The translations under genes were made by a program, and so were the position numbers. Of a stretch of 64,000 nt of DNA, positions 1 through 64,000 are shown one piece after another. The notes under the pieces are model-generated. The model was not told the origin of the DNA. It did not search any database and saw only the letters and a list, made by a program, of their open reading frames with translations. The DNA lies in assembly GCA_022447625.1 (NCBI GenBank), contig JAKVAX010000016.1, positions 20,766 through 84,765 of the forward strand. The letters run 5' to 3'. The stretch is from Flavobacteriales bacterium (GTDB lineage Bacteria; Bacteroidota; Bacteroidia; Flavobacteriales_D; Sanyastnellaceae). Position 1 is the first letter of the stretch. Every line of letters begins with the position of its first letter.

Positions 1-305
1 GGTCTCGTTTCATCGAGAGGGATGAAAGGTTGGGCAAAAGCAAAGACAAGGAAAAGGATTGCCAACAAGCGCGAAGTAAGAATCAAGAGGTGTTTGAGTC
101 GTGAACGCGACTTGGTCTCCTGTTGAACTTCTTTAAGGAATGCGACGTTAGAAAATTCAACACGTTTGAATCTCCGAAAATTGAAGAGATGGACGATCAC
201 TGGAACGGCCAGTGCGATGAGTGCCCAGAGTATTTCCGGATGTGCGAATTTCATTAAACGTCAAAGTTAGCGCATTTTTGTTTCCTGCAAGCGACCAAAA
301 TAGAA

Positions 306-1106
306 GTGAAACGTCTTTTAACAACAAGTTTTCCAACGAAACGTGAAGAGCTCGGAGGTTGGCTCGATGCACAATGGCTGAAGTATGAATCACCAGAGTT
401 CATCGATTCAGATCCCATTCAGATTCCGCAGTCCTTTACTAAAAAGGAAGACCAAGAGATCAGCGGCTTCCTGGCTGCTACCATCGCTTGGGGGCAACGT
501 AAGACCATCATCAACAACGCGCACAGCATCGTGGAGCGTATGGATCAAGCTCCCCACGACTTCATTTTGAGCGCCGAAGATCAAGACATGAAGCGCCTTG
601 AAGGCTTCGTTCATCGCACCTTTAATGATACTGATCTGCTCTTCTTTGTCGCTTCGCTCCGAAACATCTACCGTCATCACGGAGGCTTGGAAACTGTCTT
701 TGCCCATGCCATTACTTCCAAGGGTCAGATGGGTCTCGCTATCGCGGAATTCAAAAAGGTATTCTTCTCCATTGAGCACCCGGGCCGAACTACCAAACAC
801 GTAGCTGACCCCACCAGAGGCTCAAGCGCTAAACGCATCAACATGTACCTCCGCTGGATGGTTCGCTCCAAAGAAAAGGGAGTTGACCTCGGCATCTGGA
901 ATCAAATTTCGCCATCCCAGTTATACGTTCCACTAGACGTCCACACAGGAAACGTCGCCAGAGAACTTGGCCTCCTCACCCGCAAACAAAACGACTGGAA
1001 AGCCGTCGAAGAGCTCATGGAAGTACTGCGCTCGTTTGACGCAGAAGACCCGGTGAAGTATGATTTCGCCTTATTCGGAACTGGGGTCTTTGACCGTAAG
1101 CCGTAG
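306..1106 (+). CDS. Conserved hypothetical protein, TIGR02757/DUF2400-like (assignment tentative)
   Basis: 266-aa ORF with GTG start and no internal stops. The family assignment is from memory of the Bacteroidota TIGR02757 family only; it is followed by a 10-bp perfect inverted repeat. Confidence 0.5.
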   Translation: MKRLLTTSFPTKREELGGWLDAQWLKYESPEFIDSDPIQIPQSFTKKEDQEISGFLAATIAWGQRKTIINNAHSIVERMDQAPHDFILSAEDQDMKRLEGFVHRTFNDTDLLFFVASLRNIYRHHGGLETVFAHAITSKGQMGLAIAEFKKVFFSIEHPGRTTKHVADPTRGSSAKRINMYLRWMVRSKEKGVDLGIWNQISPSQLYVPLDVHTGNVARELGLLTRKQNDWKAVEELMEVLRSFDAEDPVKYDFALFGTGVFDRKP

Positions 1107-1150
1107 GCAGTATGCCGTAAGCTGTCTACTGCCTACTGCCTACTGCATAC
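1103..1150. terminator. Stem-loop (10-bp perfect stem gtaggcagta/tactgcctac, 14-nt loop) followed by tgcctac heptamer repeats; no U-run
   Basis: Read directly from the sequence immediately 3' of the 306..1106 ORF. It lacks a T-tract, so it is atypical for an intrinsic terminator. Confidence 0.35.
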
Positions 1151-1211
1151 GGGAATGTAACCTTTCCGCGCCCCGTGTATCCTTATTTTCGAAACTGTAA
1201 AATCCTGGAAA

Positions 1212-2183
1212 ATGAAACTGAAGCATCGCGCTGTTGCCTTGGCGCTACCTGCCATTCTTTTGCTATCGAGTTGGATGACCTTGGACTTCAAGAAGAATCC
1301 TGGCTTCCCGAAACACTTTGATGATCACTTTGCGGCCGTCCCTGGGATGGCTTATACGATGGTCACGGATTGTGATACCTGCACCCATAACCGGACGGTC
1401 ATGGTGGAAGGATTCTATTGCGCCACGACCGAGGTGAGTAACTTCATGTACCGTGAGTTTGTGAACGATTTGAAAAAGAACGGAGAGACTGAGAAGTTGG
1501 CGCTCGCGCAAGTCGATTCAACCCAGTGGATGGTGGCTTCCAGCTACTGCGAACCTCTGAAAGATTTGTATTTCTTTCATCCGGCGTACTATGAGTACCC
1601 GGTGGTTAATGTTTCGCATGAGGGAGCGTTGCTGTACTGCGCTTGGCTACAAGATTCACTCAATGCTTTCGCGGATGGAGAAGTGAAGTATACCGTGACT
1701 TTACCAACAAGAGATGAGTGGGTGGCTGCAGCGAAAGGTGGTCACGAATTCGCCACTTACGCTTGGGGAGGCCCATACCTACGCAATACTAAAGGATGTT
1801 TCCTAGCTAACTTCAGATACCTAGGTGCTGGAAACATTCACTACAACTCCGAAACGGAGGAATATGAAGTGATGACAACTGTTCCCGGACCATTTCTCGG
1901 TCATCCAGGAGCAACCTTAGGAGGAGGGAGAAAGAACCAAGATTGCTTTAGCGGCGTTTTTGAGTTTACCTCACCAGTTCGTTCATACGTTCAGAACGAT
2001 TTCGGTCTGTATAACATGAATGGAAACGTCGCCGAAATGGTGGCCGAAGAAGGCATCGCCTGCGGTGGCGGATGGAAATCTACCGGCTACGACGTCCGCT
2101 GCGAAAGCACCATGCTTAATGATGGACCACAACCGGATGTTGGGTTTAGGCCCATTATAAGGGTGGAACAATTGACGAAATAG
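1212..2183 (+). CDS. Formylglycine-generating-enzyme (SUMF1/EgtB/PvdO, FGE-sulfatase) family protein with signal peptide
   Basis: The N-terminal hydrophobic stretch MKLKHRAVALALPAILLLSS is a signal peptide. Motifs YGLYNMNGNVAEMV and GFRP at the C-terminus are typical of the FGE-sulfatase domain (also seen in GldJ/GldK-like proteins). Confidence 0.7.
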   Translation: MKLKHRAVALALPAILLLSSWMTLDFKKNPGFPKHFDDHFAAVPGMAYTMVTDCDTCTHNRTVMVEGFYCATTEVSNFMYREFVNDLKKNGETEKLALAQVDSTQWMVASSYCEPLKDLYFFHPAYYEYPVVNVSHEGALLYCAWLQDSLNAFADGEVKYTVTLPTRDEWVAAAKGGHEFATYAWGGPYLRNTKGCFLANFRYLGAGNIHYNSETEEYEVMTTVPGPFLGHPGATLGGGRKNQDCFSGVFEFTSPVRSYVQNDFGLYNMNGNVAEMVAEEGIACGGGWKSTGYDVRCESTMLNDGPQPDVGFRPIIRVEQLTK

Positions 2184-2208
2184 ATGGGGTAGTGGCGTAA
2201 CCGCGGCC

Positions 2209-3441
2209 CTATTTAAAGTTCTCCATTGTGATGGATGGAGTTGTTTCAGAAACCAACTCAGAAACCAGCTTGCCACTTGCCGGGGCTAAGCTTAAGCCCA
2301 TCATTCCATGCCCTGTGCAGATGGTCAAATTCTGTAGTTTGTCGTCTTTCTTAATCATCGGCATCCCTGTGGGTGTGCACGGACGAAAGCCGCTCCAAAC
2401 CTGTTCAAGAGGAGGGGAGTCTACTTCTAATTGAGGGTAGAACGAACGAATGGTGTCAACGATGCCTTTGACCCGCTTCGGGTTGATGGTGTCGTTCTTC
2501 ACTTGAGTGATTTCCAATGTTCCGCCAAAGCGAACCGATGATTCAAAAGGCGAAACGGCTACTTTTCCCTCACAAAGGATCGAAGGAATCGATGGCGTTC
2601 CCGGATGACTTGGGATGTCAAAGCTGTAGCCTTTACCGGGCAAGAGTTGAATGTTGACATCGAATTTCTTGGCAATGATCGGACTCCAAGAGCCGGCACA
2701 AATAACAACTTCATCCGCCACAAAACTGCCCTTCGTTGTGTGGATTTCAGAAACCGAGTTACCCTTGCGGGTGACATCCGTGAACTCAGCCTTACCAACC
2801 AGTTGAACCTTCCGTTGCTTCAGTTCTTCTTTTAAGAAATTCATGAAGCCCCCCGGATTGATATGGGCATCTGATCGGTAATGTACGCCGCCAATGGCGT
2901 TGACCTCGGCCCCTATTTCGAGTGCAGCTAGATCATTCTTTTCCAGGATATCTACTTCAAGACCCAGTTCCTGGGCCATATGCCCTGCTTCAATTTCTTC
3001 ATCGCCAACCTTGTTTGATTGAAACAACATCAGCAACCCTTTTTCATGCAATGTCAAGTCAGGACATTCTTCCACCAATTCTCTATAGAGGGATTTGCTC
3101 AGAAGGGAGATATCTAAAAGTGAACCTTTGACCTTGTCAACGTGACGTTGAGAAGCCGAACGAAAGAAGGAAAGACCCCACCTAAAGAGTTCACTGTTCA
3201 ATCGCGGTTCAACATAGAACGGACTCTCGCTATTAAACATCCATCGCACCCCTTTGGCGATCATTCCAGGTTGTGCTAAGGGGATAAAGTGTGAGGGCAC
3301 AATCATTCCCGCATTTCCATAGGAGCATCCTTGATCGAAATCAGAACGATCAAGAACAGTCACCTCATGTCCTTCTTTCGAAAGATAGTAGGCTGAACAC
3401 AGTCCGATGATTCCTCCTCCTATGATGATGCACTTTTTCAT
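2209..3441 (-). CDS. FAD-dependent oxidoreductase, DadA-like; probable D-hydroxyproline dehydrogenase of the hydroxyproline operon
   Basis: N-terminal Rossmann motif IIGGGIIGLCSAYYL. It has a 4-bp overlap with the upstream proline-racemase-family gene and sits last in the hyp operon. Confidence 0.75.
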   Translation of the reverse strand: MKKCIIIGGGIIGLCSAYYLSKEGHEVTVLDRSDFDQGCSYGNAGMIVPSHFIPLAQPGMIAKGVRWMFNSESPFYVEPRLNSELFRWGLSFFRSASQRHVDKVKGSLLDISLLSKSLYRELVEECPDLTLHEKGLLMLFQSNKVGDEEIEAGHMAQELGLEVDILEKNDLAALEIGAEVNAIGGVHYRSDAHINPGGFMNFLKEELKQRKVQLVGKAEFTDVTRKGNSVSEIHTTKGSFVADEVVICAGSWSPIIAKKFDVNIQLLPGKGYSFDIPSHPGTPSIPSILCEGKVAVSPFESSVRFGGTLEITQVKNDTINPKRVKGIVDTIRSFYPQLEVDSPPLEQVWSGFRPCTPTGMPMIKKDDKLQNLTICTGHGMMGLSLAPASGKLVSELVSETTPSITMENFK

Positions 3442-4439
3442 ATCACCTGAAATCCAAATGCATAAGGATCTTCATCATCGATAATGATCGTGTTGTACCC
3501 CGTAGTTCTTGCCCACCCTTCAATACTCGGCACGATGGCTTGTCGGTCACCGAGGGTGGTTTCTTCTTCTATGCGTCCAACGAATTTGGACCCAATGATG
3601 CTCTCATGTATGAAGGTGTCGCCTCTTTTTAGTTTCCCCTTTGCATTCCATTGAGCCATACGTGCTGAAGTACCCGTTCCGCACGGAGAACGGTCAATGG
3701 CCTTGTCGCCATAGAAGACCGCATTTCTAGCGGTAGAGTTTGAGTCGAGTGGCGTTCCTGTCCATAACAAGTGACTTAAACCATTGATGGATTCATCTTG
3801 TGGGTGGACAAAAGTGAAGCGCGCATTCAAGTCTTTTCGAATTTCTCGACTCCAGGAAATCAGTTGGTCAGCACTGTGATCTTCCAATCCTTTGTAGTTC
3901 GCTTGTGGGTCTACGATGGCATAGAAGTTTCCGCCGTAGGCGACATCAACGGTAATCATACCTAACTCAGGACAGTCGACTTCAAGAGCGCTTGAATGAA
4001 GAAATGATTTCACATTGGTCAACTTCACCGAAGTGACGCGATCTTTTTCTTGGGTATAGGAAACGCGCACAAGTCCTGCAGGAGTTTCTAGATTGAGCTT
4101 GCCTGGAATCTTTGGCGTGACCAATCCCTCTTGAATCATCATCGTTACGGTTCCGATGGTACCATGTCCGCACATGGGAAGACACCCACTGGTTTCGATG
4201 TAGAGTACACCCACATCGTTACTTGGGTCAGCGGGAGGGTAGAGAATGCTTCCGCTCATCATGTCATGACCACGAGGTTCAAACATGAGGCCTTTGCGAA
4301 TCCAGTCATATTCGGCTAGAAAGTGCTGGCGCTTCTCACTCATGGTGTTGCCAACCAATGAGGGGCCTCCAGATTTTACCAGGCGAACAGGATTTCCGCA
4401 GGTATGTCCATCAATGCATTCGAATTTACCCTTGATCAT
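3438..4439 (-). CDS. 4-hydroxyproline 2-epimerase (proline racemase superfamily, Cys/Cys catalytic pair)
   Basis: Motifs PMCGHGTIG and DRSPCGTGTSARMA both carry the catalytic Cys, which is the pattern of racemase/epimerase members rather than t3LHyp dehydratase. Placement in the operon agrees. Confidence 0.75.
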   Translation of the reverse strand: MIKGKFECIDGHTCGNPVRLVKSGGPSLVGNTMSEKRQHFLAEYDWIRKGLMFEPRGHDMMSGSILYPPADPSNDVGVLYIETSGCLPMCGHGTIGTVTMMIQEGLVTPKIPGKLNLETPAGLVRVSYTQEKDRVTSVKLTNVKSFLHSSALEVDCPELGMITVDVAYGGNFYAIVDPQANYKGLEDHSADQLISWSREIRKDLNARFTFVHPQDESINGLSHLLWTGTPLDSNSTARNAVFYGDKAIDRSPCGTGTSARMAQWNAKGKLKRGDTFIHESIIGSKFVGRIEEETTLGDRQAIVPSIEGWARTTGYNTIIIDDEDPYAFGFQVI

Positions 4440-5946
4440 CTCTCAACTCATTTGGTAAGAAGTCAGAAGGGAAATTCTGATAGGTTAATGGTCTGATCCA
4501 ACGCTGAGCTGCATCAAGACCCACTGAAGTGAAATGGGCATTTGAAGTAGAAGGGAAAGGACCTCCATGGTGCATGGAAGCACAAACTTCAACGCCGGTT
4601 GGAACACTATTGAATAGAATGCGGCCTACCTTCTGGCTTAGCTCGTCTACCACATCTTCCATGCCTTTCATCTCATCTCCTTCGGCAATGATGGTACCTG
4701 TGAGTTGACCTTCAAGTGAGCGGATGACATCCAGACGCTCTCCTTCGTTTTCGCATTCAACGATCAACGAGAAGGGACCAAATACCTCATGATGCAATTG
4801 CGGGTTAGCAATGAACGCAGCGCCATCAACTTTCGCTAGAGCTTGACCGCCTTCGCTATTATCAACGAGTGCATGAACTCCTGCCGATTGGCAGACCGCA
4901 GATTTGTTCGATTCGTAGGCAGTTTGAATTCCTTGTGAGAGCATAACTGCAGAAGGGAGGGCACCAAGCTTATCAGCCAGTGAAGAAGAGAAGTTATCGA
5001 GATCTTGACCTTTCAAACCGATGATCAATCCGGGGTTTGTACAGAACTGGCCGACTCCCAGATTAATGGAGTTGGCTAGTTGCTCCGCCCACTGGTCTCC
5101 TTTATGGGCGACAGCGTTGGCGCCTAGAATTACCGGGTTAATACTTCCCATTTCCGCGAACACCGGTATCGGAGTCTTTCGGTCATTCGCCAGTTTCATT
5201 AGGGCAGTTCCACCTTGCGTACTGCCTGTAAATCCAACGGCCTTGATGCCTTCGTGCTTCACGAGCAAACCTCCAACTTCATGGCTTACACTGTTTAGGT
5301 GGCTGAAGACGCCGTCAGGCATATTGCAAGCAGTCGCTGCTTTGATGATGGCAGAGGCTACGAGCTCACCAACACCGGCATGGGCTGGGTGACTCTTGAC
5401 TACTACTGGACACCCAGCAGCAAGCGCACTTGCCGTATCACCTCCGGCCGTAGAAAACGCCAAAGGGAAATTACTAGCTCCGAAAACGGCCACAGGACCT
5501 ACTGGAATATATGTCTTGCGAATGTCTGCTTTCGGAAGCGGTGTTCGATCTGGTTCAGCTTGATCTATAGAAGTGTGTTTCCATGATCCATTGCGAAGCA
5601 TGGTTGCGAAAGCTTTTAGCTGACCTACCGTACGACCACGTTCACCCACGGCTCTACCTTGAGGCAATCCGCTCTCTTGTTGGTAGACCTCAATGAGTTC
5701 ATCACCCAGTGCTAAGATTTCTTCCGCGATTTGCTCAAGAAAAGCTGCACGTTCGGCGTCAGATGTTCTACGGTAGGTTCGAAAGGCTTGTGTGGCTCTA
5801 TCAATAGCTGCATTCACCTCTTTCTCTGAGGCTTCGAAGAAGCTCCAAGAGGTTTCTTCGTTGGTAGAAGGATTGATCGAGTGGAAGGTTTTGCTGCCAG
5901 TGGCTGATAGCGTGCTTCCGATGTAGTTCTTTCCTGTAATGCTCAT
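4426..5946 (-). CDS. Aldehyde dehydrogenase family; probable alpha-ketoglutarate semialdehyde dehydrogenase
   Basis: ALDH catalytic Cys motif GQFCTNPG, Glu motif FAEMGS and Rossmann motif GFTGSTQGG. It lies between the DHDPS-like and epimerase genes. Confidence 0.75.
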   Translation of the reverse strand: MSITGKNYIGSTLSATGSKTFHSINPSTNEETSWSFFEASEKEVNAAIDRATQAFRTYRRTSDAERAAFLEQIAEEILALGDELIEVYQQESGLPQGRAVGERGRTVGQLKAFATMLRNGSWKHTSIDQAEPDRTPLPKADIRKTYIPVGPVAVFGASNFPLAFSTAGGDTASALAAGCPVVVKSHPAHAGVGELVASAIIKAATACNMPDGVFSHLNSVSHEVGGLLVKHEGIKAVGFTGSTQGGTALMKLANDRKTPIPVFAEMGSINPVILGANAVAHKGDQWAEQLANSINLGVGQFCTNPGLIIGLKGQDLDNFSSSLADKLGALPSAVMLSQGIQTAYESNKSAVCQSAGVHALVDNSEGGQALAKVDGAAFIANPQLHHEVFGPFSLIVECENEGERLDVIRSLEGQLTGTIIAEGDEMKGMEDVVDELSQKVGRILFNSVPTGVEVCASMHHGGPFPSTSNAHFTSVGLDAAQRWIRPLTYQNFPSDFLPNELRDDQG

Positions 5947-6860
5947 GCGTTCAATTTCTCTTTTTCGGCAACCAGTGATGGACGATTCTTCATCGCAGTG
6001 TTTATGATGTCTAGTACCTGTGCACGTTCCTCGCCAACCAACGGAAGACGTGGTGCACGAACTGTTTCAGTTCCAATGCCGGTAGCGACTTCTGCAAGTT
6101 TGATGTTTTGCACCAACTTGGAATTGATGTCGAGCTCCAGAAGTGGCATGAACCAGCGGTATAACGCAACAGCTTCGTCTACGAAACCTGCCTTTGCCAG
6201 ACGGAAGATAGTGACCGTTTCTTCAGGGTAGGCGCAAACCAATCCAGCTACCCATCCGTCAGCTCCCATGAGTAAGCTCTCTAATGCGAGTGTATCGACA
6301 CCGCACAAAATTTTCAATCGATCATCAAACGCATTTTTGATGCGTGTGACGTTCGAAAGGTCACGTGTGCTTTCTTTCACCGCTTGAATGTTCTCGTTCT
6401 TCAATAGCTGATCGAACATCTCTAGCGTCACTTCTATTCCATAGTCAACAGGGTTGTTGTACACCATGATTGGAAGGTCTGTTGACCTGGCAACCGCTTC
6501 GAAATAAGTGACCGTTTCACGCGCATCTGCTTTATAGCGCATGGGAGGTAGCATCATTAGTCCCTTTGCACCATCTTCTTGTGCTCTTTGGGCAGCAAGA
6601 ATGGCTGCCTTGGTTGTTTGTTCCGCCACATTGATGACCACGGGTACACGTCCATCAGCAATTTCAACAGCGCTTCTGACAAGCACGCGCTTTTCTTCAT
6701 CCAACAAAGTACTTGCTTCACCGAGGGTTCCTCCGAGGATGATTCCGTCTACACCAGCGGCCATTTGTGCCTCTAGGTTGGTACGAAACATCACCAAGTC
6801 TAGCTCATCTTGTGCTGTGAACTTGGTCGTAACCGCGGGCATGACTCCTTTCCAATTCAT
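5943..6860 (-). CDS. DapA/DHDPS-family protein; probable 1-pyrroline-4-hydroxy-2-carboxylate deaminase
   Basis: DHDPS/NAL-family TIM-barrel signature (GGTLGE... region). It is the first gene of the operon and overlaps the ALDH gene by 4 bp. Confidence 0.7.
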   Translation of the reverse strand: MNWKGVMPAVTTKFTAQDELDLVMFRTNLEAQMAAGVDGIILGGTLGEASTLLDEEKRVLVRSAVEIADGRVPVVINVAEQTTKAAILAAQRAQEDGAKGLMMLPPMRYKADARETVTYFEAVARSTDLPIMVYNNPVDYGIEVTLEMFDQLLKNENIQAVKESTRDLSNVTRIKNAFDDRLKILCGVDTLALESLLMGADGWVAGLVCAYPEETVTIFRLAKAGFVDEAVALYRWFMPLLELDINSKLVQNIKLAEVATGIGTETVRAPRLPLVGEERAQVLDIINTAMKNRPSLVAEKEKLNA

Positions 6861-6882
6861 AGTTCGAGGTTTTAACTGTTCT

Positions 6883-6890
6883 CAAAGCTA
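6883..6890 (-). promoter_or_regulatory. Candidate Bacteroidota -7 promoter element TAGCTTTG (TAnnTTTG) for the hydroxyproline operon
   Basis: The motif on the minus strand lies 22 nt upstream of the 6860 start codon. No matching -33 TTTG was found. Confidence 0.3.
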
Positions 6891-6991
6891 GGAGCTAAGT
6901 GCAGATTTTTTGGATGATTCCTTAACCTATTATGATAGTATATTAACATCATTATTCGCTGATTTGGTAATTCAGTGGTAAAATAAGAGCG

Positions 6992-6999
6992 TATCTTTG
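6992..6999 (+). promoter_or_regulatory. Candidate -7 promoter element TATCTTTG for the AraC regulator gene (would give a near-leaderless transcript)
   Basis: A TAnnTTTG motif 7 nt upstream of the ATG at 7007. Confidence 0.25.
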
Positions 7000-7006
7000 A
7001 GCTGCG

Positions 7007-7867
7007 ATGAAGGTTTTACCATTTAAAATACCGAAGACAGGCAATGCCCTTTTTCAATACCAAGAGGATGTTGGGGATTCCTTCTACGATAAATTCCACG
7101 CCCACGAAGAGATTCAGATATCCTTTGTAGAACAGGGAAGTGGTGAGCTCATTGTAGGAGATGCGATTACCACCTTTGAACCTGGAGATGTCTTTGTCAT
7201 AGGTTCGAATGTTCCGCACTTATTGAGGAGCGATTTGTCTGCCGGTGCTTCCTTCATGCGATCACTATTCTTTACAGAACCGGCCATTCGATCAATCGTA
7301 GGTGATCAAGATAAGTTGAATGAAGCCGAGCAATTCTTCAACCAGATCAACCGAGGGATTCGCATTCAATCGAACTTGCGGTTGATCACTTCGAACCTTC
7401 AGAAGATCTATGCAGAACAGGAGCTTCTTCAGATGGTTAGCTTTTTCGAAACCTTGCATGCCTTAGTTACGGCTGAGTCTGAGCCTATCTCTTCATTCAC
7501 CATGCGCAATGATTTATCAGAAACGGGGGGGATTCGCTTGAGCAAGGTATTTGATCTGTTGACTTCGGAATACCATCGCGAGATTTCGTTGAATGAGGTC
7601 GCAGAGGTTGCCAATCTTACTCCAAATGCCTTCTGTCGGTATTTCAAGCAGCACACGAACAAGACCTTTTTTGAATTTCTAGTGGAGGTAAGGTTAGCTA
7701 ATGCTTGCAAGCTGTTGGTGAAACACAACGACATGTCAATAGCTGAAGTTCGTGACCTGAGTGGCTTCAGAAACAGCTCACATTTCAACAAGAAATTTAA
7801 AGCCTACAAAGGAGTTTCCCCCGTGCAGTACAGACAAGCAATGGGAGGTCATGAACGGGCGATTTAA
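7007..7867 (+). CDS. AraC-family transcriptional regulator (N-terminal cupin, C-terminal HTH), divergent from the hyp operon
   Basis: The C-terminal segment LANACKLL...MSIAEVRDLSGFRNSSHFNKKFKAYKGVSPVQYR is a typical AraC HTH; the N-terminal region is a cupin-like sensor domain. Confidence 0.85.
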   Translation: MKVLPFKIPKTGNALFQYQEDVGDSFYDKFHAHEEIQISFVEQGSGELIVGDAITTFEPGDVFVIGSNVPHLLRSDLSAGASFMRSLFFTEPAIRSIVGDQDKLNEAEQFFNQINRGIRIQSNLRLITSNLQKIYAEQELLQMVSFFETLHALVTAESEPISSFTMRNDLSETGGIRLSKVFDLLTSEYHREISLNEVAEVANLTPNAFCRYFKQHTNKTFFEFLVEVRLANACKLLVKHNDMSIAEVRDLSGFRNSSHFNKKFKAYKGVSPVQYRQAMGGHERAI

Positions 7868-7905
7868 CTTTTCGATTCTCGTTTTTACTCTCTAGTTTTC
7901 GCTTT

Positions 7906-8565
7906 GTGAAACGAAAGATCATCACAACAGCAGATGGTTCCCAGACCTTGGAAGTGGAAGAGCTAGAAGAAACCTACCATTCTCGACATGGAGCACGGCA
8001 AGAATCTGAGCATGTCTTCATTCAAATGGGGCTGGTTCCTGCGTTAGTCGAAAAGAAAGAGCTCACCATATTAGAAGTAGGATTTGGAACGGGGTTAAAC
8101 GCTATTCTGTCGTGGAAAACAGCGAAGCAAGCTGGGGCTAAGATTCACTATATCGGATTGGAAGCATTTCCAGTGACCTTTGATGAGGTGGCTCCTTTGG
8201 GCTATGCTGAGGGTGGTGAGGAAGCGGCCTTCTTTCAAAAACTCCATGAGGCTTCTTGGGAAGAGGAGGTCGTTATCGATGAACATTTTTCTATCACCAA
8301 GCACGAAGTGAAGCTCGAAGACGCCACACTTGAACAAGGGGTGGTCGATGTCGTTTACTATGATGCTTTTGGTCCGAGAGCGCAGCCTGAAATGTGGCGT
8401 CTGCCTTTGTTTGAGCAATTGTTTGAAGCGACAAATGAAGGTGGAATATTTGTGACCTACTGTGCGAAAGGACAAGTACGCAGAGACTTGGCAAGCGCTG
8501 GTTACGACATGGAGCGTATCGAAGGACCTCCAGGAAAAAGACACATGCTACGAGGAAGAAAATGA
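7906..8565 (+). CDS. mnmD: tRNA 5-methylaminomethyl-2-thiouridine methyltransferase, stand-alone MnmD (MnmC methyltransferase domain)
   Basis: Aligns along its length with the E. coli MnmC N-terminal methyltransferase domain: EVGFGTGLNAI vs ESGFGTGLNFL, and YYDAFGPRAQPEMW...VTYCAKGQVRRDLASAGY vs WFLDGFAPAKNPDMW...TFTSAGFVRRGLQEAGF. Confidence 0.8.
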   Translation: MKRKIITTADGSQTLEVEELEETYHSRHGARQESEHVFIQMGLVPALVEKKELTILEVGFGTGLNAILSWKTAKQAGAKIHYIGLEAFPVTFDEVAPLGYAEGGEEAAFFQKLHEASWEEEVVIDEHFSITKHEVKLEDATLEQGVVDVVYYDAFGPRAQPEMWRLPLFEQLFEATNEGGIFVTYCAKGQVRRDLASAGYDMERIEGPPGKRHMLRGRK

Positions 8566-9008
8566 AGATCGATCGATTTAATGTCCGTGTTTACTTTTTG
8601 ATTGTTGAGGAGGATCAAATCTTACTCTCTGATGAAATTCTAGGAGGAAAGAATTCTACGAAGTTTCCGGGTGGCGGACTTGAATATGGTGAAGGCCTGA
8701 TTGAAGCAGCCCAGCGTGAAGCTCTGGAGGAGCTGGGGCAGGAGATCGAAGTTCTCGAGCATTTCTACACCACCGACTTCTTTATTGCCAGTCGATTTCG
8801 CCCAACCGATCAAATCATTAGCGTCTATTACTTTGCCAAATTAAGAGACGAAGTCTCATTCCGCCTAGCGCGAAAAAAGTACGATTGGCAACGTCATGAA
8901 GAACGTGAGGAGAGTTTCAGATGGCAAGCGATCAACACCTTGACACCGGATGATATGACGTTTGAGACTGACGCTGAAGTGGTGCGTCGCCTTCGAGATA
9001 TTTCTTAG
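8562..9008 (+). CDS. NUDIX hydrolase
   Basis: Nudix box GGGLEYGEGLIEAAQREALEELG (Gx5Ex7REUxEExGU). It overlaps mnmD by 4 bp. Confidence 0.8.
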   Translation: MKIDRFNVRVYFLIVEEDQILLSDEILGGKNSTKFPGGGLEYGEGLIEAAQREALEELGQEIEVLEHFYTTDFFIASRFRPTDQIISVYYFAKLRDEVSFRLARKKYDWQRHEEREESFRWQAINTLTPDDMTFETDAEVVRRLRDIS

Positions 9009-9622
9009 AGCACAGGCCCTAAACGCTTCATTACTTGATCATCCACTTGGCTGAATAACTGCATTGGCGTTTGTGTGCGCCATTTGAGATCATTCAGTTT
9101 TCCACCCAGAACGAAGTACGAATCGACGTTGGCTTCTTGGAAATCCTCTAAGACATGATCACGGAAATTCAGCAAGGCGATCCAACCATCTTGGTCTTCC
9201 ACTTCTTCGAACCACTCTTCATAGTACAAGTCATCTGAGGGGTGAAAATTCAAGACATTTTCTCCAAGGATAATGAACTTCGAAATGCCCGAGTCCATCA
9301 TGCCTTCAATCAGATTGCGCTTCAACAACATGATGTCGTTGTACAAACAATCATTCCATTCTCCGATCATTTCAATGATCGCATAACCTTCGCTGTATTC
9401 AGCAAAGATGACCTTTAGAAACAAGGTCTGCGACCCAAAACTATCCCACTGCGGGTGGATGTAATGGTCGTAGATTTTGTCTGAATAATACAATTCGCTG
9501 TACTCCTTCTGAAAGAAAGGAGAGCCAGAATCCTCGCTTGAAATGTAGAGGTTCCGCCAATTGTAATATGGTTCGATGTTATGCACCTTACTCTTTGCCT
9601 TTTTCGATGGCAGCGCGAACAC
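9005..9622 (-). CDS. Hypothetical protein (acidic, no recognised domain)
   Basis: 205-aa ORF with coding-like composition and no motif recognised. The start may be internal because the 3' end of murQ overlaps it by 35 nt. Confidence 0.45.
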   Translation of the reverse strand: MFALPSKKAKSKVHNIEPYYNWRNLYISSEDSGSPFFQKEYSELYYSDKIYDHYIHPQWDSFGSQTLFLKVIFAEYSEGYAIIEMIGEWNDCLYNDIMLLKRNLIEGMMDSGISKFIILGENVLNFHPSDDLYYEEWFEEVEDQDGWIALLNFRDHVLEDFQEANVDSYFVLGGKLNDLKWRTQTPMQLFSQVDDQVMKRLGPVL

Positions 9623-10403
9623 TGCCTGTTTCTTCTAATAATTTTCTCGCCGTATCGGCGGGAACGCCCAAGGCTTCTACGATCATACGTGTGCCTCGGT
9701 CTAACAGTTTATTGTTTGCCAATTGCATGTCAACCATGCGATTTCCTTTGACATGCCCGAGTTGGATCATGACTGCTGTGGAAATCATATTGAGGATCAG
9801 CTTTTGCGCTGTTCCTGCTTTCATACGTGTACTTCCGGTGACAAACTCAGGACCGGTTACCGCTTCAATGGGGTGATTAGCTACAGCAGCTAATTCACTT
9901 CCTTCGTTGCATGTAATACAACCTGTGACAATGTTGTTCTCTCGGCACCGTTTCAGGGCCCCAATTACATATGGAGTACGTCCGCTGGCCGCAATTCCGA
10001 TCACCACATCGTTCTCATTTATGTCATGAGAACAGAGATCGTTCCAACCTCCTTCCGGATCATCTTCCGCAAACTCAACGGCCTTTCGAATGGCACTATC
10101 ACCACCGGCAATCAAACCAATAACTCTGCCTTGGTCTACTCCGAAGGTTGGAGGACATTCACTCGCATCTACGATACCAAGTCGTCCGCTTGTTCCTGCG
10201 CCGAGATAGAATAGTCTACCGCCTTGCTTCATCTTATCGCCAATGATTTCTACCAATGTGGAAATCTTCGGGATGACACTTGCAACGGTTTCGGGCACCG
10301 AACGGTCTTCTTTATTGATTGACGTCAGCAACTCACTCACTGACATTAGTTCGAGGTGATCGTAGTGGCTCTGGCGTTCTGTATGAGGAAGCTTCTTTTC
10401 CAT
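9588..10403 (-). CDS. murQ: N-acetylmuramic acid 6-phosphate etherase
   Basis: SIS-domain motifs LFYLGAGTSGRLG and IAASGRTPYVIGAL. The start is set at the internal MEKKL; the first 63 aa of the tracked ORF are low-complexity and are probably not translated. Confidence 0.85.
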   Translation of the reverse strand: MEKKLPHTERQSHYDHLELMSVSELLTSINKEDRSVPETVASVIPKISTLVEIIGDKMKQGGRLFYLGAGTSGRLGIVDASECPPTFGVDQGRVIGLIAGGDSAIRKAVEFAEDDPEGGWNDLCSHDINENDVVIGIAASGRTPYVIGALKRCRENNIVTGCITCNEGSELAAVANHPIEAVTGPEFVTGSTRMKAGTAQKLILNMISTAVMIQLGHVKGNRMVDMQLANNKLLDRGTRMIVEALGVPADTARKLLEETGSVRAAIEKGKE

Positions 10404-10566
10404 TGAATACAAAGGTACGATGAAAGCCTCGAGTTTGGCCTTTCGTTTGCACACACAAAAGATGAAGAATATATAACTATTCAAGCCTTTCCACGTTAGT
10501 GAAGAAAGGCGTTCCTGCGATAGCAGAAAGACTTTTCTAAATTTGAAGAACAAACAGACAAACTGA

Positions 10567-12192
10567 ATGAATCTGAAGCTGCTCCTACCCATCCTTGCAT
10601 TGGCGATGGTTTCGTTCCAAGCACAAGCTTATGTAGTGCTTGAAGCTGATACAAATGATACCGGATTTTTCGAGAAAAGCGCCCTGCCTGCTAAAATGCT
10701 AGCGGCGAAACACGAGTTCAATGAGCGCAACATGCGTGGTGCGTTGACCATCTATCGTGAAATCCTTCAAGCAGAGCCTGATAACAGCTCAGCACAATAC
10801 TGGACAGCGCGCTGTCATTATGAATTGAAGCGTTACGATCTCGCGATCAAATACCTTGATAAAGCGGTTGAGATTGACCCAAAAGTGAATGATAATGTTG
10901 ACTTCTTCTACGGGAAAATTCACCATCGACTGGCAGAGCTAGACCTCGCGATTGATCGCTTCCAGAAGTTCCTTGATGAGAATGGGAACAAGAGTTCTTT
11001 TGACGTGGAAGAAGCACGTCGTTTCATCGCTCAATGCAAATACGCTAGAGAGATCATGGCGAGACCACATGAGGTTTCCATTGAGAATATGGGGCCTGAG
11101 GTCAACTCGCGTTTCGATGAATACGCACCGTCGGTAACGGCGAAAGGAGACAAACTCTTCTTTACTTCTCGTCGTTCAAACGCCGTAGGTGGAGAAATCG
11201 ATGAAGGCGGTGACTACAAGTTCTACGAAGACGTTTACTACACCATGCAAGGTGAAGATGGCGTTTGGCTTGACGCGGAAGGCGTGAATGGTGAAGTGAA
11301 TACACCTACCTACGATGCGGTGCTGTCTATTTCACCTGATGGAACGAGTATGTTCATTTACCGAAACAACCAGAACAGTGCCGGAGACATCTTCATTTCA
11401 GGTTACGACAAACACGAAGACTCATGGCGTGCTCCAGAAAAAATGGACCGTCCGGTAAATACCTCATACTTCGAGAGTTCAGTATCGATTACAGCTGATG
11501 GTGAGACCTTGTACTTCATTTCAGAACGTCCAGAAGGACAGGGTCAAGGAGACATCTACGTAGCGAAGAAGAGCGGACAAGGATGGGGCAAGCCGAAAAA
11601 CTTGGGTGAGGTGATCAACACCGAGCTCGATGAGAAATTTGTTTTCATTCACCCAAGTGGTAAGACCCTTTACTTCGCAAGTAATGGACACCAGACAATG
11701 GGTAGCTATGATATCTTCCGAACTGAGTTCGTGAATGGTCAGTGGTCGATTCCCGTGAACCTCGGATTCCCGATTAACACAGTGAACGAAGAGAGTACAT
11801 TCTCTTTGACACGCGATAACAAGACGATGTATATCGCTGCTGAATATGATGATGCACTTGGTGAGCGTGACATTTACCAGATCGACGTATCGAAGTATCG
11901 TTTGATTAGCGAAGGCTACTCTGCAAGCAATTATGGAACGATCATCTTGACTGTACAAGACAGCCAAGGGAACAACCTCAAAGGCGCGCAGGTAGATTTT
12001 ATGTTGGAAAACGGAGACCGTGTTATTGCCAGCGAAAAAACAGACAAGCTCGGAAGAGTGCGCGTCAATCTTCCAGGTGGTGTGCATTATAAAGCCATCA
12101 TTTCGTCTCGTAAATCAAGTGGTCAGATCAGTTTTGAAATGATCTTGAACGAAGTTGGCGAGACGGTCATGAAAGAGACAATTAAGCTCTAA
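10567..12192 (+). CDS. Secreted TPR plus PD40/TolB-like beta-propeller repeat protein with C-terminal carboxypeptidase-regulatory-like domain (no OmpA domain)
   Basis: Signal peptide, TPR helices in aa 40-150, repeated YAPS.../DIY/DI(F)... PD40-like segments, and a C-terminal GTIILTVQD...G..V segment. Confidence 0.65.
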   Translation: MNLKLLLPILALAMVSFQAQAYVVLEADTNDTGFFEKSALPAKMLAAKHEFNERNMRGALTIYREILQAEPDNSSAQYWTARCHYELKRYDLAIKYLDKAVEIDPKVNDNVDFFYGKIHHRLAELDLAIDRFQKFLDENGNKSSFDVEEARRFIAQCKYAREIMARPHEVSIENMGPEVNSRFDEYAPSVTAKGDKLFFTSRRSNAVGGEIDEGGDYKFYEDVYYTMQGEDGVWLDAEGVNGEVNTPTYDAVLSISPDGTSMFIYRNNQNSAGDIFISGYDKHEDSWRAPEKMDRPVNTSYFESSVSITADGETLYFISERPEGQGQGDIYVAKKSGQGWGKPKNLGEVINTELDEKFVFIHPSGKTLYFASNGHQTMGSYDIFRTEFVNGQWSIPVNLGFPINTVNEESTFSLTRDNKTMYIAAEYDDALGERDIYQIDVSKYRLISEGYSASNYGTIILTVQDSQGNNLKGAQVDFMLENGDRVIASEKTDKLGRVRVNLPGGVHYKAIISSRKSSGQISFEMILNEVGETVMKETIKL

Positions 12193-14696
12193 CGAACGTA
12201 TTGCGCATTCACCGTTGGTGTCTGACGTAGTCTGCGTTCAGCGGTGAAAGTAATAACCTTCGTTTCTCCCGGGAGAAGCGTGAAATAGTTGTCGCTTAGT
12301 TTTCCCTCCTCCATGATATTGATTTGGACATCAACGGCGAGAGATTCGCTGCGCAGTTTGATTTCCCATACAATCTGATCACGCGAAGTAGCTTCAGTAA
12401 TGATGCGTGTTTCCGGAAGATCGTAGGTCTTGGTTTTGTTCGGGAAGAAAACGTCTCTGCGTGTTTGACCTCCATCGTTCCATTCAATCATATAGATCTC
12501 GCCTTCGGCGGAATGGGTATTCAGATCAACGCGTGTAATTCCGGAAGTCGCTTTGAACTGTTCAATGCTGCTTTTGCGAATGGCCTCGCCTGATGCGTTC
12601 AATACAGTTACGCTTCCAGGAACGGCAAAGGCGTCTTGTGTATCGTTAATGACGGTGAGGTAGATTCCTTTTTCGTCTTCGTTTAACCACATGGTTTGTG
12701 GAGCGAAGGCTTGCTCTGCATGATAATGGAGTGCCTTCCATCGGCCGCGGTAATCAATGCTGCTCCAGCTTGCTACCGGCCAACAATCATTCAATTGCCA
12801 ATACAGGCTCCCGCCACATTCCGCGTTAGCGCGATGCGCACGAATACCTTTAATCATACCGTTACGTTGCACCAACTGACTCTTATAAATCCACTCTCGG
12901 AAATCTGTGGCCTGATTGTACTCACGCAGCATGTACTCATCAATCAACTTAAATCCTCGCGGATGCTTTTCATGCACTTTGAGCACAGAGGAAGTGGTGT
13001 CCCACTCACTCTGTGGAACCCCAGTGCGCAACGTAAACTCATCAGGGAAACTCTGGAACCCGAATTCACTCATGAAGCGCGGTACTTTTTCTTCGAAAAC
13101 ATCGAAGGGTTCAGCATCGTGCCATACCCCCCAATAATGCGCATCACCTTCGAACTGATGGCGATCATCGCCACGTCCAAGCATCGGTGAAGAAGCCCAG
13201 TAAGGAACGTTGGTCGTCGCACTCACCGCTGAGGGTAGCACATCGTCAAAGATGCGAGTGTAGCTTTCTTCAATTCGTTTCTTCTCCTTTTTTGATAGGC
13301 CTTCTTGCCAGCCCCAGCGAGCCCAACCTTCTGCATTTTCGTTATTCCCACACCACAAGGCGATGCAAGGGTGACTCGATAGACGTTGTACCTGTTCTTG
13401 GGCCTCGATGCGCACGTTTTCAGCGTAATCATCGTCGCCGGGATACATCGCACAAGCAAACATGAAGTCTTGCCAAACCATGATCCCAAGCGAATCACAG
13501 AGGTCATAGAAGAGATCGCGTTCGTAGATCCCGCCGCCCCAAACACGGAGCATATTCATGTTAGCGGCCTGCGCATCAATGAGCAGTTCGCGGTAATCGT
13601 ATTCAGAGACACGCGTATCAAAAAGGTCTTGAGGAATATAATTTGCTCCTTTCATGAAGACCGGTTCTCCGTTCAATAGGAATCGGAACCTGCTCCCATT
13701 TTCCAAAGGAGAAGTGTCTAGTTCAATGGTGCGAATACCCAACTTCGTTTTCACGAATTCACGTAGCGCTTGTCCGTTGACCTCACCGGTTACCTTCACC
13801 GTGACATCGTAAATGGGTTGATCACCCAGATTGGCTGTCCACCAAAGCTGTGGACGTTTGACAACAATCTGTTCGGTAATCACATTCTCTCCAGGTTGAA
13901 TATCTCCTGAGAATTTGAAGGGATTGGCCGCGGTCACCAGTGCGCTCATGTTACCCGTGATGTTGATGGTGCCTGAATGATCAGATCGCACAAAGCACTT
14001 CACTTCAAGTACGGCGCTATCTCGATTTGCCGAAAGGGTAGAGAAGGTGACGTCGTCTAGGGTAACTCCACTCCAAGCGCGTAGATCAATGGCTCCAGAG
14101 ATCCCTGAAGAGGTGAGCTTTGGCCCCCAATCCCAACCGTAGTGGAATTGAGGCTTACGTGCAACCGCACGGATGGCTTCACCTGGCAGTGGGTGGTCCT
14201 GCGCTTCCAACAGTGCTTGTCCTTCTTTCAATGGAGATCGGAAACGAATCTCCACGACATTGTTGTAGTCAACATACCCCTCTTTTAGGTCGATGGTCCA
14301 AGAGCGGTGAGCGTTGTTGACGTCAAGCATTTTCTCGCCGTTATACCAGATCTCCGCAAAGGTGTCGATGCCTCGAAACGTGAGTTCAACATGGTCTTTG
14401 GCCAGAATGTCATCGCTTAGGATGAAGGGTACGGTTCGATACAACCATGATTTGTTCGAGACCCATTGTACGCGGTTTTCGTTGTCGGCATAATAGGGGT
14501 CAGGAATGAGGTTGTAATTGCGTAGGTCGGTATGGACGTAGCCTGGGACGGTGGCTTCGCGCCAATGTTCATCTGCGGCATCGGTAAAATCCCATTCGGT
14601 TTCGAACGGCATTTGAATGGTCTGGGCTTGAAGAGCATTCAGACTCAGGCACAGTAGAAAGGTCAGTGCAGATGCAGCGATAAACTTCATATCCAT
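12189..14696 (-). CDS. Glycoside hydrolase family 2, beta-mannosidase-like, secreted
   Basis: 835 aa with a signal peptide. GH2 acid/base region ALWCGNNENAEGW, nucleophile region MSEFGFQSFP, and a size typical of beta-mannosidases. Confidence 0.75.
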   Translation of the reverse strand: MDMKFIAASALTFLLCLSLNALQAQTIQMPFETEWDFTDAADEHWREATVPGYVHTDLRNYNLIPDPYYADNENRVQWVSNKSWLYRTVPFILSDDILAKDHVELTFRGIDTFAEIWYNGEKMLDVNNAHRSWTIDLKEGYVDYNNVVEIRFRSPLKEGQALLEAQDHPLPGEAIRAVARKPQFHYGWDWGPKLTSSGISGAIDLRAWSGVTLDDVTFSTLSANRDSAVLEVKCFVRSDHSGTINITGNMSALVTAANPFKFSGDIQPGENVITEQIVVKRPQLWWTANLGDQPIYDVTVKVTGEVNGQALREFVKTKLGIRTIELDTSPLENGSRFRFLLNGEPVFMKGANYIPQDLFDTRVSEYDYRELLIDAQAANMNMLRVWGGGIYERDLFYDLCDSLGIMVWQDFMFACAMYPGDDDYAENVRIEAQEQVQRLSSHPCIALWCGNNENAEGWARWGWQEGLSKKEKKRIEESYTRIFDDVLPSAVSATTNVPYWASSPMLGRGDDRHQFEGDAHYWGVWHDAEPFDVFEEKVPRFMSEFGFQSFPDEFTLRTGVPQSEWDTTSSVLKVHEKHPRGFKLIDEYMLREYNQATDFREWIYKSQLVQRNGMIKGIRAHRANAECGGSLYWQLNDCWPVASWSSIDYRGRWKALHYHAEQAFAPQTMWLNEDEKGIYLTVINDTQDAFAVPGSVTVLNASGEAIRKSSIEQFKATSGITRVDLNTHSAEGEIYMIEWNDGGQTRRDVFFPNKTKTYDLPETRIITEATSRDQIVWEIKLRSESLAVDVQINIMEEGKLSDNYFTLLPGETKVITFTAERRLRQTPTVNAQYVR

Positions 14697-14762
14697 GGTT
14701 TCGGTTGAGGCTAAAATACATCAACCCTTGCAGGCTTCCTGAAAAATCGTGATTTTCAAGCC

Positions 14763-15143
14763 ATGCTACGACTATGCTACAGATGTACGAACTGTGGAGA
14801 ACACAATTACTTCCGTTCGTTTCAGACTTCTCGATTGGACCTTGAAATGGCGAAGGGAAGAACACAAGAAAAACAGTGCAAGAATTGCCAGCACACAGAA
14901 ATGGTAGATGTTAATGACATGAAGGCTGTGATGAGCCCAATGCGATTACTCGTAACCTTAATCATAGCATTGGTTTTGACAGCAGTACTTGGGTACTTTT
15001 TAATCTACCGAGGGGTTGAAGTAGGATCAGGAAGTTATTCAATCATCAGCGCGGGAATCATGGCGCTGCCGATGTCTGGATACATATATCTTGCTGCGCA
15101 AGAGCGTCAATCCATTCGCTACTTCAATGTAATTAAGCGCTAA
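14763..15143 (+). CDS. Hypothetical small protein: N-terminal Cys4 zinc-ribbon (CxxC...CxxC) plus 2 predicted TM helices
   Basis: CYRCTNCGEH...CKNCQH, then hydrophobic stretches LLVTLIIALVLTAVLGYFLIY and IISAGIMALPMSGYIYL. The true start may be at the internal MAKGR. Confidence 0.4.
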   Translation: MLRLCYRCTNCGEHNYFRSFQTSRLDLEMAKGRTQEKQCKNCQHTEMVDVNDMKAVMSPMRLLVTLIIALVLTAVLGYFLIYRGVEVGSGSYSIISAGIMALPMSGYIYLAAQERQSIRYFNVIKR

Positions 15144-15896
15144 TTACTTCCAGAATACTTCCTCACCATTCCAGCAATTCCAGCTGCTTTGGGCTTGAAA
15201 GTGAAGCATGTCTTTACCATTCAAAATGGTAGCTCCTTGTTCCTCTGCTTTTTGAAGGAAGAGCGTCTTGACCGGATTGTAGATCAAGTCTACAACCAAA
15301 TGTTCAGGAGTGATGAGGTGGTATGGGATATCAGGAAATCGGTCTGAATTCGGAGCCATTCCCAGCGGCGTGCAATTCACGATCAACTTGCATGAATTCA
15401 ACACCGCTGCATTGATGTCTTTGTAGGCCAATTTTCCTTGTCCTAACGGCATGCGAGATACGAAATGTACATTGATTCCAATGTTCTTTAAGATGTATGC
15501 AATCGCTAGCGCGGAACCGCCTGTTCCAAAGACCAAGGCGTGCTCGTGTTTAGGTTGAAGGAAGGGACGAATACTCTTTTGAAAACCACTGGCATCGGTA
15601 TTGTAACCGATGAGTCCTTCATCTGTGCGCCAGAGGGTGTTCACTGCTCCAATGGCTTCTGCCGCAGGCGATAACATATCGCAGTACTCGAGCACAGATA
15701 CCTTATAAGGAATGGTCACATTGAGACCTACTAGGTCTTTGTTTTCACGCAGAATTTCAGGGAGGTAATCAATTGTTGGTAATTCGAAATGGAGGTAGTC
15801 ATGGTCTTTCAGCTGTTCTTGTTGAAAGAACTCTGTCCAGTAATCTTTCGACCACGAATGCCCTAATGGGTAACCAATCAAGCCAAACTTCCTCAT
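15144..15896 (-). CDS. aroE: Shikimate 5-dehydrogenase
   Basis: The N-terminal FGLIGYPLGHSWS and the central GTGGSALAIAY NADP-binding motif are typical of AroE. The start is placed at MRKFG, which gives an ATGA overlap with the upstream DUF368 gene. Confidence 0.85.
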   Translation of the reverse strand: MRKFGLIGYPLGHSWSKDYWTEFFQQEQLKDHDYLHFELPTIDYLPEILRENKDLVGLNVTIPYKVSVLEYCDMLSPAAEAIGAVNTLWRTDEGLIGYNTDASGFQKSIRPFLQPKHEHALVFGTGGSALAIAYILKNIGINVHFVSRMPLGQGKLAYKDINAAVLNSCKLIVNCTPLGMAPNSDRFPDIPYHLITPEHLVVDLIYNPVKTLFLQKAEEQGATILNGKDMLHFQAQSSWNCWNGEEVFWK

Positions 15897-16813
15897 TTTT
15901 TTGTCGCAATTCGTTCCATAATAAAGATGATTGCGAAGCCGATGATGAAACATACAGCTACCGCTCCAATTTGAGCATCTCCTTCAAACGCGCCGGGCAT
16001 GACGTTCGACATCAACCAATCTTCTTTTCCATCGCTGTGGGTGTAAAGAAGTTCCGCTTTTTGCTGCCATGGCCACAGTTTCTGAAGCGAACCTAACAGG
16101 AAGCCCGTCAAGAGCGCAACCGTTAAATCATGATGCTTTTTGTACATCCAATTTAACAAATGTGAGAATGAGAGAATCCCAACGACACATCCAGCCCCAA
16201 ATGCGCCGATTGTGGGGATGTCAAATTCTTTGACTGCCTTAATCACTGTCGTGTAGGAACCAAGAATCAATAAGATGAAGCTTCCAGAGATTCCCGGAAG
16301 TATCATGGCGCAGATCCCTATCATCCCACTGAAGAAGAGGAAGAGCATAGAGTCACTCTGTCCCATCGGTGGGAGGGATGTGATGTACCAAGCAATGGCT
16401 GCGCCGGCAATGAATGACACGATTGACTTGGCGTTCCATGCGTTTACTTGTTTACCAATGAAGAAAACAGAGGCAAGAACCAATCCGAAGAAGAAAGCCC
16501 ACAGCTTGATGGGTTCGTTTTCGAGGAGCCAAGAAATGAGGTGAGCTAGACTGGCAATCGCAGTAATCACTCCCACGCCAATGGCTAGCAGAAAACTAAA
16601 GTTTCCAGCTTTCCAGAATGCTTTGAAGCCTTCTGTACGCAATACTTTTAGAAGGGAAGGCTTGATACCACTAATGGTACCTAGTAGCTCTTCGTAAATT
16701 CCAGAAATAAAGGCGATGGTACCCCCAGAAACTCCGGGTACCACGTCAGCTGCCCCCATGGCCAATCCACGAAGGGAAAGGAGGAGGTAGTCAGCCGTTT
16801 TTCGTGCTTTCAA
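15893..16813 (-). CDS. DUF368-domain integral membrane protein
   Basis: Two copies of the signature ...PGVSGGTIAFISG / PGISGSFILLILG and multiple TM helices. Confidence 0.75.
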   Translation of the reverse strand: MKARKTADYLLLSLRGLAMGAADVVPGVSGGTIAFISGIYEELLGTISGIKPSLLKVLRTEGFKAFWKAGNFSFLLAIGVGVITAIASLAHLISWLLENEPIKLWAFFFGLVLASVFFIGKQVNAWNAKSIVSFIAGAAIAWYITSLPPMGQSDSMLFLFFSGMIGICAMILPGISGSFILLILGSYTTVIKAVKEFDIPTIGAFGAGCVVGILSFSHLLNWMYKKHHDLTVALLTGFLLGSLQKLWPWQQKAELLYTHSDGKEDWLMSNVMPGAFEGDAQIGAVAVCFIIGFAIIFIMERIATKK

Positions 16814-16814
16814 A

Positions 16815-17132
16815 TCAGTATTGTTCGAGCGTTGTGTCGATCTGAGAAGCCCAAGCCAGAATACCTCCGGTTAGGTTGTGCAGATTGGTAAATCCGAAGT
16901 TCGCTTCGAGGGCATTCACCACTGCACTAGAACGCTGTCCAGAGCGGCAATGTATAATTACAGGGATATCCTTGCGGACCTCTTCATTACGTGCCATGAT
17001 CTCACCCATTGGGATGTGTGTACCGTTGATAGTACAAATCTCAATTTCGTGAATTTCGCGAACGTCAATCAACTGGTGATCTTCGTTCTTGTTGCGCATT
17101 GCTTTTAGTTCGGAAACGCTGATCTCTTTCAT
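16815..17132 (-). CDS. Rhodanese-like single-domain sulfurtransferase
   Basis: Active-site loop IIHCRSGQRS (Cys-X5-Ser/Arg), 105 aa. Confidence 0.85.
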   Translation of the reverse strand: MKEISVSELKAMRNKNEDHQLIDVREIHEIEICTINGTHIPMGEIMARNEEVRKDIPVIIHCRSGQRSSAVVNALEANFGFTNLHNLTGGILAWASQIDTTLEQY

Positions 17133-17977
17133 TTTTCCTTGGTCTCTTTCTCTTTGGCCGGAGCCGCTTTTTTCTGTGCAGGTTTCGGGTTCTCCTGACG
17201 CTTTCCTTCAGCGACGTCCGCTGGAAGGAATTCGAAGAAGGTGTCACCTCGAAGCCCCAAACGTAAGCATTCCAGAGAAATGACATCGCTAGGAGCGATG
17301 TTTCCAAGGTTTACATTAGGTCCCATGTATTTGATGAACCATACCTGTTGCGCTTTCTTCGGCGCTTCCCATAGGATGTCATCCCCATCGACCTTTGAAA
17401 GGATCTTATTGATAAGAATCGTGTGCGCTGTTCCGTTCGGACGATAGATACCTACCGTTCCGCTTTCGCGCGCTTCTGCGATCACTTTCCAAGAACCAGC
17501 ATCCAATTCGTCACGCATCATTTGAATCCACTTCTTAGGTGAAATCAAGATGCCTTCTTCTTTAGATCCTACTTCAGAAAGTACTTTGAAGTCTTTTGAA
17601 AGTTGGTTGATCACTTGGCACTTTTGCTTGTGCGGGATCACCATGCTACCATCAGAAACCTCAACGGCGTTTGCTCCAATGCGCTTTACGTACTCCACAT
17701 ACTCATCCAGCATTCCACGGATGTAGAATGCTTCGAATAGCGTACCTCCAACGTATACATCGATATCATTGCTACGGTAGAATTCAATCTTGCGCTCGAG
17801 GCCTGGGGTAACGATTGATGTACCGAAACCAAGTTTCAGTAGGTCAATCAAATGTCCTGATCGGCTTACGAGGTCTTCAGCTTCTCTGATGCTGAGGCCT
17901 TTGTCCATAATCATGTTCACACCTTTCTGGCGTGGCTTAGATGGACGTTCGGGTAGAAAAGGTAAGTCGTAGTTCAT
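17129..17977 (-). CDS. (2R)-phospho-3-sulfolactate synthase (ComA family) with C-terminal Lys/Pro-rich tail
   Basis: Conserved blocks shared with archaeal ComA and Bacillus YitD: KLGFGTS, GGTLFE, AVEVSDGS, EARESG, ISLECLRLGLRGDTF. It has an extra ~30-aa KPAQKKAAPAKEKETKEK tail. Confidence 0.75.
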   Translation of the reverse strand: MNYDLPFLPERPSKPRQKGVNMIMDKGLSIREAEDLVSRSGHLIDLLKLGFGTSIVTPGLERKIEFYRSNDIDVYVGGTLFEAFYIRGMLDEYVEYVKRIGANAVEVSDGSMVIPHKQKCQVINQLSKDFKVLSEVGSKEEGILISPKKWIQMMRDELDAGSWKVIAEARESGTVGIYRPNGTAHTILINKILSKVDGDDILWEAPKKAQQVWFIKYMGPNVNLGNIAPSDVISLECLRLGLRGDTFFEFLPADVAEGKRQENPKPAQKKAAPAKEKETKEK

Positions 17978-17980
17978 TTT

Positions 17981-19477
17981 TTAGTTTGGCTTATATAGAT
18001 CCAATAGTTGTACCACTACCGGGTCATTCTCTATCTCGGGTAAATATTCCAGCAAAGATTGGGAATTTTCGAAATCCTTCGTCAATAATTCTTCTAAACG
18101 TCCGTAAGCTTCCTTTCTCTTACCATGACGATACAAATATGCGACCTCTCGGTACTCGAGTTCGATCGAATCATGTATCAACGTGACACCTTCACGAATT
18201 AGTTCCAGTGCTCCAGCATGATCGCCCATTCGGAAACGGTTGTCTGAATGATCTAACCACGCATCTACATTGGTTGATTCTAATCGAATGATGTTCTCGT
18301 ATATCGCTGCCGCCTCTGAGTGCATACCGAGTTTACGCATCGAAGCTCCAATGAGTAATTGGAAGTCGATGTTGTCGGGTTCAATTTGAAGCGCGCGCTC
18401 AAAGAATTTCAATGCCGCATCTGACATGTCTTGAAGGTCCATAATGACACCGAGTCCTACCCATGCATCTGCAAACTCATCATCCACTTCGAGTGATTGA
18501 CGGTAGTACTTTTCGGCATCTTCATATTGTTCTAGGCGCTCGTAGCACTCTCCGATGAAGCAAAGCGAAGACGCATGCAGGGGCTCGAGCCCAATAAGAA
18601 GTTTGTATTCCTTGATGGCGTCTTCATAACGCTCCAACTTAACCAGTGCGTTGGCCTTATTGAGGATACCCGGCGTGAAGTCTTCTTGAATGACTAAGCA
18701 ATAGTCATACGCGTGAATAGACTCTTCGAGTTTGTCTTCCTTTTGCAGCATATTCCCGAGGTTGTACCACGCGGGGAAGCTATAAGGGAAGTAATCGATG
18801 AATTTATTGAAGTACGCGATTCCTGCTTCGGTCTTGTTCGCCATATCGAAGCAGTAGGCGATTTCGTAAAGCGCTGTTTCGTTTTCAGGATTCGCACCGA
18901 TAGCCTCAGTGAGGGTCTCAATGGCTTTATCCCAACGCTCTAAGTTTTCGTATTCCAAAGCAAGCTCGATCCAGATCTCATCTTTGAGTTCTTTATCGGC
19001 TGTTTTTAACGCTGTTTGAAGGTATTCAATGGCTTGACGATGCTCGCGTAATTGCGAGTAGACCGAAGCCAGGGTCATCAACACTTCTTCGTTGTTTGGC
19101 TCAAAACGCAACAAATTCTTGAGGCGTGGTACGGCGCGGCTGAGTTTGCCAGTGCTCGCAAGTAATTGAGCTTCGCGCAGGAGAAGCACGGTACTATCTG
19201 GGAAGAGCTGCGCAGCGTATTTCAAGACGTGCTGTGCCTGCTTAATGCGATTGCGCTCTAGATAGTATTCTATAATCGATTCGAACTGGTCGATATCAAA
19301 AAAGTAGGACTCGTCATCAGCGATCATTTTCTCGTAGCGTGCTACGAGCAACTTCCGCTCATCCTCGCCCTGGTAATTCCATTCTTCGCTCATATGTTGG
19401 ATCGTCCTGTTTAGGCTTCTTATAAATCTAGGTTTTAAGAAACCGTTTCCGGCCAAAAGGCTCGGATTCTTTTTCAC
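17981..19477 (-). CDS. Tetratricopeptide-repeat protein
   Basis: Repeated W/Y-LG-Y-A-F-P TPR-type helix pairs throughout the 498 aa. Confidence 0.7.
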   Translation of the reverse strand: MKKNPSLLAGNGFLKPRFIRSLNRTIQHMSEEWNYQGEDERKLLVARYEKMIADDESYFFDIDQFESIIEYYLERNRIKQAQHVLKYAAQLFPDSTVLLLREAQLLASTGKLSRAVPRLKNLLRFEPNNEEVLMTLASVYSQLREHRQAIEYLQTALKTADKELKDEIWIELALEYENLERWDKAIETLTEAIGANPENETALYEIAYCFDMANKTEAGIAYFNKFIDYFPYSFPAWYNLGNMLQKEDKLEESIHAYDYCLVIQEDFTPGILNKANALVKLERYEDAIKEYKLLIGLEPLHASSLCFIGECYERLEQYEDAEKYYRQSLEVDDEFADAWVGLGVIMDLQDMSDAALKFFERALQIEPDNIDFQLLIGASMRKLGMHSEAAAIYENIIRLESTNVDAWLDHSDNRFRMGDHAGALELIREGVTLIHDSIELEYREVAYLYRHGKRKEAYGRLEELLTKDFENSQSLLEYLPEIENDPVVVQLLDLYKPN

Positions 19478-19547
19478 ATGTCAATTCCCGCCGAGTATCC
19501 CGTCAGTGCAGACATCCAAATAGGTTATTCACAATCTTCTTGCCATA

Positions 19548-22064
19548 CTAACGTTTGATGAAGCTTTCTGTCATCTGTGTTTGATCCTTAGTAAAGACTA
19601 TGACATATTTTCCGCTTTTCAACTGACTAACGTCGAGTTGAGTGCTATTTGTCAGACTTCCTTTAGCAAGAACGAGTTGACCACGTAGGTTGTATACTTC
19701 AAATGTGAAACCTTCATAACCAATAAGGCGAAGTTGGTCAGAAGCAGGGTTAGGATAGATGAATTGTTGTGTTAGTAACTCTTCATCAATGTTGATTGGA
19801 TCATCTTCCATCTCTGGTTCTGGCCACGTGAACAATGAGTCGATAGGGAAGGTCCAAATGCCACGGGCGAATGTTCCGGCGACGAGCGTATGCGCTGTCG
19901 TATCAATCTCAATGTCAAAGACCGGAATTGCTGGCATATTGTTTCCAATACGTACCCAGTTGTCACCACTATTCACCGTGTGGTATACACCGTAATCGGT
20001 AGCTATAAAGAGAATACTGTCGTTCAATACTTCAATGTGATTCACGGGCTGTTCTGGTAAATCTCCAGTTACATCAATCCAATTCGCCCCATTGTCATCC
20101 GTGCGGTGGAGGTGAGCTGTTTGGTCGTTGTCTTTGTAACCGCTGTGTGAGATCCACCAGCGTTCTTCTGTTTCAGGGCTGCTTTTTACATTCGTCACGT
20201 AGCGTTCTGGAAGGTCACCGGTAATAGGCTGCCAAACGAAGCTGGTTCCACCAGCTGTTCCCAGCCATACGTTGGCGTCACTTGTTCCAACCATGATTCT
20301 ACTTTCATCCGTCTGTGCTTCACCAATGGTGGAAATCGTGTGGAAGTTTGAGCCAAAGATGTTCCCATCCGTAAGGTCTTGGCTAATTGGCTCCCACACG
20401 TCGTATGGTGCGCCATTCATCCAATACGCCTTCTCCGTTCCTGTGTACAGTCGTTCGTTGTCAAAGTGACTCATGATGTACGGCATATCCCAGTTTCGGC
20501 GATCGTCTTCGTCAAGTCCGAAGGTCAGTCCGAAGATGTTGCCGAACTCACTTACGACGATATTTCCGTTCTGAGTCTCCATGTACTTGATGCCGTCAAT
20601 GACCGGATCATAAATTGTCTGGAAACCATCGCCACCGTAATCACGTGTCCATTCATCAATGGTGCTGAAATTTCCTGAAGTGGTTCCATTGTCTTGCGCC
20701 CCACCAGTATAAACACCAGGGTTATGAGGGTTCAAAGCAATGCGGTAGAACTGTGTATTCGGGATGTCATCTGCATCATCCCAGAAAATAAAGTGTGTGC
20801 CTGTTCGGTAGATTCCACCATCAGTTGCCAGCCACATAGTATCTGGGTTGAGGTAGATGAGGTCGTGCTTGTCCGCATGCACATCGTACTCCCACCATGG
20901 TGGGGTTGACAGTTCCCATGATTGACAGTTGTTGTAGGTCGTCCACATATCCACGCCGAGAATGGTGATCTCGTCTTCATCAAACGGATTTACACGGATC
21001 TTACCAAAGTACCAACCAAATCCTCCGAGCGCACCTTCCAGTCCGCCTTGGTAGAGGTTTACCCAGCTATCCCCACCATCAGTAGTTTTGTAGATTCCTT
21101 GTACTCCGTAATCAGTGCCAACGACCAAGGCCCACAGAGTATTTGGATCGTTTTGAGACATCTCTAATCCAATACGACATTGATCACCCATTGGGAGTCC
21201 GTTCACGAGTTGAACCCACGTATCACCACCATCGGTTGATCGGTGGATACGGCTTTGTTCTCCGGTGATAATCGACTCTTGGTTGTTTCGGATACGATTC
21301 CAACCTGCAGCATAAATTATATCTGGATTCTCAGGGTTCATTTTGAAATCAGTAATTCCGGCATTCTCCGCCAGGAAGAGCTGTTGTGTCCACGTCAGTC
21401 CGCCATCGGTGGTGCGGTAGAACCCTCTGTCTGGTCCTGGGGCGAAAGGTACTCCCATCGCACAAGCAAAGAGCGTTTGATCGTCTTCGGGGTGGACGCC
21501 TACTTTGGAGATGACTCCCATATCTTCCAGTCCGATATTTGTCCAAGTATCACCACCATCGAGTGAACGGTAGACACCGTTTCCAATGTGTGGCAAACCA
21601 CTTAGCTGCGGGTCACCCGTTCCCACGAGGATGTCGTCAGAGTTGTTTGGGTTGATGACGATATGCCCAATGGGCAGGAACTGAAAGTCGTCTCCAATCG
21701 GATCCCATGAATCGCCGCCATTGCTGGTTTTGAAGACTCCCCCGGTACAGCTACCAGCGTACATCGTCAATTCGTCGTTCGGGTCAATGGCGAGGGTGTT
21801 GATACGTCCGCCGATGTTTGTCGGGCCTTCCACTTGCCATGGATGATCCACGCTTTTGATATGCGATTCCGCGATAGCGCGTTCAGCCACACGTTGCATA
21901 GTCTTCACATCTGGAGTGAGGTCAGGATAGCTTCGTTGCATCATGACATGATCGTTCGGACGAGCCTTCTCTGAGATTTTATCAGGAGTGGTGTTCGATT
22001 GGTCTTGCTGAGGGGTGCATGCAACAAGAAAAATACATAATGACAGAAAAGATAGAATTCTCAT
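19548..22064 (-). CDS. Secreted lipoprotein with multiple BNR/Asp-box (sortilin/Vps10-like glycosidase-type) repeats and a T9SS type-A C-terminal sorting domain
   Basis: Start set at MRILSFLSLCIFLVAC (lipobox). It has at least 7 SxDxGxTW repeats (SNGGDSW, LDGGDTW, TDGGLTW, TDGGDTW, TDGGDSW, DDNGANW, NSGDNW). The C-terminal ~75 aa (IYPNPASDQLRL...KSGKYVIVF) match a Por/T9SS C-terminal sorting domain (CTD). Confidence 0.75.
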   Translation of the reverse strand: MRILSFLSLCIFLVACTPQQDQSNTTPDKISEKARPNDHVMMQRSYPDLTPDVKTMQRVAERAIAESHIKSVDHPWQVEGPTNIGGRINTLAIDPNDELTMYAGSCTGGVFKTSNGGDSWDPIGDDFQFLPIGHIVINPNNSDDILVGTGDPQLSGLPHIGNGVYRSLDGGDTWTNIGLEDMGVISKVGVHPEDDQTLFACAMGVPFAPGPDRGFYRTTDGGLTWTQQLFLAENAGITDFKMNPENPDIIYAAGWNRIRNNQESIITGEQSRIHRSTDGGDTWVQLVNGLPMGDQCRIGLEMSQNDPNTLWALVVGTDYGVQGIYKTTDGGDSWVNLYQGGLEGALGGFGWYFGKIRVNPFDEDEITILGVDMWTTYNNCQSWELSTPPWWEYDVHADKHDLIYLNPDTMWLATDGGIYRTGTHFIFWDDADDIPNTQFYRIALNPHNPGVYTGGAQDNGTTSGNFSTIDEWTRDYGGDGFQTIYDPVIDGIKYMETQNGNIVVSEFGNIFGLTFGLDEDDRRNWDMPYIMSHFDNERLYTGTEKAYWMNGAPYDVWEPISQDLTDGNIFGSNFHTISTIGEAQTDESRIMVGTSDANVWLGTAGGTSFVWQPITGDLPERYVTNVKSSPETEERWWISHSGYKDNDQTAHLHRTDDNGANWIDVTGDLPEQPVNHIEVLNDSILFIATDYGVYHTVNSGDNWVRIGNNMPAIPVFDIEIDTTAHTLVAGTFARGIWTFPIDSLFTWPEPEMEDDPINIDEELLTQQFIYPNPASDQLRLIGYEGFTFEVYNLRGQLVLAKGSLTNSTQLDVSQLKSGKYVIVFTKDQTQMTESFIKR

Positions 22065-22262
22065 GTGTAATGGTCTTGTGGTAAAAGTACATCTGAAAGG
22101 CCTTGGTTCCCTAAACTCTGTTGACAAAATCACGCGATTCTTCCGTTTCCAACGGGTAGTAAGAAATACAAGCATCTACTGAATTTTCGGTGAATAACTC
22201 CTGACCTGTTTCGCCTTGTCAGCCCTGAGGAAACAATACATTTGTATTGAAAATCGACAACT

Positions 22263-23651
22263 ATGACATTGATCAAATCAATTTCAGGAATACGAGGAAC
22301 CATTGGAGGTACCCCAGGTACAGGTCTAACTCCGCTCGATGTAGTGAAGTTCACCGCGGCCTTTGCCACTTTCATTGAAGAGACCACAGGCAAGGATAAG
22401 GTGCGTATGGTGATTGGCCGTGACGCGCGAATCAGTGGTCCCATGGTTCGTAATCTTGTCTCTGGAACCCTTCAAGGAATGGGAGTTGATGTGATTGATC
22501 TCGGATTAAGCACAACACCAACGGTGGAACTGGCTGTTCCTGCTGAAGGAGCAGACGCAGGTATCATCCTAACGGCAAGCCACAATCCAAAACAATGGAA
22601 TGCACTCAAACTTCTAAATGGTAAAGGAGAGTTCATTTCTGGTGATGATGGTGCACGTGTGCTTGATATCGCTGATAATGATGCCTACACTTTTGCGGAA
22701 GTCGATGACCTTGGTAACTACGAAACGAACGATACTTGGCTTGAAAAACACATCCAGGCGGTGAAAGACCTTGAATTGGTAGATGTGGATGCCATCCGCA
22801 ATGCCAACTTCAAGATTGCTTGTGACTGCGTGAATTCATCCGGAGGAATCTTTGTTCCCGCCTTGCTTAAAGCGCTGGGTGTGAGTGAGGTTTATGAATT
22901 GTACTGTGAACCAAACGGACAATTCCCGCACAATCCTGAGCCGCTTCCTGAGCATTTAACAGCGATCGCTGGAATGATTCAAGAGAAAGGTGCTGACCTA
23001 GGAATTGTGGTTGACCCGGATGTGGATCGTCTGGCTATGGTTTGCGAAGACGGAAGCATGTTTGGTGAAGAGTACACCTTGGTGGCTGTAGCTGATCACG
23101 TGTTGAAGCACACTCCAGGGAATACCGTGAGTAACCTGTCTTCAACGAGAGCACTTCGCGACGTCACGAACAAAAACGGTGGGAGCTACGAAGCTGCTGC
23201 AGTAGGAGAGGTGAACGTTGTCAATAAAATGAAAGCAAACAACGCCGTGATCGGTGGAGAAGGAAATGGGGGAGTAATCTACCCAGCTTCTCACTATGGT
23301 CGCGATGCGCTGGTGGGTATAGGATTGTTCCTAACGCACCTAGCAAAAAGTGGAATGAGTGCAGCTGAAATGCGTGCCTCGTATCCAAACTACGCGATGC
23401 CTAAGAACAAGATCCAACTCGAACAGGGGATGGATGTTGATGGCATCTTGGCCACGATTGCTGAGAAATATCAGCACGAAGAGATCAATACCATCGATGG
23501 TGTTAAGATTGATTTCGAAAATGAGTGGGTACATTTGCGTAAGTCGAACACAGAGCCGATTATTCGTATCTACTCTGAAAGTACGACAACTGAAGCTGCT
23601 GCGGCCTTGGCTGAGCGCTTCATGGGAGAACTGAAAGAAATAGCAGGCTGA
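22263..23651 (+). CDS. glmM: Phosphoglucosamine mutase / phosphohexomutase
   Basis: Active-site loop TASHNP and metal-binding loop DPDVDRLAM; 462 aa. Confidence 0.8.
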   Translation: MTLIKSISGIRGTIGGTPGTGLTPLDVVKFTAAFATFIEETTGKDKVRMVIGRDARISGPMVRNLVSGTLQGMGVDVIDLGLSTTPTVELAVPAEGADAGIILTASHNPKQWNALKLLNGKGEFISGDDGARVLDIADNDAYTFAEVDDLGNYETNDTWLEKHIQAVKDLELVDVDAIRNANFKIACDCVNSSGGIFVPALLKALGVSEVYELYCEPNGQFPHNPEPLPEHLTAIAGMIQEKGADLGIVVDPDVDRLAMVCEDGSMFGEEYTLVAVADHVLKHTPGNTVSNLSSTRALRDVTNKNGGSYEAAAVGEVNVVNKMKANNAVIGGEGNGGVIYPASHYGRDALVGIGLFLTHLAKSGMSAAEMRASYPNYAMPKNKIQLEQGMDVDGILATIAEKYQHEEINTIDGVKIDFENEWVHLRKSNTEPIIRIYSESTTTEAAAALAERFMGELKEIAG

Positions 23652-24832
23652 TGAAAGAAATGAAGAACGTCTACCTGGATAACGCGGCAACAACACCGAT
23701 CGATCCCCAGGTGGTAGAGGCAATGATCCCCTATCTTCAAAATCATTTCGGAAACCCTTCTTCGTCACATAGTTTCGGACGAAAAGTGAAGACCGCGATT
23801 GAAACGTCGCGTCGGAAGATCTCGAAGATGCTCAATTGCAGTCCAGCAGAGATCTGTTTCACTTCAGGCGGAACCGAGGCGGATAACCTCGCACTGAAGG
23901 CTTCCATTTTTGATCTAGGGTGCACACACATCATTACCAGTGCCATTGAGCACAGCGCAGTGATTAAAACCGCTGAGCGATTAGCAGATGAAGGAAAGAT
24001 TCGTCTGAGCTTGGTGCGCCTTACCGAAAACGGTCATGTTGATCTAGCACACCTCGCAGAGTTGCTGGATACACCAGATAAAACATTGGTAACCTTGATG
24101 CACGCGAACAATGAGATCGCGAATGTCTTGCCGTTACAACAAGTGAGTGATTTGTGTCGTGCAAATGGAGCGCTGTTCCACAGCGACACTGTGCAGACCA
24201 TGGGACATATCCCGTTCGATCTACAAGCACTCGATATTGATTTCATCACGTGCGCTGCTCACAAATTCCACGGACCAAAAGGAACAGGCTTCTTGTACAT
24301 CAATAAGAATCTGAAGATCAACTCTATGATCATCGGAGGCGGACAAGAGCGTTCATTGCGTGGTGGAACAGAGAACATCTACGGTATTGTAGGTTTAGCC
24401 AAGGCGCTTGAATTGGCTTACGAAGACGTAGAAGGTCACCGCAATCACGTGTTGGGATTGAAGATGTACATGAAGGACTCATTGCAAGAGATGATTCCAG
24501 ATGTCAAATTCAATGGGGATTGCGTGAATGAGAATAGCCTCTACACTGTCTTGAATGTGAACTTCCCACCAAACCCAAATGGAGGTATGTTGCTCTTCCT
24601 GCTTGATCTTGAAGGGGTAGCTGCTTCTGGAGGAAGCGCTTGTTCTTCAGGTGCGGCGAAGGGGTCACACGTGTTGGAAGGAATCAATGCTATGGAACCA
24701 GGAAGAGCGAGCATTCGCTTCTCCTTCAGTCGCTTCACTGAGAAGGCTGACATTGACCACGCTCTTGCAGCTGTTGGTAAAGTGTTGGGAGTGAAACAGA
24801 CTGAAACAGAGAAGGTAACGCACGGGAGCTAA
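23651..24832 (+). CDS. Cysteine desulfurase (class V aminotransferase, IscS/NifS family)
   Basis: PLP-lysine region HKFHGPKG and active-site Cys in GGSACSSG. Confidence 0.85.
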   Translation: MKEMKNVYLDNAATTPIDPQVVEAMIPYLQNHFGNPSSSHSFGRKVKTAIETSRRKISKMLNCSPAEICFTSGGTEADNLALKASIFDLGCTHIITSAIEHSAVIKTAERLADEGKIRLSLVRLTENGHVDLAHLAELLDTPDKTLVTLMHANNEIANVLPLQQVSDLCRANGALFHSDTVQTMGHIPFDLQALDIDFITCAAHKFHGPKGTGFLYINKNLKINSMIIGGGQERSLRGGTENIYGIVGLAKALELAYEDVEGHRNHVLGLKMYMKDSLQEMIPDVKFNGDCVNENSLYTVLNVNFPPNPNGGMLLFLLDLEGVAASGGSACSSGAAKGSHVLEGINAMEPGRASIRFSFSRFTEKADIDHALAAVGKVLGVKQTETEKVTHGS

Positions 24833-24888
24833 TTCCTAGCGGTACTTTTTCTTTTTTACTAACCCCAATTGATAGAAATTCGCGGTCT

Positions 24889-25983
24889 ATGAAAGAAGCG
24901 CGCGTATGGTCTCGTGAAGAGATCAAAGAGCTCTACGATCTTCCTTTGATCGAGCTGATCCATAAAGCATCTACTGTTCATCGGGAGCATCATGCTATTG
25001 ATGAGGTGCAGGTGTCAACCCTGCTGTCCATCAAAACTGGTGGATGTCCTGAGGATTGTGGTTACTGTCCACAAGCAGCACGCTATCATACCGGTGTTGA
25101 CAATGAAGCTATGTTGGGATTAAACCACGTGAAAGCCCAGGCCCTGCGTGCGAAATCTTCCGGATCCTCGCGACTTTGCTTAGGTGCAGCCTGGAGAAAC
25201 GTGAAAGACGATGCTGATTTCGATCACGTATTGGAAATGGTTCGTACGGTGAACGAAACCGGACTCGAAGTCTGTGCTACACTCGGAATGTTGACAGAAA
25301 AGCAAGCTCAGCGTTTGAAAGATGCCGGTTTGTACGCGTACAATCACAACCTCGATAGCTCTGAAGAGTACTACAAAGAAATCATCTCTACTCGCGGATA
25401 CGAAGATCGTTTGGAGACCATCGATAACGCTCGTAAAGCTGGGATGACGGTGTGCTCTGGAGGTATCATCGGTATGGGTGAAAGCGATGATGATCGCTGC
25501 GGAATGCTCGCAACTTACAGCGCGATGGATACGCCACCAGAGAGTGTGCCGATCAATGCACTTGTAGCCGTGGAAGGAACGCCACTTGAAGATCAAGAGA
25601 CGGTGAGCATCTGGGAAATGGTTCGAATGATTGCCGTGACGCGAATCGTACTTCCTACTTCTGTGGTTCGTCTTTCAGCAGGACGAACAGAAATGAGTGA
25701 TGAAGGTCAAGCGCTATGTTTCCTTGTGGGAGCAGGGTCGATTTTCGCTGGTGATAAGCTATTGACAACCCCAAATCCTGATGTGAACAAGGATATGGAG
25801 CTGTTTAATCTTTTGGGTATTAGACCGATGAAGCCGTACTCAAAAGGAGAGCAACCAGAAATCAATGAGGCGTACCGCAACAACGACGATCCAGAGAAAC
25901 GCATCAAGTGGAGCCGCCCAGGGCATACCATTGAGCGTAACTTGGAGAAACAAGGAAAGAAACTCGAGGAAGCGGGGGAGTAG
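24889..25983 (+). CDS. bioB: Biotin synthase (radical SAM)
   Basis: CPEDCGYCPQ radical-SAM cluster motif and BioB-family length/blocks. Confidence 0.9.
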   Translation: MKEARVWSREEIKELYDLPLIELIHKASTVHREHHAIDEVQVSTLLSIKTGGCPEDCGYCPQAARYHTGVDNEAMLGLNHVKAQALRAKSSGSSRLCLGAAWRNVKDDADFDHVLEMVRTVNETGLEVCATLGMLTEKQAQRLKDAGLYAYNHNLDSSEEYYKEIISTRGYEDRLETIDNARKAGMTVCSGGIIGMGESDDDRCGMLATYSAMDTPPESVPINALVAVEGTPLEDQETVSIWEMVRMIAVTRIVLPTSVVRLSAGRTEMSDEGQALCFLVGAGSIFAGDKLLTTPNPDVNKDMELFNLLGIRPMKPYSKGEQPEINEAYRNNDDPEKRIKWSRPGHTIERNLEKQGKKLEEAGE

Positions 25984-26030
25984 AACTACTCCCCGTTCGA
26001 ATTCCTTATCGCGTCGCCGATTCCTTTGAT

Positions 26031-29000
26031 TCAAGAAATCAGATGTTCCAATTGTTCAAGTACTGGAACGAGTTGATTGCCGCCGGCTCCTTTCAATCGT
26101 TGATTCCGGTTGAATACTTCTAAGATCCCTGCACGACGTTGTTCTTCTTCCGCGGTGAGTGTGAAGGCCATGCTTTTGAACTTTAGGAAGTTCCATTCGG
26201 TGCCTGTTGTCAGCGTTTGAGACTCGTTTTCATAGTGCGTCATGATCACGTTCTCCAGTTCATCGTCGTTCATGAATGGCAGCACTTTCTCTACCATTCG
26301 GTTCATGTTACGATACGAACCTTGCATCTTAAACGGAGGCTCGGTGCGGAATTCATCTGCCTGACTCGCAGAGTAGATGTATTCCATATTCACCTTCAGC
26401 ACGACATCGCGAATGCGGAACATCTTTTTCAAGGTTGTCACGTACTCTTCGATCTCTTCTGGAGTGTGCTGAGCTTCAAACTCATCGGTCATTTCACCGT
26501 TCTCCGCGAGGCGAATCATCTTGCGAACATCTCCCAAGCTCTTCGTTGCTAGACGATTCATAATCGAATTGCTCGTCAACGAGTTTTCGATGTAGCTGTC
26601 TTTGAAAGCGTTGGAGTTTGAGCCAATGATATCACCTAGGTTGTAGATGTCGGCACGGTTCGCCAACATGTCTGGAATCTTGAACTTCTCACCGCTCTCG
26701 GTGTAAGGGTTTCCAGCCATTACCACAGCCACTTTACGGCCTTTCAAGTCGTAGGTCTTTGAACGGCCTCTGAATACCCCTTCAATTTTACGCTGTGCAT
26801 CACAAAGCGAAATGAATTTCTGAAGGAACTCAGGGTTACAGTGCTGAATGTCATCTAGGTAGAGCATGACGTTGTCGCCCATTTCCAATGCGAAGTTGAG
26901 TTTGTTTAACTCGTCACGCGAAGCGGAATTGGTCGCTTCTGCAGGATCAATCGATGTGATTCGGTGCCCAATAGATGGACCATTGATTTTCACGAACACC
27001 AACCCAAGCTGTGAAGCGATGTACTCCATCAAGGTCGTCTTACCATATCCCGGAGGGGAGATGAGAAGCAAGAGTCCCATCAGGTCTGTTCGCTTGTTGT
27101 CACCAGCTGTTCCAATCTGCTTGGCGAGGTTGTCTCCAATGAGTGGGAGGTAACTCTCGTCAATCAATCTGTTTCGGACAAACGAAGACATCACACGTGG
27201 CTTGAATTCATCAATTTTCAGTGCATGGCGTTCGTCATCGAGCTTCTCTCGTTTTAATTGCTGAAGCGCATTAAATGCAGGCACTTGATCGCTCATAAAG
27301 TGATGAAGCTTCTGCTCGAAGGTGGCCAGACTCATTCCTGATGAATAAGAAGAGCTAACCGGGTGATTCCCTTTCAATTTAACACCCTCTGAAAGGGTAG
27401 GAACCTTGCTTTGCTCCCAGGAAATCTCTCGTGAGCTTGACTTAGCGAAGACCACGAAAGCGGCTTCAAAGAGCAAGTGGGTGTCTTCCCCTTCTCCAAA
27501 GGCTAGTAGCCAGTCAAAAGTCTTATTGAAACCATCAATCGGTCGTTCCTTGTACGACTGGATGAGGGTCTCAAATTGACCGAGACTGCGCTTCCCTTTC
27601 AGGTATTGCTGGAATGATTCTGCGAAGGAGGCTCCTTCTTTACTCACTTCCATCCCCGTGTTTTCCGCGTTAGCGAACCAAAGCGCCTGTTCAATACGCA
27701 TAGCAAGCTGCGAGTCATCAACGGATTCAATCTGACTCAAATCAATGGTTCCTTCGAGAAACTCTCCAATGGCTTCAGTTGCTGCCGAGGTGATTTGATG
27801 GTCAATCGGTGGATTAGTGAAGAATTTACGAGCGTTCCTGAAGGAGGTCGCTTCTTGGGTGTATCGAGCGCGTAGTTCTTTCGAAAAGGCAAAGTGCCAA
27901 GAGAGTTGTCCAAGGACGCGTTCGAGGCCTGTGAAACGAAGGCTCTTGACGCGGTGGTCAAGATCAATCATGGCCAGGGTAATGCGCAAAGCGTCGTGAT
28001 CATGAACCCCTTTGATGTATCCTTCTCCCGGACGTTGACGCATCATTTCATGAATCACCGTCATCAGCTCTTCTTGAGGAACAGCCAGCCATTCACTCAG
28101 CACGGCATTACGTTCGCGCAGTTCATTGATCAGCTGATACGCAAGGAATTCAGCGCGGTAAACGTCTGAATTTTCGCTCACCAAACTTTGGTCAAAGAGC
28201 GAAGTATACTGTTGCAATTCTTCACCAGCAGGGTGGAAGAAGTTCGTTCCAGTCAAGTGGTAATAGAGCGTGTCTTCACGGGGAATCAATGTCAAGTCTA
28301 GGTTCTGACGGTTCACGTTGAACGCGTGCTTTCCAAACATGATGGCATCGCTTCCATTCGCAAAGAGTTCTTTCTTGTCACGCAGCTGACGCAGTGCATC
28401 TTCCTTCGTGCGCTTGAGCTTACTTTGAAGCTCATCAGCCTTCACTGAGTCACCCAATTCCATGAGATCTTCAATGACTTGACGCAGCTTTTCTACCATG
28501 ACATCTCCCGCATAAAATGCATGGATGTCGCTGTTGTTTTCAATCTGTTCAACGCGTGAAACAATGCTATTCACGATTCGGTTTCCAGATCGCTGCAGTG
28601 CGGCTGTCTTCTTATTGATCTCTTCTAGTAAGACCAAACGGCGTGACTCAAATGCCTGTTGAATGTTGTTTCGCTTCTCGTCAATCTCCTCTCGGAAATC
28701 TTCAAAGTCTGAGAAACGCGCATCCAACTCTTCAACCTGAATCAACAGTTTGTTCAGGTAGTCGTTGCAGGCTTCAGGCGTTTCAGCAAGCTCAACATAG
28801 CTGGAAAGCGTCTGCTCAATCAGCATTAACTGAGCCTTGAATACGGCTTCGCCTTCCGTTCGTTGATACTGCTTACGCTTTTTCGTGATCTCACTAATCA
28901 GCGAGTTGAATTTCGCGTAAGTCGCCGTAATCTGTTCCAGGATCGCCCCTGTTTTGGTGGCGTCTTCAATCTTCAGATTGGATACCACATCAATCAATAG

Positions 29001-30899
29001 CTCAAGTTGGTGTGCGAATCCGCGCGTCTCTTTTTCAAGGGCGTTGATCTCGACCACTTTTTCTACGGCGTTCAACGCTTTTTCAATCCGCGTGACCTCT
29101 TTTTCATAGGGTTCCAGGGCATCATCACGAAGCAAGAATTCCACGGTAGTGTCAGAGACTTGCTGCTGTACTTCTTGAACCTCCTTCTCACTGCCTTCAA
29201 TACGTTCGAGGTCGGCGTAGCGGAGATCCTTGAGCGTGATCACTTCACCTTTCAGTGATCTTAATTCATTGAGCAATTCGATGTACGGACGAATCTCATT
29301 TTCACGTGCATATTTCGCGCGTTTAATGACTTCGCTAGCGCGGAATAACGTGTCTTCCGTTTGCTCGCCAGTGGCCTTACGAATGCGAATTACCTTCTCG
29401 AATTCGTCAATGGCTTGCTGTGCCGTATCTCGAATATTACCAAGAGGCTCTAAGAGATCAGGAATCTCGTTGTTGTCGAGCCAATGGTAAGAGTCAATGA
29501 TGTCTGTAGATCGCTTTACAATGTCGAGGTACAAGTTGGCGTAGGAGTCTTCCTTGCGTGAGATCTTGATCAGTTCCGTGGCTTCTGCCATGGCCTTCAC
29601 GACCTCCTTATTCCCGATTTTGTAGAGGTAGTTTTGTTGGTTCTCCTTCTCGATAATCACGTTAGGAGAGTGGAATGGGGTAGACCACAACTGGATGGCG
29701 TGGTGTTTCTTTGCCTCTTCATCCGTCTTGAACACGGCATTCTCTCCCGACTCAAACAAGGAGAATCCATTGCAAATGATCGGTGTCTGAACGGTTTGTT
29801 CAATGATGTTGTACGACAACAAGATGTATGTACCCTTGATCTTGTTGTAGAAAACGTAGAGGTAATCTTCACCGTTAGGCGCGTCTATACGACGTTCGAA
29901 GGCCATGTCTTGCAGCCCATGGTCGAACGATTTGTACTCACCAGTTTGGTTGTAGTAGCCCCGCGCATAGATCAGTCCTTGATCTTCTGGAAGCAAGACA
30001 CAGCTATCTTCCAGGGCGTCGATGCGTACGGCTTCTTGAATTTTTTCATTGAAGACGATGTAGCGGAACTGCTCTTCACGGTAAGGACGAATTTTTAGGA
30101 TCGTCACCACCCCAACTTGCGCGAAGTATACTTCAGCGTCATCAAGCGTTTGGTCTACCTCGTTCACCGGTTCAGAGAAGATCCCTTTGCCCGTGTCAGT
30201 GTTGTCTTCAACCTTGATGGTCAGGTCTCCACCGATCGTTTCAACGAATACTTTGTCATTGATACTGATGTGCGGGTGAACACCTTTGCGATGCATGTCA
30301 CGCGTTGCCTGTTCCCAGCGGAATGCGTGTTGTTCAGGCAAGACGAATTCATGTTCGCTACGTGAATTCTCATACTTCAGTTGATCTCCATTGATGCGCC
30401 ATTTGAAGACCTTGATGTCGTCGACATTCTTTCCAATTTGAAAGGCGGCATAAAGGAAAGGGCCGAGCTCAAGGAACTTCAAGAACCGCGCATCTCGATA
30501 GTATTTATAGAGATTCTGAAAGTCAGCTTCGAACTGTTCATCTCGGAGCACACCCGCGGTGTTTTCACTGAAGGTATGTGATGCCGGATCATAATCGAAG
30601 CAAGCGAAAACATCGGTCGATGAAATGCTGCCGCGCAATCCGATATGCACGTTGTACCCGAAGATGAATCGTTCGGTACCGATGGGAGCCAGGTCACGGG
30701 CTACACAGTTGTTGGCTGTGGTAATCCGTTCAGTGGTGATCAACTCTCGTGCGATGGTCCCGAAGGTCTTACGGCGTTCTTCATTGAGTGCCGCAAGCCG
30801 TTGATTCAGGTAGTCACTTCGTTCGAGGAGTCGATTCCTAAGGATCTCATAGGTACCTTGTTCGAGCTGTATGTCTTTTTGTTCTTGGTTTTCAGCCAT
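26031..30899 (-). CDS. Giant (1622 aa) uncharacterised protein with central coiled-coil region and a MoxR/AAA_5-like AAA+ ATPase domain near the C-terminus
   Basis: Walker A GYGKTT, Walker B/sensor block VMLYLDDIQHCNPEFLQ (MoxR-like DEINRAxP) and VAVVMAGNPY (ATQNP-like). Residues ~460-900 have heptad-rich coiled-coil character. It is the last gene of the flotillin operon. Confidence 0.8.
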   Translation of the reverse strand: MAENQEQKDIQLEQGTYEILRNRLLERSDYLNQRLAALNEERRKTFGTIARELITTERITTANNCVARDLAPIGTERFIFGYNVHIGLRGSISSTDVFACFDYDPASHTFSENTAGVLRDEQFEADFQNLYKYYRDARFLKFLELGPFLYAAFQIGKNVDDIKVFKWRINGDQLKYENSRSEHEFVLPEQHAFRWEQATRDMHRKGVHPHISINDKVFVETIGGDLTIKVEDNTDTGKGIFSEPVNEVDQTLDDAEVYFAQVGVVTILKIRPYREEQFRYIVFNEKIQEAVRIDALEDSCVLLPEDQGLIYARGYYNQTGEYKSFDHGLQDMAFERRIDAPNGEDYLYVFYNKIKGTYILLSYNIIEQTVQTPIICNGFSLFESGENAVFKTDEEAKKHHAIQLWSTPFHSPNVIIEKENQQNYLYKIGNKEVVKAMAEATELIKISRKEDSYANLYLDIVKRSTDIIDSYHWLDNNEIPDLLEPLGNIRDTAQQAIDEFEKVIRIRKATGEQTEDTLFRASEVIKRAKYARENEIRPYIELLNELRSLKGEVITLKDLRYADLERIEGSEKEVQEVQQQVSDTTVEFLLRDDALEPYEKEVTRIEKALNAVEKVVEINALEKETRGFAHQLELLIDVVSNLKIEDATKTGAILEQITATYAKFNSLISEITKKRKQYQRTEGEAVFKAQLMLIEQTLSSYVELAETPEACNDYLNKLLIQVEELDARFSDFEDFREEIDEKRNNIQQAFESRRLVLLEEINKKTAALQRSGNRIVNSIVSRVEQIENNSDIHAFYAGDVMVEKLRQVIEDLMELGDSVKADELQSKLKRTKEDALRQLRDKKELFANGSDAIMFGKHAFNVNRQNLDLTLIPREDTLYYHLTGTNFFHPAGEELQQYTSLFDQSLVSENSDVYRAEFLAYQLINELRERNAVLSEWLAVPQEELMTVIHEMMRQRPGEGYIKGVHDHDALRITLAMIDLDHRVKSLRFTGLERVLGQLSWHFAFSKELRARYTQEATSFRNARKFFTNPPIDHQITSAATEAIGEFLEGTIDLSQIESVDDSQLAMRIEQALWFANAENTGMEVSKEGASFAESFQQYLKGKRSLGQFETLIQSYKERPIDGFNKTFDWLLAFGEGEDTHLLFEAAFVVFAKSSSREISWEQSKVPTLSEGVKLKGNHPVSSSYSSGMSLATFEQKLHHFMSDQVPAFNALQQLKREKLDDERHALKIDEFKPRVMSSFVRNRLIDESYLPLIGDNLAKQIGTAGDNKRTDLMGLLLLISPPGYGKTTLMEYIASQLGLVFVKINGPSIGHRITSIDPAEATNSASRDELNKLNFALEMGDNVMLYLDDIQHCNPEFLQKFISLCDAQRKIEGVFRGRSKTYDLKGRKVAVVMAGNPYTESGEKFKIPDMLANRADIYNLGDIIGSNSNAFKDSYIENSLTSNSIMNRLATKSLGDVRKMIRLAENGEMTDEFEAQHTPEEIEEYVTTLKKMFRIRDVVLKVNMEYIYSASQADEFRTEPPFKMQGSYRNMNRMVEKVLPFMNDDELENVIMTHYENESQTLTTGTEWNFLKFKSMAFTLTAEEEQRRAGILEVFNRNQRLKGAGGNQLVPVLEQLEHLIS

Positions 30900-30917
30900 T
30901 GAGAGGTAGGGACAAGA

Positions 30918-33083
30918 TTAAAGGTCTCCTAACGATTTGTTTGCCAAACCAAGGTCATTGGCTCTTCCAAGAAGGGCTTCTAGGAGTGACTGCTTATTAG
31001 GATCCGATTCGCGCATGATCAGTTGTGCGATCAAGGCAGCAACACTCAGGTCGCGGATTCCTTCAGCAGAGATTCCTCCGGCAATAGCCATTTCTTTCAA
31101 GTTGGCGATGAAGCCATCTTCATCCCCAGAACCGAGCAGTTGACGGCGTACATCACTCAAGACATTCGAATTGTCTACCAGTCGATCTGTGGCTTTACCG
31201 TTCGAGATAGCTCCAACGATCTTATCGAAGAATACGTTTTCACCACCCACGATATCAATCTTCGCATTTTCAAGCGCTGTACCCAATACTTCAGCTTGCG
31301 CTTCGGCAATTTCTGCTTGGATATTGATGCCTGCCAATTCCACTTCTTTGTCTTTTTCGAGACGTAGTTTGAATTCTTCGTGTTCTTTCCCGACACCATC
31401 GAGCTTCTTCATGGCTTCGGCTTTCGCCTCGATACCTTGAGCGTCGATTGTGTACTTCTCACCAGCAACCAGTGCTTCTGCGAGTCCTTTCTCTTTATCG
31501 GCCTCGGCGATTTTGTGGATCACTTCAGCTTCCGCGAATCCGCGTTTGCGTTCTACTTCTGCAGAGGCTTCACCAATCTTAAGGTCAGCTTCTGCCTGCG
31601 CATTTGATTTCGCTTCAATTCCTTTTGCTTCAGCGAGCGCTTGAGCCTCTAGAACAGATGCTTCAGCCTCACCTTGCTTCTCACGTGCGTCAGCCTTAGC
31701 CTCCATAACTTGAGCTTCCGCAATACCTTGAGCTGCGTGCTTCGCGGCATCTGCTTCAGCCAGTGTTTTGATCGCTTCAGCGCGTTGCGTAGCACTGGCT
31801 TGCTCAGCCTCTGCTTCGATGAGTAATTGACGTGCTTTGTGTTCTGCTGCTTGTTTCTGTGCTTCCGCAGATTTAATCGCTTTCACTAGTTCAGCTTCCG
31901 CCTCTTCTTCAGATTTGGTCACTGCTACTTTCTTCATACGATCTGCTTCAGCGAATGCACGTGTATCCTTGATACGCTCTTCTTCGTCAACCACACTCTT
32001 CTGGATGGCCACGCGTTCACGAATCACTTCTTGAATGTTCTTGCGTTCAATTTCAATCGATTTCTCTTTATCAATCTGTGCAAGTGTCACTACGCGTTCG
32101 CGTTCGTTGACTTCAAGTAGACGGTCTTTCTCTACGCGTTCTGTTTCAACCGCGTTGGTACGTTCCTTATTCTTAGCAGCAACTACAATCTGGCGTAGCT
32201 TGTTTTCTTCTGCTACTTGTAGCTCTTCTTCGGTTTGAATTCGGGCCTTTTCAGCCTTCAAACGCTCTTCTTCTTGAACCTTCAAGATCTCTGCGCCTTC
32301 GCGGGCCTTGATCGATTCTATTTCACGATTCTGGCGTTCTTCTGTTTCAGCGAGCTGACGTTCCATTTCTAGAATCGCCTCTCGTGCTTCAACGTCTTGT
32401 TGCTTGATCGTTTTCTCTTTGTCACGAAGAATGTGGTTCGCCTTAATCTTCTGGTTCGCTGTGAGCTCGCGAATCTTCTTGATACCCTCTGAATCGAGAA
32501 TGTTGTTCTCATCAAGAGCTGAAAGCGGTGTCTGCTCAAGGTAGTCAATCGCACAGTCATCGAGGATGTATCCGTTCAAATCAGTACCGATGAGGTTTAT
32601 GATTTCCTTACGGAACTCATCACGCTGGTTGTAGAGGTCTACGAAGTTGAACTTCTTACCAACGGTTTTCAGGGCTTCCGAGAACTTGGCGTCAAAGAGT
32701 TGTTCGAGGGCTTCTTTACTCGAAGCGCGAACACAACCCACCGACTGAGCTACCTTTTTTACGTCTTCGATTTTTTCGTTCACACGAACGAAGAAAGTCA
32801 CCTTGATGTCTGCACGCATGTTGTCTTGGCAGATCAACCCTTCGTTTCCATGGCGGTGGATCATAATGGTCTTTAGAGAGATGTCCATTACTTCCAGTCG
32901 TTGGAACACCGGAATAACAGTGAGGCCATTGAAAGAAACTTTTATCCCACCTATACCGGTGCGGACAAGTGCTTGCCCTTGTTTTGTCTTTTTGTAGAGT
33001 CTGCTTAAGAAGAATAACAGGCCTATGACAAAGAATATGATACTACCAATCACTGTGAGTGTGGAAGTTTGTATGAAATCCAT
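30918..33083 (-). CDS. Flotillin-like SPFH/band-7 protein (YqiK-like) with long E/A/K/Q-rich coiled-coil
   Basis: N-terminal TM helix, SPFH domain blocks (VRTGIGG...VIPVFQRLEVMDISLKTI...ADIKVTFFVRV), then ~400 aa of EA-repeat coiled coil. Confidence 0.85.
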   Translation of the reverse strand: MDFIQTSTLTVIGSIIFFVIGLLFFLSRLYKKTKQGQALVRTGIGGIKVSFNGLTVIPVFQRLEVMDISLKTIMIHRHGNEGLICQDNMRADIKVTFFVRVNEKIEDVKKVAQSVGCVRASSKEALEQLFDAKFSEALKTVGKKFNFVDLYNQRDEFRKEIINLIGTDLNGYILDDCAIDYLEQTPLSALDENNILDSEGIKKIRELTANQKIKANHILRDKEKTIKQQDVEAREAILEMERQLAETEERQNREIESIKAREGAEILKVQEEERLKAEKARIQTEEELQVAEENKLRQIVVAAKNKERTNAVETERVEKDRLLEVNERERVVTLAQIDKEKSIEIERKNIQEVIRERVAIQKSVVDEEERIKDTRAFAEADRMKKVAVTKSEEEAEAELVKAIKSAEAQKQAAEHKARQLLIEAEAEQASATQRAEAIKTLAEADAAKHAAQGIAEAQVMEAKADAREKQGEAEASVLEAQALAEAKGIEAKSNAQAEADLKIGEASAEVERKRGFAEAEVIHKIAEADKEKGLAEALVAGEKYTIDAQGIEAKAEAMKKLDGVGKEHEEFKLRLEKDKEVELAGINIQAEIAEAQAEVLGTALENAKIDIVGGENVFFDKIVGAISNGKATDRLVDNSNVLSDVRRQLLGSGDEDGFIANLKEMAIAGGISAEGIRDLSVAALIAQLIMRESDPNKQSLLEALLGRANDLGLANKSLGDL

Positions 33084-33102
33084 GTTTAAATAATAGGTTT
33101 AG

Positions 33103-33738
33103 TTAATCAAAATAGGGTTCGACCAGATAGTCATCGGTGCCGTCAACTTCTTGGATGAAGAGGACCTGGTCACCTTTTTTAGCTTCTACACCTTTTCTGG
33201 TCACAATGTAGAGCATGAGATAGCTGCCAGCAGATTCAACTTCCGCTTGACCGCGGGAATCATGTGTGGCGCTGATAATCACCGTTCCAACCTTTCCGAG
33301 AATGACTTTTTCTTTCGTGCCTTCTTCGAATTTTGCGAATAGACCAACAAAGGGCCAAGTAGCAAACTTGGCAATGAATAGTCCAATTATTAGGGCGGGG
33401 AAGAATGTGATTAATCCGAATAAGAATGAGTCGATTCCCAATAGATGATTGGCATTGTTGTGGATGAACCACAGCGGTAGAGACAAAAAACTCAACCACA
33501 CCATGAACGGTATCTTACCAAGGTTGAAAAAGACTAAGACGTTATTCAACCACATGAGGCCAGAAGTGTCAACATCAGGGTCGATGTCAACTTCCCCGTC
33601 AATGTCAATATCAAAGTCTAAGAAGTCCATATCAATAGCTCCAAGCATCACCGTGATCCAATAAACCATGATGAAACAGAGAATACCAGTAGATAGGGCA
33701 TTCGCAGGACTAAATATCGTATTGAAGAATTCGATCAT
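33103..33738 (-). CDS. NfeD-like (YqiJ/YuaF-type) membrane protein with C-terminal OB-fold
   Basis: 4-5 TM helices followed by GKVGTVIISATHDSRGQAEV...KGDQVLFIQEVDG, which is an OB-fold of the NfeD short type. It lies immediately upstream of the flotillin gene, the canonical pairing. Confidence 0.6.
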   Translation of the reverse strand: MIEFFNTIFSPANALSTGILCFIMVYWITVMLGAIDMDFLDFDIDIDGEVDIDPDVDTSGLMWLNNVLVFFNLGKIPFMVWLSFLSLPLWFIHNNANHLLGIDSFLFGLITFFPALIIGLFIAKFATWPFVGLFAKFEEGTKEKVILGKVGTVIISATHDSRGQAEVESAGSYLMLYIVTRKGVEAKKGDQVLFIQEVDGTDDYLVEPYFD

Positions 33739-33745
33739 TGTTTAT

Positions 33746-34480
33746 TTATGCTTCGTTGGTACTATCACCGTCACCGCCTTCAAGTCCCATTTTCTTTTTA
33801 AGTGCTTCCAGTGCTTCAGAAGCTTGAGCTTCAGACGCACCTTCAAGAGCCTTGTCGATTTCATCATCGATAGAGCGTGACTCTTTTGCGAGTTCACCAT
33901 AGCTTTCAGCTAGGGCTTCTTCTTGAGCTACCTTTTCTTTCATTCGCTCCAGCATTGATACGGTGCTCGATGAATCGATATCGGCCATTTGTTTATTGAT
34001 GTTCTTTGTAGCTGAAGAGACCTTCACGCGTGCTTTGAGCGTTTTAAGTTCGTTCTCGTAATGAGAGATCTGGCTCTTTAGGCGCTTGATGTTTGAATCC
34101 ATCGTGTTCGCGTGGTTCTCAAACTTCTCTTGGTCTTGTTTTGCACGTGCCACTTGAGCTACGCACTCTTCTTTCTTTACCAAGGCGTTCGTTGCGAGAC
34201 GATCAGCTTCTGCAGGATCGAGCTCACCTTTCTGTGCTTGTTGAAGCAGCATCATGGCTTTGTTCTCGTAGTCTTTCGCTTTTTCTGTTTCGCTTTCAAC
34301 ATCGTTACGAGCGCGAATAGCTAGCGCTTTTACTTCGGCCAAGGCCTGAACGGCTTTGTCGAGGTCTTCTTTCAGGTCGCGGATCCCTTGTTCTGTCATT
34401 TTGATCGGATCCTCCAGCTTATCAACCGCTGAGTGGGCTTCCGCTTTTCCGATCTTAAATAGGCGACGAAAAATATTCAT
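33746..34480 (-). CDS. PspA/IM30 (Vipp1/ESCRT-III-like) family protein
   Basis: The N-terminal MNIFRRLFKIGKAEAHSAVDKLEDPIKMTEQGIRDLKEDL matches the PspA amphipathic helix a0 and the start of the coiled coil. The protein is all-helical and 244 aa. Confidence 0.85.
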   Translation of the reverse strand: MNIFRRLFKIGKAEAHSAVDKLEDPIKMTEQGIRDLKEDLDKAVQALAEVKALAIRARNDVESETEKAKDYENKAMMLLQQAQKGELDPAEADRLATNALVKKEECVAQVARAKQDQEKFENHANTMDSNIKRLKSQISHYENELKTLKARVKVSSATKNINKQMADIDSSSTVSMLERMKEKVAQEEALAESYGELAKESRSIDDEIDKALEGASEAQASEALEALKKKMGLEGGDGDSTNEA

Positions 34481-34491
34481 GGGTACGGGTT

Positions 34492-34911
34492 TTAATGTTT
34501 TGCGTATTCAATGAGTTGGTCAGAGTACTCTGTGAGGAGTAAGGCAAGCGAGTTTAAAGTACTTTCAAGTTCGTTCAAGTCTAGGGTAGAGACTTGAAGG
34601 GTGTCTCTGAAGATGACTTTCTCACCTGTGCTATCCAGGCAGAATGCTCCGTGTACGATATCACGGTTCTTCATGAGTAGATCTTTTAAGATGTACTCAT
34701 TCGGATCTTTTAGTTCGAACAAGAATTGCTCGATGATGAGAATAGGATCTGCTACACACAGCACTACATTCTTCACACCGTAGTTCTCGTTTTCGATCAT
34801 GAATATCCCAGATGAACGGTCTTCCGTCACGATGGAATAGTTTAACTCCGAGATGTACTCTTTGATCTTGTCGAAATGGTCTGACATTGAGGTAAATGTG
34901 TTTTGATTCAA
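34492..34911 (-). CDS. YbjN-like (putative sensory-transduction/chaperone-like) domain protein
   Basis: 139 aa with the same layout as YbjN-domain proteins that frequently accompany PspA. Assignment is by recall of the fold signature only. Confidence 0.45.
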   Translation of the reverse strand: MNQNTFTSMSDHFDKIKEYISELNYSIVTEDRSSGIFMIENENYGVKNVVLCVADPILIIEQFLFELKDPNEYILKDLLMKNRDIVHGAFCLDSTGEKVIFRDTLQVSTLDLNELESTLNSLALLLTEYSDQLIEYAKH

Positions 34912-35034
34912 CAGTTATTGGATTGAAATTTCGTAAATTAATCTTTGCATCCATTAGTATGTGTGATGAAAATATTAGATTTACATCACTAAAGTACTAA
35001 AAAAAATGTCATTGACAAAATAATTAGCATACTT

Positions 35035-35817
35035 ATGTCGCACATTGGTAGGAATATAAAGAAGATTAGATCGGTAAAAGGACTGAGTCAGGAGCAGTTT
35101 GCTAATATTATTAATGTGAAACGAGCTTCCATCGGAGCTTATGAAGAAGGAAGGGCTGAGCCAAAGATTCCCGCAATCATGGAGATAGCGGATCACTTCG
35201 GGATCTCAATTGATGATCTTTTAACGAAGGAATTGACAGTAAACGACCTGTATCGTTTCGATATTTTCCGTGATGATCTGCAGCAATTTGGGGCTAATAA
35301 CCTGCTTCCTTCTCGTGATGTGACGGATCTATTGCAAATTCCATTCGTTTCTATCGGCGAGAGGGAAGGTCTATTGAAAGCTGTGGATGTTCCGCGTTTC
35401 TTAGGTTCATTGCCTGTGCTCTGTCTGCCACTATCTAAAGGGCGTTCATACATAGCTCTGGAGTTCAGCTCAGATGATGCGCCTGGGGTCTTAGGTCAGG
35501 GTGAAATCGCTATCGCGTCGTCTATTGATTTGGATGATGTGCTCAATCACGAAGGGCGTGCGGCTTTCCTTATTCAGACGGAAAAGGATATTGGCTGTTT
35601 TCGCGTGCTTCGACACCGCATTCGTGAGTGGAGATTGAATTCGTATGCGCAGAATCAGGTGGTTCGGATCGTAGATCAGAAACTCATCAAGCAAACATGG
35701 AGGGTTGAATCTATAATTACTAAAAACGTTAGTAGACACCTTCATAGTGGATTGGATTCGTATGATATGGAGTCGCGTTTGAAAGCACTAGAAGCGGCTT
35801 TAGCTAAAAAAAGTTGA
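35035..35817 (+). CDS. XRE-family helix-turn-helix transcriptional regulator with ~190-aa uncharacterised C-terminal domain
   Basis: The N-terminal IKKIRSVKGLSQEQFANIINVKRASIGAYEEGRAEPKIPAIMEIADHFGISIDDLL is a Cro/CI-type HTH. No S24 Ser-Lys dyad was recognised in the C-terminal part. Confidence 0.75.
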   Translation: MSHIGRNIKKIRSVKGLSQEQFANIINVKRASIGAYEEGRAEPKIPAIMEIADHFGISIDDLLTKELTVNDLYRFDIFRDDLQQFGANNLLPSRDVTDLLQIPFVSIGEREGLLKAVDVPRFLGSLPVLCLPLSKGRSYIALEFSSDDAPGVLGQGEIAIASSIDLDDVLNHEGRAAFLIQTEKDIGCFRVLRHRIREWRLNSYAQNQVVRIVDQKLIKQTWRVESIITKNVSRHLHSGLDSYDMESRLKALEAALAKKS

Positions 35818-35818
35818 G

Positions 35819-36547
35819 TTATATTAATTTTCGGTCATTGCTATGAAGTAGGGGGATCCCCATTCCGATCATCGCACCAGAAGCATAGCCCACAAGTACA
35901 TCGGTGTACCAGTGTTTCCCAGCGCGTATTCTGAGATAACCAACCACAGCTGGAACAGCAATCGCTGTAGCCCATCCTAAGGTTCTGATCGTTTGTGATC
36001 CGCTGTATTGTTGAATCAATGAAGCGGCAAGAAATGAAAACGTGGATGCGGTACTGGTATGTCCGCTGTAGAAGCTAATGGTCGCTTCGCGATCAGTTAG
36101 AATGTCTCTTGGGGTACTTCCCTCAAATACATAAGGTCTTGGACGATGCGCTAGTCCTTTAGTGAACGTCATCAGAAAGTAGTTCGCCATGGCCGCTTGC
36201 AGGTACAAATGCATTCCATTGACAGCTTGGTCAGTATTCATGGCTGGGATGGCAGTAGCTGGCAGTGCCAAACTTGTTAGAACAAAAAAGTCTGAGATCT
36301 TATCAGCCTTGTAGTTGATGGGGTGGATTGACCATCGATCGAAGCGATTGAATTCTCGTTCTCTCAGCTTCGCTATTTCCTCCATTGTTAATGGGGTCAC
36401 CCTGCCTTGCGTGAGCTGACCACTGAGTGCTAAGGGCATTCCAATCAAGGTCATACTATTCCGAGTTCCCTTGCTGTATCGGGTGAACTGAGCTTCCGCG
36501 CTAGCGAAAGAGAGTAGAAGGCTAAGTACAAGAAGAAATCGGCACAT
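35819..36547 (-). CDS. PAP2-superfamily phosphatase (membrane)
   Basis: Three PAP2 motifs: KGLAHRPRP (KX6RP), YSGHTS (PSGH) and SRIRAGKHWYTDVLVGY (SRX5HX3D). Confidence 0.85.
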   Translation of the reverse strand: MCRFLLVLSLLLSFASAEAQFTRYSKGTRNSMTLIGMPLALSGQLTQGRVTPLTMEEIAKLREREFNRFDRWSIHPINYKADKISDFFVLTSLALPATAIPAMNTDQAVNGMHLYLQAAMANYFLMTFTKGLAHRPRPYVFEGSTPRDILTDREATISFYSGHTSTASTFSFLAASLIQQYSGSQTIRTLGWATAIAVPAVVGYLRIRAGKHWYTDVLVGYASGAMIGMGIPLLHSNDRKLI

Positions 36548-36773
36548 AGGATAAAGTCTCTTCGAAGATAATACCCAATTTAATTACAACAATGAACTCA
36601 AGCCAACCAAATCCTAATTGAGTTTTACCGAATTCTCATTGGCTTGAAAAGGAGCAAGATTTAGTTCTGATGTTTGAATTGCCAAACCGTAAAAACCTAT
36701 TGCCATGCGAGTTGTACCATTTAATCTAGGCACGCTGTTCATTTTTAGTGTTGATAGAGAAATCATTGACGAG

Positions 36774-37110
36774 TATAACAGTGGCCAAAGAAGCCAACCG
36801 ATATAAACGATGGAGCTGAGCTCTATTTCACGATAACAAACCCGCTAGTAGCCGATGATTTCGATACACTCCCTCAGCCGGGATGCATCAACCCAGACGC
36901 TATCAATTATGATCCTGTAGCCACGATAGACGATGGCTCATGCATCTTTGGATCTTCCGTTACCTGCCCAGCTGATGTGAGAGGGGAAGGTGTAATCAAC
37001 GCCTCTGACTTGTTAGGATTGTTGGCAGGATCGGAGGAACCTGCAATTGATCGAGATTATCGGGCAACAAAAAGGAGGGCAAAGGCCCTCCTTTTCTCAT
37101 TTTATGTCGA
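36774..37110 (+). pseudogene. Promoterless 3' relic of a secreted-protein gene: Cys-loop linker (GCINPDAINYDPVATIDDGSC) plus single dockerin-like segment (CPADVRGEGVINASDLLGLL)
   Basis: An open frame of ~110 codons begins right after a TAA and has no ATG. Its product matches the C-terminal linker/dockerin-like architecture of the GH13 protein at 47284..50640. Confidence 0.5.
37074..37103. terminator. Bidirectional intrinsic terminator (stem GGAGGGC/GCCCTCC, T-run on both strands)
   Basis: aaaaaGGAGGGCaaagGCCCTCCttttctcatttt lies directly 3' of lpdA (minus) and of the relic ORF (plus). Confidence 0.7.
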
Positions 37111-37116
37111 CTTCAA

Positions 37117-38505
37117 TTAGATGTGAATCACTTCGTCATAAGCCGCAGCTGCTGCTTCCATCACCGCTTCACTCATTGTTGGGTGAGGGTGAACTGTTTT
37201 GATCAACTCATGACCCGTAGTCTCAAGCTTGCGTACAGCAACGATTTCTGCAATCATCTCAGTTACACCAGCTCCGATCATATGTCCACCAAGGAGCTCT
37301 CCGTACTTCGCATCAAAGATCAGTTTCACAAAACCGTCTTTATGTCCAGCAGCACTCGCTTTACCTGATGCTGAGAATGGGAACTTACCAACTTTAATGT
37401 CGATACCCTTGTCTTTCGCTTGTTGCTCAGTCATTCCTACAGAAGCCACTTCAGGAGCACAATATGTACATCCTGGAATGTTTTCGTAATCCAGACCTTC
37501 AACATTCATTCCCGAGATCTTCTCTACACAGATAATCCCTTCCGCGCTAGCGACGTGAGCCAGAGCCGGACCAGGAACACAATCACCAATAGCGTAGTAG
37601 CCAGGGATGTTTGTCTGGTAGAAATCATTCACCATGATCTTGCCTTTGTCAGTAGCGATACCAACATCTTCCAGTCCGATGTTCTCGATGTTTGAAATAA
37701 CACCAACCGCACTCAAGACTACATCAGCTTCAATCACTTCTTCTCCTTTCTTCGTCTTCACCGTCACTTTGCATCCGCTACCCTTCGTATCAACTGAAGT
37801 TACTTCTGCATTGGTCTTGATTTTGATGCCTTGCTTCTTGAACGAACGCTCTAGCTGCTTGCTTACTTCCTGATCTTCAACAGGAACAATGTTTGGCATG
37901 TATTCAACGATGGTCACTTCAGTTCCAATCGTGTTGTAGAAGTTCGCGAACTCCACTCCGATGGCTCCTGAACCAACAACAACCATTGATTTCGGCTGCT
38001 TCGCCATTGTCATAGCTTCGCGGTAACCGATGATTTTCTTTCCGTCTTGAGGTAGATTCGGAAGAACGCGTGAACGTGCACCCGTAGCGATGATGATGTG
38101 ATCAGCGCTGTATTCAGCTACCGCTCCCTTATCGTCAGTTACGTCGATCTTCTTCCCAGCCTTGAGCTTTCCAGTACCCATGATCACGTCGATCTTGTTC
38201 TTCTTCATCAAGAACTGGATTCCTTTACTCATGCCGTCAGCCACACCGCGACTACGCTTCACCATATCGCCAAACTGAACTTCTTGTCCGGCTACTTTGA
38301 TACCGTAATCTGCTGCATGATTGATATAGTCGAATACTTGAGCACTCTTCAGCAACGCTTTGGTCGGGATACATCCCCAGTTCAAACAGATTCCCCCAAG
38401 AGATTCACGTTCGATGATCGCTACTTTGTGACCTAGTTGTGAAGCACGAATGGCGGCAACATAACCTCCAGGTCCGCTTCCTAATACTATAACGTCGTAT
38501 TTCAT
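37117..38505 (-). CDS. lpdA: Dihydrolipoyl dehydrogenase (E3)
   Basis: FAD motif DVIVLGSGPGGY, redox-active disulfide GGICLNWGCIPTK and C-terminal His-Pro-Glu region HPHPTMSE. Start set at MKYDV. Confidence 0.9.
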   Translation of the reverse strand: MKYDVIVLGSGPGGYVAAIRASQLGHKVAIIERESLGGICLNWGCIPTKALLKSAQVFDYINHAADYGIKVAGQEVQFGDMVKRSRGVADGMSKGIQFLMKKNKIDVIMGTGKLKAGKKIDVTDDKGAVAEYSADHIIIATGARSRVLPNLPQDGKKIIGYREAMTMAKQPKSMVVVGSGAIGVEFANFYNTIGTEVTIVEYMPNIVPVEDQEVSKQLERSFKKQGIKIKTNAEVTSVDTKGSGCKVTVKTKKGEEVIEADVVLSAVGVISNIENIGLEDVGIATDKGKIMVNDFYQTNIPGYYAIGDCVPGPALAHVASAEGIICVEKISGMNVEGLDYENIPGCTYCAPEVASVGMTEQQAKDKGIDIKVGKFPFSASGKASAAGHKDGFVKLIFDAKYGELLGGHMIGAGVTEMIAEIVAVRKLETTGHELIKTVHPHPTMSEAVMEAAAAAYDEVIHI

Positions 38506-38646
38506 ATGCGTGGTTGTTCGAAATTGAAACGGCCACAAAGGTAGGAAGTGAAACGCTATGAATGAACATCGGATAATCTTCAGCTAATTTTCATCTAGTT
38601 ATTCTTCGCTATTGCAATTTTGACGCGTGCTGTCGTTCTTTGAGAT

Positions 38647-39558
38647 ATGAAGGTAGACGTGACCATTTTGACCGAAGCGCAGTATGTGCAGCCTGAGAAA
38701 ACTGACTGGTATATCGATCAAGTCTTGTTAGAGGATAGATTGGTAATGGAGGCCCTGGAACGGAAAGGACACAGTGTTCAGAAGAAAGACTGGGCAGATC
38801 CAACAATGGATTGGGGGCAGACGAAACTGGCCATTTTCAGAACCACTTGGGATTACTTCCATCGTTTCCCGGAGTTCAAGCAATGGATTGATTCAGCAGG
38901 TCAGCAAACCACCTTCGTCAACACTAAGGAGCAAATCCTCTGGAACATAGACAAGCACTACATGGCTGATCTTGAGAAAGCTGGAGTGCGTATCGTGACC
39001 AGTGATTTCCGACAGTCGAAGAATGCCGCTAGTTACGGTAGTCTGGTAGATTGGTGTTCTCATGTCGGTGGAGAGCAATGGGTGTTAAAGCCAACGATTT
39101 CTGGAGCGGCTCGGCACACGTATAAATTGAACGCTTCCAATATTGCTGAACACGAAACGATCTATCGTGAATTACTGGCGCAGGAAGACATGATGCTCCA
39201 GCCATTCCAATACAACATCGAGAAAGAAGGTGAGCTCAGTTTGATGGTCATGAATGGTCAATACACCCACGCCATTCGCAAGATGGCCAAGGTAGGTGAT
39301 TTCCGTGTGCAAGATGATTTTGGGGGTAGTGTGCATCATCATCAGGCTAGCGCCGAAGAGATTGCGTTTGCCCAGGCCGCTGTTGCGGCGTGTGAACTCG
39401 CCCCGATGTACGCACGTGTAGACATGATCAAAGACAACCAAGGCGAGCTAGCCTTGGGAGAGTTGGAATTGATTGAGCCGGAGCTTTGGTTCCGGGAACA
39501 TCCTGCAGCAGCAGATGTTTTAGCTGAAGGTGTAGAGCAACTGCTCGGAAAGCTTTAG
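38647..39558 (+). CDS. Putative ATP-grasp fold protein (RimK/glutathione-synthetase-like), function unknown
   Basis: The C-terminal block MYARVDMIKDNQGELALGELELIEPEL resembles the ATP-grasp Mg/ATP-binding strand. Confidence in the family is limited. Confidence 0.45.
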   Translation: MKVDVTILTEAQYVQPEKTDWYIDQVLLEDRLVMEALERKGHSVQKKDWADPTMDWGQTKLAIFRTTWDYFHRFPEFKQWIDSAGQQTTFVNTKEQILWNIDKHYMADLEKAGVRIVTSDFRQSKNAASYGSLVDWCSHVGGEQWVLKPTISGAARHTYKLNASNIAEHETIYRELLAQEDMMLQPFQYNIEKEGELSLMVMNGQYTHAIRKMAKVGDFRVQDDFGGSVHHHQASAEEIAFAQAAVAACELAPMYARVDMIKDNQGELALGELELIEPELWFREHPAAADVLAEGVEQLLGKL

Positions 39559-39679
39559 TGAAAGTCCAATTTTCAAGAAAGGTTTCTTAATCCTTTTCAT
39601 CAGCCTCGATAGGGCAGGCGTGAGGATACTTGTATATTCACCAACTCGAAATAGAATCTTTAAGAAACCTGTAAAAACA

Positions 39680-41494
39680 ATGTCAAAACAACTACGTAGT
39701 AAGTTGATCCTTCTAGTGTGTGCTTGTGTATTCGTTTCTGCCACGAATGCTCAGGATAGCATGCCAATCGCAGAGGAAGTACGTTACACACAATGTGTGA
39801 AGTTCTGGGAGATCCCAGCGCTAAAAGATCTAGCGGAACAACACAAGAACGAGCCCATCGCGGCTCCGATTAAAGCACCAGAGCGTAAAGCATGGGAAGC
39901 TGAAATCGATCAAGAGAATGCCCTTCCTCAGAATGGAGACCCAGTTCGTCAGACGGTATACGGAACACGCTCAGGAGCTACTTCATGGGTAAACAAGCCT
40001 GGAATGGGTGGTGGATTCCCACCAGATCCAACAGGTGCTGCAGGTCCAAACCACTTCGTTCAAGCAGTAAACACTTCATACCGCGCGTACAACCTTCAGG
40101 GAACGCCGGTGATGTCTTCACTTAATTTGAATAACCTTTGGCCCGGAGAAGAGAACCTAGGTGACCCTATCGTAATGTACGATGAGTTCGCTGACCGTTG
40201 GTTCATCTCTCAGTTCAAGTCGAACGGAATCTTGATCGCTATTTCACAGACTCCAGATCCAGAAGGAGAATTCTACGGATACGAGTTCAACTTGGCTCAA
40301 TTCCCTGATTACCCGAAGTACTCTGTTTGGTCTGACGCTTACTACATGACAGCAAACGCTTTTGTTGACAACGCGGTAGCTTTCGAACGTGAGAAGATGT
40401 TGGCAGGTGACCCATCAGCTGGGATGATTGACATGAACTTCCCGAACGTACCGAACGGAGGTTTCCGTAGCCCACTTCCTGCAGATGCAGATGGTGATCT
40501 ACCTCCACTAGGAACACCAAACTACATGTTCACCCTTGCGGATGACGCATGGAGCGGTGTTTCAGATGACCACATCAAGGTGATCGAAATGGACATCGAT
40601 TGGGATAACCCAAACAGTTCTACGATTCAGGTGGTATCAGAAATTGAAACGTCAGCTTACGACTGTGTATTCACTGGTCCTTGGAACGATATTGAGCAGC
40701 CAAATACAAACCAGCGTTTGGATGCTGTAGCGATGATCTTCTACTACCGTGCGCAGTACCGCCGTTGGGTTGGATACAACACGATGGTTCTTTGCCACGC
40801 CGTTGACCTCGGTGGACTTCAAGCGGGTATTCGTTGGTACGAGCTTCGTGACAACGATGATGGTAACTGGTATCTATACCAAGAAGGAACATTTGCTCCA
40901 AACGACGATGAAAGCCGCTTTATGGCGAGTATCTCAATGGATAACCAAGGAAACATTGGTATGGCGTATTCAATCAGTGGTCCAAACGAATTCCCAGGAC
41001 TTCGTTTTACAGGACGTATGGCTGATGACCCGCTTGGTCAAATGACTTACGAAGAGCAGGTAATTATCGACGGTTCAGGGTTCCAGTCAGGGGGTAACCG
41101 TTACGGTGATTACGCACACATGTCAGTTTACGGCAACCGCTTCTGGTTTACAGGTGAGTACCTTCAGAATGGTAGCCGTCGTACACGTATCTTCTCTTTC
41201 GATCTAGACGGAAGTACAGACATCAACGAGGTTTCTGGCTCAGATATTGATACTCAAGTTTACCTGAGCGATCCTTCTACTCTACAGGTGAAGGCGTGGA
41301 ATCTTCCGAATAGCGAAGAGATTGTACTTGATCTCTTTGATATCCGTGGAGCAATCGTTTCTCATGATGTGCTAACGCCAGCAAACGCAGGTTTCCAGCG
41401 TAGCTTGAATGTAGACGGACTAGCTCCAGGAATGTACATGGTACGTTTCGGAAACGGCAACTACCAAGAGGTGAAGAAAGTTCAGATCAACTAG
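39680..41494 (+). CDS. Secreted protein of unknown function with T9SS type-A C-terminal sorting domain
   Basis: Signal peptide MSKQLRSKLILLVCACVFVSATNA. The C-terminal ~80 aa (LDLFDIRGAIVS...GMYMVRFGNGNYQEVKKVQIN) is a Por-secretion tail. The start is chosen at the internal ATG preceding the signal peptide. Confidence 0.65.
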   Translation: MSKQLRSKLILLVCACVFVSATNAQDSMPIAEEVRYTQCVKFWEIPALKDLAEQHKNEPIAAPIKAPERKAWEAEIDQENALPQNGDPVRQTVYGTRSGATSWVNKPGMGGGFPPDPTGAAGPNHFVQAVNTSYRAYNLQGTPVMSSLNLNNLWPGEENLGDPIVMYDEFADRWFISQFKSNGILIAISQTPDPEGEFYGYEFNLAQFPDYPKYSVWSDAYYMTANAFVDNAVAFEREKMLAGDPSAGMIDMNFPNVPNGGFRSPLPADADGDLPPLGTPNYMFTLADDAWSGVSDDHIKVIEMDIDWDNPNSSTIQVVSEIETSAYDCVFTGPWNDIEQPNTNQRLDAVAMIFYYRAQYRRWVGYNTMVLCHAVDLGGLQAGIRWYELRDNDDGNWYLYQEGTFAPNDDESRFMASISMDNQGNIGMAYSISGPNEFPGLRFTGRMADDPLGQMTYEEQVIIDGSGFQSGGNRYGDYAHMSVYGNRFWFTGEYLQNGSRRTRIFSFDLDGSTDINEVSGSDIDTQVYLSDPSTLQVKAWNLPNSEEIVLDLFDIRGAIVSHDVLTPANAGFQRSLNVDGLAPGMYMVRFGNGNYQEVKKVQIN

Positions 41495-41501
41495 ATCTAC
41501 C

Positions 41502-41846
41502 ATGCGTAAACTTTTCATCCTTACGATCATTGCCATGCTCTCTATCACAGCATGCAAACAACAAGAAGAAATGGCCGGTGCAGGTACACCGTCTTCAGAA
41601 GAGTCACTTGATGGCTGGGCTACAGGCACAGTAATCGATGACTATGCTGCAGATGGATGTGAGATTCTCATTAAGCTCGATGAAGCAGAAGGAGAGTCGG
41701 CACTCCTCAATCCGGCAGAACTGGATAAGAAACTCAGCAAGCCTGGGACACGATTGAAATTCAAATTTCAATCTACCCGGATGCCGCATCCAAATGATTG
41801 CGGCAGAGGGATGCTGGTCATCTTAAACGCAGTTGAGAAAATGTAA
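41502..41846 (+). CDS. Small lipoprotein, unknown function
   Basis: Lipoprotein signal MRKLFILTIIAMLSITAC. It sits 8 bp downstream of the T9SS cargo gene and is followed by a strong terminator. Confidence 0.55.
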   Translation: MRKLFILTIIAMLSITACKQQEEMAGAGTPSSEESLDGWATGTVIDDYAADGCEILIKLDEAEGESALLNPAELDKKLSKPGTRLKFKFQSTRMPHPNDCGRGMLVILNAVEKM

Positions 41847-41850
41847 AGAA

Positions 41851-41876
41851 GGGAGCTTTCGAGCTCCCTTTTTTAT
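41851..41876 (+). terminator. Rho-independent terminator GGGAGCT-ttcg-AGCTCCC + T6
   Basis: A perfect 7-bp GC-rich stem with tetraloop and a U-tract, 5 nt after the stop at 41846. Confidence 0.85.
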
Positions 41877-41939
41877 GGAATGAACTTGTAATGGGCATCC
41901 AGTGTACAGCGTTATAAATGTATCACCAACCTATTCATC

Positions 41940-42641
41940 ATGCGTACACTCTCAATTCTTGGTGCCTGTTTACTCCTTGCTCTCTCCTCTTTCTCGCAAC
42001 ATACAAGCAACCCGCCTACAGTCGAAGAACCCAACGTATCCGAACCGTTGAACATTGATTACATGTTTCGTGGTCACTTTTATGCCTCTTCGCCTCGAGG
42101 AACTCAATACGATGGTTATGGCGGCTGGGGAGGATCCGGAAATAATTTCCATAAAATGGATGACTCCGAACGACGAGATGACGGAGTCGGTATCCTCATT
42201 GATCGAGAAGTAGACTGTTCGTTTTATGACCTTTCGAAAGGAATGAAGGTCTACTTGTACAATTGTACTGACGATACCGTGACCTTCTCAGCCCAAGACA
42301 GTCGGTTGTCAATGACCATTCAAGCCATCAATGACAAAGGGCAATGGGCAGATATCGAATACCTTCCTTCAAGTTGGTGTGGAAATAGCTACCACACTCT
42401 CTGGCTACCAAATGATCACTATTGGGAATTCACCGCACCGGAGTTCACAGGAGAATTCAAGACGAAGCTTCGAATCACGGTCACTTATTACCCGAAGAGT
42501 TTTGCGGTTTACCATAACGAGGAAGATCCAAAACCCACAGCGATTTACTCGCCAGAATTCGAAGGCAGTATCAACCTGGGTCAATTCTGGAAGAAGGAAG
42601 AATACCAACCCGCAGGCTTAATGGATCCGTACGAGGATTAA
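41940..42641 (+). CDS. Secreted hypothetical protein
   Basis: Signal peptide MRTLSILGACLLLALSSFSQ; no known motif recognised. Confidence 0.55.
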   Translation: MRTLSILGACLLLALSSFSQHTSNPPTVEEPNVSEPLNIDYMFRGHFYASSPRGTQYDGYGGWGGSGNNFHKMDDSERRDDGVGILIDREVDCSFYDLSKGMKVYLYNCTDDTVTFSAQDSRLSMTIQAINDKGQWADIEYLPSSWCGNSYHTLWLPNDHYWEFTAPEFTGEFKTKLRITVTYYPKSFAVYHNEEDPKPTAIYSPEFEGSINLGQFWKKEEYQPAGLMDPYED

Positions 42642-42696
42642 AAGTTTCGCACAAAAGCGTCATCGCAGGCTCCCTTTTCAGGTGTGACTCGGGAAC

Positions 42697-42952
42697 ATGA
42701 AACGCTTAGCTATCGTCTGTACTCTCTTGGTCTCTTTCTCCGCTCAGGCCCAGGAAGTAGAGCTTGTTAAGAATATCAATACCACAGCTACGTCGTCTTC
42801 GCTCGCTTCAGTTGGTTGACCTATCTGGTGGAGTGGTGCTGTAAGGTTGGGTTTCCTCAAAGGTAGATTTAGATGTTAGTCATCTTTCAGCAGGTGTGTA
42901 TTTAATTCAAATTGAAGGACTTAATCCTGCAAGAATTACTGTGGAGCATTAA
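42697..42952 (+). pseudogene. Relic of a T9SS cargo gene: signal-peptide ORF (40 aa) and a frameshifted fragment encoding only the end of a T9SS C-terminal sorting domain (...LDVSHLSAGVYLIQIEGLNPARITVEH)
   Basis: 42697..42819 encodes MKRLAIVCTLLVSFSAQAQEVELVKNINTTATSSSLASVG followed by a stop. 42845..42952, in another frame, encodes the last 35 aa of a Por_Secre_tail-like domain. The whole middle of the gene is missing. Confidence 0.5.
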
Positions 42953-43017
42953 TCTTTAGTTTCCATCGGGAATATCGGTTGACAAGGTCGTCTAGATAGA
43001 AACGAAACCTTGAACCG

Positions 43018-45120
43018 ATGCTTAGATTATTAGCAGCCTGTGCTCTATTCAGCATAGCACTCCCTCTTTCCGCACAAGTCATGGAAGAGGAGCCCAATGA
43101 CTTCATTACCCAGGCCATGGACATAGGTCTGAATGAAACTGTGATCGCCAGTTTTTCATCGGCGTTTGAATATGATTTCTATCGGGTGACATTGCCGGAA
43201 CAAGGAAAGATAAACGTTGATATCACCAATTTCGACCTCGAGCCACATGATTTAGCTATTGTCAATATTGCAGGTAATGCGCCGCAATATGGTGGTTTGG
43301 TAGAAGCGTTGAATAACGCCGACCCTCAAACGCATATTGAGAAATGTTGCTTGGCAGCTGGTGATTATTACATCCGAGTACAAGGTCCGTTCAATGCCAA
43401 TAATGATCAGTATTACGTAGAAATGACCTTCATTCCCCACGATGGTCCAAATGATGATGCTCCTCACCGAACCAATGAAACGGCTCATGATGCTACCGAG
43501 ATTTCTTTAGAAGACGAGTTTATTCTCGCGGGAAATATTGGTTTCGATCAACACCTCGACGGAGAAAGCCGTGACCGCGATGATTGGTTCAAAGTGAATA
43601 TGCCGTCACGAGGGGGAATTGTCCTCGAGGAAATTTCTAGTGAGGCTGAATACGACGCTACCTGTGCAAGTTGGAACCTAAGTGAACCAGGAGTAGATGT
43701 TTACCTGAACGAAGGGAATCTAGGAAACGGTTCAGGTGTTCCGACAGATGCAGATCTCGCTTCGTGTCTGTCCGTTGAGTATTTCTTAATCGCAGTCAAA
43801 GATGGTGGCTTCAGCGGAATCAATGAATACTGTCAGTCATATGCGTTGCCAGGGGAGTTGGTACTTTTTCCAAATGAAGACGATGCGGATAACGATACAG
43901 ATGATGATATCATCGAGAACGCCAACGAAATTACCTTGGGCGAACAAGATGTTTTTGATGGATACATCGGATACGTGCGTTTCGAAGGAATCGTGGTTCG
44001 GGACTTAAAAGACTTCTGGAAATTTGAAATGCCTACCAATGGGCCAATGCAGGCCATTATTTCCTTTGACGAAGATTTCGTTGATCTCCAGTTTTTTGCC
44101 CGAGATAGCAATGGGAATCCACTCGCTTTAGGCGTTTCCACGAGCTATTTCGAAAATGAGGTTCAGCTAGACTTCGAATGCATTGAAGAGGGACAAGAGA
44201 TCTACCTCGAAGTCAAGCACTCTGGAGGTAATTGTGGGCCGTATCAAATGACTTTCAACTACGGAAGTGCCCCAACAAGTCCAGAAGGAGAGTTCGATAG
44301 CTTCGAAGATGCCGGAACACTTAATGTTGGATCTACAACACAAGTAGGGTTGGGGTTAGAAACGTTGAACGAAGAGAATCAGGTCGTGAGTGATGATCAA
44401 GATTTCTATCAGCTAGAAATCCCGAGTGGTCGTCTCCGATTGAACTTTACAGGGATTGACGAATTCCCTACCACGGAGCTCTATCTACAAGATCTCGAGA
44501 ACGACGGCGACGGACCGTTGAGCGAGCCCATTCTCATTGAGTCAGATGTGATTGATGAAGAAGAGAACGATATAGAATGGTACTGTCTTGGTGCTGGAAC
44601 CTACTTCGTGAAATTCACGACGGCAGGTCCTTTCGAATGCGGTGCGTTTTCAGTGAATCCTCAGATGATCGATTCAGCAGCAGATGCGGATACTGAGCCT
44701 GAGGACCCAGAAAACCCGCCGTCAATTACCACCGCAGTAGATGGAACCTTGGGTTACATATCTTACTTCATCACCAATGATCAAGGAACAACTTTCGCTT
44801 CGGGTGATGAAAAAGATACTTGGCTCTATCAGAGCACAGGTCCAGGTGATTTCTTTATCTCTTTGGTGAGCGACGACATTGAATCTCTGGAATTCAAAAT
44901 CTATAATTCAGAAGGAGAAGACTTAACAGAAGTAGGCAGTCCCGCAATCAACGGAAACACCATGGAGTGGTTGATGACGTGTTTGGATAGCGGTGAGTTC
45001 CGCATTGAGATAGATCTTGCAGCTGGTGCCTTATGCACAGCATATACATTGAGCGTCGAACATGGTTATGAGGGTGATGATGAAAGTCAAGACAATGACT
45101 CAATTGAATCCGCTCAGTAG
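43018..45120 (+). CDS. Secreted acidic protein made of tandem pre-peptidase C-terminal (PPC)-like repeats; N-terminal part, ends at in-frame TAG
   Basis: Signal peptide MLRLLAACALFSIALPLSAQ. It contains recurring ~100-aa units marked by EPND/EPNN...G...DxDDW(Y/F)(K/R/E)F motifs (DYDFYRVTL, DRDDWFKVNM, DLKDFWKFEM, DDQDFYQLEI). Confidence 0.7.
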   Translation: MLRLLAACALFSIALPLSAQVMEEEPNDFITQAMDIGLNETVIASFSSAFEYDFYRVTLPEQGKINVDITNFDLEPHDLAIVNIAGNAPQYGGLVEALNNADPQTHIEKCCLAAGDYYIRVQGPFNANNDQYYVEMTFIPHDGPNDDAPHRTNETAHDATEISLEDEFILAGNIGFDQHLDGESRDRDDWFKVNMPSRGGIVLEEISSEAEYDATCASWNLSEPGVDVYLNEGNLGNGSGVPTDADLASCLSVEYFLIAVKDGGFSGINEYCQSYALPGELVLFPNEDDADNDTDDDIIENANEITLGEQDVFDGYIGYVRFEGIVVRDLKDFWKFEMPTNGPMQAIISFDEDFVDLQFFARDSNGNPLALGVSTSYFENEVQLDFECIEEGQEIYLEVKHSGGNCGPYQMTFNYGSAPTSPEGEFDSFEDAGTLNVGSTTQVGLGLETLNEENQVVSDDQDFYQLEIPSGRLRLNFTGIDEFPTTELYLQDLENDGDGPLSEPILIESDVIDEEENDIEWYCLGAGTYFVKFTTAGPFECGAFSVNPQMIDSAADADTEPEDPENPPSITTAVDGTLGYISYFITNDQGTTFASGDEKDTWLYQSTGPGDFFISLVSDDIESLEFKIYNSEGEDLTEVGSPAINGNTMEWLMTCLDSGEFRIEIDLAAGALCTAYTLSVEHGYEGDDESQDNDSIESAQ

Positions 45121-45237
45121 ATCGAAGTAGATGAAACCTATGATATCAGTCTAGGATTTAGGGATCCTTTAGATCCTTTCGGGCTCGAGACAAGCGATGA
45201 TACTGATTGGTATCGGTTCGATTGGGAATTTGGCCAA

Positions 45238-47169
45238 ATGGACATTGAAGTGACGGCAGAGGCGGAGCTTTTCCCTCAATTAACTTTGTATGCTTCGGTC
45301 GATGGTGAATCTTCACCTATACCATATGAATTTGAAGAGTCAACGAACGATGGGGTTTCTTCAAGAATGTATACTGCAATTTGTCTTGGGGAAGGAACCT
45401 ACTTTATAGAACTTTCAAGTATTAATATTAATGGATTCGAGTGTGAAAGGTTCGATCTAAAAGTCTTGCCTCCGAGTGAGATCGAATATAATGATCAAAC
45501 AGACGGAATTGAGGAAATCGCCCCAGGCGAAACTCAGCTGGGCTCTTTGAATTACTTAAGTCCGAATGATCTTGAAGCGGTAGAGAATGAAGATGTATAT
45601 CGATGTGTTACTGAGGATTTTACTTCTCTTTCTGTTTCGTTTACACCTGAAGGAGAGCTCACTGCTTCCATCTCCTTCTATGCCGACGAGGAACTTTCAA
45701 CCTTCATTGTTCCTAACGAAATCCTGGCAGGCGATCTAACTACCACCTATAATTTTGGATGTTTCAATGAAGAGGATGTTTACATGGTTGTGGCTGCCAA
45801 TATTTTCTCTTGCACAACATACTCACTGACAGTGAATGGAGAAGGAGGTGAAGGGTTCTCCAATGACCAAGAAAATAACAATGCTGTTGGACAGGCTACA
45901 GTAATTCCTACATACACTTCGTTTGAAGGTCAGCTTGGAACTCAAGTAGTTGAAAACATCTACGGGTTTACAGTAGATGATACAGAGGACTGGTACGAAT
46001 TCACCGTAGAAGACAACTGCGACTCGATCAAAGTCACCTTAAACGTTCCTGAAGAAGGAGACTTAGACGATGTGCTTGTTGGTCTTTATCGGAACACAGA
46101 CGATGGTGCCCTGCTTCTGAGTGGAGTTGAGTACGTTAATTTAGGGTCAACTGGTTCGTATACGTTGAAATGCGCTGAAGCGGGTAATTACTTCCTTCAA
46201 TTGTACCTGAACCAAAGTGCAGACTGTTCTGGGTATTCTTTTATCGTTGAAGAGTACGCCTACTTCGGGCCTGACACTCATCTTGCAGATGATGATTTTC
46301 CTATAGCCATTCAGCCAGATATGCTGATTGAAGATCACTTAGGGTCAACCTTCGAGAATACAGGGTTCAATGGTGATGATCGTTTCGCAATTCAGATTCC
46401 TCCTACTGTGTACGCTAACCTAGATGTTCAATCAGAAGAGCCTTTGGTTGTTCGAGTCTACAAAGTGAACCCAATGCAGGAGAATAATCCCCAGGAGTTG
46501 TTCTTTGAGTTCTTCTTCCCTGGAGGAGATATTACTTATGAATTGCAATGTTTGGAGGCCGGCGACCATGTGATTCAATTCTTTTCGATGTCTTTTGATT
46601 GCTTCAGCTACAACTTTAATGTCCGCCCGAAAGAGTTCATTGATACTGCTGAGCCAAACAATACGATCGAACAAGCAACGCCACTGAATATCCCAACATC
46701 ATTGGTTGGAACCGTGGGAGTCACGGTCTCTGAAGGGAACAATGATTTTGACGACTTCTACACGCTCACATTGCCAGCCAACCAAACAATGACGATCCAA
46801 GCGGATATTCTCCCTGAGGATTTTCTCCTGGGCTCAATTGAACTTCAATTGATAATGAACGGAGTAGTTGCTGAACTTCAACTTGTTGAAGAACCAGAAA
46901 CTATCCATCTCGGACCGTTTGAAGTTGAGAAGCATGTACTCATGATCGTGACGCCGACCGATTGGTGCCAAGAGTATACATTGGATATCACTTCTGAAGG
47001 AAGCGCACCAGGGGATCTGAATGGAGATGGAGTGGTGAATACAGAAGATTTGACCAACTTCTTCAGCAATTTTCCTTGTACATCCGACTGTTCTGTTGGT
47101 GATTTGAATGGAGACGGACTAGTGAATATTCAAGACTTAATCATCTTCCTTTCGAACTACGGAGGATGA
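45238..47169 (+). CDS. C-terminal continuation of the PPC-repeat protein (same frame as 43018 ORF; open from 45121) ending in a canonical two-segment dockerin module
   Basis: The frame is open from 45121 (IEVDETYDISLGF...DTDWYRFD begins a full repeat). Further PPC-like repeats follow (DTEDWYEFTV, NDFDDFYTLTL). The C-terminus GDLNGDGVVNTEDLTNFF...GDLNGDGLVNIQDLIIFLSNYGG is a type-I dockerin duplicated Ca-binding segment. Confidence 0.7.
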   Translation: MDIEVTAEAELFPQLTLYASVDGESSPIPYEFEESTNDGVSSRMYTAICLGEGTYFIELSSININGFECERFDLKVLPPSEIEYNDQTDGIEEIAPGETQLGSLNYLSPNDLEAVENEDVYRCVTEDFTSLSVSFTPEGELTASISFYADEELSTFIVPNEILAGDLTTTYNFGCFNEEDVYMVVAANIFSCTTYSLTVNGEGGEGFSNDQENNNAVGQATVIPTYTSFEGQLGTQVVENIYGFTVDDTEDWYEFTVEDNCDSIKVTLNVPEEGDLDDVLVGLYRNTDDGALLLSGVEYVNLGSTGSYTLKCAEAGNYFLQLYLNQSADCSGYSFIVEEYAYFGPDTHLADDDFPIAIQPDMLIEDHLGSTFENTGFNGDDRFAIQIPPTVYANLDVQSEEPLVVRVYKVNPMQENNPQELFFEFFFPGGDITYELQCLEAGDHVIQFFSMSFDCFSYNFNVRPKEFIDTAEPNNTIEQATPLNIPTSLVGTVGVTVSEGNNDFDDFYTLTLPANQTMTIQADILPEDFLLGSIELQLIMNGVVAELQLVEEPETIHLGPFEVEKHVLMIVTPTDWCQEYTLDITSEGSAPGDLNGDGVVNTEDLTNFFSNFPCTSDCSVGDLNGDGLVNIQDLIIFLSNYGG

Positions 47170-47222
47170 GAGAATAAATATTTAGTGTAAATTGTACACG
47201 TAGGTTTTGTGGCTGCTCAAAA

Positions 47223-47243
47223 GCCAGCATTTCGCTGGCCTTT
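47223..47243 (+). terminator. Hairpin GCCAGC-atttc-GCTGGC followed by cttt (weak terminator/attenuator between the PPC-repeat gene and the amylase gene)
   Basis: Seen in the sequence. The T-run is short, so efficiency is uncertain. Confidence 0.35.
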
Positions 47244-47283
47244 GAGTAGATCGTAAATGACCCGATCTAACCCAACCGAAAAC

Positions 47284-50200
47284 ATGCGACTCTTTACACT
47301 GATCATCTCACTGCTCTTGGTGCTATCTGCAAGCGCCCAAACTCCTGTTATTCAAGACTCACCCGGTGGTGTGATCGACGGAATTAACGTTCTCGATCCC
47401 ACACGCGTGGTGCTGCAACTGCATGCTCCGAATAAGTCAACGGTGCACTTAATTGGTGATATGACCAATTGGCAAGTCGACGATAACTACCTCTTGAATG
47501 TATCAAATGATGGAACGAAGTGGTGGATTGAATTGACCGGGCTTCAACCTGGGGTTCAGTATCGCTATCAATACCTTGTTGACGATGTACTCGCGGTGTC
47601 TGATCCTTATGCTACATTGATTCTTGATCCATGGAATGACGGTTTCATTCCGGATGCTACATACCCAGATATGATTGAATACCCTTGGGGTCAAACAGAT
47701 TGGCCAGTAAGTGTATTCGAGACTTCTCCAGAAGAATACGTTTGGAATGATCAAGGCTACCAAAGACCACCGCAAGATCGCTTGGTGATCTACGAGTTGC
47801 TCATTCGCGATTGGGATGATGGTCAGAACTACCAAGACGTATTGGATCGTCTTGATTACCTAGAAAATCTTGGGATTACTGCAGTCGAATTAATGCCTGT
47901 GCAAGAATTCGACGGAAACCTTAGCTGGGGATATAACCCAGGCTCTTACTTTGCTCCAGACAAATACTACGGCTCGGATATCCAGCTAAAGCGAGTGATT
48001 GACGAGTGCCACCAGAGAGGCATAGCAGTCATCATGGATATCGTTCCAAATCACAGCTTTGGTCTGAGTAGTTTGGTTCGCATGTACTATGATGATAGTC
48101 AGGGTTTTTTGGCGCCTACGGCGGAAAACCCATGGCACAACACCATGGCGACCCACCCATTCAATGTTGGCTATGATTTCGATCACAGTTCCACGCTAGT
48201 GAAAGATCTATGGAAACGAATCTTCAGCTACTGGATCGAGGAATATCATGTGGATGGCTATCGAATTGACCTTTCAAAAGGATTAACTCAAAACAACACT
48301 GGACAAGATGTAGGCGCTTGGAATGCATACGATCAAGGAAGGGTGGACATTTTGAATGAATATGGTGCACATATTTGGGGGGAACACCCTGGAACCTATG
48401 TGATCCTTGAACACTTCGCAGATAATAGCGAAGAGACCGTGTTGGCGAACAATGGCTTCATGTTCTGGGGAGAGATGAATGATAGTTTTAGTCAGGCCGT
48501 AATGGGCTACGGAGGAGATCTTAATTGGGGAGCTTGGACCAATCGTGGATGGAACTGGCCAAACCTGGTTACCTACATGGAAAGCCACGATCATGACCGT
48601 CTCATGTTCAAGAACCTGAACTATGGAAACGCCAATGGTGGTTACGATGTGAAAGACCTTAATACTGCTCTTCAACGAATGGAAATGGCCTTTACGTTCT
48701 TGCTCGCGATGCCTGGTCCGAAGATGATTTGGCAATGGGGTGAGTACGGCTATGATGTGAGCATTGAAGACTGCGGTGATGGCACCTTGAACTCATCATG
48801 CAGAACAGGGGAGAAACCATCATATTGGAATTACCTCGATGACCCGGCTCGACTCGAATTGTATAAGGTGGTTCGTGCATTGAATAATCTAAAGAAGAAT
48901 CATGACACTTTCTCTACCTATAACTTCACTACTGATTTAGGGGGGAGTGGAAAGAGAATGCACCTCTACAATGACAACATGGATGCGGTAGTTGCAGGGA
49001 ACTTTGACGTATTCGGGTTTAACATGGTTCCCGGATTCCCTCACGGAGGTACATGGTACGATTACTTCAGCGGAAACTCATTCGAAGTGAATGACTTGAA
49101 CGCCGCTTTCTTCTTTCAACCGGGTGAATATCACATTTACACCGATCAGCCACTAGTAACTCCCGATACCGACGGCAATGCACCGTTATTTGCAGCGCTT
49201 GGATGTACTGATCCCAATGCCAATAACTACGATCCGACAGCTGACGGTGATGATGGTTCGTGTTTGTACAACTTGACCATGTCAGTCGATATGTCTGAAC
49301 AGGTTGTGGGTGGCGCAGGCGTTCATGTAGCAGGAAACTTCCAAGGATGGGACCCTTCAGCTTCTTTGATGACCGATAACGGAGATGGTACTTGGGAATT
49401 GACCATTGAAATTGCAGCCGGTCAAACACTAGAATACAAATACATCAATGGCAATGCCTGGGGGAATGAGGAAGTCGTTCCTTCTGATTGTGGAGCTTCT
49501 GATGGTTTCGGTGGCTACAACCGAGCATGGATTACAGGAGCGAATTCAGAGTCAATTCCAATGCACTGCTTTGAAGCATGTGATGCTTGTCTTCTGCCCG
49601 CTGTGAATGTCACTTTCAATGTGGATATGTCTCAGCAGATAGCAGCACCAGAAGGAGTTCACCTTGTTGGAAACTTCCAGTTCTGGGTTCCAGACGCTGA
49701 TCCTATGGTTGATAATGGAGATGGTACATGGAGCTATACTGTTTCAATGGTGCCTACCGCCGTGATTGAATACAAAATCATCAACGGAAATACCTGGGGT
49801 GCGGATGAGTTGATTCCCGCTGAATGCGCAGTCAATGGCAACCGAGGGTTTACAGTTCCAGAGTCCGATGTGTCGATTGATATCGTTTGCTTCGGAGAGT
49901 GTGAGGCTTGTGCCTTGATTATCGTTCCTGGATGTATCGATCCTGGTGCCGCGAATTACAACGAAAACGCCAATGAAGACGATGGATCATGTGTCTACAA
50001 TGTCACCTTCCAAGTCGATATGAGTGAGACGAGTATCTTACCCGAAGGACTGCACCTAGCAGGTAACTGGCAAGGATGGGATCCAACTTCCATTCTCATG
50101 GTTAATCAAGGAAACGAGATTTATACCTACACGACGACTTTCCCTGCCGGTACTTACATTGAGTATAAGTATGTCAACGGGACGGATTGGAGTCAGGCTG

Positions 50201-50640
50201 AGGCCGTACCGCTAGATTGTGGCGTGCCTGATGGCTTCAATGGATATCAACGCTGGTTCACAACATCTGGATTAGAGGAGAGTATTCCGTTGCATTGTTT
50301 CTCTAGCTGTGTGGCGTGTTCTGGATGTGAAGGAACTGCTGGATGTATCTACGCAGCGGCCATTAACTACGATCCAAGCGCAAGCTTTGATGACGGTTCG
50401 TGCATCTTCGAAGGATGTATGGATGTAGCAGCGGTGAACTACAACGAAATGGCTTCACAGGATGACGGATCATGTGTATACGGCTACGACTTCTGCGGCC
50501 CGTTCACTATTTGGGATGCGGAGCAGCAGTTGTGTGTTCCCGACCCAAGTTGTCCGGCCGATTTGAACTACGATTTGCTGATCAACGCAGCCGATCTCTT
50601 GCTCTTCCTTTCGAACTTCGGAACGGATTGTCCGGATTAA
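47284..50640 (+). CDS. Secreted GH13 alpha-amylase-family glycoside hydrolase with N-terminal E-set/CBM48-like domain, three tandem CBM-like (starch-binding-type) repeats separated by Cys-loop linkers, and a single dockerin-like C-terminal segment
   Basis: GH13 regions: I DIVPNHS, II DGYRIDLSKG, IV TYMESHDHD. There are three ~100-aa repeats (VAGNFQGWDP.../VGNFQFWVP.../LAGNWQGWDP... ending C..C.AC). Linkers of the form GC.DP.A.NY.....DDGSC occur 4 times. The tail is CPADLNYDLLINAADLLLFLSNFGTDCPD. Start set at MRLFTL (signal peptide). Confidence 0.8.
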   Translation: MRLFTLIISLLLVLSASAQTPVIQDSPGGVIDGINVLDPTRVVLQLHAPNKSTVHLIGDMTNWQVDDNYLLNVSNDGTKWWIELTGLQPGVQYRYQYLVDDVLAVSDPYATLILDPWNDGFIPDATYPDMIEYPWGQTDWPVSVFETSPEEYVWNDQGYQRPPQDRLVIYELLIRDWDDGQNYQDVLDRLDYLENLGITAVELMPVQEFDGNLSWGYNPGSYFAPDKYYGSDIQLKRVIDECHQRGIAVIMDIVPNHSFGLSSLVRMYYDDSQGFLAPTAENPWHNTMATHPFNVGYDFDHSSTLVKDLWKRIFSYWIEEYHVDGYRIDLSKGLTQNNTGQDVGAWNAYDQGRVDILNEYGAHIWGEHPGTYVILEHFADNSEETVLANNGFMFWGEMNDSFSQAVMGYGGDLNWGAWTNRGWNWPNLVTYMESHDHDRLMFKNLNYGNANGGYDVKDLNTALQRMEMAFTFLLAMPGPKMIWQWGEYGYDVSIEDCGDGTLNSSCRTGEKPSYWNYLDDPARLELYKVVRALNNLKKNHDTFSTYNFTTDLGGSGKRMHLYNDNMDAVVAGNFDVFGFNMVPGFPHGGTWYDYFSGNSFEVNDLNAAFFFQPGEYHIYTDQPLVTPDTDGNAPLFAALGCTDPNANNYDPTADGDDGSCLYNLTMSVDMSEQVVGGAGVHVAGNFQGWDPSASLMTDNGDGTWELTIEIAAGQTLEYKYINGNAWGNEEVVPSDCGASDGFGGYNRAWITGANSESIPMHCFEACDACLLPAVNVTFNVDMSQQIAAPEGVHLVGNFQFWVPDADPMVDNGDGTWSYTVSMVPTAVIEYKIINGNTWGADELIPAECAVNGNRGFTVPESDVSIDIVCFGECEACALIIVPGCIDPGAANYNENANEDDGSCVYNVTFQVDMSETSILPEGLHLAGNWQGWDPTSILMVNQGNEIYTYTTTFPAGTYIEYKYVNGTDWSQAEAVPLDCGVPDGFNGYQRWFTTSGLEESIPLHCFSSCVACSGCEGTAGCIYAAAINYDPSASFDDGSCIFEGCMDVAAVNYNEMASQDDGSCVYGYDFCGPFTIWDAEQQLCVPDPSCPADLNYDLLINAADLLLFLSNFGTDCPD

Positions 50641-50773
50641 GAGCAACCGATTCCGCCGTTGATGAAGAAGAAATACTGATGTTGATTAGTTTCATACCCA
50701 CAATCAGGCAAATTCTAGACGAGAAGAAAGCAATGTATTACCTTTGCCTGTCTGAACGGATAATCGCAGAAAC

Positions 50774-51349
50774 ATGCTGAACATAGTTCTATTTGGACCT
50801 CCGGGGGCAGGGAAAGGCACCCAGTCATTGAACCTGATCGAAAAGTACGGTCTTGTACACTTGAGTACAGGAGACATTTTTCGTGCGAATATCAAAGGAG
50901 GAACTGAGCTTGGAGTACTCGCTAAAAGTTACATGGATGAAGGTGCGTTGGTGCCAGATGAAGTAACGATTGCCATGTTGGAGTCAGAAGTGTTGAAACA
51001 CGAAAATCCAAAGGGCTTCATCTTTGACGGATTCCCACGCACTACTGCACAAGCCGAGGCACTTTCTGCTTTCCTTTCAAAACACAACACTTCGATTACT
51101 TGCATGTTGGCACTTGAAGTTCCTGAAGGTGAGCTTCGTGATCGTTTGCGCTTACGCGCGGAAACAAGTGGTCGCATAGATGATGCTGATCCCAAAATCA
51201 TTCAGAACCGCATCGATACCTACAACCGAGAAACAGCTCCAGTAGCTGACTTCTATCGCGGACAAAACAAGTACATCGGGATCAATGGTGTAGGGAGCAT
51301 TGAAGATATTTCAGAACGTTTGTTCGAGGCGATTGATCAAACTGCTTGA
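50774..51349 (+). CDS. adk: Adenylate kinase
   Basis: P-loop GPPGAGKGTQS and LID/NMP-binding blocks. Confidence 0.95.
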   Translation: MLNIVLFGPPGAGKGTQSLNLIEKYGLVHLSTGDIFRANIKGGTELGVLAKSYMDEGALVPDEVTIAMLESEVLKHENPKGFIFDGFPRTTAQAEALSAFLSKHNTSITCMLALEVPEGELRDRLRLRAETSGRIDDADPKIIQNRIDTYNRETAPVADFYRGQNKYIGINGVGSIEDISERLFEAIDQTA

Positions 51350-51358
51350 ACCTAAGAA

Positions 51359-52363
51359 ATGGCGAGCGAGAACTTCGTAGATTATGTGAAGATCTGCTGC
51401 CGATCTGGAAAAGGTGGGGGTGGATCAACGCACTTTCATCGTGATAAGCGCACAGCGAAAGGAGGACCTGACGGTGGTGACGGCGGACGAGGAGGTCATG
51501 TCATCATTCGTGGTTCGCGTCACGTCTGGACTTTACTTCACTTAAAGTACCGTAAACACGTGATTGCCGAAGCCGGAATGTACGGCTCTGGCGGCCTGAA
51601 AACCGGTGCGCAAGGAAAGGATGAAATCCTGGAAGTTCCGCTCGGAACGATTGCAAAGGACGCTGAAACAGGCAAAGTTCAACACGAGATAACCGAAGAC
51701 GGTGAAGAGTACATTCTCGTTCCAGGAGGACGAGGAGGTCTTGGAAATGATCACTTCAAATCGTCAACGAATCAAACCCCACGTTATGCTCAGCCAGGTG
51801 AACCTGGTAAAGAAGAATGGAAAATTCTTGAGCTAAAACTTTTGGCAGACGTCGGTCTTGTGGGATTCCCGAATGCAGGTAAGTCAACCTTGCTTTCTGT
51901 GGTATCAGCGGCCAAGCCTGAGATTGCATCGTATCCGTTTACAACGATTCGTCCGAACTTAGGGATGGTTCAATACCGTGACCACCGTTCTTTCGTAATG
52001 GCCGATATCCCAGGGATTATCGAAGGAGCACACGAAGGGAAAGGTCTTGGGCATCGATTCTTGCGTCACATCGAACGTAACGCGTTGTTGCTGTTCATGA
52101 TTCCTGCGGATAGCGACGACATCGAAAAAGAATACAACGTCTTGTTGAACGAACTGAAGCAGTACAACGATGAGCTGATGTTCAAACGCAAAATTCTGGC
52201 GGTAACAAAGAGTGATATGCTCGATGAAGAGCTTACTGAGGAAATTGCGAAAACGCTTCCGGAAGGCGTGCCTTCTATCTTTATTTCGGCCGTGGCAGGC
52301 CATGGAATTCAGCAGCTGAAAGACTTGATCTGGAAAATGCTTAATGAAGAAGGCGGGGGCTAA
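51359..52363 (+). CDS. obg: GTPase Obg/CgtA
   Basis: Glycine-rich Obg fold N-domain ([16 protein letters not shown]), G1 GFPNAGKST and G4 TKSD. Confidence 0.95.
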
Positions 52364-52893
52364 GGTAGTGTCTCAATCTGATCGGCGATGTACGCCTCCC
52401 ATTCTTCTTGTTTTCCTTCAATAATGCTGTGATTCGTCTCGGCGTCGTAGCGATCTTGCATGACTTGTAACTCTGCGTATACGCTATCAAATAGGAACTC
52501 AACGCGACCAATCATTCGGTTTTCCATGAACTCTCCGATACTGACTTCGTAGTCTTCGAGAATGGAATCGAGTTTGAATGCATAAATGGCAGTCAGGTCA
52601 AAATGACCTTGCTCGTGAGCTAGAAGTCGATCAATTTTGTGACGGTGGTGTACCCATGATTTTGAGTGAACAAAGTAAGGGGTGACTTCAATGGAAATAT
52701 TCCTACCGTCAGGGGCGTCTACGACGTATCGCATACCGGTGTAAGAGAATGCTTTGTAGAGTTGCGAAGGCCCTGTACGTGTTCTGAAATCTTCCCATGA
52801 GAGTCGTCGATCTTTCTCCCAATTGAGTTCATCTCCTTGGCGCTCAGATGCAGGCAATGCAATAATTAGTAGAAGTATTCCGAGCCAGTTCAT
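52360..52893 (-). CDS. Secreted DUF922-like putative zinc metalloprotease (HExxH)
   Basis: Signal peptide [15 protein letters not shown] and motif [11 protein letters not shown] (HExxH); 177 aa. Confidence 0.55.
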
Positions 52894-52945
52894 GTTTATA
52901 TCAACGCTTAATTCTCACCTTTGTTCCGTCAAGCATTACTAATTT

Positions 52946-53866
52946 ATGTCAACAAAGTTGGAAATCAACGAGGAGGTTGCTCAGGCGCTGAGTGAAGGTC
53001 GTCCGGTGGTGGCTCTAGAAAGCACCATTATCGCACATGGTATGCCTTTCCCTCAGAACGTAGATACGGCGAGAAGGGTAGAGCAGGCCATCCGAGACCA
53101 TGGAGCGATTCCAGCCACCATTGCAGTGCTTGACGGCAAGATCAAAGTGGGCTTGACCAATGAGGATGTACTCAAGCTAACCCGCAGCGCCGGTGTGATG
53201 AAGTTGAGTCGTCGTGACCTAGCCTGGGCGGTGAGTAAAGAGAAGCATGGGGCAACGACTGTTGCCGCGACGATGATCATTGCGGAGATGGCCGGGATCA
53301 ATGTCTTTGTGACCGGAGGGATTGGTGGCGTTCACCGCGGAGCCGAACTGTCATGGGATGTTTCAGCAGACCTAACGGAACTTGGGCAAACCAATGTGGC
53401 TGTAGTTAGTGCCGGAGCAAAGGCCATTCTAAATATTCCAGCAACCTTGGAATATCTCGAGACAATGGGGGTTCCAGTGGTTGGATTTAAAACCGGTGAT
53501 TTCCCGGCTTTCTACAGTCGTCAAAGTGGAAGTCAGGTTGAATATCGATGTGAATCATACAGCGAGCTTGCTAAGTTTATTACCACTAAATGGGATCTTG
53601 GTTTGAAAGGTGGTGTGTTGGTGGCGAATCCAATTCCAGAAGAGTATTCGATGGATCATGCTGTGATTGAAGAAGCGATTCAACTCGCTATCGCGGAAGC
53701 GGAAAAACAAGGTGTCAAAGGAAAGGCACTTTCCCCATTCTTGCTTTCTCGAGTGAAGCAACATACCTCTGGAAAAAGCCTGGAATCCAATGTGGCTTTA
53801 GTGCTTCATAATGCTGAAGTTGGAGCACAACTTGCACGCGAGATCGCACTGTTAAAGTCTGTTTAG
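52946..53866 (+). CDS. psuG: Pseudouridine-5'-phosphate glycosidase
   Basis: The N-terminal EVAQALSEGRPVVALESTIIAHGMP and the overall IndA-like blocks are characteristic of PsuG. Confidence 0.9.
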   Translation: MSTKLEINEEVAQALSEGRPVVALESTIIAHGMPFPQNVDTARRVEQAIRDHGAIPATIAVLDGKIKVGLTNEDVLKLTRSAGVMKLSRRDLAWAVSKEKHGATTVAATMIIAEMAGINVFVTGGIGGVHRGAELSWDVSADLTELGQTNVAVVSAGAKAILNIPATLEYLETMGVPVVGFKTGDFPAFYSRQSGSQVEYRCESYSELAKFITTKWDLGLKGGVLVANPIPEEYSMDHAVIEEAIQLAIAEAEKQGVKGKALSPFLLSRVKQHTSGKSLESNVALVLHNAEVGAQLAREIALLKSV

Positions 53867-53956
53867 TCTGCCTATCAGAGGCCGGTTTCGTTTCCTTTTT
53901 TGCTCAATTCGGCGTACTTTTGCATCCCATTATCTGGGAGCTAAAAACCGTCTTAT

Positions 53957-56377
53957 ATGTCGAAGGACACACTTACTGCACCTGCACTTACCCAAGAAGA
54001 GATCAAAGAACAAGTTATTGCTGATTACCACATCGCGTGTGTCAGTCGTGAAGCTTCATTGCTAGGACGAAAAGAGGTTCTAACAGGAAAAGCCAAGTTC
54101 GGAATCTTTGGAGACGGGAAAGAGGTAGCGCAGTTAGCCATGGCACGTCAGTTTCGTAAAGGTGATTTTCGCTCGGGTTACTACCGCGATCAGACCTTTA
54201 TGATGGCTCTTGGCGAATTGAATGTGCAAGAGTACTTCGCCGCACTGTACGCGCACCCGGATGTTGATGCTGAACCTACTTCAGGTGGACGTCAAATGGG
54301 TGGTCACTTCGCTACACGTAGTCTTGACGAGCACGGGAACTGGAAGAACCTGATGGAGCAATACAATAGCTCCGCAGATATTTCTCCTACAGCAGGTCAA
54401 ATGCCGCGTTTGCTTGGCCTAGCTCAAGCGAGCAAGATCTACCGTCACAACGATGAGTTACACGGAATGACGCAATTTACAGCGAAAGGAAACGAAGTTG
54501 CTTTCGGTACCATCGGTGATGCTAGTACGAGTGAAGGTTTATTCTGGGAAACCATGAACGCAGCTGCCGTGCTTCAAGTCCCTATGGCCATGAGCGTTTG
54601 GGATGATGGTTACGGAATCTCTGTACCTAAGAAATACCAGACGGTAAAGGAAAGCATCAGTGAAGCTCTCAGTGGTTTCGCGAAAGCGGAAGGAGACGAT
54701 GGCAATGGAATTCGCATTTTCCGTGTCAAAGGGTGGAATTACCCTGAGTTGATGGCAACTTACGAAGAGGCAGTAGCCTTCTGTCGTGATCAACAAATTC
54801 CTGTGTTGATTCACGTAGAGGAAGTAACACAGCCACAAGGTCACTCAACTTCCGGATCGCACGAACGTTACAAAACGAAAGAACGCCTCGAGTGGGCAGA
54901 AGAATTCGACTGTATCCGTCAGTTCGGAAACTTTATCGTTGAAAGTGGTTTGTCTACGCAAGATGAATTAGATGAAATTCGCAAAGCAGCGAAGAAGCAA
55001 GTTCGTCAGGAGCAAAAAGCAGCTTGGGCTGCGTTCCGCGCTAGCGTTGATGAACAAGTTCAAGAAGCAGTCAACTTGATTGGCGAAGTAGCCGAGGCAA
55101 GCAGCAATAAAGTGTTCGTCCAAAAACTTGCCGATGACTTAGGCAAAGTGATGGACCCTATTCGCAAGGAGATGTTGGAGGCGATTCGCAAGACCCTTCG
55201 ACTAACTCGCGGTGAAGGTACACCAGCGCGTCAGCAAATGATTCAGTGGTACGACGGTGTGATGTCGAAGATGAATGATCGCTATTCAGCGCGTTTGTAC
55301 TCTCGTTCAGAGCAACAAGTGGAAAATATCGATATCGTTCCAGCTGAATTCGGTTTAGATCCTGAAATGGTTGATGGACGTATCGTTCTGCGAAAGAACT
55401 TTGAGAAGATCTTTGAAATGTATCCAGAGGTACTCACCTTCGGAGAAGACACCGGAAAGATTGGTGGAGTGAACCAGGCCATGGAAGGGATGCAGGAACA
55501 ATTCGGTGAGCTTCGTGTGAGCGATACCGGAATTCGTGAGGCTACAATCCTGGGTCAAGGTATCGGAATGGCCATGCGTGGTTTACGTCCGATTGCGGAA
55601 ATTCAGTACCTCGATTACCTCTACTACGCTCTACAGATCATGCGTGATGATTTGGCCACTGTTCAATACCGCACCTACGGAGGACAAAAAGCGCCACTTA
55701 TCATCCGTACACGCGGACACCGTTTGGAGGGAATCTGGCACAGTGGATCTCCTATGGGAGCGATCATTCACAGTGTGCGAGGAATCAATGTTTGTGTGCC
55801 ACGAAACATGACTCAGGCTGCAGGTATGTACAATACACTGCTCAAGGCTGATGAGCCAGCGCTTGTTGTAGAATGTTTGAATGGTTACCGCTCGAAAGAA
55901 GCACTTCCAACGAACCTTGGTGAATTTACTGTTCCACTCGGAACACCTGAGGTAGTGAAAGAAGGAAGCGACTTGACGATTATTTCATACGGTTCAACGT
56001 TTAATCTTTGTGAGCAAGCGGCGAAAGAACTCGCTGAACTGGGGATTGATGTTGAGTTGGTAGATGTGCAAACACTCTTGCCATTTGACACCGATCACTT
56101 ATGTGCGGCATCGATTGAAAAGACCAATAAGGTGCTCTTTGTAGATGAGGATGTTCCTGGTGGAGCAAGCGCTTACATGATGGATCAAGTCTTGAATGTG
56201 CAAGGAGCTTACTTCCAATTAGATAGCCAGCCTCAAACGCTTGCAGCGAAGCCACACCTTCCGGCATACGGAACAGACGGTGATTACTTCTCGAAGCCAA
56301 GTGTTGATGACATCGTCGAGGCAGTATATGGTATGATGTCAGAATCAGACCCTGCTTCCTTCCCAGCACTTCGATAA
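53957..56377 (+). CDS. Fused alpha/beta E1 component of a 2-oxo acid (branched-chain/pyruvate-type) dehydrogenase, TPP-dependent
   Basis: 806 aa. The N-terminal half carries E1-alpha TPP-binding blocks and the C-terminal half the E1-beta/transketolase C-terminal-like blocks. This fusion is common in Bacteroidota. Confidence 0.75.
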   Translation: MSKDTLTAPALTQEEIKEQVIADYHIACVSREASLLGRKEVLTGKAKFGIFGDGKEVAQLAMARQFRKGDFRSGYYRDQTFMMALGELNVQEYFAALYAHPDVDAEPTSGGRQMGGHFATRSLDEHGNWKNLMEQYNSSADISPTAGQMPRLLGLAQASKIYRHNDELHGMTQFTAKGNEVAFGTIGDASTSEGLFWETMNAAAVLQVPMAMSVWDDGYGISVPKKYQTVKESISEALSGFAKAEGDDGNGIRIFRVKGWNYPELMATYEEAVAFCRDQQIPVLIHVEEVTQPQGHSTSGSHERYKTKERLEWAEEFDCIRQFGNFIVESGLSTQDELDEIRKAAKKQVRQEQKAAWAAFRASVDEQVQEAVNLIGEVAEASSNKVFVQKLADDLGKVMDPIRKEMLEAIRKTLRLTRGEGTPARQQMIQWYDGVMSKMNDRYSARLYSRSEQQVENIDIVPAEFGLDPEMVDGRIVLRKNFEKIFEMYPEVLTFGEDTGKIGGVNQAMEGMQEQFGELRVSDTGIREATILGQGIGMAMRGLRPIAEIQYLDYLYYALQIMRDDLATVQYRTYGGQKAPLIIRTRGHRLEGIWHSGSPMGAIIHSVRGINVCVPRNMTQAAGMYNTLLKADEPALVVECLNGYRSKEALPTNLGEFTVPLGTPEVVKEGSDLTIISYGSTFNLCEQAAKELAELGIDVELVDVQTLLPFDTDHLCAASIEKTNKVLFVDEDVPGGASAYMMDQVLNVQGAYFQLDSQPQTLAAKPHLPAYGTDGDYFSKPSVDDIVEAVYGMMSESDPASFPALR

Positions 56378-56589
56378 TGGAAGAGTTCACACTCACGCAA
56401 GATTACATTGAACTCATTCGCTTACTTAAACTACTTCAGTGGGTTCCAAGCGGAGGAATTGCCAAAATGGTAGTGGAAGATGAGTTGGTATTTGTCAATG
56501 GTGAACTTGAATTTCGCAAACGTCGAAAACTCGTCAATGGAGATGTTGTAGAATTCGACGGAATGGAAGTGAAGGTGGTATCTGCTTGA
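56377..56589 (+). CDS. RNA-binding S4-domain protein (YbcJ-like)
   Basis: 70 aa with an S4-fold signature (KLLQWVPSGGIAKMVVEDELVFVNGE...RKRRKLVNGDVVEF). Its start overlaps the E1 stop. Confidence 0.7.
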   Translation: MEEFTLTQDYIELIRLLKLLQWVPSGGIAKMVVEDELVFVNGELEFRKRRKLVNGDVVEFDGMEVKVVSA

Positions 56590-56720
56590 ATTCCAACAAT
56601 TAATACCCGATATTTAACATAGCTTTACTGCTTTGTGCTACATTCTACTGCCTTTTTTTATGCGCACATACCTATATTTCCTTGGGTTATCTTATTTTGG
56701 TGACGCCTTAGAGTAATGCT

Positions 56721-59528
56721 ATGCTGAGATTTTTACACCTGTTTTTATGTATGTTGGTGGTCGGGTCCGTTTGTGGGCAGACCGTTCGAGGGACAGTTCG
56801 AGACGCTGAGACGGGAGAACCGATCTTCAGTGCGAACGTCATTGTGAAGGGCACAACGTCAGGTGTAACCACTGATTTTGAAGGAGAATTCAAGATTGAT
56901 GTGGCCTCTCTTCCTGTCACACTTCAAGTAAGTTTTATCGGATATACCTTAAAAGAGGTCAACGTTGCTGATAATAAAAAGCGGGTTGATGTAAAGCTTT
57001 CTGCGGATCAAATCATGATCGATGAAGCAGAGGTTGTGGGTGAACGAATTTCAGACAAGCAAAAGCAGGCGCCATTGACAGTAGAAACAATGGATGCTAT
57101 CGCTATTAAAGAAGCGCCTTCAGGGAACTTCTATGAAGGTCTCGGAAACCTCAAAGGAGTTGACATGACCAGTGCATCTCTCGGGTTTAAAGTGATCAAT
57201 ACCCGTGGATTTAACTCCACTTCTCCTGTACGTTCGTTGCAGCTGATTGATGGTGTAGACAACCAGTCACCAGGTCTGAACTTCTCACTTGGAAACTTCC
57301 TTGGAGCAAGCGACTTGGATGTGAAATCAGTAGACATTGTTGCGGGTGCGAGTTCAGCTTACTTCGGGCCGGGAGCCTTCAACGGGGTAATCAATATGGA
57401 GACGAAGAGTCCCTTTGTTTTCCCAGGGCTGTCGTTGTCGATGAAGATTGGTGAACGCCAGTTGTTCGAGCAGGCAGTGCGCTATGCTGAAGTGGTTCAG
57501 AACAAAGAAGGACAAGACCTTTTTGCCTGGAAACTCAACTTTTACAACATGCAAGCCAATGATTGGGAAGCAGAGAACTACGGTCCGGTTGACAACTCAG
57601 GAGTACCTGAAGACAATCCGGGCCGTTTTGATGCCGTCAATATTTACGGCGATGAGTACTACCCAGCAAATGACTTCTCGACTTCCGCTCCATGGAACTA
57701 CCCTGGGCTTGGAACGTTCTATCGCACAGGATATCGCGAGATTGACTTGGTAGACTACAATACAAAGAACTTGAAAGCCAATGCTGCTTTCCACCTTCGC
57801 ACTCACCCTGAACAGTCTTACGACTCACCAGAGTTAATTTATGCGATCAATGTGAGCACGGGTACCACGGTGTATCAAGGAGATAACCGTTTCAGCTTGC
57901 GTGACATTGTCTTCTACCAGAATCGACTTGAGTACCGTAAGAAAGGGAAGTGGTTCATTCGTGCCTACATGACTGGTGAAGACGCAGGTAACTCGTACGA
58001 TCCGTATGCCACAGCTTTGACAATGTTGGAGCAGACACGAGATCCGAATGAATGGGCTCAGGTTTACGTTCGCTTTTGGCAAGACAGTATCTCACCGATG
58101 ACAGAAGATCTCGGTTTCCCTGAACTTGAATTGATGTTTGATGATCAAGGAAATCCTTTCTTCGAGTTCAACTATGATTCATTGGATGTTTGGACGAATA
58201 CCTTCCAAGATTCACTCGTACACTGGCATGGCTTGGTGGAAGGTTGGACCAACACCAGTAACTCTGGAATTCCAGGGATTCCAGAAACCGGTTACCTAGA
58301 ACCAGGATCTCCTGAGTTCAACTCATTGTTCACGGAACTAACGAGCTCTAAGAATAACGAATTGGAGGGAGGAACACGATTGTATGACCGTTCTGCGCTC
58401 TACCACTTCCATGGGGAGTATTTGTTTGAGCCTACGTTCATTGACCAGATTCGCGTTGGGGCCAATTATCGAATGTATCGACCAGACTCTGATGGAACGA
58501 TTCTGGTAGATACCGCAGGTACCAAGATTACCAACGATGAATGGGGTGCCTACATGGGAGTGGAACAGAAGTTCAAAGAGGATAAATATATCCTCAGCGG
58601 TACCATCCGATTCGATAAGAACCAGAATTTCGATTTGGTGATCAGTCCGGCCGCTTCGCTGGTGATTAAGCCAGGAGAGACCGATTACCTCCGATTCTCT
58701 TTCTCAGGCGCATTACGTAATCCAACACTCGCCAACCAGTACCTATTCCTTGATGTTGGACCGGCAATTCTTTCTGGAAACTTGAATGGGGTGGATAGCT
58801 TAATTACGTTGGAAAGTTTCAGTGATTACCGAAATACCTTGGATACCGATACTCTCCGATACTTTAATATCGGACCTATCAAACCAGAGCAGGTACGTAC
58901 CTTCGAGGTGGGCTACCGCACAAGCCTCGGAGAGAAGACATACATCGACGCAGGATACTACTTCTCTGAGTACACAGACTTCATAGGATTCAACATCGGA
59001 ATCGATGCTGTATTCAGCGATAACGGTCTTCCAACAGAACTTCAGGTATTCCGTTATTCAGCTAATTCACAAAGCAAAGTTCGTACTCAAGGCTTTAGCA
59101 TAGGAATTAATTACTATTTGAATAACAACTTTGTAGTGGCAGGAAACTACTCTTGGAACCAGTTGGTAACAGCTGACGAAGATGATCCGATCATCCCTGC
59201 GTTCAATACACCGGAGCATAAGTACAATGTTTCGTTGAGCGCACGTGACCTTGACTCTAAATGGGGAAAGAAGAACAAGTGGGGCTTCGGTATCAACTAC
59301 AAATGGATCCAAGGCTTCATCTTTGAAGGTTCTCCTCAGTTCACAGGATTCGTACCAACCTACGATCTAGTGGATGCGCAGGTGAACTACTACGTTGATA
59401 AGATCAACTGTACTTTCAAAGTGGGAGCATCAAACGTATTAGACAACCAACAAATTCAAACCTTTGGTGGCCCACGTGTAGGGAGACTGGGATACTTCTC
59501 AATCCTCTACGAACTTAAAACGCTTTAA
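56721..59528 (+). CDS. SusC-like TonB-dependent outer-membrane receptor with N-terminal carboxypeptidase-regulatory-like domain
   Basis: Signal peptide; CarbopepD_reg-like segment TVRGTVRDAETGEPIFSANVIVKG; TonB-box/plug region (DEAEVVGER, TVETMDAIAIKEAPSGNF); 935 aa beta-barrel. Confidence 0.85.
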   Translation: MLRFLHLFLCMLVVGSVCGQTVRGTVRDAETGEPIFSANVIVKGTTSGVTTDFEGEFKIDVASLPVTLQVSFIGYTLKEVNVADNKKRVDVKLSADQIMIDEAEVVGERISDKQKQAPLTVETMDAIAIKEAPSGNFYEGLGNLKGVDMTSASLGFKVINTRGFNSTSPVRSLQLIDGVDNQSPGLNFSLGNFLGASDLDVKSVDIVAGASSAYFGPGAFNGVINMETKSPFVFPGLSLSMKIGERQLFEQAVRYAEVVQNKEGQDLFAWKLNFYNMQANDWEAENYGPVDNSGVPEDNPGRFDAVNIYGDEYYPANDFSTSAPWNYPGLGTFYRTGYREIDLVDYNTKNLKANAAFHLRTHPEQSYDSPELIYAINVSTGTTVYQGDNRFSLRDIVFYQNRLEYRKKGKWFIRAYMTGEDAGNSYDPYATALTMLEQTRDPNEWAQVYVRFWQDSISPMTEDLGFPELELMFDDQGNPFFEFNYDSLDVWTNTFQDSLVHWHGLVEGWTNTSNSGIPGIPETGYLEPGSPEFNSLFTELTSSKNNELEGGTRLYDRSALYHFHGEYLFEPTFIDQIRVGANYRMYRPDSDGTILVDTAGTKITNDEWGAYMGVEQKFKEDKYILSGTIRFDKNQNFDLVISPAASLVIKPGETDYLRFSFSGALRNPTLANQYLFLDVGPAILSGNLNGVDSLITLESFSDYRNTLDTDTLRYFNIGPIKPEQVRTFEVGYRTSLGEKTYIDAGYYFSEYTDFIGFNIGIDAVFSDNGLPTELQVFRYSANSQSKVRTQGFSIGINYYLNNNFVVAGNYSWNQLVTADEDDPIIPAFNTPEHKYNVSLSARDLDSKWGKKNKWGFGINYKWIQGFIFEGSPQFTGFVPTYDLVDAQVNYYVDKINCTFKVGASNVLDNQQIQTFGGPRVGRLGYFSILYELKTL

Positions 59529-59557
59529 TAACTTGAATTGAATATAAAGTCAACCTT

Positions 59558-61549
59558 ATGAAGAAAATCTTTACTCTTATGACAATGGTGCTTCTCGTGG
59601 GTGCAACGCAAATGAACGCGCAGCGCTACCTCGAGGAGATCTTTGATGAAGTGGAAGTAACTACTGATATTCAGTACGGTACTAACGCTTCTGTACTTGC
59701 ATACGCTATCTTCGGAGAAGCAATTCCTGAAGACCTAATCATGGATATTTATGAGCCATCTGGCGATACTGAAACTGAGCGTCCATTGATTCTTTACTTC
59801 CACACTGGAAACTTCCTACCTCATCCTGATAACCTATCGCCAAGCGGACTTCGCACGGATTCAGCGACCGTTGAGATCTGTAACCGTTTTGCTCGTATGG
59901 GTTACGTTGTAGCAAGCTGTGATTACCGTCTAGGATGGAATCCACTAGCTGAAACGCAGGAAGAGCGTGTGAACACGCTGATTAACGCTGCTTACCGCGG
60001 CGTGCAGGATGCACGTACTTGTGCTCGTTACTTCCGAATGGATGCTGAAGAAAACGGAAACGAGTTCGGAATTGATACAGAGCGCATCGCGATCTGGGGC
60101 CAAGGAACAGGTGGTTACATCTCTTTGGCGGCATCTACGCTAGATGATTACACTGATATCCTACTTCCTAAGTTCACTTTGGAGAACGATGGAAGCCCAA
60201 TCCCAATGGTTATCGAGCAGGTGAACGGAGACATCTTCGGAACATCTTTCGGTGTGAATCCACTTGACAATGATACGCTATGCTACGTAAACCACCCAGG
60301 ATACGATTCTGATTTCGGAGTATGCGTGAACATGGGGGGGGCACTTGGAGACATCTCTTGGTTAGATGACACAGATGGCCCATTCATCTCATTCCAGTCG
60401 CCCTCAGATCCATTCGCTCCTTACGAGGAAGGAATCGTAATTGTGCCAGGTGTAAACCTACCTGTGGTTGAGGTTCAGGGTAGCTACCTTGTTCAGCAGC
60501 TATGTGCTACACTTGGAAACAATGATGCATTCGCGAATACTGACTTCGGTGATCCATTTACTGCAGCTGCTGACGAAGACAACGACGGATACGATGGTCT
60601 ATTTCCATTCGTTCGTCCAGAAGGATTCGAAGCTGATACTGCTCCATGGGAATTCTGGGATCCAGACAACAACCCGAACAGTGCAGCTGGTTTCGCAACA
60701 AATCCTGACATGACGGCTGAGAAGGCTCGCACATTCATCGATACAATCCAGGCGTACGCTGCGCCTCGTATGATGTGTGCATTGAACCTTCCTGACAACC
60801 CATGTGCTCTTGGAGCTCCTGAGAACGACCTATGTGATAACGCGATTGACGTGAACCCACTATTCGGTCAAGGAGAAGATCAAACGCAGATGTCTGATAC
60901 TTACACGAATGTAGGTGCAACTGCTGAAGAACTAGATTTAGGATTCGACTGTTTCGAAGACAACAACGGAGAAGCACCAAGTATCGAATCAACTGTATGG
61001 TTCACATTCACAGGAGACGGTGAGTGGTACAATATCTCTACAAGCGATTGTGGTGGTACGGCTGAATTCTTCGAAGGTGACACGCAGATGGCGATCTACG
61101 AAGGTCCGTGTGTTGATCTAGGTCCTGTTGCGTGTAACGAAGACATCGATTTCGATAACAGTGACTACTACAGCGAAGTATTGATCGAGACTACGGCTGG
61201 TACTGAGTACTACATCATGGTAGACGGTTACGATTACACTGCATTCGGAGCTGAGCCTGCGACTGGTGACTTCTGTCTAGAAATCACTCAGACTTTCGTA
61301 AACATCGAAGAAGTGAATTCAATCGGACTGAACATGTTCCCGAACCCAGCAACAACGTCATTGAACTTGACTGCTGATCAGAACATCGAGTACGTTGAGA
61401 TCTTCGACATGAACGGACGTATAATCGAAAGCATCAACATCAACGCAACTCGCGCAGAGATCGATGTTGAAGCTTGGAACACTGGTGTTTACACTGTACG
61501 TGTGCAATCAGGAAACTCAACTGTAGTAGAGCGCTTCGTGAAGAAGTAA
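59558..61549 (+). CDS. Secreted alpha/beta-hydrolase (HSL/esterase)-like protein with Ser-to-Gly nucleophile motif, C-terminal beta-rich module and T9SS type-A C-terminal sorting domain
   Basis: Signal peptide. HSL-family blocks: ILYFHTGNF (HGGGF-like), DYRLG (DYRLAPE-like) and IWGQGTGGY, where GDSAGG would normally be. The C-terminal ~85 aa (FPNPATTSLNL...GVYTVRVQ) is a T9SS sorting domain. Confidence 0.7.
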   Translation: MKKIFTLMTMVLLVGATQMNAQRYLEEIFDEVEVTTDIQYGTNASVLAYAIFGEAIPEDLIMDIYEPSGDTETERPLILYFHTGNFLPHPDNLSPSGLRTDSATVEICNRFARMGYVVASCDYRLGWNPLAETQEERVNTLINAAYRGVQDARTCARYFRMDAEENGNEFGIDTERIAIWGQGTGGYISLAASTLDDYTDILLPKFTLENDGSPIPMVIEQVNGDIFGTSFGVNPLDNDTLCYVNHPGYDSDFGVCVNMGGALGDISWLDDTDGPFISFQSPSDPFAPYEEGIVIVPGVNLPVVEVQGSYLVQQLCATLGNNDAFANTDFGDPFTAAADEDNDGYDGLFPFVRPEGFEADTAPWEFWDPDNNPNSAAGFATNPDMTAEKARTFIDTIQAYAAPRMMCALNLPDNPCALGAPENDLCDNAIDVNPLFGQGEDQTQMSDTYTNVGATAEELDLGFDCFEDNNGEAPSIESTVWFTFTGDGEWYNISTSDCGGTAEFFEGDTQMAIYEGPCVDLGPVACNEDIDFDNSDYYSEVLIETTAGTEYYIMVDGYDYTAFGAEPATGDFCLEITQTFVNIEEVNSIGLNMFPNPATTSLNLTADQNIEYVEIFDMNGRIIESININATRAEIDVEAWNTGVYTVRVQSGNSTVVERFVKK

Positions 61550-61572
61550 TCACTACGATAGATGATATGAAA

Positions 61573-61600
61573 AGGCTGCCTTCGGGTGGCCTTTTTTTTT
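61573..61600 (+). terminator. Rho-independent terminator (GGCTGCC-ttcg-GGTGGCC, two G-U pairs) + T9
   Basis: Read in the sequence 24 nt after the 61549 stop. Confidence 0.7.
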
Positions 61601-61810
61601 AGGCGCTACGCGGATTGCGGAACGCGGTATCAATGAGTAAAGGTTCGGACGCCGGATGCCGGACGCCGGGATATGAATACGGATCGCGGAACGCAGATCG
61701 CGGTAGGGCTACACTTTGTGCCTGAGGACAGGATCTAGGGAAGGAATGTGCTGTGAAGTACGAAGACGTTAATAAACTGTACCTAAAGCCTAACGCCCAA
61801 GGTCTAAAGC

Positions 61811-62491
61811 CTATTTCGAAACAAGCAGTCTTACCCTCTTCTCCATCTCCACATTCATCGGATGACGTTCATCCAATTTACGTGTAAGTTTTTCTCTCCA
61901 GCGGATGGCTAGGGAGCGAATGACATCTTTGTCTGGGTGTGCGATTTCAGGAATGTGTCCGAGGACGGTGATGCCTGAGTATTTGGCAATGATCTCTTCG
62001 GTAGAAGGAGTTGGAGTTCCGTTAAAGACTACGCCAGCGATCGGAATACCGCGTTGCTGAAGTACTTCGATGGAAAGAAGCGTGTGATTAATTGAACCAA
62101 GGTAATTACGGCTCACAAGAATCACAGGGATATCCCAGACCATCAAGAGATCAAGAATGGTTTGGTCATTGTTCAAAGGCACATGCAAGCCTCCGGCTCC
62201 TTCGATGATAAGCGGGCGTTGGTTGACCGGAAGATTAATTTTAGCTGGCTCGATACGCACTCCATCTATCTCGGCTGTAAAGTGCGGAGATGCAGGAGTG
62301 GTTAATCGGTAAGCTTCGTCAAATATGTGGAGGTCATCAGAGATTAATGACCTGATTGTTTTGCTATCGGAGTTGTCTAGGTCTCCAGATTGTACTGGTT
62401 TCCAGTAATCTGCCTGGAGTGCTTCACATAGAAGAGCTGAAACAATTGTTTTCCCTACGTCCGTCCCAATTCCAGAAACAAAATATTCCAT
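61811..62491 (-). CDS. bioD: Dethiobiotin synthetase
   Basis: P-loop GTDVGKT and BioD blocks (EGAGG, overall length 226 aa). Confidence 0.9.
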   Translation of the reverse strand: MEYFVSGIGTDVGKTIVSALLCEALQADYWKPVQSGDLDNSDSKTIRSLISDDLHIFDEAYRLTTPASPHFTAEIDGVRIEPAKINLPVNQRPLIIEGAGGLHVPLNNDQTILDLLMVWDIPVILVSRNYLGSINHTLLSIEVLQQRGIPIAGVVFNGTPTPSTEEIIAKYSGITVLGHIPEIAHPDKDVIRSLAIRWREKLTRKLDERHPMNVEMEKRVRLLVSK

Positions 62492-62506
62492 CGAGTAGAT
62501 TTAAGT

Positions 62507-63631
62507 TCAGTTTGTTCGAATGTAATCAAAGATGTCGAAGATGGCATCAATTTCCGCCTTCGAATTAAAGGCATGAAGACAGATTCTTAGCCCTTCCTGT
62601 CCTTCCGGAACCGTAGGTGAAAGAATCGCTTTCAGATCATAGCCTCGTTCTGAAAACGCCTGTGAGCATTGAAGGGTTGCACCATTACCACCAACCGAAT
62701 AAAACTGCACCTGTCCGCGGTTCATTGTCGCCTCTTCGAAATGCTTTGCGCGCATCAAATAGTGCTGAATGTTTTCACCCAATAACTCGCGCTGCTTCTG
62801 TGCTCGCTCCCATCGGCGCAGGCCGTGGAAACACAATTCAGTGAGAAGCGGAGAAGGTGCTGTGGTGTAAATAAACGGACGAGAGAAGTTTGCTAGGGCT
62901 TCTTTGATTGATGTTTTTTCTCGCCTATCGGCGGAACGCGATTCTCGCTTCTGAACTATAGCGGCCCCTTGAATTCCGAAAGCTTTTCCAAAAGTCTGAA
63001 TGCGAACATTTACATCTGCGATGATATTCTGAGACTCAGAAGTACCAATGCCATGCTCACCAAAGAACCCATTGGAATGTGCTTCATCAACGATCAAGGC
63101 AAAATCGATTTCGCTCTTTAATGCTGAGATAGCCTCAAGGTCAGGTGAATCACCATGCATGCTAAAAAGCCCTTCGGTAACAACTACACATTCCCCTTCG
63201 CTTCGATTCAATTTCATTCGGAGATCCGTTAGGTCGTTGTGCTTGAACGACCACGCTTTTCCGCGAGAGCGAAATAAAGAAGAACGAATACTAGCATGAA
63301 TGTGCTCGTCAAACAAAACAGTCACGCCAAGATCAGATAGCATGGAAAACAAGGCTTGATTCGCTTCAAAACCAGACTGAAAGAAAGTGGCCTCATCTCC
63401 TTGAAAGCGCTCCGCAAGATAGATCTCGAGCGCCCGCAAGCGAGGGTAGTTGCCGGTTATGCTGCGAGAGGAAGAAGCACTACTTCGATCTGCTGAAAGG
63501 CTAACCTCCTCAGCACCAAGACCGAGGTAGTCATTGCTCGAGAAATCAACGGCAGGAAGCTCGTCGCGCAACATACGCAAACGGTCTTCTTCCCGTCGTT
63601 TTTCCAAGGCATTTTCCAGAGCTTTTAGCAT
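62507..63631 (-). CDS. bioF: 8-amino-7-oxononanoate synthase (PLP-dependent)
   Basis: AAT-fold class-II blocks, PLP-Lys region (FSMHGD...TFGKAFG) and a 374-aa length typical of BioF. Confidence 0.85.
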   Translation of the reverse strand: MLKALENALEKRREEDRLRMLRDELPAVDFSSNDYLGLGAEEVSLSADRSSASSSRSITGNYPRLRALEIYLAERFQGDEATFFQSGFEANQALFSMLSDLGVTVLFDEHIHASIRSSLFRSRGKAWSFKHNDLTDLRMKLNRSEGECVVVTEGLFSMHGDSPDLEAISALKSEIDFALIVDEAHSNGFFGEHGIGTSESQNIIADVNVRIQTFGKAFGIQGAAIVQKRESRSADRREKTSIKEALANFSRPFIYTTAPSPLLTELCFHGLRRWERAQKQRELLGENIQHYLMRAKHFEEATMNRGQVQFYSVGGNGATLQCSQAFSERGYDLKAILSPTVPEGQEGLRICLHAFNSKAEIDAIFDIFDYIRTN

Positions 63632-63759
63632 GCAACGAAGATAGGGAATGGTGGACGGTTGACGGTTGACAGTAGACGGAAATTCTTCTGGAGAGGATCG
63701 CGGAATGTAAGATCCGGATGCCGGGCCAGATTATGGACACCGGGTGATGTAGGCCTGAA

Positions 63760-64000
63760 TTACGGCTTTCTACCCACCGCGTATGGCAACTCCTTCACAT
63801 TCCCATTTTGATCAACCAAAATGTACCTCGTTTGAACTTCAATCTTTACTTCGGGTTCTGTTTCGGCCACCACTACTTCCTCTTTCGGTTCCTCTTTTGG
63901 GCGTTCGATGAAGAGACGCACTTGGAGGTTGTAGGTGTATTGAACGGCTGGTTCAATGATTTCTGGATTGATCACGAAGTCGAAACCGTTGTAACCTACC
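63760..64000 (-). CDS. 3' end of an unidentified gene (reading frame open to the window edge; Glu/Pro/Lys-rich C-terminus)
   Basis: The frame stays open through 64000 (…VGYNGFDFVINPEIIEP…). No domain was recognised. Confidence 0.35.
   Translation of the reverse strand, partial: VGYNGFDFVINPEIIEPAVQYTYNLQVRLFIERPKEEPKEEVVVAETEPEVKIEVQTRYILVDQNGNVKELPYAVGRKP

Follow-up and report, generated by a model that had tools for sequence, protein, structure and literature searches.

Five co-directional open reading frames lie on the minus strand between positions 26031 and 34911 of the window, that is, of the whole 64,000-nucleotide stretch of Flavobacteriales DNA analysed here. In the ORF listing they occupy 34492..34911, 33746..34480, 33103..33738, 30918..33083 and 26031..30899 and encode 139 (from a TTG start), 244, 211, 721 and 1622 aa. 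The gaps between them are 11, 7, 19 and 18 bp, so that the preliminary description was right about the five minus-strand genes and roughly right about the spacing, given there as 8–20 bp. The products are, in this order, a CesT/Tir-like chaperone, a PspA of the YjfJ type, a YqiJ/DUF1449 protein with three TM segments, a YqiK-type flotillin and a soluble ATPase. The sixth conserved gene encodes a divergent regulator and is located on the plus strand just beyond the 26031–34911 interval. The features are the following:

35035..35817, plus strand: regulator, 260 aa, with an N-terminal XRE/HTH_3 and a C-terminal LexA/S24-like domain (Pfam HTH_3, E=5e-11)
34888..35034, no strand: divergent intergenic region, 147 bp, AT-rich, the presumed promoter/operator (sequence)
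34492..34887, minus strand: CesT/Tir-like chaperone, 131 aa from ATG 34887 (Pfam CesT_Tir_1, E=7.8e-51)
33746..34480, minus strand: PspA/IM30 (ESCRT-III-like), YjfJ type, 244 aa (Pfam PspA_IM30, E=9e-43)
33103..33738, minus strand: YqiJ/DUF1449-family membrane protein, 211 aa (hhalign against E. coli YqiJ)
30918..33083, minus strand: YqiK-type flotillin, 721 aa (hhalign against E. coli YqiK)
26031..30899, minus strand: giant soluble ATPase, 1622 aa (Pfam DUF3686, DUF7902, AAA, AAA_5)
29682..30746, minus strand: beta-propeller of the ATPase, residues ~52–406, part of DUF3686, preceded by a helix at 14–46 (AlphaFold, Foldseek)
28368..29630, minus strand: helical stalk/coiled coil of the ATPase, residues ~424–844, including DUF7902 at 593–677 (AlphaFold, Pfam)
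27117..28346, minus strand: small beta domain (852–890), all-alpha domain (915–1154) and long connecting helices (1191–1261) of the ATPase (AlphaFold)
26520..27107, minus strand: AAA+ module of the ATPase, residues ~1265–1460 (motifs, MoxR/dynein-group fold)

In the window the operon is flanked by housekeeping genes, namely those for a biotin synthase-like protein (radical SAM/BATS domains), an aminotransferase, a phosphoglucomutase and a PAP2 phosphatase. Among the ORFs scanned from 19.5 to 39.6 kb of the window, none matched PspB, PspC or PspF, and the Rfam scan of the whole window matched nothing. Scans for sigma-70 promoters and terminators returned counts no higher than those for shuffled sequence; Bacteroidota promoters lie outside the coverage of the tool.

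Chaperone, PspA and the divergent regulator

The product of the first gene matched PF22550 (CesT_Tir_1) over residues 9–139 with 171.9 bits against a cut-off of 27. The match to Pfam YbjN, the family named in the preliminary description, was weaker (24.7 bits, cut-off 22), and the similarity to E. coli YjfI was weak (E=0.011). With this refinement, all five gene identities proposed earlier hold by Pfam or, for the flotillin and the YqiJ-like protein, by hhalign profiles. In the alignment, 22 out of 22 CesT homologues begin at Met9 of the window protein, and the gene therefore probably starts at ATG 34887 and not at TTG 34911.

PspA matched PF04012 over residues 2–230 (146.9 bits, cut-off 33.9). 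It is not of the classical type, since it reached only 54 bits against TIGR02977, the equivalog of the E. coli-type PspA (cut-off 242.95); meanwhile, BLASTP matched it to E. coli YjfJ over the full length (E=4e-9), the C-terminal motif included. This helix motif, EALEALKKKMGL, is conserved after a variable linker in an alignment of 25 sequences. No hydrophobic segment was seen in the hydropathy analysis of PspA. We considered the C-terminal motif as a docking site for the ATPase, but this idea was weakened by E. coli YjfJ, which has the motif without an adjoining ATPase. The motif thus tracks the CesT/YjfI partner and not the ATPase.

A homologue of the regulator is found divergently upstream in all 22 of the 22 CesT–PspA loci, and its Hymenobacter member is named 'LexA family transcriptional regulator' by PGAP. 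The similarity of its C-terminal domain to LexA is weak (E 0.2–0.8; 12.9 bits): an Arg is aligned to LexA Lys156, and the Ser119 position has no conserved Ser. Judging from these residues, the LexA/S24-like protease domain appears to be degenerate and to lack the catalytic Ser/Lys dyad. The intergenic region 34888..35034 holds a 6-bp inverted repeat, GTGATG-N17-CATCAC, which was spotted by eye; no shared inverted-repeat operator was conserved among the 23 regulator–operon intergenic regions compared.

The membrane pair and the giant ATPase

Neither the flotillin of the window nor the YqiJ-like protein has a significant Pfam match of its own, and both were identified from family profiles. The YqiJ-like family profile aligned with E. 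coli YqiJ at an hhalign probability of 95.5% (E=1.4e-8). The protein itself matched Pfam YqiJ_N weakly (E=0.006) and did not match Pfam NfeD even at E values up to 10. It has three hydrophobic segments by hydropathy (residues 12–40, 67–85 and 99–135) and an acidic DxDxD loop, and its C-terminal domain is beta-rich (NfeD-like), the last ~70 residues looking strand-rich in the alignment. Its Hymenobacter homologue carries the PGAP name 'DUF1449 family protein'. The gene ends 19 bp upstream of the flotillin gene.

The flotillin family profile aligned with E. coli YqiK at a probability of 100% (hhalign, E=2.7e-41, 32% identity over 400 columns). The protein consists of an N-terminal membrane anchor, with the single hydrophobic segment at residues 2–31 by hydropathy, an SPFH domain, a long E/A/K-rich coiled coil and a conserved C-terminal domain. 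Taken alone, the 721-aa sequence matched nothing in Pfam or NCBIfam even at E values up to 10, Band_7 included, and in the PDB phmmer gave just a marginal match to the QmcA coiled coil. Meanwhile, a 55%-identical homologue (L046) passes Pfam Band_7 with 44.2 bits, the family profile matches PDB QmcA with E=0.002, and homologues bear the PGAP names 'flotillin family protein' and 'SPFH domain-containing protein'. Flotillin-associated rhodopsins were also considered and, according to the literature, are unrelated.

The 1622-aa ATPase shares 100% identity with a Flavobacteriales MAG protein at NCBI and about 52% with the next-nearest relative found. Databases do label it 'DNA repair ATPase', as the preliminary description had expected. 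It matched Pfam DUF3686 with E=2e-179 and has no hydrophobic segment (maximum Kyte–Doolittle score 1.03). The motifs quoted in the preliminary description, GYGKTT, LYLDDIQHCNPEF and VVMAGNPY, are all present in its translation. Domain parsing had been suggested there for the N-terminal 450 aa and for residues 900–1270; in the AlphaFold models the former contains a propeller, and the latter, like the beta, all-alpha and connecting-helix part as a whole (852–1261), gave no specific fold match. The model of residues 1–1000 has a pLDDT of 80.9 and that of residues 841–1622 a pLDDT of 85.9. The propeller has ~27 strands, and its Foldseek matches are WD40/propeller proteins, namely Elp1, Vps11, clathrin heavy chain and prolyl oligopeptidase, with E values of ~1e-5 to 1e-4. 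The stalk of ~420 residues is modelled almost wholly as long helices and includes DUF7902 (E=7e-21). A 'protocoatomer-like' architecture, to which the Foldseek matches to clathrin, Vps11, IFT-A and nucleoporins would point, was rejected, as the TM-scores normalised by query length did not exceed 0.15 and the helical part is a coiled coil, not an alpha-solenoid.

The AAA+ module, whose nucleotide-binding motifs are intact, contains Walker A (GYGKTT), Walker B (LDD; D1349, D1350), the sensor-1 residue N1397 and R1415, and a beta-hairpin precedes sensor 1. Its fold is that of the MoxR/dynein group, with CbbQ and NorQ, both MoxR chaperones, as the nearest matches. The residues of the catalytic motifs are invariant across 51 homologues. 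This includes the Walker B motif, which is Asp-Asp instead of Asp-Glu, so that the enzyme may be slow or may act as a nucleotide-dependent switch and not as a motor. The protein has no MIT domain and does not belong to the Vps4 clade. As the preliminary description had stated, it has no VWA/MIDAS partner among the five operon proteins and the eight flanking proteins scanned.

Gene neighbourhood and related systems

To describe the neighbourhood of the ATPase gene, we used the 67 related loci whose upstream DNA extends for at least 3 kb. In 64 of them the flotillin gene immediately precedes the ATPase gene, and the YqiJ-like gene is present in 62; the adjoining flotillin is missing in three (L021, L034 and L062). 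The YqiJ–flotillin–ATPase triad spans at least 10 phyla and was seen, for example, in Proteus, Streptomyces, Deinococcus and the Pseudomonas plasmid pQBR103. The CesT–PspA genes and the regulator were found in 22–23 loci, all from Bacteroidota. Bare triads with no PspA gene within 10 kb account for 36 loci; in the genome scan these are most of the loci, including every one outside Bacteroidota. On pQBR103 there is a second, independent linkage to a PspA dyad, in the order YjfI–PspA ... SPFH–ATPase. Judged by these neighbourhoods, the evolutionarily invariant core is the ATPase, flotillin and YqiJ. The synteny expected in the preliminary description was thus borne out for flotillin, but the linkage to PspA proved to be an addition specific to Bacteroidota, as is CesT, and the coupling of PspA to an AAA+ motor would be a derived state and not the core.

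The same gene order recurs in 22–23 Bacteroidota genomes with proteins only 43–52% identical to those of the window, which is far beyond chance. On this comparative evidence, the locus is a real, conserved gene cluster of predicted membrane-maintenance function. The phylogeny of the ATPase follows the phyla, and this largely phylum-wise inheritance argues for a resident cellular role and against a mobile defence role. Some members are carried by large plasmids (in Hymenobacter, Streptomyces and Deinococcus, and pQBR103). The search for further conserved accessory genes in the flotillin–ATPase gap or downstream yielded only small, variable, mostly singleton families. In many loci such small genes adjoin the ATPase gene as insertions, among them one for a J-domain protein in L081/L082; a few loci have insertions of AbiEii and DMP19-like genes.

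The preliminary description regarded the operon as uncharacterised. In fact, the window locus has no new architecture: Ravi et al. (mSystems 2024, PMC11237479, Table S3) have catalogued by comparative genomics an operon of CesT/Tir–PspA, YqiJ/YuaF, Band-7/flotillin and a beta-propeller–coiled-coil–AAA+ protein. Their example, ANH61663.1 from the flavobacterium Dokdonia donghaensis, is listed with a divergent 'cHTH+Protease' regulator and equals the window operon in gene content, order, orientation, regulator, phylum and class, whereas the PadR/PspC/Toastrack genes adjoining it in Dokdonia are absent from the window. As the exact layout, regulator included, is described there, the locus is another member of that operon class. 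Ravi et al. also described the abbreviated triad as widespread, already proposed ATP-dependent membrane remodelling, and suggested that triad-only operons may act with PspA encoded elsewhere; their description is purely computational (PMC11237479). Our analysis adds that the constant partner of the ATPase is the flotillin/YqiJ pair and not PspA, that the AAA+ module resembles the MoxR/dynein group and its Asp-Asp Walker B is invariant, that the protease-like domain of the regulator appears to be without its catalytic dyad, and that the ATPase family is inherited largely by phylum.

Several known systems share parts of this layout. The E. coli YqiJ–YqiK and B. subtilis YuaF–FloT pairs, each an NfeD-like protein with a flotillin, are homologous to the window pair; E. 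coli YqiJ–YqiK has no adjoining ATPase, PspA or CesT gene, and YqiK has 553 aa compared with 721 aa in the window. In B. subtilis pspA-ydjGHI (samGHI), PspA is also encoded together with an SPFH protein, YdjI/SamI, which brings it to the membrane and so sets an experimental precedent (PMC8581546; bioRxiv 10.64898/2026.02.06.704340), but this operon has no AAA+ ATPase or CesT-like chaperone and uses other anchors (YdjG/YdjH). E. coli yjfIJKLMC, which combines YjfI (CesT-superfamily DUF2170) and YjfJ (PspA family) with polyamine genes, resembles the window in that a YjfJ-type PspA comes after a chaperone-like protein. It differs in that it has no ATPase, while the window chaperone is of the CesT_Tir_1 family and only marginally YjfI-like, and the window has no polyamine genes; pQBR103 joins both clusters. 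SPFH/NfeD cages, namely those of QmcA–YbbJ, HflK/C and flotillin, are cited in PMC13086221 and PMC13000311. In HflK/C–FtsH, an SPFH cage encloses an AAA+ enzyme (PMC13220708), and an SPFH assembly and an AAA+ enzyme likewise meet at the inner membrane in the predicted window system; FtsH, however, is a protease, is anchored in the membrane and falls into the classical AAA clade, whereas the window ATPase is soluble, belongs to another clade and has no protease domain.

Proposed function and alternative explanations

The locus bears on two questions, namely how bacteria build and dismantle their flotillin assemblies and how, in the absence of a Vps4-like ATPase, they control their PspA polymers. 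With an AAA+ ATPase encoded beside flotillin in at least 10 phyla and beside PspA in Bacteroidota, this operon class offers a tangible candidate for the missing component that consumes energy. Vps4-like ATPases appear to be absent from bacteria (2025 review, PMC7619361).

We consider it probable, with modest confidence, that the six genes form an envelope-maintenance module around a flotillin platform, which the ATPase remodels and which in Bacteroidota is coupled to protection by PspA. YqiJ and flotillin, with three hydrophobic segments and one, respectively, are the membrane-anchored pair and would build, at the cytoplasmic side of the inner membrane, a large SPFH dome or cage, as solved SPFH/NfeD complexes do. 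The ATPase, which like PspA has no hydrophobic segment, may oligomerise through its AAA+ ring, so that its propeller-tipped arms would reach the flotillin assembly, and may spend ATP on building, opening or taking apart the cage or on handling the proteins inside it. In Bacteroidota, the platform would recruit PspA to the stressed membrane, the CesT-like protein would keep PspA unpolymerised until delivery in the manner of type III chaperones and their clients, and the ATPase may additionally recycle PspA polymers. The regulator would silence the operon until a stress signal arrives. It should be noted that we infer contacts of the ATPase with flotillin, YqiJ or PspA from gene linkage only; the literature searched contained no experimental study of any operon member or of the ATPase.

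A more specific version of this module is tentative and, in our estimate, stands well short of probable: the giant ATPase may be the first dedicated ATP-driven remodeller of flotillin/SPFH cages, a hexameric MoxR/dynein-like ring with six propeller-tipped arms that would open, build or dismantle YqiK–YqiJ assemblies and would be wired in Bacteroidota to PspA kept by its chaperone. If true, bacteria would have in it a functional counterpart of ESCRT-III/Vps4 with its origin in an unrelated AAA+ lineage.

It is unlikely that the ATPase is instead an analogue of Vps4 that disassembles and recycles the PspA polymer, flotillin and YqiJ serving merely as a membrane address. The presence of PspA in the same tight operon in 22–23 Bacteroidota loci, the YjfI–PspA dyad preceding the triad on pQBR103, and the above suggestion of Ravi et al. 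on triad-only operons are consistent with this, and the conserved C-terminal helix of PspA after a variable linker has the format of the ESCRT-III MIM motif. Archaeal ESCRT loci, moreover, unite ESCRT-III with an AAA+ ATPase and an SPFH protein (PMC10936438), and in the window a polymer of the ESCRT-III family is likewise encoded together with proteins of both these kinds. Compared with Vps4, however, the window ATPase has no MIT domain and is MoxR/dynein-like; it is also five times larger, and its primary linkage is to flotillin. The bare triads that predominate in the genome scan, and the E. coli YjfJ that bears the C-terminal motif with no such ATPase adjoining, also argue against PspA as the substrate.

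Somewhat less probable still is a maturation or quality-control chaperone of the MoxR type, acting on third-party membrane proteins corralled by the flotillin cage, an idea modelled on HflK/C–FtsH or RavA–ViaA. The CbbQ and NorQ folds, the beta-propeller as a typical client- or adaptor-binding module, the variable small genes beside the ATPase gene with their J-domain protein, and the known SPFH cage around an AAA+ enzyme would all fit it. The MoxR chaperones CbbQ, NorQ and RavA differ from the window ATPase, however, which is without a VWA partner, has ~1260 extra N-terminal residues and carries DD in Walker B. Neither a VWA/MIDAS partner nor a conserved candidate client gene was found, and the invariant neighbours are only flotillin and YqiJ.

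An anti-phage or abortive-infection function, in which a large sensor NTPase, having detected infection, would target the membrane by way of flotillin and PspA, is improbable to a high degree. The plasmid-borne members, the AbiEii and DMP19-like insertions and the historical 'phage shock' name of PspA would suit it, but the phage-response role raised in the preliminary description gained no support from any of the lines followed. The PADLOC-DB v2 matches were confined to a weak one for the AAA domain (mad8, E=1.7e-4) and to coiled-coil ones for PspA, 2.9 million IMG/VR viral contigs contained no relatives, Pfam showed no nuclease, TIR, pore or other effector domain, the ATPase tree tracks phyla and is not patchy, and housekeeping genes surround the operon in the window.

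A DNA-repair ATPase, as the database product name anticipated in the preliminary description and the Pfam description of DUF3686 would have it, is hardly credible: apart from these labels there are weak RuvB matches confined to the P-loop at Walker A (RuvB equivalogs ~20 bits against cut-offs of 282–299), Pfam gave no helicase, nuclease or DNA-binding domain, DUF3686 is unmentioned in the literature searched, and the invariant neighbours of the gene encode membrane proteins.

Genes of the operon

The ORF list confirmed the five-gene minus-strand cluster of the preliminary description with minor coordinate corrections. The five co-directional ORFs are separated, from gene 1 to gene 5, by gaps of 11, 7, 19 and 18 bp. 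As the biotin synthase-like neighbour downstream converges, the giant gene is the last of the cluster.

Features of the operon and its neighbours in the window
24889..25983, plus strand: biotin synthase-like gene (radical SAM/BATS domains), convergent, downstream of gene 5
26031..30899, minus strand: gene 5, giant ATPase, 1622 aa
30918..33083, minus strand: gene 4, flotillin, 721 aa
33103..33738, minus strand: gene 3, YqiJ-like protein, 211 aa
33746..34480, minus strand: gene 2, PspA, 244 aa
34492..34911, minus strand: gene 1, CesT/Tir-like chaperone, 139 aa
35035..35817, divergent from the operon: regulator (HTH_3 match), the sixth component

The base composition was unremarkable. The gene at 19548..22175 (minus strand) encodes a protein of 875 aa that combines Sortilin/VPS10-type repeats with a type IX secretion sorting domain at its C-terminus, which is consistent with a Bacteroidota origin.

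Gene 1 matched two Pfam families, CesT_Tir_1 (E=7.8e-51) and, with a weaker score, YbjN. As all 22 of its 22 homologues start at the Met9 of the window protein, translation probably begins at the ATG at 34887. Gene 2 encodes a PspA/IM30 protein (146.9 bits) that scores far under the E. coli PspA equivalog cut-off and can be aligned over its whole length with E. coli YjfJ (E=4e-9). Behind a variable linker, at residues ~223-234 (window 33779..33814), it carries the C-terminal helix motif (D/E)-L-x-x-L-K-x-(K/Q)-(L/M)-G, which is kept in 25 of 25 operon-linked PspAs. Since this motif is recognisable in E. coli YjfJ too, it probably relates to a CesT/YjfI-type partner and not to the ATPase.

The gene 3 protein combines three hydrophobic segments with an acidic DxDxD loop and a C-terminal domain rich in strands, and its family profile matched E. 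coli YqiJ/DUF1449 with a probability of 95.5% (E=1.4e-8). The loop lies between hydrophobic segments 1 and 2 (residues 36-62, window 33553..33633) and has D or E at 11 of its 27 residues. Its acidic character is kept across phyla, its length is variable, and it may serve to bind cations or to sense charge. The gene 4 protein itself had no Pfam match; its family profile matched the E. coli flotillin YqiK with a probability of 100% (E=2.7e-41), and a homologue with 55% identity passes Band_7. The protein has a single hydrophobic segment, at the N-terminus, and its long middle region is rich in E/A/K.

Anatomy of the giant ATPase

An NCBI entry from a Flavobacteriales MAG, under the name 'DNA repair ATPase', matches the giant protein with 100% identity; the next relative of the protein shares only 52% identity with it. 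The motifs quoted for it in the preliminary description are present in the translation. Two AlphaFold models were built from 51-sequence alignments, covering residues 1-1000 (pLDDT 80.9) and 841-1622 (pLDDT 85.9); no hydrophobic segment was found in the protein.

Domains of the giant protein, by residue
14-46: helix (AlphaFold)
31-472: DUF3686 (Pfam, E=2e-179)
~52-406: beta-rich domain (AlphaFold)
424-844: near-continuous long helices (AlphaFold)
593-677: DUF7902 (Pfam)
852-890: small beta domain (AlphaFold)
915-1154: all-alpha domain (AlphaFold)
1191-1261: long helices (AlphaFold)
from ~1276: AAA+ core, then lid and C-terminal helices (AlphaFold)
1277-1400: AAA/AAA_5 domain (Pfam)

The DUF3686 propeller family is compact (679 representatives at 50% identity), its full-length members having 1600-1900 aa. 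The proposed MoxR-type assignment holds at the level of the fold. The family-defining VWA partner is missing: none was found when the operon and flanking proteins were scanned. The Walker B motif, hhhhDD (LYLDD), has Asp-Asp (D1349-D1350, codons at window 26850..26855) in place of the usual Asp-Glu. This pair is invariant in 51 homologues; hydrolysis may therefore be slow, or the protein may behave like a switch.

Conservation of the neighbourhood and possible role of the operon

Scanning a single genome for each species yielded 80 loci with the ATPase gene, spanning Bacteroidota, Planctomycetota, Verrucomicrobiota, Desulfobacterota, Clostridia, Kiritimatiellota and Omnitrophota. Their ORFs were searched with profiles made from the window proteins, and upstream genes were counted in the 67 loci whose upstream DNA extended for 3 kb or more. 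The flotillin gene was directly upstream of the ATPase gene in 64 of these 67 loci, and the YqiJ-like gene was also present in 62. The bare triad of YqiJ-like, flotillin and ATPase genes was found in 36 loci and the full CesT-PspA-YqiJ-flotillin-ATPase order in 22-23, all Bacteroidota. In three loci with upstream DNA exceeding 7 kb (L021, L034 and L062), the giant ATPase gene has no flotillin or YqiJ gene next to it.

A tblastn search of plasmid records, some chromosomes among them, added Proteus mirabilis, Streptomyces, Deinococcus and others, and the triad was confirmed in every locus examined. On pQBR103, the P. fluorescens SBW25 megaplasmid (L083, 84.4-97.6 kb), an E. coli-type yjfIJKLMC-like PspA/polyamine cluster is followed head to tail by the triad, which is a second, independent junction of the triad with a PspA dyad. 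The YjfI-PspA-polyamine cluster there carries an additional rhomboid protease gene. A neighbour-joining tree built from 65 ATPases divides along the boundaries of the phyla, and the PspA-linked ATPases in it occur only in Bacteroidota lineages outside the Saprospiraceae branch.

As Ravi et al. (2024) describe an operon group joining CesT/Tir-PspA with three further genes, including a YqiJ/YuaF three-TM protein, and their Table S3 gives for Dokdonia donghaensis the same six-gene layout, including '<-cHTH+Protease', the architecture is already published as a computational prediction (PMC11237479). The same study notes that abbreviated operons without PspA are more widespread (PMC11237479). The membrane-remodelling interpretation proposed for the operon was largely right but not new (PMC11237479), and its emphasis should move from PspA to flotillin. 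The literature search found no experimental work on this operon class; the window locus is a further member of a described, experimentally uncharacterised class.

SPFH proteins and NfeD-type partners form large cages attached to the membrane, PspA/IM30 proteins polymerise on damaged membranes, and MoxR-type AAA+ rings remodel protein complexes. For the operon, our analysis established gene linkage, domain identities, predicted topology and intact nucleotide-binding motifs. We lean modestly towards a reading in which the ATPase ring would dock on a flotillin/YqiJ assembly via propeller-tipped arms and spend ATP to alter the state of this assembly or to work on what it contains. The platform of Bacteroidota would also receive PspA, held by the CesT-like protein, and the divergent regulator would control the entire module. 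That flotillin itself is the substrate is a more specific claim within this reading, tentative and rather less likely than not. In B. subtilis, PspA is brought to the membrane by an SPFH protein (PMC8581546), and SPFH proteins can be part of archaeal ESCRT loci (PMC10936438). According to a 2025 review, bacteria appear to be without a Vps4-like ATPase (PMC7619361).

A Vps4-like role of the ATPase on PspA is unlikely, as PspA is missing from most loci and E. coli YjfJ has the C-terminal motif without such an ATPase. Somewhat less likely still is a MoxR-style chaperone serving third-party membrane clients. Phage defence is improbable: PADLOC gave only weak matches, no relatives were found on viral contigs, the ATPase tree follows phyla, and the window neighbours are housekeeping genes. 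DNA repair, for which the database labels are the sole support, is very improbable.

Divergent regulator and variable neighbours

In 22 of 22 CesT-PspA loci, a homologue of the regulator gene is likewise found in divergent orientation at this position. Its C-terminal domain has a weak LexA/S24 likeness. As Lys156 of LexA is replaced by Arg and the Ser119 position has no conserved Ser (12.9-bit alignment to E. coli LexA), this may tentatively be regarded as a non-cleaving sensor or dimerisation domain. No operator common to related loci was found upstream of the CesT-PspA operons. The 147-bp intergenic region between the regulator and the operon contains a 6-bp inverted repeat, GTGATG-N17-CATCAC (34957..34991), which is not kept in related loci and may be due to chance.

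A PAP2 phosphatase gene (35819..36547, minus strand) adjoins the regulator; it is not a conserved neighbour (2 weak matches in 80 loci). The equivalent place in L081, a related ATPase-gene locus, holds a PLDc_2 (phospholipase D-like) gene (3965..4657), so that a lipid-modifying enzyme gene is found in both.

Small variable genes lie between flotillin and ATPase in 27 of the 80 loci and directly downstream of the ATPase gene in 33, as seen in L003, L004, L012, L018, L027, L047 and L049; the window has none at either position. They include DUF4178, DUF3592, DUF6896, DMP19-like, esterase, AbiEii toxin and J-domain protein genes. Since they are mostly singletons, the junctions beside the ATPase gene tolerate insertions. 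The closest complete-genome relative examined (L081/L082) has a pair without counterpart in the window, a J-domain (DnaJ) protein of 126 aa and a second protein of 232 aa, encoded 7 bp past the ATPase gene (L081 14933..16011; L082 10020..11098).
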